This document shows positions 1 to 64,000 of a stretch of 64,000 nucleotides of DNA, in pieces. The DNA is from Torpedo marmorata (Eukaryota): positions 85,808,001 through 85,872,000 of the forward strand of contig OZ360225.1 in assembly GCA_977017645.1 (NCBI GenBank), given 5' to 3'. Within the stretch, counting starts at the first letter, position 1; each line of letters begins with the position of its first letter. The notes beneath the pieces are model-generated. The model did no database searches. It was not told the DNA's origin and saw only the letters and a program-made list of their open reading frames with translations. A program made the translations under genes and the position numbers.

Positions 1-19
1 GTGTGATGGCAAATGAGAA

Positions 20-260
20 AGACTGCAGATGCTAGAAAACTGGACCAACACACAAAATGTTGGAGGACCTCAGCGGGTCAGGCAGCATCCATGGAAGGCA
101 ATCGACAGTCAACATCTCGGACCGAAACCCTTTATATGGACTGGGAAGAAAGAAGGCAGAAGCCAAAATAAGACGGTGAGAGGAGGAAAGGAGCATCAGG
201 TGGCAGGGGAAAAAGGTGGGTGGGGAAAGAAATGAGAAAAAAATTAAGAAGCAAGGAGGT
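20..260 (-). mobile_element. Penelope-like element terminal remnant
   Basis: The motif 'aaaatgttggaggacctcagcgggtcaggcagcatc...ccgaaaccct' followed by a purine-rich tract is the reverse complement of the terminus of the Penelope-like element at 46240-46335. Confidence 0.5.
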
Positions 261-1001
261 GATCGGAGACGGAGTATTGTCTTGTTTCTTTCTGGATTTT
301 CTGTCATTCACCTTTTCAAAGTCCAAGTAAAATGTTTCAATTATAGAGCTTCTGCTAATATTGCTTTTACATTTTGTTCCATGATTTTATCTAAAATTAA
401 CTACAGTATTAGTATAGATTAATAAAAGAATCCTAAGAATAATAAAATTTAAGGTTATTTTCTAAGTTCAGTTGTAGGAAGAGATTACAAGGAAAACAGG
501 AAAAGATTCAAGTGTGTTCAGTGCTTAAAGTCTTCTTAAAGAAATGCTACCTACCCACCTGCTCATGGGAATCACTGGCCCATGACTGTGGTTTGTAGAA
601 CCTCAAAGCTTTGCATTGTAAGTAAATGGATACTCTGCATAAGTGTTAGAAAGAGTGGAACCACCTCACAAATGGCTCACTCACTCACCTACTCCATTAG
701 CTCTCTGAGGAAAAATCTGCAGTTTCCACATTGGCTTGGTTAACTCCCTCAGAACATGTCATCCATGATCCTGACATACTACCCAAGAGAACATTTGGAG
801 CAACTCCATTAACTTAAATACTGTTGCCAATCTTCATTAAATAAACTTCAGCTATTTTTGGGGTTATTTTCAATTCTTTTCCTGTAATTTTACTTCAATG
901 ATTGTTACAGATATTTTTTTAAAAAGGGGTGACGTAAGATTAGTACTGCAATGGGGTTGGGGGACAAGAGCAGGTCTGCGTCTCACTGAGAATGAACAAA
1001 C

Positions 1002-1170
1002 CTTTCCATTAATGTTGATGAAGTTGGCTTTGTCTCTACAGAAATCTGGAGATGGCTCATTGGGTATTTCAAATGCAATTTCTTTGAAGTCACTTAAAAT
1101 AAAGCTACATGCTCGTGTACCAGCCGAAATTTCATTCATTTTTTCATTTATGATTTTGGTTAGTTCTGCC
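1002..1170 (-). CDS. Candidate internal coding exon of an unidentified host gene (AELTKIINEK...NFININGK)
   Basis: Non-repetitive sequence bounded by tgttcag|G and AAG|gtttgt. It is 169 nt (1 nt + 56 codons) with an open frame and protein-like composition. No homolog recognised. Confidence 0.45.
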
Positions 1171-2709
1171 CTGAACACAAGTTATGTGTCTTTGGGCATT
1201 TAGTATCAATTTTGCCTTAAATAATAAAATGTGGAATGTTCCTGTCAGAACTCCAGAAAAGGGGGATGTAAAATGAAAGTATTATTTAATAAATATTTAA
1301 CTTGAATCTTGCAAAATATTTAAACCAATAAAGATTGTTTTCATCACATGATTGGGAATATCCCTGTCATAGTGGATCTGAGCCATATTTAAAAAGTTCC
1401 ATACATAGACTGTTGTCAAATAGAGTTTACTGACTTCAGCCAAGGTGGTAGTACCTGCTGTACAAAAGGGCTTAAAAATTAAATCTAGAAAATAAAAATT
1501 CCATCTAACTGTTAAAGTCAGCCCATGCTGTTAAAAAAAGTAAACAGCAGAAAACACAGCAGAACCAATTAAGCATACAACAGCTTCTTTATTAACCTTT
1601 TGTTACGCTAGCGGGAGTGAGGGGATTCAAGAAAGAGTTCAGTGACTCGTTCTCTACACTGAGCCCCAGACACTCAAAGCATCAGAGTGTTCGTCGTTCA
1701 TTTATACACAATTTGGGAAGGGGTCTGCATGAGACCCTCACAAGTTTCACTCGAGCCTCACACACCTGCATTTTGTGTTTACCTTTACATGTTACCTTGT
1801 AATGTCTACAAATGTTCTGGGAAAGTCAGTGTCCCGAATTCAAGGTTTATTGACATACTTGTGAAGTTAGCTATTATCTCACCATGGCACAGATGTTAAG
1901 AAGGCAATTATATTCCGACGTTTGCACAAGAAGCTATTGTATCCTTACCTAATCCATTAACCCTTTATTAAGCATATTCGTAAAACTTATTCTTTCACAT
2001 AACTTTTGTTGGGGAGTGGAAGTGTGCAGAAAATAGATTGTAATAGTCCAATAACCCTACTGATAGTTGATTATTTCAATGTAGCTTTTTTTGTTGTTTA
2101 AACATTCACTCATTTACTGCACCTACCCCAGATTGTCTTTTACTACCTGTACCCTCTTTTAGTGAAAAAAGATCAGAATAGGAGATTCTTTTTTTTTGAG
2201 GTTGCTCTGAAAAATAACTACCGGTATGTTATTGTCAGTGCATAAAAAACAGTATCCCAGACAGGCAATAAAGAGGAGAGAGCAATGTGGAGAAGCTGAG
2301 TAATGACATAGATTAGGAAGAATTAAATCAAGAAAAGTGAAACCAAGGGGAAAGCTGCAGTAAAGGATCAAGTAAATATGAAGAATTTTGCAGGAAGCCA
2401 TGAACTCAAATTGAATGAAGCAACCAGAAACTGTCTTTAGAGAGTAAAAGAAAAAATAATTTACTCAAATTATTATGAACCCATTAATCATTTGTCATAT
2501 CACAGTGAAATTAGCATGGGAAACAAGAAATAACTAAGAATCACTGAATTAATTAGTAATATAAGACTTTATCCCAACATGCTGTTGAAAAGAAACTAAA
2601 GTACAGAACAATTGTGAATATGTATTGAAGTTCAAAAGGAATTAATCTAGAAAATAGCATAAATGTTCGTTATCAAATTTTGTTTTGCTACAATAACATT
2701 ATGAACATA

Positions 2710-3320
2710 AAAAACAATTTCTGAGGGAACTCAGTGTGTCGAGCAGCATCAGTGGGAGGGAAGGAATAGTCTACGTTTTGGGTTGGAACCTTTCATCAAG
2801 ACTGAGAGTGAAGAGGGAAGATAGCCAGAATATTGAGGACAGGGTAGGAGTTGGACAGGGGCTAGAAGGGGATTGGGAGCAGCAAACAATGACAGACAGA
2901 TGGGGAGCAGTGGCAGTTGATTGGCAGGTGCCAGACAAGAGAGGTAAGAGAAAAAAAAAGGGGTCAGGTGGAAAAAGTTGAGTCATATAGAGAGAAGTGG
3001 ATACAGCTAGAAGGGGGTGCTGTGGAGACAAAGTCTGTTGGATTATAAGTAGTGATATTAAAGCTATTAGGGGAGAAAAAAAGGATATATGAGACAGATG
3101 GAACTGAGTTTGTTTTTTTTTTGTGAGGGAGTCATGTTAATGAAATATGGGTGGAAGAGGATGGAACCAGAGGGGGAGGGCATAAGAATGGGTTGGGTGG
3201 CTGGGTGGGGGTGTATGGGAGAAAGGGAGAAGAATGGAAGTAGCCCAAAAGGAGAGGGGACTCATTAACTCGTTTTGTTTTGCTCCAGATTCATCATTTT
3301 CAGTCTCCTGTTTGTCTCCA
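2710..3320 (-). mobile_element. Penelope-terminus-derived non-autonomous repeat
   Basis: 'ctgagggaactcagtgtgtcgagcagcatc...acgttttgggttggaacctttcatcaag', a purine-rich body, and an inverted end 'tgctccagattcatcattttcagtctc'. Confidence 0.45.
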
Positions 3321-3357
3321 ACAATTAATTGAACTGGCTGTTCCCGGTGGTTTTAGC

Positions 3358-3590
3358 TAGGCAGCACTGTTAATGTTATGCTCACCACAATGCTATTTCG
3401 TGCCAGCGATCTGTTTGAATCTGTAAGGAGTTGTACGTACTCCCCATGACCTGCATGGAATTTCTCTGGGTGCTCCAGTTTCCTCACAACCTCCAAAATG
3501 TACAGGGTTGTGAGGATAATTGGGTTTAACTGGGTGGCATGGGTTTCATGGGCCAGAAGAGCCTTCTGCAGTGTTAATTGTTCATTTAAA
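3358..3590 (+). mobile_element. Degenerate tRNA-derived V-SINE (HE1-like)
   Basis: Core 'ctgtaaggagttgtacgtactccccatgacctgcatggaatttctctgggtgctccagtttcctc' resembles the copies at 50665-51158 and 59025-59282. Confidence 0.55.
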
Positions 3591-4329
3591 AAAAAATTGA
3601 GTAAATCCTGGATTTCCTAGGATCCTCTGTTGGTTTGACACTTGCTGAGCGCTGGATTCTGCCACATCTATCACTGCATTCTGTCATCTTACTCTGCATG
3701 GTGTTCAATATGATATGCTGTGATTACCAGTATTTTGATGAAGAATATGTTAGGCTGACCTGATGTCAGGTCGGAGACTGTTCATTTCAATGGGTATTGT
3801 ATTAAAAATTGAGAGAAAAACAATCATATACATTTTATTTTTATATTATTTTGTTTTTTTAAGTGTGTAGCCACTGAAACGCAGTGGACACTCTGAAATA
3901 ATCACACAAGACGTTTCTGAAATGAATCAAACGGATTTAATTACATCACGTGCGCGACCTTTTTTAAAACCCTGAATTACGAGCTGACGTGATGACGTTA
4001 CCACGCATCGACGTCTCCTGGCCGGTTCGATGCACCCTGGGAGTTGTAGTGCTGCCATATCGCCGCTACACTGCCCCCCCCCCCACCCCAGAACCGGCAG
4101 AAGGGTTTTTCTGAGCTTTAGGAGGTCGACCTCTGCAGCGGACTGTTGATTGCTGCATTGGGGAAGCTATGTCCACATGAGCTGGTTTAAGTCTGTCTAT
4201 GGTAAACGCTTGTGGCTTACCCCCAATGTCCAAAACAAATGTCGACCTAGTCTGTATAAGCACTCGAAAGGGTCCTTCGTACGGCGTTTGTAAAGGTGGG
4301 CGCAGCGTTCTTCTATGGACGAAGACGAA

Positions 4330-5736
4330 TTCAACCTCTCATTGCGGCAGTCAGAGGTTCCCACCTGCTTCAAAAGGGCATCAATCATCCCGGTACCCAA
4401 GAAGAGTAGTGTGGGCTGCCTCAACGACTACCACCCAGTAGCACTAACTTCTACTGTGATGAAATGCTTTGAGAGGCTGGTCATGGCCAGAATGAACACA
4501 TACCTCAGTAAAGATCTCGACCCACTGCAATTCGCCTATCGTCACAATTGCTCCACAGCAGATGCAATATCGCTGGCTCTCCACTCAGCTCTGGATCACC
4601 TCGAAAACAGCAATTCATACATACGGCTGCTCTTCATCGACTTCAGCTCGGCCTTCAATACCATTATTCCCTCAGTGCTGATCAAGAAGCTACAAACTCT
4701 AGGCCTCTGTATCCCCCTCTGCAACTGGATCCTTAACTTTCTCATCGGAAGACCACAGTCAGTACGAATTGGAAACAACGTCTCCTCCTCACTGATTATC
4801 AACACAGGCGCACCCCAAGGATGCGTGCTTAGTCCACTGCACTACTCGTTATACACCCATGACTGTGTGGCCAGGCACAATTCCAATGCCATCTACAAGT
4901 TTGCCGATGACACCACAGTTGTCGGCAGAATCATAAATGGCAATGAGGAAGCGTACAGGAGGGAGATAGATCAGCTCGTTGAATGGTGTAATGGCAACAA
5001 CCTTGAGCTCAACGTCAGCAAAACCAAGGAGATGATTGTGGACTTCAGGAGGAAGTCAGGGGAACACGACCCAGTCCTCATCGAGAGCTCAGTAATGGAG
5101 AAGGTCAAGAACTTCAAATTCCTGGGTGTCAACATCTCCAAGGATCTGTCCTGGAGCATCCACGTTGATGCAATCACAAAGAAGGCTCGTCAGCGGCTAT
5201 ACTTTGTGAGGTGTCTGCGGAGATTCGGTATGTCACTGAAGACTCTCATAAACGTCTACAGGTGTACTGTGGAGAGCATTCTGGCTGGTTGCATCACTGC
5301 CTGGTATGGAGGCGCCAACTCCCAGGACAAGAGTAAACTCCAGAGGGTTGTTAACTTGGCCTGTGACATCACAGGCACCAAACTTCACTCCATCGAGGAC
5401 ATCTACATGAGGCGGTGTCTTAAAAAAGCAGCCTCTATCCTCAAAGATCCCCACCACCCAGGCCATGCCCTCTTCACTCTGCTTCCATCGGGAAATAGGT
5501 ACAGGAGCCTAAAGACGAGCACTCAACGGCACAAGGACAGCTTCTTCCCCGCTGCCATCAGATTCCTGAATAATCAATGAACCAAAGACACTGCCTTACT
5601 TTTCGTGCACTATTGTTTATAATTTTTTATAGTAATGTCGTAAGATAGTTAATATGAATGTTAATTGCACTATGATGCTGCTGCAAAACACCGAATTTCA
5701 TGACTTGTTCATGACAATAAATTCTGATTCTGATTC
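4330..5736 (+). mobile_element. Rex1/Babar-type LINE, 5'-truncated, with an open RT frame
   Basis: ORF 4315-5580 carries [25 protein letters not shown] and KFADD; 3' tail aataaa(TTCTGA)n; interrupts the gypsy integrase. Confidence 0.88.
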
Positions 5737-8540
5737 ATGAGGTCTTTTGACACGAAAGAAGAGTGTTTTCCGGGCGACGATGGTGGTACAGGAATCAATT
5801 TTCCTACGGTCTCCCTTAGCCTGGTCAACAGTTCCCTTGGATCATTGGTGAAGTCTGAATGGCATGGGACGAACTCCCCGGGAACCACCAATGGTGCACT
5901 GTATACTAGCTCTGCAGATGAAGCTTGGAGGTCCTCCTTAGGAGTTGTTTTAATGCCCAGCAATACCCAGGGTAGTTCATTAGACCAGTTCAGGCCGTTT
6001 AATCGAGCCATTAAGGATGACTTGAGGTGCCGATGAAACCTTTCCACCATTCCATTAGCCTGGGGATGATAGGCATTTGTATGATGAATTTGTACCCTGA
6101 GCAAGCGAGACAAAGACGTCCATAGCAAGGAAGTAAATTGCGGTCCTTTATCCAAAGTAAGATGCGTCGGTAAACGAAAACGAGAGATCCAGGCATTGAG
6201 GAACGCCCGAGCACAAGTGTCTGTAGTTGCATCCACAATAGGCATGGCCTCGGGCCACCATGTAAATCTGTCTATAACGGTAAAAAGATAACAGTATCCT
6301 TTTGAGACTGGAAGTGGGCCAACAATGTTCACGTGAACATGAGCGAAACGCCGAGTAACTGCCGGGAAGGATTGCAGAGGTGCCTTGGTATGCCTTTGAA
6401 CTTTTGAAATTTGGCAGGCAATGCAGGACCTGGCCATCTGTGTAACATCTGATTTAAGACTGTGCCACACGTACCTGTCAGAAACCATGCGTACGGTCGA
6501 TCTAATCGATGGATGCGAGAGACTATGAATAGAGTCAAATACTCGACGTTTCCACGATGTTGGTACTATTGGGTGTGGGTGTCCCGTAGATATATCACAG
6601 AGAAGTGATTTGTCGTTAACTCCCAAGTGGACATCTCTTAATTGCAGGCTAGTGATTGCAGTCCGGTAGGCATCCATTTCCTGGTCATTTTGTTGAGCCG
6701 CGGCTAAAGATGTGTAGTCAATACCTTGATCTACAGCTGAAATCTCAAGATGAGCAGAGCAGGAAAGCACATCAGCCACTACATTGTCTTTTCCGGAAAT
6801 ATGTAGTATCCTCGTGGAGAATTCTGAAATAAATGATAATTGCCGTTGTTGCCGGGCTGACCAGGGCTCTGCGACCTTTGAAAATGAAAATGTTAAGGGC
6901 TTATGGTCGGTGTACATAGTAAAATCTCTGCCCTCTAAAAAATAACGGAAGTGGCGAATTGACAAGTAAATGGCTAAAAGTTCCTTATCAAAAGTACTGT
7001 ATTTTTTCTCTGCATCACGAAGATGGCGGCTGAAGAATCCCAACGGTTTCCATTGCCCGTTGACATATTGCTGAAGTGCGCCCCCTACAGCCACACTGGA
7101 AGCGTCTGTAGAAAGGGCGGTGGCTGCATTTAAAACTGGGTAGCTGAGCATAGTGGCATTGGTCAGCAACTCCTTGGTGTTAATGAAGGCATTATTTGTC
7201 TCTTCAGTCCAGTGAATGACTCTGGCGTTTCCAGACAGTAAATTGAAAAGAGGCTTCATAATATGAGCTGCTCCTGGAAGAAAACGACGGTAAAAGTTTA
7301 CCATTCCCAAGAATTCCTGCAAGCTTTTCACCGTAGCTGGTCTTGGGTATCTGGCAATAGCCTCAACTTTGGATGGTAGAGGAATTACGCCTTCGTGAGT
7401 AATTCTATGACCTAGGAAATCAATCGTTTTTTGTCCAGAAACGCACTTATCAGGATTGATGGTCATTCCAAACATCTGAAGATGAATAAACAGTGTACCA
7501 AGATGTTCTAAATGCTCCTCCTCAGTAATATGTTGTCGAGGTAAATGAAGACATTTGTAATACCATGTGCTAAAGCATCCATGACACGTTGGAATGAATG
7601 AGCGGCATTCTTTAATCCGAATGGCATTCGTAAAAATTCGAATAAACCAAACGGTGTAATCAGTGCTGTTTTCGAAATATCTTCTTGGCTCCACTGGAAC
7701 TTGATGATAGCCCCGCACCAAATCTATTTTTGAAAAAATTTTCGCGCCGTGTAAATGAGTCGAGAAGTCCTGAATATGAGGTATCTGATAACGACCCAGA
7801 ATAGCGGGATCATTAAGCCACCTGTAATCTCCACAAGGTCGCCACCCTCCATTGTTTTTTGGGACCATATGTAATGGAGATGCCCAGGGGCTGTCGGAAC
7901 TATGAATTATGCCTAGTTCCTCCATCTTGGCAAATTCTTCCTTGGCTAAGCGCAGCTTCTCTGGAGGTAAGTGGCATGCATTAGCATGGGTAGGAGGTCC
8001 TTTAGTGTAAATGCGATGGGTAACACCATGCTTGGCAGTGGGAGCAGAAAATTGTAAAGTAGTAATGTCGGGATAGTCTTCCAACAGCTTGGAGAATTTA
8101 TCTGCCGGCATTTTTAATGCATGGAGGCACAAAGCAGGGGTATTGGCGTCTGCCAGGGGAATAGTCCGAAAGGTAGCTGCATCTATCAAGCGACGCCCTT
8201 TTAAGTCGACGAGGAATGAATGAGCTAGAAGAAAATCCGCACCTATCAAAGGTTGAGATACTGCTGCTATAATAAATAGCCAGGTGTAGAGACAATTCTT
8301 GAACTTGACATTCATCTTCCTGGTGCCAAAGGAAGGAATGTTGGAATTGTTAACTGCTCGTAGTTGTAGGTCTGGGGTCGGGTGTCGTGTGTCAAAACCT
8401 GTGATAGGAAAAACACTAACTTCTGACCCCGTATCTACCAGAAATTTCCGTTGAGATAACTGGTCCCATGCATACAATAGGCTTGTAATTTTCTTGCCAA
8501 CCGCCGCAGCCATTACTGGCGGTTGGCCTGGGCGTTTCCC
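5737..8540 (-). pseudogene. pol: Pol of CsRn1-like element (PR-RT-RH-IN), RT locally frameshifted; integrase C-terminus displaced to 4066-4329
   Basis: Motifs [44 protein letters not shown] and [11 protein letters not shown]. The YxDD region is out of frame around 7540-7690. The GPF-containing tail lies beyond the LINE insertion. Confidence 0.9.
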
Positions 8541-9241
8541 GCAAACGCGCAGAGTGGAACGCATTTGCGTGCATTTGTTCCCCAACGCCTGTGGTAATAA
8601 CACCAAGACGAGGTGTCCACCAGCTGATTGCGTGTTTTGGGGCGTTGCTTGATTGTAGGCAGTGATGTGCTAAGAGCACTGGATTGTGATACAGGGTCAA
8701 CATTGGAGGGGTCAACATTGGAGGGGTTCGTTGTGCAGACTTGGGTTTCTGTACTGTGCTTCCTAGCCAGCCATAGAATGTCTGCCTCCGCTGCCACAGC
8801 CCTTGGGTCCTCAAATGAACATCTGGCTAACAAGAGCCTAATATCGTGTGGCATTCGCTCTAAAAAGAGCTGTTCGAATAACATATCAGGTCTCTCCCCA
8901 CCTGCCAGGAACAGCATTTTGTCCATTAGTTCTGAAGGGGCGCGGTTACCCAACCCATCGATATGCAGTAGTTTGGCTGCCCTTTCCCTATGGGACATGC
9001 CATACACACGCAATAAAAGTGCCTTTAAAGCATCATAGTTGTCGGTATGTGGTGGATCCCGTAGGAAGTCGCCGACCCGCTTAGCGACGGCCTGGTCCAG
9101 AGCACTGACAAGATGGTAATAACGAGTGGTGTCCAATTCGATTTTACAAAGGTGAAACTGTGCTTCAGCCTGTTGGAACCACAGTTCAGGCTCAGCTGTC
9201 CAGAAAGGTGGTAGCTTCACAGCAACGGCTGCAGAGTCCAT
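8513..9241 (-). CDS. gag: Gag of CsRn1-like element (intact, 242 aa)
   Basis: N-terminal KLPPFW...WFQQAEAQF and C-terminal [18 protein letters not shown] (CX2HX9CX3C), typical of CsRn1-lineage Gag. Confidence 0.9.
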
Positions 9242-10647
9242 GTTTGTCCAAAAATACGTTTTTGGACGTCAGGGTCATCAATTGTGGCCACTGAAACGCA
9301 GTGGACACTAAGAAATAATCACACAAGATGTTTCTGAAGTGAATCAAACGGATTTAATTACATCACGTGCGCGACCTTTTTTAAAACCCTGTACCACGAG
9401 CTGACGTGATGACGTCACCACGCATCGACGTCACCTGGCCGGTTCGATGCACCCTGGGAGTTGTAGTGCTGCCATATTGCCGCTACAAGTGTTTATTACT
9501 TTATTATGTTAAAATTTTCCTCAAGTACCAATCCAACGAATTATATTAAAAAGGGAAAAATTCTCCAGGTATTTTGGCTAACACATTCTAATGTCAAGAA
9601 CTTGCGAGTTCAGCCTCTTTTGGTGCAGCAAATATACTCTGCATGTAGCACTAATGGCACATTCTAATTTCCTGAAAAAAATAGTGCAATTTCCCAAAAA
9701 TACACAAAAATAGCTTTATGACATTTTGTACACGGAATCCTGTATGAAAACCGGACTTCAATGCAGTGTCAATGGAAAGTGTCAGTTTCTAAAGAATTCA
9801 ATCACAATACAGTGATGATGACTCCTGACATTTCCCCGTGTGTCTGACTCTCATCCTATGCCGTGATTATCTAATGTACTATGGTGAGTTTGGTGCTGCT
9901 CAATAGATCAATGACCACTGACAAATTATGCCTTGGCTATTTTTTATGGACTTTAATCAGGTCAGAAATAATTGTGACAATGATGTTGCATGCACAAAGC
10001 CCAAATTCGTGCACGATAAATGTGTGCAAGATAATCTAATTTTAGGCTTATTTGCTAATTTATTGTTATATGTTTTACTATATTTGTCTGTACTATAATA
10101 AGTATGAAACTTCAACATCACCTCCTTCACTATGAGGGAATTTGGGAAGTCCTAAGGTTGTACAGTGTTTTCCTTTAAAAGATTCTGAAACAAATTCTGT
10201 TGAAAATAAATTGAATTATTTAGGATGTTGATGTAGAACTTTGGTTATGGGAATATTCACTGTGAAAGCACAAGCAAATTTTAATTATGAATTTTAAATT
10301 TCTCATAATTTTTTGCTCAACTGGAGAGCATCATGTTGATATTACTCAGTTATTTTACTTTTGGCATGCATTTAATTTTCCTTCAGCAGGTCTTGTTTGA
10401 ATCCCAGTTCAAAGACTTTTGAAATTACCCCTCCCATGAGTTTTTTCCCCCTATTTTGGAGCAAGAAGCTGCCATCTTAGTTGAATATGTCTGTGTGGAC
10501 TGACATAGAGCAACTGCGGGGATTTGTGGGACAAGTCTCATAATTTATTTCATTCTTTTGCCACCTTATTAGATATGAAGCAGGCAATATTTTAGCTGAA
10601 ATGTTATTGTATTTTTATTGTGATTTAGTTGTATTTTTATCCTCTAC

Positions 10648-10781
10648 CTTCTTGGAATTGCATTTTCATTGCTAAAACTGCAGATCTGAAACAGTGTGAG
10701 CTCAAACATATGTGAATGGTTTGTTTGGCTGCTATTCAGGGACATCAGGTATTGAACAATAGAATTCATTTGATTTTCCAT
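10648..10781 (-). CDS. Weak candidate first coding exon (MENQMNSIVQYL...NAIPR)
   Basis: ATG at 10781 with an in-frame TAA just before it; 44 codons + AG|gtagag, phase-compatible with the exon at 1002-1170. The donor is weak and this may be chance. Confidence 0.2.
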
Positions 10782-11595
10782 TTATTCGAGAGAGATATTA
10801 AAGTTTCACCTGAAGTAGCTTGTATTATATACTGTCAAGGATTAAATCTGCACAGACAATGGAACAAATTGTTGAATTTATTTTTTTCTGTTTTTATTTT
10901 AATTGCTGGATTCCACATTGCTTAACAAAACAATTGGCTGAATTTTACTCTTATTTTATATTGCATTTACACACACAGACATTCATTGACACCACATTGG
11001 TTTAATGTACCTCTTGGGAGATTAAAGCTATTTTTACCATCCATAAATTCAGTAGGTAGCATGAAGTCAGCTGGAATTTGTGGATAGTTAGAGTCTACGT
11101 GACAGAGAAGCTAATTACTCTGGTGGAATATGAGTTATTGATTTGCCTGAGCAAGAATATAACTGTGAATAAAGTAACAATAACTATGTATAAGAAAATT
11201 GGATTGATTTAACTACGCCAGTTGGTACATATTAATCAGTGCTAATTTAATTATTGGATTGCTAATACTTGCTCTGCTTTTGCTGATATTGAAAGTTTTT
11301 ATTTCTGTTGTAAAATAGCCAGCTGGTGATTTTGATCACATCCCAATGAATAAGTGAAGGCCCTCATGGAGAAAATAGTCACAAATAAACATTACAAAGA
11401 TATTCAAATTTGCAATTGACATCTCAATTTTGCAATTGACAAGCCAAACATTGTATGTCATGCACTTATCCTATATTTCTCTGTCACCAGCTAGATTTAG
11501 GTTTTCTCATCTCTGACTAACAGTTTTACCTCTAACACCAAAATTTAAACTTAAAAACCACCTCTGGTTCTCTGCTTCCCTTCTGCACTCAAACC

Positions 11596-12157
11596 ATTCA
11601 GATTACAGATTTATTGTCAGAGTACATACATGACATCACATACAACCCTGAGATTCCTTTTTCCTGCGGGCGCGGCAGAATTACCACTAATTGGTAGTGC
11701 AAAAATAAACTGTACACAGCGTAAACATGTAAACAAATAAAAGAACTGTAAACAGATAACGAATGTAAACAAACTGACTGCGCAATACAGAGAGAACAAA
11801 AAGAAAATCAATAAAGTGCACAAGTAAGAGTACTTAAATGAGTCTCTGATTGAGTTTGTTGTTGAGGAGTCTGATGGTGGAGGGGTAGCAGCTGTTCCTG
11901 AACCTGGTGGTGCGAGTCTTGTGGCACCTATACCTCTTTCCTGATGGCAGCAGCGAGAACAGAGCGTGTGCTGGGTGGTGTGGGTCTTTGATGATTGCTG
12001 CTGCCCTCCGAAGGCAGCGTTCCCTGTAGATGTACTCAATAGTGGGGAGGATTTTGCCTGTGATGTCCTGGGCTGTGTCCACTACTTTTTGGAGGGCTTT
12101 ACGCTCAGGGGTATTAGTGTTCCCATACCAGACCGTGATGCAGCTGGTCAGCACACT
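11596..12157 (-). mobile_element. Rex1/Babar-type LINE 3' fragment (second family)
   Basis: CITVWYG...KDPHHPAHALFSLLPSGKRYR; tail aataaatctg. The same 3' UTR recurs at about 15444-15590. Confidence 0.85.
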
Positions 12158-12835
12158 CGGGAAGAATAATAAAAATGTTGATGTGATGAGTGGGGATCAT
12201 ATGTTGTGACTAATTGGGATGTGGATAACATTATATGAGATTGAAGGAGAGTGTAAGTGATGTGAGGCTGTGTCTTGACCAAGAAGTATAAGTGCATGGA
12301 AGTAAAATAAAGAAGTAGGCATGACGTGGTTGGAAGGAATGTGTTAGGCGAGAATATTTTAGGGTGATATTCACATCAGGATATAGGGCCTGTGTTCTTT
12401 TCTACCCAGATTTTGTTTTTTTCTATATTGTATGCAGGAGTGTGACATCACACTCTTGCTGCTAATCTCCTTGGCAATATCCAACCACGTCATTGTCTCA
12501 GAAGCAGGCTCCTTCCATGTCTTGCCCAGATGCATTCTTTTCCAATCTCATTCCTTTCAAACACTCCCCCACCCCTTGAAGTATTGTTGAGATTGCATCA
12601 AGTGATCTTTATCTTAATTCGATAGCACTAAATGGATAGGAAATCCAGAATCATGATGTTAATTAAGTGGGTCACATACATGCTGCACAAATCTCTGGGT
12701 TTGTCAAACAAAAGAGATTAAACAAAATTATCATGGTAAAAGGGGAAGGTTGCGTTTTCCATTTATTTATGATGCCATTGTGTAGAAATCATTAAAAAAA
12801 TTGACATGCAGTTACAGCAAGCAATTAGGCTATGA

Positions 12836-13618
12836 TTGTCAGCAGAATCACAAACGGCAATGAGGAAGCATACAGGAGGGAGAAAGATCAGCTCGTTGAA
12901 TGGTGTAATGACAACAACCTTGCGCTCAACGTCAGCAAAACCAAGGAAATGATTGTGGACTTCAGGAGGAAGTCAGGGGAACACGACCCAGTCCTCATCG
13001 AGGGCTCAGTAGTGGAGAGGGTCAAGAACTTCAAATTCCTGGGTGTCAACATCTCCAAGGATCTGTCCTGGAGCCTCCATGTTGATGCAATCACAAAGAA
13101 GGCTCGCCAGCGGCTATAATTTGTGATGTGTCTGAGGAGATTCGGTATGTCACCGAAGACTCTCATAAACGTCTACAGGTGTACCGTGGAGAAAATTCTG
13201 GCTGGTTGCATCACTGCCTGGTATGGAGGTGCCAACTCTCAGGACAGGAATAAACTCCAGAGGGTTGTTAACTCGGCCTGTGACATCACAGGCACCAGAC
13301 TTCACTCCATCGAGGACATCTACATGAGGCAGTATCTTAAAAAAGCAGCCTCTATCCTCAAAGACCCCCACCACCAAAAAGGTACAGGAGCCTAAAGTCG
13401 AGCACTCAACAGCACAAGGACAGCTTCTTCCCTGCTGCCATCAGATTCCTGAATAATCAATGAACCAAAGACACTGCCTTACTTTTCGTGCACTATTATT
13501 TATATATTTTTTATAGTAATGTCGTAAGATGATTATAATATGAATGTTTGCACTATGATGCTGCCGCAAAACACCAAATTTCATGACTTGTTCATGACAA
13601 TAAATTCTGATTCTGATT
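12836..13618 (+). mobile_element. Rex1/Babar-type LINE 3' fragment (same family as 4330-5736)
   Basis: Near-identical to 4920-5736 apart from a short internal deletion; (TTCTGA)n tail. Confidence 0.88.
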
Positions 13619-13619
13619 G

Positions 13620-13900
13620 CAGGAGGATTTGAGAAGCAGAGTTGAGATATCTTGCTCCAATTATATTGGGCATATTTGGAATTTTGTGCACAAGTCATCA
13701 TCTTCTTCCCCAAGAAAGGATATAAATGCAATAAAGGAAGAGCAAGAAAGGTTCATCACTTAATTCCTGAGATGACACATTCATTATATAAGGAGAGATT
13801 AATCAAACACCTTCACTATCTTTAATTTAAAAGAGATTTTACTTTTGAAATATGCAAAATTCTTAATGAGCATGTCAGAATAAATGTTTCACCAGAATTA
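13620..13900 (+). mobile_element. Highly degraded CR1 LINE 3' remnant
   Basis: 'aaaggttcatcacttaattcctgagatg...tataaggagagatt' resembles the CR1 RRFTR...YEERL region. Confidence 0.45.
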
Positions 13901-13919
13901 GGTTGTCTATAATCAACTA

Positions 13920-14690
13920 CTTTTAAGATTCAGCGATAGTTCTTTATCTAACATTAAGAAAGTTTGGGAACATGACTTTCAACAACTGTTTACTGAAGAT
14001 ACATGGGAGTCTGTTTAGAAAAATGTACATTCATCCTCTCTCTGTGCTAGACATTCCTTATTACAATTTAAAGTAGTCCATAGGGCCCACTATTCCAAAG
14101 TTCAATTAGCTAAATTTTACCCTAATAGATTCTCTAAATATGATAAGTGTACAACTCAGGAAGGTACTTTATATCATATGTTTTGGTTATGTCCCTCCCT
14201 TTGTAACTACTGGAAAGAGATATTTAGTGCACTATCTTTAATTCTTGATACAAATCTGTCCCCGAGCCCTTTTATTGCTATTTTTGGAATGAGTGGACCA
14301 ATGGACTTAATTTTGACTCCATCTCAATCCCATGTAGTTGCTTTTGCTTCCCTGATTGCCAGAAGGCTCATTTTGCTGCGGTGGAAAGATGTTGTCCCTC
14401 CCACGCATACACAATGGTTATTGGATTTGATGGCATCCCTCTCTCTAGAGAAAATTAGGTGCTCAACTACTAAAACGAGTATTAAATTTTTTTCTCTTTG
14501 GGGTTCTTTTTTCAATTATTTTCAAAATTTATGGATCAATTATTTTTGCTTGTTATTAAAAATCTTTTTTTTTAATTTTTTTCCCTTTTTCTTCATTTCC
14601 TGAACTATTAGTATTGAAATTAGTAGTTGACGCCTGTCTTAAATACGAATCGCTCATATAATAGGTTGGGGTTAGAAATTAGCGTTTGGA
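13920..14690 (+). mobile_element. L1/Tx1-like LINE 3' remnant
   Basis: LQFKVVHR, HMFWLCPSL, ARRLILLRWK and LEKI motifs of the L1-clade ORF2 C-terminus. Confidence 0.75.
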
Positions 14691-14699
14691 CGGTGGGGG

Positions 14700-14855
14700 G
14701 GAAGCAGCCTGAGCCTCGGCGTGTGGCGGGCAGGAGGACGTGTTGCTGCTGTGAAGGTAAATACACTGAGACAAATTTTTCCTGAAATCTCACGCTGAAA
14801 ATGGCAGGGGGGGGATCATATATGCCAGTGGGTCCTATATGCCGTCAAATACGGT
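14700..14855. mobile_element. Possible Tc2/pogo-type DNA transposon end
   Basis: Ends in 'tatatgccgtcaaatacgg|ta' with a subterminal repeat (tatatgcc x2). The other end was not found. Confidence 0.35.
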
Positions 14856-15167
14856 ATATGTTTTTAGATATTGAGGTGTTACTCCAGGAAAGTAGCACTA
14901 AGATAAAAGATAAGCCTTGCTCTTATTGAATGACAGACCAATATGAATGGGTGGATGACATATTCTTGCTTTATCTTATGCACATAATGAACCCATACTC
15001 GGTGCATTTGTGCATTAATTTCAAATCACTGATACACCTGATTAAGTTTGACTGCCAGTTAAGGTTTATATTTGAATCATGGTTGTTCTTGGAATCCAAC
15101 AATTCTGAACTCTAATGGGTAAGTACTAATGTTAAAGCTGTTCAGTTTCGTTTTATGATATCTAATA

Positions 15168-15949
15168 CAGTATATTTTCCCATATCCGAAGACCGAAAAG
15201 ATCCAAAAACCGAACTTTTTTTAGCGCCGACATAACGTCACAAGTTGAAAAATATTTAGCACCCAACTTGCCCATGTTGGGCTCTGATGCTCTGTTGGTG
15301 CCAGTTTGGTAACAAGAGAGCTCAGAACCAGCCAGGAAGTCAGACGCTGAACGGGCTATCAGTCAGCGACTGGAGGAAGTCGGCGGGTCAGGCAGCGCAT
15401 GGGGAGAAATTAGGTGCAAGGGTCAGCCCTTAAACCAAAGGGCATGTTTACGCTGTGTACAGTTTATTTTTTGCACTACCAATTAGTGGTAATTCTGCCG
15501 CGCCCGCAGGAAAAAGAATCTCAGGGTTGTATGTGATGTCATGTATGTACTCTGACAATAAATCTGAAATCTAAAATCTAAATCTAAAATTAGAACGCCG
15601 ATTGTCCTGTTTCAGGTAACTCCCTCCCCTCTCTCTTTCCATTTCTTCTTTACCCTCCACTGTACTTGGTTTACAAACTGCGTGCCGCTGTCTCCCAGCG
15701 GCAAGCGGTCGGAAGAATCCTTTGTCCCGGCGTCATCAAGGAGAACGGCCTCCTGGGCAGGAGCGGGGACCTCGGGCTCCCGGGCAGGAGCTGGGACCGT
15801 AGTCAGGACCGGCGGCGGTGGGGAGATGTCGGGGACCGGCGATGGCTGATGCTACTGTGCTGTTTTTGGGTTTTGTTCCGATAACCAAAAAAACCCAAAA
15901 ACCGAACAATGTCTGGACCCAAGCGTTTCAGATATGGGGAAATGTACTG
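15168..15949. mobile_element. pogo/Tigger-like MITE (Tigger4/MER46-like) containing a Rex1 3'-tail fragment
   Basis: TIRs CAGTATATTTTCCCATATCCGAA and CAGTACATTTCCCCATATCTGAA; TA on both flanks; related copy in opposite orientation at 48704-49484. Confidence 0.85.
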
Positions 15950-15973
15950 TATCTGATTCAAATCAAAGTAATG

Positions 15974-18371
15974 TTTTTTTTAAATATTTTATTTAAAATT
16001 TTAAATCACAAAATACATAAGGTAAAATATAAAATTATCAAAATACATGTGATATATTTTCACCCTCCCTCCCTCCCACCCCTCCCTAACCCTCCCACCC
16101 TTTCTAATCTATTAAAATAAAAAGAAAGAAAGAGAAAAAAAGAAAAAGATAGAATAAGGAGAATGTCAATCTAAAAAATACATCTATAACTAATTTTATT
16201 ATGGAGTATAGGTTCGCCAGTCAGATCCGATGTCGAGAGATCTTCAAATTCTTAAACCAACAATCTTCATATAAGGGCTCCATATTTTCAAAAAGAAATT
16301 ATATTTATTACGTAAACTATAAGTAATTTTTTCAAGTGGTATACATGAACGAAGTTCTGCATGCCATCTTTCTAATCCTAAATCTACGTCAGATTTCCAA
16401 GTAATAGCAATACATTTCTTAGATACCGCTAAAGCAATTCGCAAAAATTCTATTTGATACAAATTTAATTTCATCTTAATACTAACTCTCTTAATATCTC
16501 CAAACAGAAATATCATAGGGTCCATTGGAAATGTAATTTTTAATACTTTATCTAAAAATTTTTTAACTTTCAACCAAAAATCATAAACATTTGGACAGGA
16601 CCATGTAGAATGTACAAAAGAACCTTCCTCTCTTATTACATCTAAAACATAAGCCTGATAACATCGCGTTAAATTTCTTTAACATTTTAGGTGTTAAATA
16701 TAATTGATGAAAAAAGTTATATTGAACCAATCTATATCTAACATTAATAATCTTCGTCATACTTAGTTTACATAATTCTTTCCAATGATCTTCATCTATT
16801 GTTACATTCAAATCTAATTCCCACTTTAATCTTGATTTATGAATTCTTACTTTAGGAATTTTTCTCTGAAACAATCTATACATTTGAGAAATAAATTTGT
16901 TTACATCTCCGTTAGTAACTAATAATTCTAATTCACTCTGTCTTGGTAAAATCAAACTATAGCCTAATTTCCCAACCAAAAAATGCTCTAATTTGATAAT
17001 AAGCAAAAAGTGTATTATCTAATATATTAAACTTATCTTTCATTCTTTGAAAAGTAATAAATTTACCAGCTTCAAAACAATCATTTATTTTCTTAATTCC
17101 TTTTTGAAACCAAATTTTAAATAATTGATTATTAACAGTAAATGGAATAAGTTCATTTTGATAGAGAGGCATTTTTGGAGAAATTGACCCTTTTCCTCCT
17201 TATTCACTCTATTCCATATTTCTAGCAAATGTTTAAAAATAGGAGAATTCTTCCTTCTTGTTAATATTAATTTAGAATTCCATTTATAAATAACTTCTTC
17301 TTTGGAATCTTCTCCTATATTATTTAATTCTATTCTAATCCAAGCGGAAGACTTAGTTAAATCAAAAAGTTCATTAACAAATTTTAGTTGAGCTGCTTTA
17401 TAATAATTTTGAAAATTAGGAAGTTGTAAACCACCCATTTCATAATTCCAAGTTAATTTCTCTATACCTACTCTAGCCAACTGTCCTTTGCACAAAAACT
17501 TCCTAATAATTAAGTTTAAATCTTTAAAATATTTTTGAGGAATTTCATAAGGAATTGATTGAAAAAGATAATTGAATTCTTGGAAAAACATTCATTTTAA
17601 TACAATTTACCCTTCCCATTAAAGTTATAGGTTCCAACTCTCTAAATCTTTTTTAATTTTCATAAATAATGGTGAATAATTTAATTTATACAAATTAACT
17701 AATTTTGTATCAATCTTTATTCCCAAATATTTAATTCCTTCTTTTGACCATTTAAATTGTGTAATTTCTTTACATTTACTATAATCCCCTTGCGTTAATG
17801 CCATAATTTCACTTTTATCAGAATTAATCTTATAACCAGATATTTCCCCGTATTCTCTCAACAAAGCAGTCAATTGTATTAAAGAAGTAATAAGTTTTGT
17901 CATATATATCAATACATCATCTGCAAATAAACTAATTTTATGCTCTTCCCTCACAACTTTAATACCTACAATCTTAACATCTTGTCTGATTAATTCTGCC
18001 AAAGGTTCTATCGCTAAAGTAAATAATGCTGGTGACAAAGGACATCCTTGTCTAGTTGACCTAGTCAGAGGAAATCTTGAAGAAATTTGTCCATTTGTAA
18101 CCACTTTAGCAGATGGTTCTTTATATATAGTTTTAATCCAGTTAATAAATGTAGTTCCAAAACCAAATTTCCCCAATACCTTAAATAAAAAATTCCACTC
18201 TAATCTATCAAAAGCCTTTTCAGCATCTAATGTTAATACTAATGCTAAATCATCCTTCTTTTTATGCACATTAATTAAACTAATTAATCGATCTATATTA
18301 TCATTTGAATATCTATTTTTAATAAAACCAACTTGATCTACATGGATTAAATCTGGTAAATAATTAGCCAC
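15974..18371 (-). mobile_element. L1/Tx1-like LINE, 5'-truncated (RT and C-terminal domain, frameshifted)
   Basis: LDAEKAFDR, RQGCPLSP, LFADD and CFRC motifs; G-rich 3' UTR with aataaa; same family as 61020-64000. Confidence 0.9.
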
Positions 18372-18618
18372 TCAAAGTAATGTTAAAAAAAACTTTCCTT
18401 GAACCTCTCTGGCAATAAACTATGTTTATAGCTGTCTGCTGCCAAGAAGAGTCTGGCATGAATTTAGTTTTGAAGTGAAATTGATGATGTAAACCCATTC
18501 TTGTGCAAAGGTTTGTCATTTCTCAGAACAATAACTTTGAATGTGCTCTACTTTAAATATGATCCAGTCTGAAAATTGAAACTGGAGCATTGGTGAGCAG
18601 TTAAATTAACTACAGTAT

Positions 18619-21600
18619 TGTAGTGCTGTGTCTGCTGCGTCGAAGGAACACTACTGCACTGAAGGTTAGCTCAAACAGGACTGACTTTATTGAGGTTCTG
18701 GCTCTGCTTATATAGGGCCAGCTCCCAGGAGAGACCCGCCTCTTCCGGCCGAAATGACGTCATGGGCCGGTCGCTGGTTGGTCGGTTTTCCCGCCGGAGC
18801 TGGATCCACTGTAAGGAGCCCATTTAGTCCGTGGCCCAGGTGCGATCGCCGCGTTCGATCACCATTTTGTGTCGCGGGTCGCCGATCGGCCTGCGGGCCG
18901 CTATACGACCCCCCCCAGAACCGGCGATCATGGCAGCATCCCGTGCTTTCGGTGGCCTGCCTCTGCACCGTGGGGCTGGTGTGATGATCGGTTGGCTGGT
19001 GTTGATGTGTGCTGGCTTAAGGCGGTCTATAGTGAATGTCTCTGCCTTGCCCCCGATATCCAGCACACATGTGGACCCGTTGTGCCGTATCACCCTGTAG
19101 GGCCCCTCGTAAGGTCGTTGCAGCGGTGGACGATGTGCTCCTCGTCGCACGAAACGAACCTGCAGTCGAGTAGGCCCCTGGGCATATGTGTCTTTGGATG
19201 ACCGTGCGGTGTGGGCTGTGATGGGGCCAGTGTCCCCAATCGCTCTCGGAGCCTTTCGAGGGTTGCTGCCGGTGTATCGTCCGTCCGTGCCTTTGGGGGT
19301 GGCCAGGAACTCACCGGGGATAACTAGGGGCGAGCCATACACCAATTCCGCTGCCGAGGCGTCAAGGTCCTCTTTGGGCGCGGTCCGGATTCCCAGTAGT
19401 ACCCACGGTAGTTCGTCGGTCCAGTGTGGACCTTTGAGGCGGGCCATCAGTGCTGACTTCAGGTGTCGGTTGATGCGCTCCACCAGTCCGTTGGCCTGTG
19501 GGTGGTAAGCCGTGGTGTGGTGCAGCTGGGTTCCCAATAGGTTGGCCATGGCTGCCCAGAGTCCAGAAGTGAACTGCGCACCTCAGGTGTTCCGGGACAC
19601 CGAATCGAGCCACCCATGTGTCGATGAGGGCTCTGGCACAAGTCCCCATTGAGGTCTCTGCCAGCGGAACCGCTTCCAGCCACCTTGTAAGCCGGTCTAC
19701 CATACTCAATAGGTACCGCACCCCTCTTGATACTGGCAGGGGGCCCACGATGTCTATGTGGACATGGCTGAACCTCCGCTGTGCTGGCTCGAATGTTTGG
19801 GGGGGACGCCTTGACATGCGTCTGTTCTCTAGACGTCTGGCAGTGTGTGCAGGTCCTTGCCCACTGGCTGAATTGTTTTCGGAGACTGTGCCACACAAAC
19901 CTGTTGGCTACCATCTTGACCGTGGTTCTGATAGATGGGTGTGCCAGGTTATGCACCGTGTCGAACACTGGGCATCTCCATGCCGTGGGAACGACGGGGC
20001 GGGGTTTCCCCATTGACATGTCGCAGAGGAGCGTCTTGTTGCCGGGTCCAATTGCGATGTCCTTCAGTGTTAGACCTGTTACCGCCATTTTGTAAGTGGG
20101 AATCTCAGGGTCTTGCAGCTGTGCTCGGGCCAGTTCTGCGAAGTCGACCCCTTGTGACAGTGCCTGTATCGCCTGGATTGTAGGGCGTGATAAAGCGTCA
20201 GCCACCACATTAGTCTTTCCAGCGATATGTTGAATATCCGTGGTAAATTCAGAAATATAGGATAGGTGCCTTTGTTGCCTGGCCAATCATGGGTCCGATA
20301 CTTTGTTGAAAGAGGAAGTCAGTGGTTTGTGATCGGTGAAGATCATGAATTGCCTGCCCTCTAGAAAGTATCGGAAGTGTCGTACCGCCAGGTACAGGGC
20401 TAGCAGTTCGCGGTTGAAAGCACTGTACTTGAGCTCGGGTGCTCGCAGATGCCTACTGAAAAAGGCTAAGGGCTGCCATTGTCCGTTCACTTGTTGCCCA
20501 AGCACACCCGCGACCGCTGTGTTGGAGGCGTCTGTCGTGAGGGCGGTCGGGGCGTCTGTTCGTGGGTGTACCAGAAGCGTGGCGTTGGTCAGGGCGTCTT
20601 TGGCCTTCTGGAACGCTTCCGAAGCCTTATTGTCCCACTCCACCTCTTTCTTTTTGCCAGCCATCAAGGCAAATAACGGGCGCATGATGTGGGCTGCTGC
20701 CAGTATGAAACGGTGGTAAAAGTTGATCATACCGGAGAACTCCTGGAGGCCCTTCACTGTGTGTGGCTTGGTGAAGCGCCTGACAGCCTCTACCTTCTCA
20801 GGTAGTGGTGTCGCCCCGTGTTCGTTAATCCTGTGGCCCAGGAAGTCGATGTCTCTAGCCCGAACTGGCATTTGGCCGGATTCATGGTCAGGCCAAAATC
20901 TCTGAGGCGGGAGCACAGCTGCCGTATGTGCGTCACATGTTCTTTGCGATTGCGGCTGGCCACCAGTATGTCATCGAGGTAGATGAATACGAAATCGAGA
21001 TCCCGGCGCACCCTGTCCATCATCCTCTGGAAAGTTTGAGCGGCGTTTTTTAGGCCGAAGGGCATTCTCAGGAACTCAAACAAACCAAAGTGGGTTATGA
21101 TGGCGGTTTTAGCTCTGTCCTCAGGGTTGACCGGGATCTGGTGGTAGCCTCTGATGAGGTCAACCTTGGAGAAGACCCGTGTCACCTGTAAGTTTGCGGT
21201 GAAATCCTGTATGTGGGGCACGGGGTATTGGTCTGGTGTGGTTGCCACGTTCAGGCGCTGGTAGTCTCCGCACAGTCTCCATCCTCCTGCCGCCTTCGGC
21301 ACCATGTGTAGGGGGGATGCCCAGGGGCTGTCGGACCTGCGCACGATCCCCAGCTCCTCCATCATCATGAACTCTATCTTGGCTAAGCTCAGTTTATCGG
21401 GGGGAAGGCGATATGCCCTGGCGTGGAGGGGAGGGCCCGCCGTGAGGATGTGGTGCTGCACCCCATGTTTAGGCTCGATGGAGGTGAACAGCGGCACCGC
21501 AATGGATGGGAGTTCGGCAAGGATTCGCGCAAACTCGTTGCGGTCGGCGGTGACGGAATGGAGGCGGGGGGCAGGTAACCCGGCTTTTCCCAGGGGGAAG

Positions 21601-22988
21601 GACTGGGAGGTTTTGATGTGGACCAACAAGCAATGTGCCCTGAGGAAATCAGCCCCTAGGAGTGGTCGTTCTACTGCGGCGAGTGTTAAAGACCATGTGA
21701 ACCGGCTGTCGCCGAAACAGAGCGGCACGGTACTCATGCCGAACGTCCTTATTGTGGAGCAGTTTGCTGCTCTCAAAGATGGCCCCGGCCGTTTGTTGTG
21801 GATGTCGTATGCCGAGGGGGGAAGGACGCTGACTTCGGCTCCGGTGTCAACCAAAAACCACTGTCCATACAGGGAATCCCACTTGTGGGGCAGGCTATCT
21901 TGTTGGCCAACCGCCGCAGCCATTAAAGACGGCCGGCCGTGGTGTTTCCCGGGAACGCGCAGAGTGGGCGGCATCGGCGGGCCTCCGCACCCCATCGCTG
22001 GTGGTAGAAACAGCACTGCTCACCCGCGGGGTCCGTTTGCCTGTCGCGTGTGGCCGGCGGCTTTGTCGCTCGCTGTACGTGGGGCTTGGCGACGTGCTCC
22101 ACCACGACGTCAGAGTGCCTCTTCGACTTCCAGAGCACATCTGCCCGGGCTGCCACCTTCCTCGGGTTGCTGAAATCGTCGTCCGCCAGCAACAATCGGA
22201 TATCCTCCGGCAACAGGTCTAAGAAGATCTGCTCGAAGAGCAGGCAAGGTGTATGGCCGTTGGCGAGCCCTAACATTTCACCCATGAGGACGGATGGGGC
22301 CCTGTCCCCCAATCCGTCCATTTGCAACATTCAGGCCGCGCGCTCGCGCTTCGAGAGCCCGAAGGTGCGGGTTAGCAGCTTTTTAATGGCCTCATACTTC
22401 TTGACTTGGTGGGTGCCGGAGGAAATCGACGATTCTGGCTGCTGTGTCCTGATCCAGCAAGCTCACCACGTAGTAGTAGTGCGTGGCATCGGAGGAGATC
22501 TGGCGAATCTCGAACTGAGCCTCGGCTTGCTCGAACCAGACCTGTGACTGTGTTGTCCAGAAGGTCGGAAGCTTCAGGTCGACCGCGTGGATGCTAGCCT
22601 GGTCCATCGTCTTCGGGTCCAAAAATGCCGTTCAGACCCGTCGGGGTCACCAATGTAGCGCTGCAGCCGCTGCGTCGAAGGAACACTACTGCACTCAAGG
22701 TTAGCTCAAACAGGACTGACTTTATTGAGACTCTGGCTCTGCTTATATAGGGCCAGCTCCCAGGAGAGACCCGCCTCTTCCGGCCGAGATGATGTCATGG
22801 GCCGGCCGCTGATTGGCCGGTATTCCCGCCAGTGGGAATGACGTCATGGGCCGGTTGCTGGTTGGTCGGTTTTCCCGCCGGAGCTGGATTCACTGTAAGG
22901 AGGCCATTTAGTCCGTGGCCCTGGTGCGATCGCGTGTTCGATCGCCATTTTGTGTCGCGGCTCGCCAATCGGCCTGCGGGCCGCTACA
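18619..22988 (-). mobile_element. Second CsRn1-lineage Ty3/Gypsy element, full length but decayed
   Basis: LTRs at 18619-18905 and 22654-22988; TSD GTAT; PBS TGGTGACCCCGACG (tRNA-Trp, 22639-22652); gag with CFYHQRWGAEARRCRPLC; pol with VDTGA, YLDD, TDAS, HHCC and GPY in several frames. Confidence 0.93.
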
Positions 22989-23409
22989 GTATTATTATTT
23001 GTGTTCGACTGTTGTTTACACAGAACAGCACAGGAAGAGGCCCTTCCGCCCACCATGTCTGCACCAATTATGATACCAATCTAAAGTAATCTCACCTGCC
23101 TGCACATGGTCCATATTAATTCCATTTGGTATTGGCTAATTGTTTCATTTAAGATTTTGCAATGCCTTGCTGAGAACAAACATAAAACTAATCATATATT
23201 TTAGTGAAGTAGTATGTTGCTGTTATGCGGTTTTGTTTTCATGATGCAAGTCAAACATACAATTCAAACTAACATTAACTCTGGGAAACTGAAATTCCTT
23301 AATTGAAGCCAGCAAATCTCTCATCCCACTAATTAACCACATCCAATAGGAAATCTGAAAAATAATGCATGCTTAATCAGATATTTTCAATTTGTGAATT
23401 GGTTTAGGG

Positions 23410-23722
23410 CAGGGTTTCCCAAACTTTTTCTTTCCACTCACATACCAATTTAAGTAATCTCTATGCCATAAAAAAAGTTTGAAAACCACTGTTTTAATCG
23501 TACCTAATTGACTCGTTATGTGCACGGTTTCATAACTCCAAAGGAAATGATCCAATGACAATTTTTCTCAAGCAAAATATTTCAGTAACAATTGGGTCTA
23601 TAGACCTTTTTTTCCCACTCACATACCACCTTAAGTAATCCCTCACTAATCACAGAGCACCTATGGCATAGGAATTACTTAAAGTGGTATGTGAGTGGAA
23701 AAAAAAAGTGTGGGAATCCCTG
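23410..23722. mobile_element. hAT (Charlie-like) MITE
   Basis: TIRs cagggtttcccaaacttttt... and ...aaaaagtgtgggaatccctg; perfect 8-bp TSD GTTTAGGG (23402-23409 and 23723-23730). Confidence 0.88.
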
Positions 23723-24139
23723 GTTTAGGGTATGAGATGTCAGTGTCGGGAAACAAAATAGTTCACCACTGATCTGTAATCAATCGCATTTGGGAGAGCT
23801 TAGCTTGATTTCAGTGCAAAATTGAAGATTCCTCTGTGATTTCTTGCCAATGTATCTTACTTAATCTTCCAAAATACATCATACATCCATTCCTAGTGTC
23901 ATTTTGCATGGTTTGAGCCAAACTAAAAACATTTTTTGTGGCCTGTGATTATTACATAACTCATTTGAGACCTTGGTGCCATGGAAACACTAGAGATAGC
24001 TGCTTTCTTCATCATGTTCAAATTCTAGATATGAATAAAACAGAATGATAATCTGACAATGGGAAATAGAATAAGACCAGCTACACCTGTGTTCCACCTT
24101 CAAGGTATTTGAAAAATGAGGAAGTAACCACCCCCTGTT

Positions 24140-24690
24140 TGAGAAGGAGAAGCAGAGGAGACGACCCTACGAGATGCTGACCATGGTGGCAGATAAGTGA
24201 GGGGCTCTGCGGCTGAAAAACACATAGGCAGAGGGCTGTTGTTGACTCGGAAGTGAGGAACCCATGCAGGCTGCGAGCTGCTGGTGACTCGCGGTGAAAA
24301 GACTCACCGGGCTGCGGACTGCTGGAGACTGGCTGATGGGCTACCAGGTATTGCAACTGGGATGCGAGAGGGTGCCGAGGCCGGGAGGGGCTCCCGAGGG
24401 CCTTCGGGCGCTGAAGGCTTCCTGATCATGTCATAGGTTTGGACCTAGAGCTCGAGTTGCCGATGAAGGACTGAAGGTTGTGTAGCTACAAGAGGCAACG
24501 GGAGCGCTGGGGGCGTATCCACGGACACTTAGTGACTCTGAAGGGACTTTCTTTTGCTTCTCTTTCTCTGACGGTGAGCAGCTGGGCAATTTCTGCTGAT
24601 GGTAAATCTTTGTCTGCCTTATGGCAGACTAAATGCAATTTTGTGTAATATTACATCTGTTTTATTACATGACAGTAAATGAATCTTGAA
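24140..24690 (+). mobile_element. Probable non-autonomous retroposon with a Rex-like tail
   Basis: GC-rich body ending in 'catgacagtaaatgaatcttgaa', similar to the Rex1 3' ends in this window. Confidence 0.35.
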
Positions 24691-24973
24691 AGTGTCTCAG
24701 ATATTCGTGGGAAGTAGCTGGACCATGGGTGAAAGGATGAAGTTAAAGTGGAAAGAAATAATTTAGGCCAGGTAAGAACCGGCTGAAACAGTCTTGTTTC
24801 TAAATCTTGAACAGATGGTATAAATGGGTTGTGCAAAGCTGGGCATTACAAGGCTGGAAGCTGTGAAGGGAAGGTTTCCTGAGAAATTAAGGACTGTGAT
24901 TGTTTTGGAGGCAGTGGTCTAATGTTCTGCAGTGGAGTCATGGTCCAGGTACGATGATGTCAAAAATACAAAC

Positions 24974-27900
24974 TGTTACAAAATCAAACAGGCAACGACA
25001 GAAGACGCAATGCAAAAGGGGTAAAATTGAAATTTATATTTATTAAACACAATTAAACATATAATTTCACAACAATTAACCCCACTATAAACGTCTATAA
25101 ACACTATTCTTATCTAAAAGGTGTGTGTGTGTGTGTAAAGCCCAGACCATTACAGTCTGTGCCCAACCCTAATGTAAAAATGGAAAAACTTTCCCCAAAA
25201 ACCCCAGGTCAGTCATAAAAAACAAGTCAGTCAAAAAAAAGAATAATACAGCCCACAAAATTCACTCTCTAAGTTCAGGCTTCAAATTCAGCTCTGTGTC
25301 TGGTAGAAGTACTTCTGAATGAACGTTGGAGAGAGACAATGACTGTTTATGCTTACAAATACTTGTTTTCTTCTCTGATGACGTCCCCTTCTTGTGTGTT
25401 CATAAGGATTTCGAGTTCAGATCAGTATACCACTGATTTAGGCGTGTGCTTGAATCTCACAGCTAGTCTCGCTGATCTCACGCCTGTTCTCCACAGAAGT
25501 TGCTTTCAACTCAGAATTTCTCTGAGACAGGAGGCCATGTGCTATTCTGCCAGTCTTTTCTCTGACTGCCAAGCCTGGATTTGGCTGTGTTCTTTGCAAT
25601 TCACAACTGTCTGCTTTGTGCAGAGATCTGCACCTGCTTTTTGCAAAAGTGCAACAAATGTATCTTGTCCACAGTCTGTCTCTCTCTCTCTCTGTGGTCT
25701 CTCTCTGTCTGGGTACACCAAGAGTGCAACAATGTATCTTGTCTGGGTACACCAAGTCCTGGGGAAGTTAACTCTTTCAGTACCTGGCCCCAGTGTATAC
25801 TCCAAAAGACTTCATCCTTCCTGCTGACCGTCTGCAGTCCAAATGGTCAGTCATGGTCCATAACACCTCCCACCCACAAAGGAAATTTTGGTCTGCAAGA
25901 ACAAAATTTTGGAAAGTAATTGAGGTGTCACAATATAAACAAAATCTACAATGTTCATCCACAGTGTTAGGGCTGTGTGTTGTTGGGAGTGCCAGATGTG
26001 GGAGGTCCTGGAGTCTTCCAGACTCCCTGATGTCCATATCTGCACGAGGTGTGTAGAGCTGCAGATTCTTAGGGACCGTGTTAGGGAACTGGAGCTGCAG
26101 CTCGATGACCTCAGGCTGGTTAGGGAAACAGAGGAGGTCATAGACAGGAGTTACAGCCAGGTGGTCACGCCAGGGCCACGGGAGGAGGAAAGGTGGGTAA
26201 CAGTTAGAAGAGGGACAGTAAAACGTAAGGTGCCAGAGAGGAGCCCTATGACTGTAACCCTCAGCAATAAGTACGCCTCTTTGGGTACTGTTGAGGAGGA
26301 CAGCATAGTTGGGGGGAGCAGCAGTGGCTGTGCCTCTGGCACGGGGTCAGCCCCTGTGGCTCAGAAGGGTAGGGAAAGGAAGAGGAGGGCAATAGTTGTA
26401 GGGGACTCCATAGTCAAGAGGACAGATAGGGGATTCTGTGGACGCAGCAAGGAGAACCGGATGGTGGTTTGCCTCCCTGGTGCCAGGGTCCGGGATGTTG
26501 CTGCTCGTGTCCCGGATATCCTAAAGGGGGAGGGACAGGAGCCAGAGGTCGTGGTACATGTAGGTACCAATGACATAGGGAGGAATAGTGAAGAGGTCCT
26601 AAAAAGTGAGTACAGGCAGTTAGGTAGGGAGTTAAAAAGAAGGACCGCAAAGGGGTTAATCTCCGGATTACTCCCTGTGCCACGTGACAGTGAGAGTAGA
26701 AATAGAATGAGGTGGAGGATTAACACGTGGCTGAAGGGGTGGAGTAAGGGGCAGGGTTTCAAGTTTCTGGATCACTGGGACCTTTTTTGGGGAGATGTGA
26801 CCTGTACAGTAAGGACGGGTTACACTTGAATCCCAGGGGGACCAGAATCCTGGCAGGGGTATTTGCTAGGGCTACTCAGGAGCCTTTAAACTAGAAAGGT
26901 TGGGGGGAGGGAGCAAAATAGTACAGAGCAGTAAGGAGAAGGTTAGAACAGAGAAAGTTTGTAGTCAGTGTTTGAATATGGATGGGCAGGTGATAGAGAA
27001 GGTTACTAAAGATGAGGGCAAACAGAGATTAAGAAGTGGGAAATCTCTGAAATTCATATATTTTAATGCCAGGAGTATTGTAAAAAAGGTGGATGAGCTG
27101 AAGGTGTGGATTGATACTTGGAAGTATGAGGTGGTAGCGATTAGTGAGACATGGTTGCAGGAGGGATGTGATTGGCAGCTGAATATCCCTGGGTTTCGTT
27201 GCTTTAGGTGTGATAGAGTCGGAGGAGCAATTGGAGGTGGTGTTGCATTGCTTGTCAGGGAGAATATTACAGCGGTGCTGAGGCAGGATAGATTAGAGGG
27301 CTCGTCCACGGAGGCTATTTGGGTAGAACTGAGAAGTGGGAAAGGAGAAGTTACACTTGTAGGGGTGTATTATAGACCACCCGGAGGGGACCGAGACCTA
27401 GAGGAGCAAATCTGTAGGGAGATAGTGGATATTTGTGATAAGCACAGGGTTGTGATTATGGGAGATTTTAATTTTCCACATATAGATTGGGAAACACATT
27501 CTGTGAAAGGGCTGGATGGGTTGGAGTTTGTGAAATGTGTGCAGGATAGTTTTTTACAACAATATGTAGAGGTACCGACCAGAGAAGGAGCAGTGTTAGA
27601 TCTACTGTTGGCAAATGAGATAGGTCAAGTGACAGAGGTTTGTGTTGGCGAGCACTTCGGGTCCAGTGATCATAATGCCATCAGCTTCAATGTCATTATG
27701 GAAAGAGATAAGTCAGGGCCAAGGGTTGAGGTTTTTGATTGGGGAAAAGCTAGATTTGAGGAGATGCGAAGGGACTTACAGGGTGTGCATTGGGACAATT
27801 TGTTTTATGGGCAGGATGTAGTAGAGAGATGGAAGTCTTTTAAAGATCAGATTTTGAGAGTGCAAAAGCTTTATGTTCCTGTTAGGTTAAAAGGAGGGGC

Positions 27901-30900
27901 AAAAAGTTTGAGAGAGCCGTGGTTTTCGAGGAATATTGGAAACTTGGTTCGAAAAAAAAGGGAGGCGTACATTAAGTATAAGAAGCATGGAAATAAGGAG
28001 ATGTTTGAAAAATACATTGAATGTAAAAAGAATCTTAAGAGAGGAATTAGGAAAGCTAAAAGAAGGTATGAAGAGACTACAGCAAGCAGGGTGAAAATTA
28101 ATCCATAAGGTTTTTACAAATACGTTAATGGTAAAAGGAAAGCGAGGGACAAAATTGGTCCCTTAGAGAATCAGAGCGGAAAACTGTGTGTGGAGCCTAG
28201 AGAAATGGGGGAGATATTGAACAGTTTCTTTTCTTCGGTATTCACCAAGGAGAAGGATATTGAGATATGCGAGATAAAAAAAGCAAATTGGGTAAATATG
28301 GAGAATATAGGGATTACGAAAGATGTAGTGTTAGGGCTTTTGAGGCATATAAAGGTGGATAAGTCTCCGGGACCCGACGGGATCTTCCCCAGGACCTTGA
28401 GAGAAGTAAGCGAAGAAATAGCAGAGGCTCTGACGGTGATTTTCCAAATGTCATTAGTGATGGGGATAGTGCCGGAGGATTGGCGTATTGCGCATGTGGT
28501 TCCATTATTTAAAAAGGGTTCAAGGAGGAAGCCTGGCAATTATCGGCCTGTAAGTTTGACGTCTGTGGTAGGTAAATTAATGGAGAAAGTTCTCAGAGAT
28601 AGTACTTATAAATATCTGGATAGACAGGGTCTGATCAGGAACTCTCAACACGGATTTGTGAGCGGAAGGTCCTGTTTGACCAATCTGATTGAATTTTTTG
28701 AAGAGGTGACTAGGAATGTGGATGAGGGTAGCGCAGTGGATGTTGTCTATATGGACTTCAGTAAGGCCTTCGATAAGGTTCCGCATGGAAGGTTAGTTAG
28801 GAAGGTGCAGTCTTTAGGTATAAATTCTGAGATAGTCAAATGGATTGAACATTGGCTGGAAGGGAGAGGCCAGAGAGTGGTAGTGGATAATTGTCTGTCA
28901 GGTTGGAGGCCGGTGATCAGTGGTGTGCCTCAGGGATCTGTATTGGGCCCATTGTTGTTCGTTATATATATCAATGATCTAGATGATGGGGTGGTAAACT
29001 GGATTAGTAAATATGCAGATGATACTAAGATAGGTGGAATAGTGGATAATGAAGAAGGTTTTCAAGGATTGCAGAGGGATTTGGGCTGCTTAGAAAAGTG
29101 GGCTGAAAAATGGCAGATGGAGTTTAATGCTGATAAGTGTGAGGTGCTTCATTTTGGTAAGAAGAATCAGAACAGGACATATGTAGTAAATGGGAGAGCA
29201 TTGATGAATACAGCAGAGCAGAAAGATTTAGGAATAACAGTGCATCGTTCCCTGAAGGTGGAAACTCATGTGAACAGGGTGGTGAAGAAGGCTTTTAGTA
29301 TGCTGGCCTTTATCGATCATTGCAAATAATATAGGAGTTGGGAAGTGATGTTGAGATTATATAAGGCTTTGGTGCGGCCTAATTTAGAGTTCTGTGTGCA
29401 GTTCTGGTCGCCAAATTATAGGAAGGATATCAACAAGGTGGAGAGAGTGCAGAGAAGGTTTACCAGAATGTTACCTGGTTTTAAGAATCTAGAGTACAAG
29501 GAGAGATTGAGCATATTAGGTCTTTATTCTTTGGAGCGTAGAAGGTTGAGAGGGGATTTGATAGAGGTATTTAAAATTTTGAAAGGGATAGACAGAGTGG
29601 ATGTGGATAGACTATTTCCATTAAGATTAGGAGAGATTGAAACAAGAGGACATGAGCTAAGAGTTAAGGGGCAGAGGTTTAGAGGTAACATGAGGGGGAA
29701 CTTCTTTACTCAGAGAGTGGTAGCGGTGTGGAATGAGTTTCCGGGAGAAGTATTGGCGGTAGAGTCAATTTTATTATTTAAGAAAAAGTTGGACAAGTAT
29801 ATGGATGAGAAGGAAGTGGAGGGTTATGGGCAGGCTGCAGGTAGGTGGGACTAGATAGGAGTGTTTGGTTCGGTGCGGACTGGAAGGGCCTAATGGCCTG
29901 TTTCCGTGCTGTAATTGTTATATGGTTATATAAGGCTTTGTTGCGGCCTAATTTAGAGTTCTGTGTGCAGTTCTGGTCGCCAAATTATAGGAAGGATATC
30001 AACAAGGTGGAGAGAGTGCAGAGAAGGTTTACCAGAATGTTACCTGGGTTTAAGAATCTAGAGTACAAGGAGAGATTGAGCATATTAGGTCTTTATTCTT
30101 TGGAGCGTAGAAGGTTGAGAGGGGATTTGATAGAGGTATTTAAAATTATGAAAGGGATAGACAGAGTGGATGTGGATAGACTATTTCCATTAAGAATAGG
30201 AGAGATTGAAACAAGAGGACATGAGCTAAGAGTTAAGGGGCAGAGGTTTAGAGGTAACATGAGGGGGAACTTCTTTACTCAGAGAGTGGTAGCGGTGTGG
30301 AATGAGCTTCCGGGAGAAGTAGTGGCGGCAGAGTCAATTTTATTATTTAAGAAAAAGTTGGACAAGTATATGGATGAGAAGGAAGTGGAGGGTTATGGGC
30401 AGGGTGTAGGTAGGTGGGACTAGATAGGAATGTTTGGTTCGGTGCGGACTGGAAGGGCCTAATGGCCTGTTTCCGTGCTGTAATTGTTATATGGTTATAT
30501 GGTTAAATATAAAATATTAACTATTTTCATTGATAAAGTTTAACATCTAGAAAGACAATCAGCAATTACATTATCTTTCCCTTTTATATGAGTGATTACC
30601 AAATTATATTCTTGCAAAATTAGACTCCAATTCAACAACCGTCGATTCTTATTTTTCATTTTACAAAGAAAAACCAATGGATTATGGTCAGTATACACTA
30701 TGAGTGGTTTTTGAGCTGTACAGATATACACATCAAAGTGTTGTAGAGCCAACACAAGAGCCAACAACTCTTTTTCTATGGTTGAATAATTCCTTTGATG
30801 ATCATTGAACTTCTTCGAGAAGTAGGATACCGGATGGTCAATGTCCTCTTCGTTCTTCTTCTCTAACAGCACCGCACCCACAGCTTCATCGCTGGCATCC

Positions 30901-33900
30901 ACGGCTAAAGAAAACGGCTGTTCTAAATTAGGTGACTTAAGCACAGGTTGGTGGCATAACATGGCTTTCAATTTGACAAATGCTTCCCGACAACCTGTTG
31001 ACCATACAAATTTTTCTCTCTTTCTAAGCAAATTTGTGAGAGGGAGCGCAAGATCAGCAAAGTTTTTACAGAACTTGCGGTAGTAGCCAATCATTCCCAG
31101 GAACCTCCTCAGAGTTTTCTTACCAGTTGGAACAGGGAACTCGGAAATAGTCACAACCTTTTCCTCTACTGGCGCGAACTACCCCTGTCCTACTACATAA
31201 CTCAGAGAATTAACAGTTCCATGACCCTCTCTGAATCTGGTTTTATCTGTCTCCTCCTTACCCCTGTCAATAACCAGTACCTCTGGTACATTTTCAGTCC
31301 CTTTTTGAGGCACCTGTTCAAAATACGGCTTAATCATATTCATATGACAGACCTGTGTGTTTCGTCTGTGATCAGGTGTTTCTATGACATAGGTGACATC
31401 ATTAATTTTTGACTTAACTCTATAGGGTCCTGAAAATCTAGCCCTAAGATGATTTGAATGGATGGGAAACAGAACTAATACGTTCTCACCAGGTTTAAAA
31501 GTTCTCATCTTCGCCTTTCGATCATACCATACCTTCATTCTCCGTTGAGTGGCCTTTAAATTCTCCTTTGCCATCTCACAAGCCCTATGCAATCGATCCT
31601 TAAATTTGGAAACATAATCTAACAGATTTAAATGCACATCACGATTAATCCACTGTTCTTTTAATAATCTTAAAGGACCTCTCACCTCATGTCCGAAAAC
31701 TAACTCGAATGGACTAAAACCAAGTGATTCTTGGACAGACTCCCTCGCTGCAAATAACAACAAATGAACCCCCTCATCCCAATCCTTTTCCTCTCACAAC
31801 AATAGGTTCTAATCATGGTTTTCAAAGTCGAATGGAACCTCTCCAAGGCCCATTGACTTTCTGGATGGTACGCAGAGGATACAATCTGTTTAACTCCCAG
31901 TCCATCATCCACTTGTTGGAAAACGCCTGACATGAAATTACTGCCCTGATCTAATTGAATTTCCCTTGGCAAACCTACCAAGGTGAAAAACTTTACCATA
32001 GCCTTTACAATTGACTTTGCTTTTATGTTTCTCAGAGGAATGGCCTCTGGAAATCTGGTGGCTGCACACATAATTGTTAACAAATACTCATTACCCGCTT
32101 TGGTTTTGGGCAATGGGCCAACACAGTCCACAATTACTCTCGAGAAAGGCTCACTGAAAGCAGGGATAGGTTGCAAGGGTGCCACCGGGGGACCCTGATT
32201 AGGTTTACCCACCACCTGACAAGTATGACAGGCCCGGCAAAAGCTTACAACCTCCCTTCTTAAACTGAGCCAATAAAATTTTTTTCATTATCTTCCTTAT
32301 AGTTTTCTTCACCCCAAGGTGTCCACCTAAGTGTGTACTATGAGCCAAAGTTATTATTGCATCCCTATATACTTTAGGGATTACAACCTGCTGCACTACT
32401 GCCCATTCTTCATTGGCAGGAACATCACTTGGTCTCCACTTTCTCATCAACACCCCATCTTTTTCATAATAACCCACTGGTACCTTTTTAATCTCCTCTT
32501 CAGAGAGAACCTTATCCCTCTCCTCAGCAAGATCAGGATCGTCCTTTTGCCTTGCTATTAACTCCTGTCGGGATAGTGACAAATCTGTGCCTTTAGGTGT
32601 CTTATCAGTGGATGGGTGTAACATAGGAGATTGCTCAACCTTTTCCAGGTTTTCTTGATTATCAGTTTCTTTTTCTTTTACCAAGTTATTTTCCTCTGCC
32701 TTTTCTACAGTGACATTTTTCTTAGACATGGCCCTGGTTATGGCACATGCCGGATAAATATCAGAGTCTTTCTCTGACTTATCAATGACTGGCTTAGTGG
32801 TCATTCGCACTGCAGGAACTACTTTACCCTTGGCCAAGTCATTGCCTAACAACAGTGAGACTCCTTCTACGGGCAACTCTGATCTCACTCCTATTATAAC
32901 TGGTCCTTCCACCAAGTTAAGTCCAATACTATTTTGTGCAAAGGAATGGACTCAACTTCACCACCAATTCCTTTAATTAAATTTATGTCACCGGTGTCAG
33001 TAGCTTCACAAAATTCCAAGACACTATCTAACACAAGTGACTGAGCAGCTCCAGTATCTCGCAAGATTTTCACTGGAACTTGTTTTGATCCTGCCTTAAC
33101 TGAAACAAAACCATCAGTCACAAAAGGTTTAAATACATCTTTAACTTTGTCAGTAAATTTATCTCCTTCCTGGGTGTTATGCATCTTCTCACCCTGAATA
33201 CAAGCATTAGGTGTTGCATCCTTTTCTCTCTTCTTTTTCAACACTGGACAGCTTGCTAGCATATGACCAGCCTTCCTACAGTAGTGGCAAATGGGACCCG
33301 AATGGTTTTCCCTTTTCCACTTTCCTTCATCCCTTTCCTTAACCCCACTTCCAAATTTACTTTCCACTTGCTTCTCATTATCCACCGTGACCTTTTGGAA
33401 AATTCTACCTGACGTCCACTTAGGCTTGTGGGTTAAAGCATATTCATCTGCTAACTTAGCTGAATTTTGCCAAGTTTTCACCTCCTTTTCATCTAAGTAT
33501 GCCTTAATATCCTCAGGAACACACCTTTTTATCTCCTCGATTATTATCAATTCTCTCAATTGATTGTAATCATTGTTTACTTCCTTAGATGTGCACCACC
33601 TGTCAAAACACACAACTTTTTCATAGGCAAACTCTGTATAAGATTGGGTTGCTGATCTTTTTAAATTTCTAAACTTCTGTCTATAAGCCTCTGGAACTAA
33701 CTCATAAGCCTTTTTCACCGTTTCATAATCAGCAGCTTGCTCTGTGGTGAGAGTAGAATAAGCTTGCTGAGCTTTTCCTTTTATTACACTTTGTAACATA
33801 AGAGACCATTGGTCTTGTGGCCATTTTAATTTTACAGCCACTTTCTCAAAATGTTGGAAGTACTTATCTATTTCTGCCTCCTCAAATGGAGGAACCAACC

Positions 33901-35352
33901 TAACTTCTCTACTAGCCAAAAACCCCTCAGCAGGATGACGAATTTGATCTTGGTACTCTTCTTGTCTCCCCTCATTTTCCAACTTTATCTTTTCCAGCAT
34001 ATATCTCCTATTTCTCTCATCGTTCTCGTGTCTCTTTAGTTCCAATTCCATGTCCAATTTCTTTTGTTCCAATTCCAATTCCTTTATTTCCAATTGTATG
34101 TTTTCAGAAGGTTTACCCTTGGGAAACTGCTCTAACACGCTCTCCTCAAATTTTTTTTCTTTTATATAGAATTTGACTATTTTTCTCCCAATCTCTGCCT
34201 TTTTCATTGATGGTTTTACAGAAGCAATGCCCAACTCTGTTGCTATAGCCACTAACTATTCCTTTTTCGCCTTTTGTAAAGTATCAGGTTCAGGTAATTC
34301 CAAAAAATGTTCTACATCCATTGTTGCTGGTTTTTTGTTACACACACACTAGCTTTTAATTAGCTTTACAAAAGGAATGCCTTAAACCAAACTGGGATTC
34401 CTTCAATTACCAAGATGGATTTTGATTCAAATCCCGGACGAGCCCCCAATTTTGTTACAAAATCAAACCAGCAACGACAGAAGACACAATGCAAAAGGGG
34501 TAAAATTGAAATTTATATTTATTAAACACAATTAAACATATAATTTCACAACAATTAACCCCACTATAAACGTCTATAAATACTATTCTTATCTAAAAGG
34601 TGTGTGTGTGTGTGTTTAAAGCCCAGACCATTACAGTCTGTGCCCATCCCTTATGTAAAAATGGAAAAACTTTCCCCAAAAACCGCAGGTCAGTCATAAA
34701 AAACAAGTCAGTCAAAAAAAAGCATAATACAGCCCACAAAATTCACTCTCTAAGTTCAGGCTTCAAATTCAGCTCTGTGTCCGGTAGAAGTACTTCTGAA
34801 TGAACGTTGGAGAGAGACAATGACTGTTTATGCTTACAAATACTTGTTTTCTTCTCTGATGATGTCCTCTTCTTGTGTGTTCATAAGGATTTCGAGTTCA
34901 GATCAGTATACCACTGATTTAGGCGTGTGCTTGAATCTCACAGCTAGTCTCGCTGATCTCACGCCTGTTCTCCACAGAAGTTGCTTTTAACTCAGAATTT
35001 CTCTGAGACAGGAGGCCATGTGCTATTCTGCCAGTCTTTTCTCTGACTGCACAAGCCTGGATTTGGCTGTGTTCTCTAGCCTTTGCAATTCACAACTGTC
35101 TGCTTTGTGTAGAGATCTGCACCTGCTTTTTGCAAAAGTGCAACAAATGTATCTTGTCCACAGTCTGTCTCTCTCTCTCTGTGGTCTCTCTCTGTCTGGG
35201 TACACCAAGAGTGCAACAATGTATCTTGTCTGGGTACACCAAGTCCTGGGGAAGTTAACTCTTTCAGTACCTGGCCCCAGTGTATACTCCAAAAGACTTC
35301 ATCCTTCCTGCTGACTGTCCGCAGTCCAAATGGTCAGTCATGGTCCATAACA
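24974..35352 (-). mobile_element. Gmr1-type Ty3/Gypsy element (PR-IN-RT-RH order), RT mostly deleted, CR1 nested in its 3' UTR
   Basis: LTRs of about 890 bp at 24974-25865 and 34453-35352; TSD AAAC; tRNA-Pro PBS 34426-34448; PPT at 25866; gag with CCHC and protease LRDTGA (32894-34320); integrase 31300-32400 lies upstream of RT end and RNase H 30540-31250. Confidence 0.93.
25963..30504 (+). mobile_element. Near full-length CR1 LINE with a duplicated 3' end
   Basis: ORF1 has a Cys finger, leucine zipper and SGNH esterase (VGDSIV, HVGTND). ORF2 has an endonuclease (FNARS, ETW, GDFN, SDH) and RT (PQGS, YADD) with two premature stops. (TATATGGT)n tail. Confidence 0.95.
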
Positions 35353-35450
35353 AAACCAAAAATGATGGAAATAATCAGCCGGTCAGGCCGCATCTGTTGG
35401 AAGAGAAACAGTCAAGATTTCAGGTTGGAGACCCTCCACCTTGTTGAGGT

Positions 35451-35800
35451 ACATAAGAACATTAGAAATAGGAGCAGGAGCAGGTCCTCTGGCCCATCGA
35501 GCCTGCTCCACCATTCAATAAGATCATGGCTGATCTGGCTGTGCACTCAGCTCCACCTACCTTCCTTTTCCCCATAACCATTAATTCTCCTACTATACAA
35601 AAATCTATCTGTGTCTTAAATATATTTAATGAGCCAGACTTTACTCCTTCCTTGGGCAGAGAATTCCACAGATTCACTAGTCTCTGGGAAAAGCAGTTTC
35701 TCCTCATCTCCATCCTAAATCTACCCCCCAAATCTTGAGGCTATGTCCTCTAGTTCTAGTCTCACCTACCGGTGAAAGAAGCATTCCTGCCTCTATCCCT
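35451..35800 (-). mobile_element. CR1 LINE 3' fragment
   Basis: RRNCFSQRLVNLWNSLP motif; tail ttcttatgt. Confidence 0.8.
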
Positions 35801-36792
35801 ACGAGAATGTTTGAGACCTGATGCGTGCCCTCTTCAGGATAGAGGTCAATTTGCTATTCCACAACAGCACCATCCTTATCAGCAGATGTGACAACATGGT
35901 CCAATTAATTCTCCAGTTATGTTTTACATTTTTACTATTTTTTTCAAACTTTACTACCCAATCATTAAAGGATTTGAAAAATGAAAGATTCAGATGTATA
36001 TATGTCTGTCATACTCTAAGTTTAGTGACTGGTTGAATGATAATCAATGAGCAGGCTGTGAAATGTATATGTAATGCCCTGAGATAACTTTGCTTTATTT
36101 TACTAATATAATAATAATTGAGGTAAAATGGGTATATTACAGAAAATCTGCTTTTTAATCCGACTTCAACTTCCTTGCCTTTTTATGATTATACTGGCAA
36201 CTCTTCATGTTTAAATATGAAAATACCAGTGGAAAACAGAATCATTTTTAATCATCAAGTGTATCATGTGTTCAGGTCAACATGAGAGCAACAAGCTACA
36301 CATTTGTTTCTCAGCCCTAAACGGTCATTTAATGGTTGACTGGATGCAGCTCATCATGTTTTATGTTAGCACTTCTCATTCAGAAGGATGTATTTGTATT
36401 GGAGATATGGCAGAGAAGATTCATTAGGTTGATACAATACAGTCAACTCAGTTACCCCCTTATACCACAAACCCAACGTACTCATTTTTTAATGGTTGTA
36501 CTGTATACTTAGTCACAGGAAATGAACTTACATTACAGCAAACATAAATAGAAATATTCTCTCTCTAATTAAATTACCTGTTATGTTTTACACTTAATAA
36601 TCTTTACCACTACAATTTCTTTCAAATTTATCATTGAGCAAATGGAATGAAAAATTGAAGATAGCACAAATTCAAAAGTGTGTACATACAATGGTGTTAA
36701 TGGTTGGTTTATAGGACATGATTGGTGATCAGTATTGTGTTACCATTCAAACCTCTACCAGTAAAGTTGCTAATCCTTACAACAGATGCTTT

Positions 36793-36900
36793 TTACATTA
36801 CTGCAATTAGGACTGCTCTTTTCACAGAACCTTTGCCTGCTGGTGATGGTGTAGGTTTAAGCACTGCACTTGATCCCCTGCAGCCAAGATTTAAATCCAT
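36793..36900 (-). CDS. Weak candidate terminal coding exon (MDLNLGCRG...LIAVM*)
   Basis: Acceptor tccttttcag|ATG; 35 codons + TAA; AT-rich unique downstream sequence with ATTAAA at 36493-36488; phase 0, compatible with the exon at 56674-56794. Confidence 0.25.
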   Translation of the reverse strand: MDLNLGCRGSSAVLKPTPSPAGKGSVKRAVLIAVM

Positions 36901-38294
36901 CTGAAAAGGATTAATATTTTTTTTTTTTATTCACTGAAGAATAGTGGGCCTCATTGACAAAGCCAGCATTTGTTGGCCATGCCTGATAACTCTTGTAAAG
37001 GCATTTTGGCCCAACTTGTCCATGCCAACTAAGCTAGCCCCATTTGCCTGCATTCAACCCATATTCCTCCAACCTTTCTCATCCAATGTATCTTTCAAAA
37101 TTTCTTTTGAATGATACATTTATCCCCACTTGTACCACTTCCTCTTGAGGAGGTGGGAATGTGTAATCTTTTGTGGTGAAGTATACCCATAATAAAGTTA
37201 GGTAGGGAATTTAATTAATTTTGACTTGGAGGTAGACATGGTAATAAACTCCAAACCAATGTGGTTTGTGACTTAGAGGGGAGCTTGCAGGCAAAAGTAT
37301 GTCCTAGTCTGTCATGTAATACAGACCAAGAGTTTTTTAGGCTCCTTCAAAGAAGCCTTGGGTAATGTATTTTGCAATGTTTCACTCTGCAACTTCAGTG
37401 TACTGTTAGAAAAAATAAATATTTAAAGTTGTCTAAGAGGTCCCTTTTAAGTGTAGTTTTGAATGGATGTGTCTTTTTTGTCAGCTCTGCATTTGTTTTG
37501 GTGGTAGGAGAATATTCCAATTCACTCATGATGTGCCTTGTACATGATGGAAACGCTTTGGGAGCCATGAATTGAGTTGCTCAACAGAATATTTATGAGG
37601 CTGTTTCTATTAAATTTCTTTACAATGGACAAAGATTTTGATAGTGGGGATTCAAAATTGATAATCAAGTTAAGGAGAAGCACTTAAACCTTGTTATAGA
37701 AAAGAGTTACCATGGACTTGATTGATGTGAATGTTGTCATGCATAGCCCAAGCTTGGATGTTGAGCAGATCTTGAACTAGAGCCCGAACAGTTCAGTTAT
37801 TTGAGGAATTACATGCTATGCTTATTGAATAAGGCACATTTTGTATTCTGGAAGAACCTAAAATAATCAACAGTCAATATGTGATGAAGTGGTGCATGAT
37901 TGAGCTATCATTTATCACTTGGGTGATGGTTAAGGCTACATTATTGGCTGGAATTGACTTTGTTTTGCATTTTGTGGACAGTGCATGTGTGTGCAACTTT
38001 GTAGCTAATTGGGTAAATGCTGTTAATATAGCTAAATCAGAATACCTTGTAATAGGATGGACTAGTTCAAGAGCACATGTCTTCAGCACTCCATCCGGGA
38101 CTTTGTAAGTTCAAAGGTTTTGCTCTGTCCAATGTGATCAGTTGTTTATTAATACCACATTGAATAACATTTATTGAATGAAGATTAATGCCTGTGCAAT
38201 AGAATGCTGAGATGGATCATCTACTTGTCATTTACTGAAGGTACTTTCAAGCATGTCAGTGCTGTCTTTTCGTCTACAATCCTATGTTCCTAGT

Positions 38295-38988
38295 GAAAAC
38301 ACAATGCTGGAGAAACTTAGCAGGTCAAACAGTGTACTTATATATAACATAGAACACGACAGCACAGTACAGGCCTTTCGGCCCTCGATGTTGTGCCGAT
38401 CCATATATTCCGTAAAAAAGTACTAAACCCTCCCTACCCTGTAACCCTCTATTTTTCTTCCATCCATGTGCTTGTCTAAGATTCTCTTAAATGCACCTAA
38501 TGTTTCAGCCTCCACCACCATCCCTGGCAAGGCATTCCAGGCACCCACAACTCTGTGTAAAAAACTTACCCTTGATGTCTCCTCTAAACTTCCCTCCCTT
38601 CACTTTGTACATATGTCCTCTGGTGTTTGCTATTCCTGCCCTTGGAAACAGGTGCTGGCTGTCCACCCTATCTATGCCTCTCATAATCTTGTAGACCTCT
38701 ATTAAGTCTCCTCTCATCCTTCTACGCTCCAAAGGGAAAAGTCCCAGCTCTGCTAACCTTGCCTCATAAGACTTATTTTCCAATCCAGGTAACATCCTGG
38801 TAAATCTCCTTTGCACCCTCTCCATAGCTTCCTTATCCTTCCTGTAATGAGGTGACCAGAACTGAACACAATACTCTAAGTGTGGTCTCACTTTATATAG
38901 TAAAGATAAAGATATATACTGTAGCATTTTATATAGCAAAGATAAAGATTAAAAAACCAACGTTTCGGGCTTGAGCTCTTCATCAAGG
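38295..38988 (-). mobile_element. Inverted Penelope-type terminus interrupted by a CR1 3' fragment (38346-38890)
   Basis: 'aaaacacaatgctggagaaacttagcaggtc' ... 'aacgtttcgggcttgagctcttcatcaagg'. The insert encodes RPHLEYCVQFWSPHYRKD...RRFTRMLPG. Confidence 0.75.
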
Positions 38989-39149
38989 TGGAGTGGTCAT
39001 ATGACCCTCCACAATCCACATTCCGACCAAGTTCCAAACGGAGAGGCCACATGACCCTCCACAATCCACACTCCATTCCACCCCTCGGAAATCACCAAAC
39101 CATACCAATCCATTTACAGGCTAGTACCCCGCGGATGTATTTACATCAC

Positions 39150-39900
39150 ACACAGCCCATACCCACTGATGGCCCATCAACTTCCTTCCCAGCCCCACAG
39201 GTCCACCAGCTTCCCCATGGGGAAGGGTATGAAGGGTATGGTCCCTGGTTTGTTTAATTTGTTCATCGACTCTCATGTGTGGCGAGTGAGTGGTATTCCC
39301 CGACTGGCCTGGAATGTAAGTGCAGCGCTTCTTACTGACAATAGCACCAGTACTACCTCCATCTGCGAGCAGGTAGTCCAAGGCCATCCTTACTCCTTCT
39401 TGACCCGAAGTGCCACAGCCATCTCGTTGGCCAGCGTCTCCTGGTGGCCATTCATCCAGGAGCTCCTTCAGATTTACGAGGCATATGGTGGCACACATCC
39501 CAGATAGCAGCTGCTATACCTTCCCATGGGTAGCCAAGGATCAGCCTGGCAGCCGCACATCCAGGACGTACCATTTAGCCCCCAGGGAGCACCCACCTTC
39601 GCTGGGCCTTCAGCTGTGGACCCTCTAGTGCCTGGATACTGTTCCTTCTCGCACTACTACCGATTGCTCAGACCAGTGTTGGTTGTACCATCTGCACAAA
39701 CATTCCCAAGACCTGCTCATCGTTTGCCAACTCACTCTGAGAGTCGGACTTTATATTTGCCAGATTGTGCACAAGGAAAGACCTGCTCTTGAGACACCCA
39801 CCCCACCGAGAGTCGCCGAATGTGTGCCTGTTACTGGTGTGGGGTGAAGTTGGCTGGTGATCATTACCTCCCCAACACAGAAATATCAAAACCTGTGGAG
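39150..39900 (-). pseudogene. env: Retroviral env remnant (SU C-terminus and TM immunosuppressive domain)
   Basis: LNGTSWMCGCQADPWLPMG..SCYLG resembles the SU motif; RMALDYLLADGGSTGAIVSKKRCTYIP is an ISD with a decayed CX6CC. Contains stops, frameshifts and deletions. Confidence 0.85.
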
Positions 39901-40291
39901 CCGGACAGTTTCCCCCCAGAGTCTCTGTTTTCAGTGTCGGCAGGGATCAATATTCGCAGCAGTCCTTTGGTAGCATTTAAGTTGTTGGCTCTGTTGGCGC
40001 ATTCATCGGCCACGCGTCCAAACACCGCTCAGTGCAGCCATCACCGCTTCCAGCGCCCGCAGATGAGTCATCCTGTGAATGAAGGAAACTCACTCTCTCC
40101 GGGTTAGTATTGTTCAAAAACATCATGACTGCATGGGTCCAGTAAAAACTCCTTGAGTCCTGCTCGCTGCGCCAAATGTTGTGTTCAGAATAGGTTTGAC
40201 GGATTCAAATAAAATCAGGGATGGACACGTGTTATGAACAAACAGTGGTCTTTATTTACACACAGGGGAATTCACAAAAAGGGCACACACT

Positions 40292-40740
40292 CACAGGCAC
40301 GGTATACCGAGAAACAATAGTTTAACTTGTTTAACACCCACCACCCACAGGCACTGTATACCGAGAAACGAGGGTTTAACTTGTTCTGCACCCACCACCC
40401 ACAGGCATTGTATACCAAGAAACGAGGGTTTAACTTGTTCAGAACCCACCACCCACAGGCACTGTATACCGAGAAACGATAGTTTAACTTGTTTAACACC
40501 CACCACCCACAGGCACTGTATACCGAGAAACGAGGGTTTAACTTGTTTTGCACCCACCACCCACAGGCATTGTATACCAAGAAACAAGGGTTTAACTTGT
40601 TCAGCACCCACCACCCATAGGCACAGTATACTGAGAAATGAGGATTAAACTTGTTCAGCACCCACCACCCACAGGCACGGTAAACTGAGAAATGAGGATT
40701 AAACTTGTTCAGCACCCGCCACCCACAGGCACAGTATACC
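40292..40740. repeat. 54-bp tandem array (about 8.3 units) with a 162-bp higher-order duplication inside the ERV LTR
   Basis: Units start at 40292, 40346, 40400, 40454, 40508, 40562, 40616, 40670 and 40724. Units 1-3 share diagnostic variants with units 4-6. Confidence 0.95.
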
Positions 40741-42840
40741 GTGTAACAAATAAACCTGGTCTCCAGTGTCCCTGCTGCTCGGGATCCAGGACATGCCTCC
40801 AGAGCTGCCTGCAGCTGGAGCTCAGCAATGGTCACAACTAACAAGTACATACACATAAACCTGGTTTCCAGCATCGACCACGGTTCGGGATCCGGGACGG
40901 GCCCATTGCAGTCGGCCCTCCGGAGCTGCCTGCAGCCTGGACTACAGGTATGGTTTGAAGGCATCAACAAACAAAGTGAGAGAGAGACAGAGACTGCACG
41001 TGCTGCTTTTTCAATGCAGCACCCATCCACGTGACCTGCAAGGACCAATCGTGCATCAGCCTCAACTGTGGGCGGATCTAACCATTGATTGGCACCTGAA
41101 GGACCAATTACACGTCAGCAGCCAGGGCCAATCACGCATCAGCCTCACAGGTGGACAGATCTGTCCCTTGATTGGCAGGTGAGGTGACTTTCGACTAGGC
41201 TCCAGCAGAGGTGACATGACCCTCCGCAATCCACATTCCGACCAGGTTCCAAATGGAGAGGCCACAAGACCCTCTACAATCCACACTCCCACCAAGTTCC
41301 AGACGGAGAGGCCACATGACCCTCCACAATCCACACTGCACTCCGATAGACCCATTGTTTCCGCGTGTTCCTGCCCTACCGAACTGGTATCATCATTCCT
41401 TGACTCCATTTTGTCCCCCTTGGTCCAGTCCCTCCCCACCTACATCCAGGGTGCCTCACATGCCCTCCATCACTTAGACAACTTCAAGTTCCCTGGGCTG
41501 GACCACCTCTTTTTCACCATGGAAATCCAGTCCCTATACACCTCCATCCCCCATAAAGATGGTCTCATGGCCCTTTTTCCTTCCTCAATATCAAATCTAA
41601 CCAGTACTCCTCCAACCACCACCCTCCTTGGCCAGTCAAAGCTTGTACCCGCCCTCAGTAACTTCTCCTTTGGCTCATCCCACTTTCTCCAACTCATAGA
41701 TACTCACATGGGTCCCAAACATGGGTACCTGCGTGGATCTCAGCTATGCCTGTCTTTTTGTCGGATTTGAAAGTCTGCAGAGGCAAGGCTCCTCAACATT
41801 GATGATGACATTGGTGCTGCCTCCTGCACCCATGATGGGCTCATCAACTTTATCCACTTTGCTGCCAACTTTCACTCTGACTTCTCTGTCTCCATCTCGG
41901 GAGACAAATGATCTCCAGACATCTATAAACCCACTAACTCCCACAGTTACCTTGACTACACCTCTTCGCACCCTGTCTACTGTAAAAATTCTATTCCTTT
42001 CTCTCAATTCCTCTGTCTCCACCGCATCTGCTCCCAGGATGAGATCTTCCATTGCAGGACATCTGAGATGTCCTCCTTCTACAGAAAATGTGGTTTCCCC
42101 TCTACTGCCATTAACTCAGCCCTTACCCGCATCTCCTCTATTTCCTGCACATCTGCCCTACCCCTTCCCCCCACCCCCCTTCCCCCGAGATGAAAGAAGG
42201 ACAAGCTTCCCCTTGTCCTCACCTACTACCCCACCAGCCTCCACATCCAACATGCTATCTGTTATGCTTGTTCTTTCAAGAAGAACGACTTTACGTGGGT
42301 TTAACACTTAACCGACTTTATTTTCCTTGAACTGCTTCAACCGACTTCCAACTGTCTTCAACCGACAATAACTGACAATGCTCGCGACTCCCCTCATATA
42401 CACCTCTTACGCTTTCTGTCCAACCGCGCGCATTAAATGCTGGGAAACGTAGTTCTTATGTACACGCATAATACATCTTTCCCCTTTACAAAAAAAAACA
42501 AAAAACTCAGTACTATGTCTACATAACAAGCATATTTACAGAGTATGTACAAGATACAGTAGACTAGACAGCTATTGCCCGTCTGCATTGGTTTTGCAAC
42601 AATCACAAAATATATCTTCATTTAACAGGCAAGGCCTTTCTTAAAGTGGTACCGCTTTACTTTTTGAGGTTCGACCGGGACGAATTTCACACCAGCAAAA
42701 TGTCAGCCAGTCACACAAACACTGAACAATATAAATGTTGCAGCAGAACGTGTCCTTTTTTTTTATCTGGTTCTCGTGCCTGAGGTCAATGTTCTTGCTC
42801 AGAAGATGCAGAAGTTGTTTTCTGATCTGTTCACTGGATA

Positions 42841-43921
42841 GTTCAAGTCTACTCCAGCAAGTTGACTGTTTTTAGAGTATTCTGACTGAATTTTTACGAG
42901 TGTCTCTTGAGGGTCATAGAACACTACAGCACAGAAAACAGGCCATTCGGCCCTTCATGTCTGTGCCGACCATTATTCCGTTAGTCCCATTGACCTGCTC
43001 CCATTCCATAACCCTCCAGACCTCTCCCATCCATGTATCTATCCAATTTATTCTTAAAACTTAAGATCGAGCTCGCATTCACCACATCAGGTGGCAGCTC
43101 ATTCCACACACCCACCACTCTCTGTGAAGAACTTTCCCCTAATGTTCCCCCTAAACCTTTCCCCTTTCAGATTAAAACTATGACCTCTTGTATTTATCTC
43201 CCCCAATCTAAATGGAAAAAGCCTACTCACATCCACTCTGTCTATACCTCTCGTAATCTTGTAAACCTCTATCAAATCTCCCTCATTCTTCTTCGCTCCA
43301 AGGAATAAAGTCCTAACCTGTTTAATCTTTCCCTGTAACTCAACTCCTGAAGCCCTGGCAACATCCTAGTAAATCTTCTATCGTCATATCCTAAGTTTTG
43401 TGCAAGTACCTTGGGAATAATAAACAGAGCATCTGCAAATGCTTGCACTCCCAACTGTGCTCTGCCCTTTACGTTGGCCTTGTGTTTGATCAAAGCATGT
43501 GCCACACATCCATCCTCAATTGCCAATTTTTTTTTTTCATCAGCACTTTTATTGAAGAATCCAGAATTTACTTCCGTCTTTTCATACTCCAGTGAAATGC
43601 AGCAGGTGAGAATGTAAGCATCTTCCACCCTTTTCTTCATGTCCGGGTGCCGAGCACCATGATCCAATACTATTCCCTTCACAAGGTGTGTCACTCTGTT
43701 TTTATTTTGTGTTTCATCTCCATAATTTCAACCATGAAGAGATCCATTGACTCGTTTGGTTTCTTCACTGTCAGAACAGCATCCACCACAGCCTCTGCCA
43801 AGACAGCTGCCAATTCGTTGTGGACCTTTGTGCGTAACGATGTCCTGGTAACATTGATAAGAGTCTCTCTAACCACTTCTTTGGATATTTTCACCTGCTC
43901 CACCATTTCCAGGGCCTTCTC
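42841..43921 (-). pseudogene. CCT6A: Captured, internally deleted CCT6 (TCP-1 zeta) fragment, split by a CR1 insertion
   Basis: [44 protein letters not shown] and VKGRAQLGVQAFADAL..IPKVLAQN.GYD|PQETLVKIQ...GVDLN; intronless; frameshift near 43693. Confidence 0.95.
42919..43382 (-). mobile_element. CR1 3' fragment inserted in the CCT6 retro-fragment
   Basis: RRFTRMLPGLQELSYRERLNRLGLYSLERRR; flanked by GTCATA on both sides (42913-42918 and 43383-43388). Confidence 0.9.
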
Positions 43922-44179
43922 CTGATGTTCTTGAAAATGGAGAGCCATCAAATGACTGATTTCATCCTCAAGCTGGGAAATGGTGTGTTGGGCATTAGTA
44001 GCCTCCATATTATACCAGTCTTCCATATCTTGCATCTGGCACTCAAGGGATTCATTCGTTCCCTTCAGTGCATCAATTTCACAGGTCAGTGTCCGGACTT
44101 GCCTGCGGTACTCATTATTTTCTTGTTTTGCCAAACTAAGAGCATCATTGTTACGAGAAGCAGAATCAGTTATATCGGC
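43919..44179 (-). pseudogene. Captured fragment of a type III intermediate filament (vimentin/desmin/peripherin-like coil 2)
   Basis: [46 protein letters not shown] matches vimentin [44 protein letters not shown]; no intron present. Confidence 0.92.
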
Positions 44180-44239
44180 CAGCACCTCACGTAATCCTCC
44201 GATCCTATGAAACTGGTTGACAGATGGATCCCGACTAAG

Positions 44240-44400
44240 ACTCTCAACAGTCCCTGCAGAATCAAAGATGGGACCAGAGGTTTGAACATCTGTATCAATT
44301 CGATTAAGAGACTCTCTTGAAGCAGTTCGTACAAGTGACTCCTTTTTGATGGTGACGAGAAAAGTGATTCTTTTGAAGAAGCTCGAAATAAAGATTCCAT
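44240..44400 (-). pseudogene. GOLGA4: Captured fragment of golgin A4 N-terminal region
   Basis: [37 protein letters not shown] (one frameshift near 44345) matches the recalled human GOLGA4 VESLFRSPIKESLFRSSSKESLVRTSSRESLNRLDLD. Confidence 0.85.
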
Positions 44401-45228
44401 CTCAGTCTTCTGGCCTGCAGCAGTCTGTAGTGAATCCACGAAGAATTCCTCCATTTCCTCGTCCACTGTGTATACCATTCTCTTGGTATCCCCTGCCTTG
44501 CAGCACCTTGCAAAGTGATTCTTCTTCCCACATTTGTAGCAGGACATTCCATAGGCAGGACACATCTTTGGAATATGCCTACCTCCGCACCTGCTGCATT
44601 TGCTGTTTGAGCTTACCACTTTGCTTCGTTGTTGCTCTGGGAAACTCCTGGTGCTCTGCCTATCTACCTTCATCGCATGCACTGCTGTGTCTATCCTGTG
44701 CAGCTCCTCAGCTTGTGCTCGTGTGGTCTCTGCTGCCCTACACGTATTCACAGCCTTTTCCAGTGTCAAATCTTTTTCATGCAACAGTCTTTCTCTAAGC
44801 CCATTATCTGTGATTCCGCAAACTATTCTGTCTTTAATGAGTGAATTTTTCAAATCTCCAAATTCACAGGACTTACTCAGTGTGTGAAGCTTGGCTAAGT
44901 ATTGGCTGAAGCTCATACCTTGTTTCTGGTCACAGGAGAAAAACTTGAAACTCTCAGACGTGATGTTTTGACTTAGGACAAAATACTCATCAAATCTTGT
45001 CATGAGAGTGTCCAACGTGAAAGCTGTCTCATCAATTTGAAAAATGTTATAGATGTCCAAGGCATCTTCACTCATCACGTGCAAAAATATAGACGCTTTC
45101 CATTTTCCATTGGTCTCTCCCGCTCCACTAGCCTATAAATAAATGTTGAATCGCTGTTTGAAGCGTTTCCAATTATCGGCTAGATTGCTGGTAAACTGCA
45201 TCGGTGTGGGAGGACTTAACTTATCCAT
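44401..45228 (-). pseudogene. gag: Gag (Mag-like) with two zinc knuckles and one in-frame stop near 45135
   Basis: NLADNWKRFKQRF, IKDRIVCGI...LRERLL...LTLEKA, CSRCGGRH...C and CYKCGKKNHFARCC. Confidence 0.88.
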
Positions 45229-46679
45229 GCTTACGAACTATTGTCTTCTCTTACTCAGACACTTCTGACACTATGTTATGCTTGTTATTTCAAGAAGAAC
45301 GACTTTACATGGGTTTAACACTTAACCGACTTTATTTTCCTTGAGCTTCTTCAACCGACTTCCAACCGTCTTTAACCGACAATAACTGACAATGCTCGTG
45401 ACTCCCCTCATATACATCACTTCCGGTTTCTGCCAATCGCGCGCATTGCATGCTGGGAAATGTAGTTCTTATTTACATGCATAATAACACACTATCCTCC
45501 ACAATTTCCGGCAGCTACAACAGGATCCGACTACCGGACACATCTTCCCCTCCATTCTCCTCTCCCTTTTCCATAGGGATCGCTCCCTCCAGGACTCCCT
45601 CATCCACCTATCACTTTTCACTAATTTCTCCCTTGGTACCTACCCCTGTGACCGCAAAAAATGCTACACTTGCACTTACTCCACTTTCCTCATCACTAAT
45701 CGAGGCCCTAAACAGTCTTTCCAAGTGAAGCAACACTTCACGTGAATCTGTAAGGAGCATTTACTGCATCCAGTGCTCCTGATGCGGTCTCCTCTACATC
45801 GAGGAGTCTGGATGAAGACTGGGAGATTGTTTCATTGATTACTTTGCTCTGTCTGCTGCAACAGCAAGGACAACAGTGGCCAACTATTTTAATTCCACAC
45901 ATCATTGCCACACCGACATGCCAAATTGAGGCCTTCCAACAAATTGGAGGAACAACATCTTGTATTCTGTCTCGGCAATTTCCAACAAGGCGACGTTAAT
46001 ATCAATCACCAACTTTCATTAACCCCCTACTTTCCCTATCCTTCTCTCTCCTCAAGCTCCCCACTCCCTTTCCTACCTTTTCCTTGAAGAGAGCTGTCAG
46101 TCCTCTGCGCTCTTCCACCATCACATTTCAGCTTCTTTCTCTTCTACCCTCTCACCTGTTTTCACCAATTACCTCTTACCTGTGAGCCTGTGCTCTTCCC
46201 CTTCCTCCCTCCTCTCCTCCCCCATCCCCTAACCATTTTATTCCTGACAAGGGGCTCAGGCCAGAAATGGTGGTTGCCTTTTACCTCCTGTGGTTACTGC
46301 GGGACCTGCTGAGTTTCACCAGCAAATTTATGTATTGCAAAAAAAAATTCTGCTTTATACAGCTCCATTGGAATAGATTGTTTTGCAAATCACTATCATT
46401 AAAATGGCTGCAAATGAGTACAATTACCAAAGTGAGAACAAAATTTGGTGAATTGAAAGCAAGTCTGCTGCAGGTTCAGATTTTTGACAATGCCATCAAA
46501 TTCTGATATGATTGTATTACCTCCAGTGCTATTTGAAATCATAGCCAAATCTTGTTATGCACAGAACATTAGAAAAGGCAGAAAAGATTGCTTATGACAT
46601 ACAACATAACCGAAGGATGTCAATCCCATTAATTCTGACTTATGTTAAGACCTTAACTTAAATACGCTATTATTTGTTA

Positions 46680-48302
46680 CATTCAAGTCAAGTTTATTGT
46701 CATCTGATTGCACAAGTACCACCCGATGAAACAGCGTTCTCCGGTCCTCGATGCAAAGCGCACAGACTCACAACCAGACAAAATGCACATACAGACAAAT
46801 AATACATATGCAGTGTTCAGATATAAAAATATAAAAATAAGTATTGTTTTGTAAATATGAGAGTCTCGGATGGTTAGTGTGAGCAGTTCCTTTGGTCGTT
46901 CGGCATTTTCACTGACCGCGGGAAGAAGCTGTTCCTCAGCCTGGTGGTGCTGGCTCTGATACTCCTGTATCTCTTTCCCTACGGGAGCAGCTGAAAGATG
47001 CTGTGTGCAGGATGGAAGGGGTCCTCAATGATTTTGTACGCCATCTTCAGACAACGATCCCAGTAGATCACATCGGGGGGTGGGGGGTGGTGGTGAAGGG
47101 AAACTCCAGCGATCCTCTCTGCCACTCTTATGGTCCTGTGGATTTACCTCCAATTCATTTATCTGCAGCAACCATACCACACTGTGATGCAGCCGGCCAG
47201 GAAGCTCTCAAAAGAGCTGCTGTGGAAGGTTGATATAATGGTGGCCGGTAGCCTTGCCCGCTTCAGTCTTCTCAGGAAGTGCAGTCGCAGTTGCACCTTC
47301 CTGACAAGTGAGGAGATGTTGTGTATCTGTCGCTGTCGTGTACTTACCTTCATCGGGAGCGATGCCAGCCACCGCTGATGACATAAGCGATGCGACGCAC
47401 GGGAGTAATAGCGCGCATGCCGGGTGTGTTAAGCGTCAGTATACGGGTGATGAATCTCAGATACAGGAGGAGGAGAGTGAGAGTGTCAGGATCACCCGTG
47501 TGGCAGTAAGCCAATAAGAAGGTCAGAGGAGTTTAGCTGGGTGGTGTTTAGGGAGTTGAAGATGCAATGTTGTGTCTAGTGAATAATAAAAGAAAGTCGA
47601 CTTCATGGTGTGCTGAAAGAAATGAGTGAGTGTATTCTTTATTTGTTTGTAAGCTTTGGTAAATCAGTGCTGTTACATGTCCAAGATAGGTCACTAGTTA
47701 AGTGAACTCCAAGGAACTTGGTGCTCTATACCCTTTCCACTACAGTTGTTGACGTGTAGTGGAGGGTGTTCGTTCCTGGTCCTCTTGAAGTCCACGATCA
47801 TCTCCTTCATCTTGTTCACGTTGAGACTCAGGTTGTTACCCTCGCATCATATCACGAAATTTTCTACCTCTTCTCTGTAGTGAGACTCGTCGTTGTTCAT
47901 GATGAGGACAACTACTGTTATGTCATCTACAAACTTGATGACACTGTGTTGGAGCTGGATCTGGCGATGCAGTCATGGGTCAGTAGCGTGAACAGGAGCG
48001 TGCTGAGCACATAGCCCTGAGGTGCACCAGTGCTCAGTGTGACGGCGCTTGACGTTCTGCTACCGACTCGGACAGACTGTGGTCTCTCCGTTAGGACGTC
48101 CAGAATGCAGTTACAGAGAGGGGTGTTGAGTCCCAGTGAGGAAAGCTTCTCCACCAGCCTCTGGGGATTGATCATATTAAACGCCGAGCTGAAGTCAATG
48201 AACAGCAGACTGGCGTATAAGGCATCATTCTCCAGGTGGGTCAGGATGGAGGGAAGGGACAAAGCTATAGCATCGAGTGTGGAACGGTTTCTTCAATAGG
48301 CA
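46680..48302 (-). mobile_element. Rex1/Babar-type LINE (third family), split by a solo LTR
   Basis: [15 protein letters not shown] and LHFLRRLKRARL...CITVWYG motifs; tail aataaacttgacttgaa. Confidence 0.85.
47328..47677 (+). mobile_element. Probable solo LTR
   Basis: 350-bp insert, TGT...ACA, AATAAA near 47585, imperfect 4-bp TSD tatc/tgtc; cleanly interrupts the LINE. Confidence 0.7.
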
Positions 48303-48703
48303 AAATTAAACGGTTTGAATTTTTAAAATTAAAGTCAATGCTAATCGGGTTACAATTTCATTTGACAGTGCACTCACGAGTTCTGTTTGATTTGTATTTG
48401 TTCCATTGTCAATTTGCTGTCTTTCTTTCTCCTTTCAATGTCTAAATATGATACAAAATGATGCATTAAGGAATTGAAAATGAAGTTTCTTGTTCAGCCA
48501 TTTTCCATATTGAAAGTGTGCATTATACGTGGATTTTACAAATCTGTAAAAATATTCTACAAAATGCACTTCAAAATTGAGCTTGTCATTCGTTTTGTAA
48601 CTTAACAATATTTTGGTAACTAAGCAGTGTTTCATTGCATTAATAACGATCCATTGTTTTATGACACCAGAACAAGTGGTAGTAATAGGACATGCTGTTA
48701 ATA

Positions 48704-49484
48704 CAGTACCCCATATCTGAAATGCTTGGGATCAGATTTTTTTTTGGTTTTTGGGCTTTTTCGGTTTTCGGAGCAATGGAACTAAGCAGCACAGTAGCAT
48801 TAGCAGAATACCTGTATCAGCGGTTAAACAGGCTTTTTAAGTGCCGACATGATGCCACAAGTGGAAAATTCACATGAAATAATGTTTAGTACTTACCAAA
48901 AAAAAACTTGATCTCTGCTTACAAAAGAAGATAAGTGCAGCACCAAACACTAGAAATTCTCCTCGATGGCTTTTTCAAATGTTTCCTCCAGTGTCATCTG
49001 CCTCATTAACAATGGTGTTTGTCTTTTGCCACCGCCGGTCCCCGTCACCTCCCCACCACCGCCGCCAGTCCCCGACACCTCCCCACCGCCGCCGGTCCCC
49101 GACTACGGTCCCTGCTCCTGCCCGGGAGCCCGAGGACGCCGCTCCTGCCGGGGAGCCCGAGGTCCCCGCTCCTGCCTGAGAGCCCGAGGCGACTTCTTCG
49201 ATGCGGACGACACTGCACCGGATGTTGAGAATGGAGTCACTGTCGCCGACTCCGGATGAAGCCGATGCTGAAGACTTGGACCCAGCTCCGTTTGGCATCT
49301 TCCCAGCCAGAATCAAAGATTTTGTTTTGTTACCAAACTGGCGTCAACAGAGTGTCAGAGCCCCACATGGGCAAGTCAGGTGGTGAACATTTTTCAACTT
49401 GTGACGTCATGTCAGCGCTAAACAATATTTTGGTTTTTGGATCTTTTCGGTTTTCGTAAGTTTGGATATGGGATACTTGACCTG
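48704..49484 (-). mobile_element. pogo/Tigger-like non-autonomous element
   Basis: Imperfect TIRs with TA flanks; KRQTPLLMRQMTLEETFEKA transposase-tail-like peptide; GC-rich internal tandem repeats; related to 15168-15949. Confidence 0.8.
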
Positions 49485-50664
49485 TATAGTAATTGTATCA
49501 AGCAAAATCGATTGGAAGAAAAATGTATAAATTAATTTCCTAACAACTATCATCCTATCAATTATCTATTAAGACATCACAAGAGTGTTTAATTCTAGTC
49601 TTTAGATGATATTACATTGCTTAATTTAGTTAAATACCACATATGACGCAATACAAATACAAACGGTAGTTCTCTCTTTTCAAGTTAGCTCCCACCTTTT
49701 ATTGGTCTGATTTACTTTTTTGAGGGCTTTCATGATAGCAGTTATTTGGTGAATAAAGATGCTGCCTTGTCAATTGGGGAGGAAAAAAGAAAACCAAGCC
49801 TTATTTCAGATTTTAGGACTTTTAATTTCTTGATAATTGGTTCTCAAAGTATGAATTATTTCCCTCAGGGATACTGAAAATTTACATTTACCGAATGATA
49901 TTTTTAAGATGTACTCTACCAATGTTTTGGTACCTTTGTCAAATCTCCACCGCTCAATTTACCAATACAGTCACAGAACTTAAGTTGCCAATGTATGTTT
50001 AAATATTTTTTGTGACAACTTCGCTGCCTCGAAGAGCACCCAAGAAAATTTAAATATTTACTTTATTGCTTTGTGGTCACAATATGAAATCTATTGACAG
50101 ACTGAAATTTGATTTTGATAAAGATATTTCATATTTGATCTCTGCTTTGTAAGTGCTGACCCTGGCATCAGAGTGTTATTTAATATTCAGCAGGTGAGTA
50201 GCATCTTGATTTAATGACCCTTCCAAAGGGATTTCAATGCTTGACCATTGTAGAACTTACGGGAGAATCAACCAAGATTTTTGTGCTTCTAACTGATTTG
50301 AGGCTTGAAATCCTGACCTTGAAGATTACCTTTGGTAGTCAGCAGTTTTTCATTTTGATAGTTGTGATTAATGATCTGTAATAGTAATTATTGTTACTGG
50401 AACAAAATCACTTCAACAGGGTATGCAGGTTTTGAGAGAAATGGTATATCATGGATTCGATAATTTCTTGTAAAATGTTGGAACTGCCATTTGCACTTAA
50501 ATACTGAGAACTTGCAGTTTAATATTGAGTTGCATTGTGCTGAATCTAGCCTGTCACCCAGACAAGCCATCTGTGGATACTCCCTCTGAACTTTTTCCTG
50601 CCCTGGAGTGCCAATTTTGCTATTCCACTTCAATTAACAGGCAGAATGGGTCCCACGCTGTGAT

Positions 50665-51158
50665 TTTAATTTAAATTTTAAATTTAAATTTAGACATACA
50701 GCACGGTAACAGGCCATTTCGGCCCACGAGTCCGTGCCGCCCAATTTACACCCAATTAACCTACACCCCCGGTATGTTTCGAATGGTGGGAGGAAACCGG
50801 AGCCCCCGGGGAAAACTCACGCAGACACGGGGAGAACGTACAAACTCCTTACAGACAGCATGGGATTCGAACCCCGGTCCCGATCGCTGGCGCTGTAAAG
50901 GCGTTGCGCTAACCGCTTTGCCAAGCGTGCTGCCCAATTTTATTTTAATTTAGACATACAGCACGGTAACAGGCTCTTCCGGCCCACAAGCCCATGCCAC
51001 CCAATTCACCTACAATCCCTGTACGTTTTTGGAAGGTGGGAGGAAACCCACGCAGACAAGGGGAGAACGTGCAAACTCCTTACAGACAGCGCAGGATTCA
51101 AACCCCAGTCGCTGGCGCTGTAACAACATTGCACTAACTGTTACACTAACCGTGCCCC
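50665..51158 (-). mobile_element. Two tandem tRNA-derived V-SINEs (HE1-like)
   Basis: B-box GGTTCGAATCCC, V-core GTTCTCCCCGTGTCTGCGTG...GCTCCGGTTTCCTCCCACC, AT-rich tails; copies at about 50665-50936 and 50937-51158. Confidence 0.85.
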
Positions 51159-51272
51159 CCAAACAGAGTATTGTGAGGATTGCTCCCAGAACCGCTTGAC
51201 CTTCTTTAACAGCTTGCTGGCTGTCAAAGGCTTATTAACCATTTTAAATGTCCCTAAGCCGAACAAGTAAAT

Positions 51273-52067
51273 AAGAATCAGAATTTATTGTCATGAACAA
51301 GTCATGAAATTCAGTGTTTTGCGGCAGCATCATTGTGCAAACATTCATATTATAACCATCTTATGACATTACTATAAAAAATATATATAAATAATAGTGC
51401 ACAAAAAGTAAGGCAGTGTCTTTGGTTCATTGATTATTCAGGAATCTGATGGCAGCGGGGAAGAAGCTGTCATTGTGCCGTTGAGTGCTCGTCTTTAGGC
51501 TCTTGTACCTTTTTCCCTATGGTAGCAGAGTGAAAAGGGATGGCCTGGGTGGTGGGGATCTTTGAGGATAGAGGCTGCTTTTTTAAGACACCGCCTCATG
51601 TAGATGTCCTCGATGGAGTGAACTCTGGTGCCTGTGATGTCACAGGCCGAGTTAACAACCCTCTGGAGTTTATTCTTGTCCTGAGAGTAGGCGCCTCCAT
51701 ACCAGGCAGTGATGCAATCAGCCAGAATGCTCTCCACGGTACACGTGTAGAAGTTTACGAGAGTCTTTGGTGACATACCGAATCTCTTCAGACACCTCAC
51801 AAAGTATAGCCGCTGGCGAGCATTCTTTGTGATTGCATCCACGTGGATGCTTCAGGACAGATCTTCGGAGATGTTGACACCCAGGAATTTGAAGTTCTTG
51901 ACCCTCTCCACTACTGAGCCCTCGATGAGGACTGGGTCGGGTTCCCCTGACTTCCTCCTGAAGTCCACAATCATCTCCTTGGTTTTGCTAACGTTGAGCA
52001 CAAGGTTGTTGTCGTAACACCATTCAACGAGCTGATCTATATCCCTCCTGTACGCTTCCTCATTGCC
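51273..52067 (-). mobile_element. Rex1/Babar-type LINE 3' fragment (family of 4330-5736)
   Basis: Reverse complement of 4938-5736 with high similarity. Confidence 0.88.
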
Positions 52068-52079
52068 CAATTTTGTTAC

Positions 52080-52774
52080 TGTTACAAAATCAAACCAGCA
52101 ACGACAGAAGACGCAATGCAAAAGGGGTAAAATTGAAATTTATATTTATTAAAGACAATTAAACATATAATTTCACAACAATTAACCCCACTATAAACGT
52201 CTATAAACACTATTCTTATCTAAAAGGTGTGTGTGTGTGTGTGTAAAGCCCAGACCATTACAGTCTGTGCCCAACCCTTATGTAAAAATGGAAAAACTTT
52301 CCCCAAAAAACCCCAGGTCAGTCATAAAAACAAGTCAGTCAAAAAAAGAATAATACAGTCCACAAAATTCCACTCTCTAAGTTCAGGTTTCAAATTCAGC
52401 TCGGTGTGCTGGTAGAAGTACTTCTGAATGAACGTTGGAGAGAGACAATGACTGTTTATGCTTACAAATACTTGGCTTATTTTTCTTCTCTGATGACATT
52501 CCCTTCTTGTGTTTTCATAAGGATTGCGAATTCAGATCAGTATACCACTGATTGAGGCGTGTGCTTGGATCTCACAGCTGGTCTCGCTGATCTCACGCCT
52601 GTTCTCCAGAAAAGTTGCTTTACCTCAGAATTTCTCTGAGACAGGAGACCATGTCTGGGATGCACAAGCCTGGATTTGGCTGTGTTCTCTAGCCTTTGCA
52701 ACTCCAAACTGCCTGCTTTTTGCAGAGGTCTGCACCTGCTTTTGCAAAAGTGCAACAAAGTATCTTTTCCACAG

Positions 52775-52805
<31 letters not shown>

Positions 52806-52928
52806 GGGTACACTAAGTCCTGGGCAAATTAACTCTTTCAGTACCAGGTCCCAGTGTGTACTCCAAAAGACCTAATTCTTCCTGCTGAAACCGTCCGCAG
52901 TCCAAATGGTCAGTCATGGTCCATAACA
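52080..52928 (-). mobile_element. Solo LTR of the Gmr1-type family at 24974-35352, inserted in the end of a related LTR
   Basis: Matches 24974-25865; TSD TTAC. The flanks rejoin as 'cccaattttgttac|gaactaac...', a second LTR starting at 52074 and running to about 53280. Confidence 0.9.
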
Positions 52929-53279
52929 TTACGAACTAACAAACCTTGCTAGTACTAACAAAGGAACAGCAATGGAAAATTCACCAGACAATGGTAAATT
53001 AAAAATAATAGTTTTTATTAAACTATTAATAACATAACATTTCTTACTTATCTCTAAACTTTACTCTAACTTAAACCCTACTATGCGCAAATGTAAATGT
53101 GTGTGTGTTAAAGTCCAAACTATTTCAGTTTAAACTTGAGTCAGAAAGTCAATTTTAAGCTTCAACATTGTTTTGCTTGAAGATTCTTTAAATTGCAGTT
53201 CAGAATTAATTATGAGGTGCTTTTACATATCATGTCTTAAGACAGTAAAGTCAAAAAAGTAAAGCACTTTCTTTCACTT

Positions 53280-54399
53280 GCCTTTCTCCAAATGTTCAAT
53301 GACCATGTTGCTGATCCAATGCCAGTGCTCTCTGGTGTAAAGTTGGGGACCCAGTTTAAAATGTTTCCAGGTCTCCTTTTCAAAGAGTAACTTTCCTGCC
53401 AATGGACTGAACAGTGGGTCCAGCAAAAGAGTGGCATGTGTGTTTAAACTTGTGTTGAAAATGCTTCTGAGATTTGCAGTTAATTTGCAAGATGCAAGCC
53501 ATGGCAAAGGTGGTATGCTTTCGATCTTGGGCAGTTCCTTTATGCCTCCACACTTTGCTCTTGCCATCACTCTGATACAGGTTAATCTTGGTCTCATCTG
53601 TCTACAAGACCCTTTTCCAGAATTCTGCAGGCTCTTTTAAATACTTCTTGGCAAACTGTTATCTGGCCATCCTTTCTGTGGCTAACTAGTGGTTTGCATC
53701 TTACAGAGTAGCCTCTGTATTTCTGTTCATGAAGTCTTCTGCGGACAGTAGTCATTGACAGATCCACACCTGCCTCCTGAAGAGTGTTTCTGATCTGTCG
53801 GACATACGTTTGGGGATGTTTCTTCATTATGATGAGAATTCTTCTGTCATCAGCAGTGGAGGTCTTCCTTGGAATACCAGTCCCTTTGTGATTACTGAGC
53901 TCACCAGTCTGCTCTCTTTCTTTTTAATGATGTTCCAGACTGTTTATTTTGGTAATCCTAAGGTTTGGGCGAAGTTTCTTACTGTTTTATTCTTGTTTTT
54001 CAGCCTCATAATGGCTTCTTTGACTTTCATTGGCACAACTCTGGTCCTCATGTTGAAAAATGGCAACGACAGACTCCAAAGGTGATCAAAAGCTAGGAAG
54101 CAAGCCTAGCTCTCTTATACCTGCACCAATGAACCAATTAAACATACCTGAGTCCTCACAAACACCTGTGAAGCCAAATGTCTCAAACATTATGGTGCCC
54201 TGAAATGAGGGGACTATGTATAAAAAGTGCTGTAATTTCTACAATGTCAAACCAAAATGTAAACAAATAACCTTGAATAAAACGTGTAATGTACACTTTA
54301 ATTACATGTGAATTGTTTGATTACAAATTTAAAACTGTGGAGCACAGGGGCAAATAAAGATAAAAAGTGTCTTTGTCCCAAACATTATGGAGGGCACTG
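53280..54399 (-). mobile_element. Tc1-like DNA transposon, truncated
   Basis: End TA|CAGTGCCCTCCATAATGTTTGGGACA; transposase remnant ...SMTTVRRRLHEQKYRG...RCKPLV and DETK-like region. Confidence 0.88.
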
Positions 54400-54669
54400 T
54401 AGGTGCAATGTTTCATTTTGTCAAATGTTTAAATATTTAAATTCCTTGTTATCTTCCATGTAACTAAATAGAACAAAAAATCAGTCAAATTATTGTCAAT
54501 CTTTTCGTCCCTTTGCCTTGGTATTGAGCAAATTTTCATCATTGTTAATTTCACCTTCCTTTTAAACCTGCCCATCGCTTTGTTGTTTCAGTTTATTGAA
54601 CACGATCTTCTCCTAACGTATTCCTCCACATAAATTCCCAAATCAATATTCTTGAAAACCCCCTGATTG

Positions 54670-56107
54670 CAGGGCTGGCACTACCATTAGGCGAACTAGG
54701 TAGCCGACTAGGGTGCAGACCACAGAGGGGTGCAGTCAGGGTGGCCAGACGTCCGGTTTTAGGCCAGACAGTCCGGCTTTTGACTTTGAGGCATCCCTGG
54801 GTCCATATGTTTCCGCATTGGGCGCAAGTGTAGCAGTTCAGTGTTGTTGGGGCCAGGCAACTCCCACCCTCTCCATGCCCTATAACCTCGCTACAGTTTC
54901 ACTGCCGGAGACTGACTCTGGTTTGAAATTGCCTCTCGGACTGGGACGCATGCGTGCTCCGCTCCTCAGCCCAGGCAGCTGTTTTGGGTCCAAATTTCAA
55001 CATGCAGGCTTTCGAGCGCACTGATTTGAAAACTTGGAATGTTTTCAAAACCTTGGCACTCTTTACTTATGCCGAGCTGTCGGACAAGTTCAGCTCAAGT
55101 GCGGCTACGCGTTCGCGGAGTGCCCTGACCAACACGCAGTGATCAGGGTGATCGAGGCGCTGTCCGGTGAGTGAGGGGCTCGGGGAGGGAAAAAAGGATA
55201 GCGGCTCCCCGAGGGAGGGGTCAGGGGGTGCAAATGCCCTCGCTCGCACCTGGCCACATTGGCTCGGTGCTGGGTCGCTGGAGCCCAGCGCATCCCTCCC
55301 TCTCTCCCCGCTCTCCCCCCCCTTCCCGGTCTCTGCTCTCCCCCCCCACCCCCCCTCGGTCCCCCCTCCCTCCCTGGTCCCCGCTCTCCCCTTCTCCCCC
55401 GATCCCCGTTCCATCCTTCCACGGTCCCCGGTCCCCCCACCTCCGCTTCCCCCCCGGAGCTCCTGTTCAACGCTAAACCCTGGGTGGATGGTTCCATGAG
55501 GTATTATTCTGTCTCAACTACTCTCTATTAACTCGTAACATGGCATCTGTTATCAGTGTAAAAGATAAGCCACGGTTCTGGATCTGTTCTAGCTTTATTG
55601 AATTACATTGAAGTTACAGCAAAGATAGGGGGTATTCAGCCCAAATGCTTGGCAGCGAAGTTTCTGCTCAAATCAAGTCCCTTCCTGCTCTCTTCATTTC
55701 ATTTTAACGGCATCACCTTCCTTCCTCATTTCTTTTCCCATTAACATGTTTTGCTAATTGATTCAACTAATCCATCTGGGAGCTAGTTCTCCAGTTTCAT
55801 CACTGGAAAGGTGTGTGAAGTAAAAGGTTTTAATGTTGTGTTGCCCTTGGCAGAGGTATGCATTCTACCGAGTGCCCTTTAGTTCAAAATGATTTGTGTG
55901 CCAAAATATTTTCTTTTGTATTTGAGAAAGATAATCAAAGATTGATGTATTACTTATTCTTGCAATTTAAAATAAATTTAGCAATTTCAAGTTTTGCGCT
56001 TTTCATTTTGTTTTACAAAACATCTGTTTTTGAAAATCGAAGTTGGCAATTTTTTTGGGGGGTGCAAATAGTTGGCCTTGCCTAGGGCGCAAAATAGTCT
56101 GGCCCTG
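54670..56107. mobile_element. Non-autonomous hAT (Tip100-like) element with composite interior
   Basis: Ends CAGGGCTGG... and ...CTGGCCCTG; perfect 8-bp TSD CCTGATTG (54662-54669 and 56108-56115). Confidence 0.85.
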
Positions 56108-56673
56108 CCTGATTGCTTTTTCAGACGTCTTCACTACTCCCATTATCTCGGTTGCTGATTGTGGATGTCTGATTACTTACTTGCATTGAGATCGACTTAT
56201 TTTCCTCCTTTAATTCCAGTGAGCAGCAACTACATTTAGTGTTAGCTTCCGTAATAGGATGAGCTCATCAGTATATAACTGACTATGGATATCTCATTTG
56301 ATCGAAGATTTATGCTGTCAGTGAACTGCAGGGACAGCAATGGCAGAGTTGATGCACTTGATCTCAGCATCTGAATTGGATGAACATGAGTTTCCCACCT
56401 ACTGTGCTATTATTACCAGTGGTGTACACAAATATAGCTGAAGATGATTTGCATATTAAACTCCTAATAGTCAGAAGAAGAAATGTTTTAGCACACCAGG
56501 TTTAAATCCCCATATTATGATTTGACTGCTGTTAGATTCAAACAATTCATTCTTCTACACACAAATCCAAAGATTGAAAGTGATCTTTGAGGATATTTAA
56601 TTCTTATCCCATTCACAAGTTCAAAAAGTGCCTGAAAGTCGCATTTCTCCTTAATCTGAATTGAGTATGTTAC

Positions 56674-56794
56674 CTCTTCATTTGTTCTTTCAAGAATGTC
56701 AGAAAAATATAACCAGATAGGTGAAGTCTCATTTTCCCAATCTAACAGCTGTCCCACACAAGATAAACTTCCGCGAGATAAAGTTGGCAAGGGC
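56674..56794 (-). CDS. Candidate internal coding exon of an unidentified host gene (PLPTLSRG...ILERTNEE)
   Basis: Acceptor ttcccctaacctag|G and donor GAG|gtaaca; 121 nt (1 nt + 40 codons); only one frame is open. Confidence 0.4.
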
Positions 56795-56929
56795 CTAGGT
56801 TAGGGGAATATGTGTAAGTTTGCTGCTCCAGACCAATAACAAAATTGAAAAGGCTGCATACCAACAATCTCTGGAACAGGTGAATTTGTAATTTCTTTTT
56901 GCACACCAGGTAAGAGGGGGATATGCAGG

Positions 56930-57700
56930 AGACCTTGATGATGCTGAAATTGTGACAGCTTTAAGAAAGGTGACAAATCAAACTATGCTAACTACAGAGG
57001 CATCTCCCTGCACTCTGGCACAGGGAAAGTCATTGCACAGGTCCTCCTTAACCACCTTGTCCCAATGGCTGTAAAGCTGTTCCTGAATCTCAATGTGGAT
57101 TCCATATATGTGAAGGCCAAGTGGACATGATCTTCACCATGTGACAGCTCCAACATGTAAGCAATTATTTCAGCCAATAGGTTCACAACAGACCTAAGCT
57201 CAGTGTAAGCTGGTGCCAAGCAACGTTGCATAATCACCCAACATCATTCACATGCCTGACACCAGATTCCCAAAGAAGGTGGCTTAGGCCTGAAACGCTG
57301 GTTACCCTTTGCTTCCTCGAGATACTGCGTGGCCTGCTAAATTTCTCCAGCACTTTTGTGTATTGCACTACAGTTACAGCATCTGCAGACTTTCCTGTTT
57401 AACTGTTCTATTTTGAGCTCTGTCATGGCAAGAGTTTAGCAGACAGAGAGAGTAAAATAACATCAATATTCTCAAAGCCTCCTTGAAAATGCAATATCCT
57501 AACCATTATTACCTCAATTTGGCCTCATACTGCTCAAAGTAAAGAATAAGAATGTGGGATAAAATAAAGAACCTTTAGTCTATGTGTCAGGAATACACAG
57601 AAGCCCAGTGAAAATAGCCTCACAAGCTCTCCACCTGGCTGTTCTTCCAAGCACCTTCTGCCCACCTGCTGAGTCTGTGAGTCTCTGATTGGCCTCATCA
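56930..57700 (+). mobile_element. Old RTE-like LINE remnant with a Penelope-terminus piece at about 57270-57400
   Basis: NYRGISL...GKVIAQVLLNHL...PESQCGF and a later LKASLK motif. Confidence 0.7.
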
Positions 57701-58259
57701 GAGCACACAGAATTGGAGTGGAAGACTGCCAAAGAAGACATTAGAAGACTTTCACTAACTGGAAGTGCATTATTTTGGTATTCCACTGCTTGCCTAGCCG
57801 TTAACTGCTGGTCGCAAAGCAATCCCTACTCTGGATGTAGGATTACCAGTTTTATTTCCACTTTCTCTCCTCTTTGTCCCCAATCCTTGTGCTTTCCAGA
57901 GGATATTTCCATCTGGATTGATATCCTGATATGTTAGATCACAGATGCCAGATACCAGGAGCCTCTTGATTGACATGCTCACCACCCCCCCCCCCCCCCA
58001 ACCTCATCCAACGTGCAAAATTGCCTGTTACCAGAGAAGTAGATAAACACATATACATACTAATCCCTTGTTTTTAAAATAATGGAAGTCTCTGACTCTG
58101 GTAACTACAGAGGGGTGTCCCTATTTTCTGCCCACACGGAAAGTGCCTGCCTGGGTGTCCTCAGCCACATCCAGTGGCTGAAGAGCTTCTCCCCAATTCA
58201 CATTGTGCATTCCATCCATTTAGAGGCATGGTGATTGTGATTTTAAACCAGAATTGCAC

Positions 58260-58720
58260 ATGTGAGTATTATATGCATTTCTGGTTGCCAGGCTACAGGA
58301 AGGATATAAATGTGCTGAAGAACGTGTAGAGGAGATTCATTAGGATTTGCCTGGATTAGAGAACTTTAGTTATGGGGAGAGATTGGATAAACTGGGTTTG
58401 TTTTCCCTGGATCAAAGGTGACGTAATAGAAATATGTGAGATAGAAAAAAATGAGGGCATCGGTTTAAGGTGAGAGTTAAGAGTTTTAAAGGGGATATGA
58501 AGGAGAGGATTTTTTTTACACAAAGAGTGATTGATATCTGGAATATACTATTGGAATCAGATACAAGTACTACATTTAAGAAACATTAGGACAGACACTT
58601 AAATAGACAATGGTCCTAATGTGGGCAAGTTGAATAGGGTAAATGGACGAAAAGTTGGTGTGGACACGGTGGGCCAAAAGGCCGGTTTCTGTGTCATACA
58701 GAAACTCTGCATCTCTATGA
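58260..58720 (+). mobile_element. Degraded CR1 3' fragment
   Basis: RRF.R..PGLENFSYGERLDKLGLFSL-like sequence. Confidence 0.7.
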
Positions 58721-59024
58721 CAATATCAGGAAAAATGCATTAGTAGCAAGTCACCAGCCAAAACCTTGAGATGGGGAATAAGATTCACTGTCACAAAATA
58801 TATGTGAGAAAAAAATCAATTCATGTTTCTTGTCAGATGACAGTTTTGCGTTACAGAAAATTGCAATGTGGTCTGTTTTCTAGGAACGCATTACACCTTC
58901 CCCCCCCCCTCCGCCCCCCCCCCACCCCACCCCAGTAACCTGGGGTCGTTAGTATAACGTGCAGAAATAAGAATAACTGGCAAAGCAATGTATTTTGAGG
59001 TAAACAGATTTTAAACTACTACTT

Positions 59025-59282
59025 TAAAAAAAAAATTTAGACATACAGCAAGGTAACAGGCCATTTCGCCCCACGAGTCCGTGCCGCCCAATTACACCCA
59101 ATTGACCTACAACCCCTGGTACATTTTGAACGGTGGGAGGAAACCGGAGCCCCCGGGGAAAACCCACGCAGACACGGGGAGAACGTACAAACTCCTTACA
59201 GACAGCGCGGGATTCGAACCCCAGTCCCGATCGCTGGTGCTGTAACGGCGTTGCGCTAACTGCTATGCCAACCGTGCCGCCC
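59025..59282 (-). mobile_element. tRNA-derived V-SINE (HE1-like)
   Basis: Closely matches 50690-50936; B-box and V-core intact. Confidence 0.88.
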
Positions 59283-59589
59283 TTAGATCTAAGATCTGCA
59301 AATGTCAGGAATGCCCCAAACTTGTAAAAATGAGTAACTAAGAGATAATTTATAAATTTTCTTTTGGAATAATAATTTAAATACATCTTGTAACCAGCTA
59401 CATAACAGTAGGAAAGTATTGTTCATAGATTTGCAGTGTATGTTACTGTGGTGTGTATGTAGCTATGCAGTCTATATACCATCCCACTATTTAAGTAGCT
59501 ACCATAATCAACACAATTCAACATTTTAGTTGAATAATTTTCATTTAAAAAGCAACAGTTTTACAAATTAAATTCAAGGTCTTTCTTTA

Positions 59590-60815
59590 GGCCAGTTACC
59601 GTAACTTAACTCCTGTAATCGGGAATATGCTTGAGCAATCATTAAGAAATAAATAGCGAGACATCTGGATAGAAATTGTCCCATCAGGCAGATGCAACAT
59701 GGATTCAGGATGGTCAGGTTCTGTTTGACAAATTTACTAGAGTTCTTTGAGAACATAATGAGTGCAGTGCATAGAGAGGAACAGGTGGATTTCCAGAAAG
59801 TGTTCGTTAAGTTGCCATAAAAAAGACTTATCTATAAGACAACAATGAATAGAGTTGGGGGTAATGTATTAGCATGGATAGAGGATTGTTTAACTATTAG
59901 AAGGCAGAGAGTTGGGATAAATTAGTATTTCTGTGGTTGACAATCAGTGGTGAACAGAATACCGTAGGGGTCGGCGCTGGGCCTGCAACTTTTCACGATA
60001 TATGTTAGCTCTTTGGAAGATGGGACTAAGTGCATTTATGTTTGCTGCTACCACTAAATTGAGTGAAAAACAAATTGTGCAGAAGATGCAGAGAGTCTGT
60101 AGAGAGATATACAGTAGATAGGTTAATGGTCCTTCGGATGGAGTACAATGTTGGTATGTGCAGGGTCATCCACATATAAGATCAGATTATGATTATTTTA
60201 AATGGTGAAAGATTGCACTTAGTGACGGGAATGCGTGTGCATGTATTGCAAAAGGTTGGTTTGCAGATGCAACAGGTTACCAAGGTTACCAAGGTGGTAA
60301 ATGGTATGTTGACTTCATTGCTAGAAGGATTGAATTTAAGAGCAGGGAGGTTCTGCTGCAACTATATGGGGTACTGGCTAGGCTGCACCTGGAGTAGTGT
60401 GCAGTTCTGGCCTCCTTAATTGAGAAAAGGTACACTGGTTTTGGAGGTGGTGCAGAGGAGACTCACCAGGTTGATTCCAGAGATGAGGGAGTTAGCCTTT
60501 GAGGAGAGATTGAGTCGCTTGGGACTATACTTGCTAGAATTCGTAAGAATGAGAGGGGATCTTATGGAGACATATAAACTTATGAAGGCGATAGATAAGA
60601 AAGAGGCAGGATAGCTGTTTCCACTATTTAGTGAGACTAGAAACATAGCCTCAAGAGTTGGGGGAGCAGATTGAAGATGGAGATGAGGAGGAACTGCTTT
60701 TCCCAAAGATTAGTGAATCTATGAGGCTGTTTCATTAAATATATTTAAGAGAGAGTTGAATAGTTTTTTGCATTCTATGGGAATTAAGGGTTATGGGGTA
60801 AAGAGAGGTAGGTGG
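59590..60815 (+). mobile_element. Degraded CR1 RT fragment
   Basis: QHGF...CLTNLLEFFE and VQRRLTRLIPEMRELAFEERL motifs. Confidence 0.8.
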
Positions 60816-60817
60816 AA

Positions 60818-61018
60818 TACACAAATGTGCTGGAAAAACTCAACAGGTCACACAGCAACCACAGGAAGTAAAAGATAGCCAAGATTTTGGGCTTGATCTG
60901 TTCATCAGGAATAAGGAAAAACAGATAGATGCCTGAATAAAAAGGGGAGGGGGAGGAGGAGATGAGGAAGGAAGAGGGAGATAGAGGAATGAAGCCTATC
61001 AGGTAAGAGGTAATAGGT
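60818..61018 (-). mobile_element. Penelope-type terminus remnant
   Basis: 'tgctggaaaaactcaacaggtc...ttttgggcttgatctgttcatcagga' followed by a purine tract. Confidence 0.6.
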
Positions 61019-61019
61019 G

Positions 61020-64000
61020 CATTTAATTCTAAAGCAAGAGGGGTAGCTATATCAATTAATAAAAAGTTACTTATTAAGATACAATCGGTAGTTATAGATG
61101 TGACAGGAAGATATGTTTTGATACATTGTCAGATTTATTCAGAATTTTGGACACTCATGAATTTATATGTGTCAAATCCAGATGATGAACAATTCATTCA
61201 AGATGCTTTTTTACATTTGTCAGAAGCTAACGAGAATATTTTGGTTGGGGGAGATTTTAACTGTTGTTTAGATTCAATAATGGATAAGACTTCAAGATCA
61301 TCGGTTAAAGGTAAGATTGTTAAAAGAGTTCTTAATTTGATGAAAGATTTAAATTTAATAGATATTTGGAGGAAATTGAACCCTAGGGAGAAAGATTATT
61401 CATTTTATTCTTTTAGACATGATTCATATTCCAGGATAGATTTATTTTTATTGTCCTCTCAAGTTCAAGATAGAATAACGCAAGCATCCTATAAAGCGAG
61501 AGTAATTTCTGATCATTCACCTTTATTAATATCTTGTATAATTCCGGAAAAAGAAAAAATTGTATATTATTGGAGATTTGACTTATCCTTGTTAAAAAGA
61601 AAAGATTTTTGTGAATATATGAGAAGGGAAATTCAGGAATTTTTGCGAATAAATGCGAATTCTATTGATGATAAATTTATTGTTTGGGAAGCTTTAAAAG
61701 CCTATTTAAGGGGTCATATAATGTTATTCAGCTAAAATTAAGAAAGATTATCTTAAGGAAGCAGAAAAACTAGAGAAGGAGATTGAATGTTTGGAAAAAG
61801 ATTTACAAAAAAACAGATCAATTCAAAAAAGAAATTGTTTAATAGGGAAGAAACTACATTATAATTTATTGCAAACATATAAAATGGAAAAATTAATTGA
61901 GAAAACTAAACAAAGATATTATGAATTAGGGGAAAGAGCTCATAAAGTTTTGGCATGGCAATTAAAAAAAGATCAAGTTTCTAGAACTATAAGTGCTATA
62001 AGGAAGAAAAATTCTGGAGAAATAACTTATAAACCTCAAGAAATAAATGAATCTTTTAAAGATTACTATTTGAATTTATATAAATCTCAGATTGATCAAG
62101 ATGATTCTAAAATTACTAGATTCCTATCCAAAATTACATTACCTAAACTGAATATTCAGAGTAGAGATTCTTTAGACTTACCTTTTACAATGAGGGAAGT
62201 TAGTGAAGTTCTTTCTTCATTAAAGAGTGGTAAGTCTCCGGGTGAAGATGGGTTTCCATCAGAATTTTATAAAGAGTTTAAAGATTTATTAATACCTCCA
62301 TATATGGAAGTACTGCATCAGATTACGGAAACTCATTCATTACCGAAAACTTTTTTAAATGCAATAATTACAGTTATACCAAAGAAGGATAGGGATGTAT
62401 TAAAAACTGAATCTTATAGGCCTATTTCATTATTAAATGTAGATTATAAAATAATGGCAAAAATTTTAGCAAATAGAATGGCTAATTATTTGCCAGATTT
62501 GATTCATGTAGATCAAGCAGGTTTTATTAAAAATAGATATTCAAAAGACAATATAGCTAGATTGATTAGTTTAATTAATTTGCATAAAAAGAAACAAGAT
62601 TTACCATTAGTTTTAATATTAGACGCTGAAAAGGCTTTTGATCGATTAGAATGGAATTTTTAATTTAAGGTATTGGAGAAATTTGGCTTTGGAAATACAT
62701 TTATTAATTGGATTAAAACTATATATAAAGAACCATCTGCTAAAGTAGTTACAAATGGACAAATTTCCTCAAAATTTCCTTTGACGTTCTACTAGACAGG
62801 GATGTCCTCTGTCACCAGCATTATTTATTTTGGCGATAGAACCTTTGGCTGAATTAGTTAGAAAAGATCCTAAAATAGTTGGTATTAAAGTTGGTACGGA
62901 AGAACATAAAATTAGCTTGTTTGCGGATGATGTACTGATATATATGACAAAATCTACTACATCACTTCAACAATTATCTATTATATTAAGAGATTATGGG
63001 GAAATATCTGGATATAAAATTAATTCTGATAAAAGTGAAATAATGGCATTATCTCAAGGCGATTATAGTAGATGTAAAGAAATTACACAATTTAAATGGG
63101 CAAAGGAGGGAATTAAATATTTGGGAGTAAAGGTTGATATAAAATTGGATAATTTATATAAATTAAATTATTTACCATTATTTGCGAAAATAAAGAAAGA
63201 TTTAGAGAATTGGAAAGATTTACCTATAACTTTAATGGGAAGGGTAAATTGTATTAAAATGAATATTTTTCCAAGAATTCAGTATTTTTCAATCAATTCC
63301 TTATGGAATTCCTCAAAAAAATTTTAAAGATACACCTAAAAAATTGAAGAAATTTAATCCAGCGTTATCAGATATGTGTTTTAGATGTAAAACTGAAATA
63401 GGATCTTTTGTACATTGTACATGGTCATGTTCAAAAATTCAAGATTTTTGGTTGAAAGTTAAGAATTTTTTAGAAAGAATTTTTAATGTTGAAATTGCAA
63501 TGGATCCTATGTTATTTTTATTTGGAGACATTAAAAAATTTAGTATTAGACATAAATTGAATATGTATCAAGTAGAATTTTTACGTATAATATTAGCAAT
63601 TTCGAAAAAATGTATAGCTATTACTTGGAAATCGGATGTTGATTTAAATCTAGAACGATGGCATGCAGAGTTACGGTCATGTATACCATTGGAAAAAATT
63701 ACCTATAATTTACGAAATAAATATCATTCTTTTTTGAAAATTTGGGGCCCATATACGAGGATTATGGGTTTAACATTGTGAACTCTCTGGATATTAGACC
63801 TACCGGCGAAATAACCTCTAAGATATACTAGTTTTTTCTTTTAAGCTTATTGACTCCTCGCTCTATCTTTCTATCTCTTTTTTTTTTTTTCTCTTTTTCT
63901 TTTACTATTATTATTTTATATCTTAATTAGATTAGGGGGGTATAGGGGTTAGGGAGGGGAGGGTGGGACGTGGGGGGGAGAAAATGTAATCACATGTATT
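61020..64000 (+). mobile_element. L1/Tx1-like LINE ORF2 (EN-RT-C-terminal), decayed, with an internal deletion
   Basis: GGDFNC, SRIDLF, SDHSP, YRPISLLNVD, LFADD and CFRC motifs; about 0.8 kb missing near 63331 relative to the copy at 15974-18371. Confidence 0.92.

Follow-up and report, generated by a model that had tools for sequence, protein, structure and literature searches.

Defective Ty3/gypsy elements in the genome of Torpedo marmorata carry pieces of host mRNAs in the place of pol, and in the derivatives that became amplified this cargo extends the reading frame of gag by at least ~240 codons, with a coiled coil among its parts. The four chimeric families comprise ~430 copies, or ~41% of the 1038 gag copies, and the pattern suggests that the fusion of cargo to the capsid protein helped defective elements to spread. 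The best reading, and in our judgement a moderately probable one, is that selection would have favoured a translated Gag fusion acting in cis.

The element in the 64-kb window

The window is the whole stretch of 64,000 nucleotides that was analysed. Its element is a single dead copy of a dispersed, non-autonomous, Mag-like Ty3/gypsy family and lies entirely on the minus strand, with the following parts from its 5' to its 3' end:

45492..45496, no strand: target-site duplication (TSD), 5' side; CTATC on the plus strand (GATAG on the minus strand) flanks both ends
45274..45491 (45491-45274), minus: 5' LTR, with TG...CA ends
45260..45273, minus: primer-binding site (PBS), directly after the 5' LTR, with a single change from the form in other copies
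44413..45228, minus: gag (two zinc knuckles) plus gag-protease linker; a private stop lies at 45135-45133
44184..44421, minus: GOLGA4 mRNA pieces, in the gag frame in most copies, with a private frameshift at ~44343 here
43919..44186, minus: type III intermediate filament (IF), coil 2B, in frame; two exons joined without the 2.5-kb intron
43691..43921, minus: CCT6 residues ~128-200, in frame, terminating in a +2 shift and stop (43693-43691)
43383..43690, minus: spliced CCT6 exons beyond the shared stop
42919..43382, minus: LINE 3' end, inserted later into CCT6 and bordered by a 6-base repeat; other copies lack it
42841..42918, minus: CCT6 residues ~457-482
42761..42847, minus: piece of an uncharacterised chondrichthyan gene, joined out of frame via a 7-base overlap
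42541..42759, minus: non-backbone piece common to cargo family D
42476..42540, minus: backbone 3' leader and polypurine tract (PPT; 42487-42476)
42260..42475, minus: 3' LTR
42255..42259, no strand: target-site duplication, 3' side

The first-pass annotation had placed an LTR element with two LTRs, the TSD CTATC, PBS, PPT and gag at 42260..45491, and all of these parts are confirmed. PR, RT and IN are absent, as it had stated: the alignment to a pol-bearing copy ends at 44413 and picks up again at 42540. Over its first 1085 bases the window gag is 87% identical in DNA sequence to that of a pol-bearing copy, and it gives weak Pfam matches to PNMA, Retrotrans_gag and zf-CCHC. The LTR pair has 17 mismatches in 213 aligned bases, and the private lesions of this copy are the gag stop, the GOLGA4 frameshift and the loss of ~390 CCT6 bases at ~43523.

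Host pieces do fill the cargo span of 44400 to 42841 given at first, but GOLGA4 starts at ~44421 and two further pieces reach 42541. Likewise, GOLGA4, type III IF and CCT6 stand as donors, while the two additional non-backbone pieces had been missed. The element was also thought to have inserted as one unit, which shared joins and TSDs bear out except for the LINE 3' end (43382-42919), presumably CR1-like, which was added later.

Host donors and their joins

Intron-bearing parents of GOLGA4, IF and CCT6 are found in the same genome, their exons being 86-100% identical per segment to the element. All three donors, compared with these parent loci, show exon-exon joins in the element, in line with the earlier description of intronless pieces. 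The GOLGA4 part consists of the end of one exon and the next exon with a 42-base deletion, followed by a switch to a later exon. The piece at 42847-42761 is 93% identical over 29 amino acids to an uncharacterised chondrichthyan protein, with myosin-like names in the database, and the piece at 42759-42541 resembles the end of a coding region followed by a 3' UTR.

The overlaps read at the family-A switch points are microhomologies of 3-7 bases, which agree with the capture by RT template switching proposed in the first-pass annotation; the join into the last piece falls within an A-run. The host sequence is flanked by LTR-element sequence on both sides, and at the family-A joins the pieces are internal fragments, none with a poly(A) tail or a TSD of its own. 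Spliced donors, microhomologies and shared joins together point to template switching as the probable route.

Seven of 10 donors are coiled-coil-like, based on Pfam matches to Filament, LIP-1 and TPR, a CEP131_CC lead and a generic coiled coil in family D; the others are CCT6 and two more. For the family D coiled coil, a candidate CCDC150, Pfam and the atlas returned generic matches only. The Pfam search with the last piece of family B, presumably C2CD2-like, returned nothing. A 615-base insert in one locus (L136) was rejected as cargo, being a probable nested repeat with no open frame above 76 codons and 11 matches in other loci.

Cargo families, copy numbers and dispersal

A junction of the GOLGA4-IF-CCT6 family (family A) has 66 matches across the genome, against 0 for the reversed control, and the copies sit in different flanks with different TSDs. 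Of the scored cargo copies, 15/17 have TSDs with at least 4/5 matches, including 7/8 family-A pairs. Dispersed copies with individual TSDs indicate that the chimeras were copied as units, and the non-autonomous dispersed family proposed earlier is thereby upheld. The family joins are also bridged by contigs from independent public sequencing runs; that one of these (X12) is RNA is a guess, and its bridging contig is therefore no evidence on transcription.

These results bear on a trivial explanation, by which the locus would be an assembly chimera or separate LINE-driven retrocopies would have landed in a decayed LTR element. One true LINE is nested in the window copy and no long read was found to span the locus, but identical joins at 66 places, their bridging in independent runs and the internal, microhomology-joined donor pieces contradict this explanation, which we regard as practically negligible. 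The earlier possibility of later LINE insertions applies to the nested LINE only.

Three further cargo sets sit on this LTR-gag backbone, namely GOLGA4-CEP131 (family B), liprin-TPR (family C) and coiled coil-CCT6 (family D). Family C is the most numerous with 324 copies, and family A (at least 66) outnumbers B or D. The class counts, including 591 pol-bearing copies, give 591+324+66+about 12+25 = 1018 against 1038 gag ends, leaving little room for cargo-free derivatives; there may be additional small cargo families. The outline of the family given by the first-pass annotation is borne out, although the sister families and the in-frame fusion to Gag had been overlooked.

Families A and B have one gag/GOLGA4 join in common, A and D have a 3' piece in common, and one hybrid copy (L012) is family A at the front and family C behind, indicating that the chimeras recombined together and that the cargo grew serially.

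Backbone lineage and pol-bearing partner

The backbone appears to be Mag-like Ty3/gypsy, as placed by gag, frame and PBS features. Its gag has two adjacent zinc knuckles and gag-pol is read without a frameshift, both being features of the Mag lineage in the available text of PMC5408684. The PBS in other copies is the 12-mer given for Steamer, a 12-base Leu-tRNA sequence (available text of PMC8905726), from which the window copy is one change away. A pol-bearing relative shares its LTR, PBS and gag with the cargo copies, which keep the cis signals but have no pol; in L123 the pol domains run in the order PR-RT-IN. LTR ages are similar between copies with cargo and copies with pol, which together with the shared termini suggests mobilisation by helper Pol. 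Among the best 150 Gag relatives, 43 are single long gag-pol proteins, and in 7 gag is followed by over 130 residues that do not match a protease; no clear coiled-coil host fusion is found among these 7, a weak test.

Reading frame of the Gag-cargo fusions

In most family-A copies gag, GOLGA4, IF and CCT6 are fused in a single frame, the anchor intervals being divisible by three in 30/39, 39/44, 40/42, 30/37, 40/40 and 29/35 cases. For families B, C and D, the interiors of single-copy open frames stay in register in most other copies. In a manual tally, whose events are not fully independent, in which two donor frames are presumed and which omits both joins of the piece at 42759-42541, gene-to-gene joins are in frame in 9/10 cases (p 0.009) and multi-copy joins plus large deletions in 15/16 (p ~2e-4). 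Both values use a null of 0.49, from an in-phase share of shared words measured on the donors as 0.40-0.49, above one third. With shared 1-2 base indels added, the tally becomes 15/20 (p 0.017 at 0.49).

Neutral capture could produce part of this pattern if codon periodicity puts microhomologies in phase and a few chimeras in active loci were amplified by chance; coiled-coil mRNAs might be purine-rich or abundant where particles form. The raised in-phase share, the mere four or five founder lineages, the several shared frameshifts and the 14/17 young fly retrocopies whose ORF keeps the frame of the parent (available text of PMC5131818) are all compatible with it. However, 15/16 in frame is improbable even at 0.49, the scored pieces are all in sense orientation and the shared frameshifts all lie beyond at least ~240 cargo codons. 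Considering also the purifying trend on gag described below and the few cargo-free copies, we find neutral capture quite unlikely. A literature search on mRNA co-localisation as a reason for donor choice was unproductive.

Selection might instead act on the RNA alone: an early stop after gag would create a long 3' UTR and lead to decay. Any long open frame would then be of advantage, whatever its protein tail, and the coiled-coil donors would mirror co-packaged mRNAs. This fits family C, whose frame is open almost to the backbone's own end, the neutrality of the cargo amino acids although the frame is kept, and two large deletions downstream of family A's stop, which are in frame as if the ORF was formerly longer. 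Family A fits poorly, since 30/32 copies share a +2 shift and a stop, which ends the cargo frame at 247 codons and lies ~1.3 kb before the poly(A) signal (measured in L002), yet the family exceeds families B and D with their longer frames. Selection on RNA alone also leaves the 7/10 coiled-coil donors unexplained, and we consider it unlikely.

Tests for selection on gag and cargo

Between family A and the pol-bearing copies, gag has a net pN/pS of 0.28 (bootstrap 0.11-0.67), compared with 0.65 within groups, a trend towards purifying selection that is borderline for A, the upper bound overlapping 0.65. The gag signal in families B and D is not significant. Upstream of the shared stop the cargo has 19 nonsynonymous and 4 synonymous shared changes, not different from private ones (p 0.47), indicating no sequence constraint on the coiled coil; no purifying selection on the cargo protein was found in this region. 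The CCT6 sequence downstream of the stop shows a synonymous excess (11 nonsynonymous, 12 synonymous; p 0.005 versus private changes), which may reflect either change in the parent lineage or an earlier constrained phase.

A Gag joined to oligomerising domains is similar to known restriction designs, and the host might have retained the fusions either for small RNAs made from them or as dominant-negative Gag that poisons the autonomous element. This resemblance and the purifying trend on gag speak for host retention, but the copies are dispersed, star-like and decaying with near-neutral private changes, the upstream cargo frame is broken in 32/36 family-A copies (unbroken today in 4/36), and cargo and pol-bearing LTR ages are alike. 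No conserved single locus was seen, and we judge retention by the host very improbable. A domesticated chimeric gene was likewise rejected, as this genome showed no conserved locus at which the fusion protein is under purifying selection.

Proposed mechanism

For the reading that we prefer, a Gag fusion acting in cis, the following course is proposed. A single-ORF, Mag-like gag-pol element burst in the T. marmorata genome, and inside its particles RT may have switched repeatedly to co-packaged host mRNAs and back at 3-7 base microhomologies, replacing pol. The chimeras, which retained LTRs, PBS, PPT and gag, were copied as units, probably using the Pol of pol-bearing siblings, and recombined among themselves with serial growth of the cargo. 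The Gag-cargo polyprotein could substitute for Gag-Pol and act in cis, with ongoing translation tethering nascent Gag to its own RNA; the coiled coil may aid multimerisation, or be a merely tolerated tail, and the own RNA would gain a packaging edge.

Spliced donors, the kept frame, few cargo-free copies, gag pN/pS, the coiled-coil donors and the precedent of mouse IAP 1-delta-1 count for this reading. Counting against it are family A's early stop, the 15/20 tally and its manual nature, neutral cargo changes, the borderline gag signal, the non-coiled-coil donors and the 4/36 unbroken frames.

More broadly, we put forward tentatively that retrotransposon parasites recruit host coiled-coil coding sequence, repeatedly and independently, as an in-frame replacement of Pol, that the Gag-coiled-coil fusion packages its own RNA in cis, and that exchange of cargo modules between the families amounts to exon shuffling at high copy number in the germ line of a vertebrate.

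Capture of mRNAs by LTR elements is commonly regarded as a rare, low-copy accident, while here it involves four families with ~430 copies. The serial intermediates can be traced, and the parent genes, 93-95% identical, are in the same genome. If the frame and coiled-coil bias reflects selection, the families are a natural experiment on the cis-coding needs of a non-autonomous LTR element competing for packaging, and a route into a vertebrate genome for multi-gene fusion ORFs, hundreds of them, that bring their own promoter. For annotation, GOLGA4, CCT6, TPR, liprin and CEP131 will gain tens to hundreds of false paralogues in the assembly.

Comparison with known systems

Acutely transforming retroviruses have helper-dependent genomes with host mRNA in frame with gag (gag-onc), and are selected via cell growth by one functional oncogene. 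The elements described here differ in lacking env, in carrying fragments of several genes and in their unconstrained cargo sequence.

The following comparisons refer to the available text of each source. A precedent is mouse IAP 1-delta-1, a very successful non-autonomous LTR element whose gag fusion ORF reportedly acts in cis, but its gag is joined by deletion to the element's own pol, without host sequence (PMC6466679). Mag and Steamer-like Ty3/gypsy elements share the two zinc knuckles, one-frame gag-pol, 12-base Leu-tRNA PBS and short LTRs, whereas no captured host coding sequence is described for them in that text (PMC5408684, PMC8905726). Maize Bs1, too, is non-autonomous and has an LTR structure, it carries pieces from three cellular mRNAs, and its copies have switch points in common; it differs in its one to five copies, in having one of three pieces out of frame, and in being a copia-like plant element of a single family rather than a cargo-exchanging set (via PMC5131818).

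LTR-mediated retroposition in animals was surveyed by Tan et al. 2016 (PMC5131818), with 5 loci in zebrafish, 4 in chicken and 8 in mouse. As in those cases, we see partial spliced mRNAs within an LTR element, microsimilarity at switch points, secondary transposition and multi-gene chimeras (there up to four genes in one mouse locus). Unlike them, the T. marmorata elements form four families with ~430 copies, ~41% of the lineage, and their cargo extends the gag frame over successive joins, whereas frame is there considered relative to the parent gene. The open-access literature searched gave neither a description of this family, in agreement with the first-pass annotation, nor a frame-preserving Gag-host fusion at comparable scale; the full data of the PMC5131818 survey could list comparable fish cases. 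LTR-mediated capture is already known from Bs1 and PMC5131818, and the in-frame fusion of Gag to host sequence at such a scale is apparently new.

Structure and spread of the window element

The first-pass annotation described LTRs, target repeat, primer binding site (PBS), purine tract and gag in one unit, and all of these parts are present. The element, a gag-GOLGA4-type III intermediate filament (IF)-CCT6 chimera on a Mag-like Ty3/gypsy backbone, represents what we call family A:

45491 to 42260, minus strand, LTR element with LTRs, target repeat, PBS and purine tract
43382-42919, LINE 3' end of 464 bases, inserted in the window copy

Over 213 aligned bases the two LTRs show 17 mismatches. 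The element has a 5-base target repeat on both sides, a PBS behind the 5' LTR and a purine tract ahead of the 3' LTR. GOLGA4-, type III IF- and CCT6-like sequences follow gag in this order, with the best database proteins coming from Tetronarce for IF (79%) and Narcine for CCT6 (92%), which makes an electric ray the probable host. The three proposed genes were recovered, and two more donor pieces follow CCT6. The window copy is a dead, atypical family member, with a private stop in gag, a frameshift near 44343 and about 390 bases of CCT6 missing.

The window consists almost entirely of repeats. The element breaks a repeat (41183-42259 and 45492-45999) whose translations presumably resemble a Penelope-like element. 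Three further Ty3/gypsy-like elements (5709-9268, 18824-22547, and 30540-34255), several LINEs (4294-5580, 25939-30423, and 61007-63781) and, within an open frame of 280 codons, a 54-base unit repeated in tandem (40234-40827) are also found.

The whole-element search of the 6.22-Gb assembly gave 40 scored candidates, with the same part order at many places. A 30-base pattern across the GOLGA4/IF join had 66 matches and its reversed control none; 66 is a lower bound because two family A members (L008 and L017) are missing from the matches. Among the loci analysed (n = 47; 27 from the whole-element search and 20 from a later search), a matching target site duplication (TSD) was found in seven of the eight family A copies with both LTRs scored, whose median LTR-pair distance is 0.076; the chimera is a dispersed family, as had been proposed. 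Two copies on different contigs (L002 and L003), with TSD and flank in common, go back to a single insertion that was duplicated later.

Public runs from four studies supplied contigs for comparison with 43383-45270. In the 32 listed of about 5,900 records, contigs span the gag/GOLGA4 join by at least 31 bases in three of four runs, the GOLGA4/IF join in three and the IF/CCT6 join in two. An assembly chimera is thereby countered for the joins of the family, the bridging contigs being family copies and not the window locus itself.

Spliced donors and switch points

Alignment to the intron-bearing parents, located on contigs C30 (GOLGA4), C5 (IF) and C49 (CCT6), upheld the claim of intronless cargo. 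In the IF piece two exons meet that lie 2.5 kb apart in the parent, and complete copies join nine CCT6 exons with introns of up to 38 kb removed, five of the eight exon joins being retained in the window copy. The GOLGA4 piece opens in the final 12 bases of one exon, continues into the next and later switches to an exon 10 kb further on. The median identity of family A cargo to the parent exons is 93-95%. The fourth donor (42847-42761) is an uncharacterised chondrichthyan gene, followed by a fifth non-backbone piece (42759-42541). Overlaps at the switch points, scored by eye, are 5 bases at gag/GOLGA4, 4 and 5 inside GOLGA4, 4 at GOLGA4/IF, 3 at IF/CCT6 and 7 at CCT6/fourth donor.

One intron of the CCT6 parent (L088, G000:C49 near 84682440) starts with GC, not GT. 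An intronless piece of the same IF gene, covering residues 215-294, lies at L080 4686-4925 (G000:C39:92889185-92889424) and does not match this LTR backbone. An intronless TCP-1 family match with 61% identity to CCT6, inside a 530-codon open frame (G000:C30:205375074-205375439), is a candidate functional retrogene.

Sister families and pol-bearing relatives

A pol-bearing copy (L123) has the same LTR, PBS and gag as family A, followed by protease, RT and integrase, with one frame from gag to RT; these features agree with those given for Mag/Steamer elements in PMC5408684 and PMC8905726. Three further cargo sets share the LTR-gag backbone:

Family B, gag-GOLGA4 (five exons)-CEP131-last piece, L071-L076 and L107-L116, e.g., G000:C40:56279000-56288999
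Family C, gag-protease-liprin-alpha-TPR, L036, L042, L092, L125, L128, L129, L132 and L133
Family D, gag, coiled coil, CCT6 residues 40-142, 3' piece, L051-L060 and L094-L096

Family B shares the gag/GOLGA4 join with family A and keeps more GOLGA4 exons; its CEP131 piece is an atlas lead of high confidence, its last piece is presumably C2CD2-like, and three of seven copies share a late 2-base deletion. In family D, 12 protease residues lie between gag and a generic coiled coil, putatively CCDC150, and the 3' piece is the same as the fifth piece of family A. In the variant L094 the CCT6 portion is longer and the fourth donor is present as two pieces; L096 has an open frame of 390 codons. The recombinant L012/L031 (G000:C31:119807439-119811423) joins the family A front half to protease and family C cargo.

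Pattern matches with up to three mismatches, which are minimum counts and differ in sensitivity from class to class, gave 591 pol-type copies (including internally deleted ones), 324 of family C, 66 of A, 25 of D and 1038 gag ends; about 12 family B copies came from reading 67 rows. The classes total 1018 against 1038 gag ends, with cargo families making up about 41%. In a gag tree of 66 rows, families A (99/97) and B (100/100) each form one group, with bootstrap values not fully settled, and family C is intermixed with pol-bearing copies. LTR-pair distances overlap between classes (medians 0.059-0.095; 1-8 pairs per class), and all classes therefore spread in about the same period. The protein P0270, a Gag relative with further, presumably Ric-8-like, sequence after gag, could reflect either a chimeric gene prediction or a further capture.

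Reading frame and selection

The gag-GOLGA4-IF-CCT6 fusion is in frame, successive anchor intervals being multiples of three in 30/39, 39/44, 40/42, 30/37, 40/40 and 29/35 copies. A shared +2 shift in the next interval (30/32 copies) ends an ORF of about 520 codons; past this stop lie two shared in-frame deletions, -24 and -33, each in 25/28 copies. Private small indels are frameshifts in 84 of 108 cases, and only 4/36 copies have an unbroken upstream cargo frame. In the CCT6 part, two purine tracts of the parent read as pure A-runs (about 43535 and 42760 in the window), and their length differs among copies.

Words of 3-7 bases that donor coding sequences share with one another are in phase in 40-49% of cases. 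In a tally made by hand, 9/10 gene-to-gene joins (p 0.009) and 15/16 joins plus large deletions (p 2e-4) are in frame at a null of 0.49. Adding three single-copy L094 joins gives 17/19; counting four shared 1-2 base shifts together with the 16 events gives 15/20 (p 0.017). The tally omits two joins to the fifth piece, the L136 insert and the TPR-to-pol-end join, which is in frame in L132 and preceded by an immediate shift in 9/11 other copies; samples for families B to D are small, at most 8-13 other copies per tile set. No shared out-of-frame event falls within the first 240 or so cargo codons. As a raw share, seven of the ten donors are probably coiled coils, two of them judged by names or generic hits; family A has only the non-coiled start of GOLGA4, its coiled coil being IF coil 2B.

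Neutrality, which we consider unlikely, is opposed by this frame bias. In cargo ahead of the family A stop, shared changes from the parents (19 nonsynonymous, 4 synonymous) resemble private ones (382/130; p 0.47); past it, shared changes are 11/12 against 330/103 private (p 0.005). Net pN/pS of gag against pol-bearing copies is 0.28 (0.11-0.67) for family A and 0.48 (0.20-1.17) for B, with a within-group baseline of 0.50-0.67; for C and D the ratio carries no signal.

Proposed mechanism and comparison with known systems

These families captured spliced pieces of several genes at microhomologies, transposed as whole units and exchanged modules, and they show a frame bias. Template switching inside particles would have produced the chimeras, and helper Pol could mobilise the cargo elements in trans. 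The gag-protease linker is kept ahead of the first join in every family, so helper protease could release the cargo tail. We favour selection for a translated Gag fusion, which would give its own RNA an advantage in cis; IAP 1-delta-1 is a precedent for a fusion acting in cis, according to PMC6466679. Selection for avoiding RNA decay is an unlikely alternative source of the open frame, its strict form being opposed by the early stop in family A, which also weakens the cis-acting fusion.

A literature search, with repeat databases and closed journals outside its scope, found no description of these Gag-cargo families. As far as the accessible parts of the sources describe them, Bs1 and the LTR-mediated retrocopies of PMC5131818 work in the same mode, and their tested features are found here. 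The present families differ from both: they are larger in scale, they have exchanged cargo serially with one another, and they fuse coiled-coil donors to Gag with the frame preserved.
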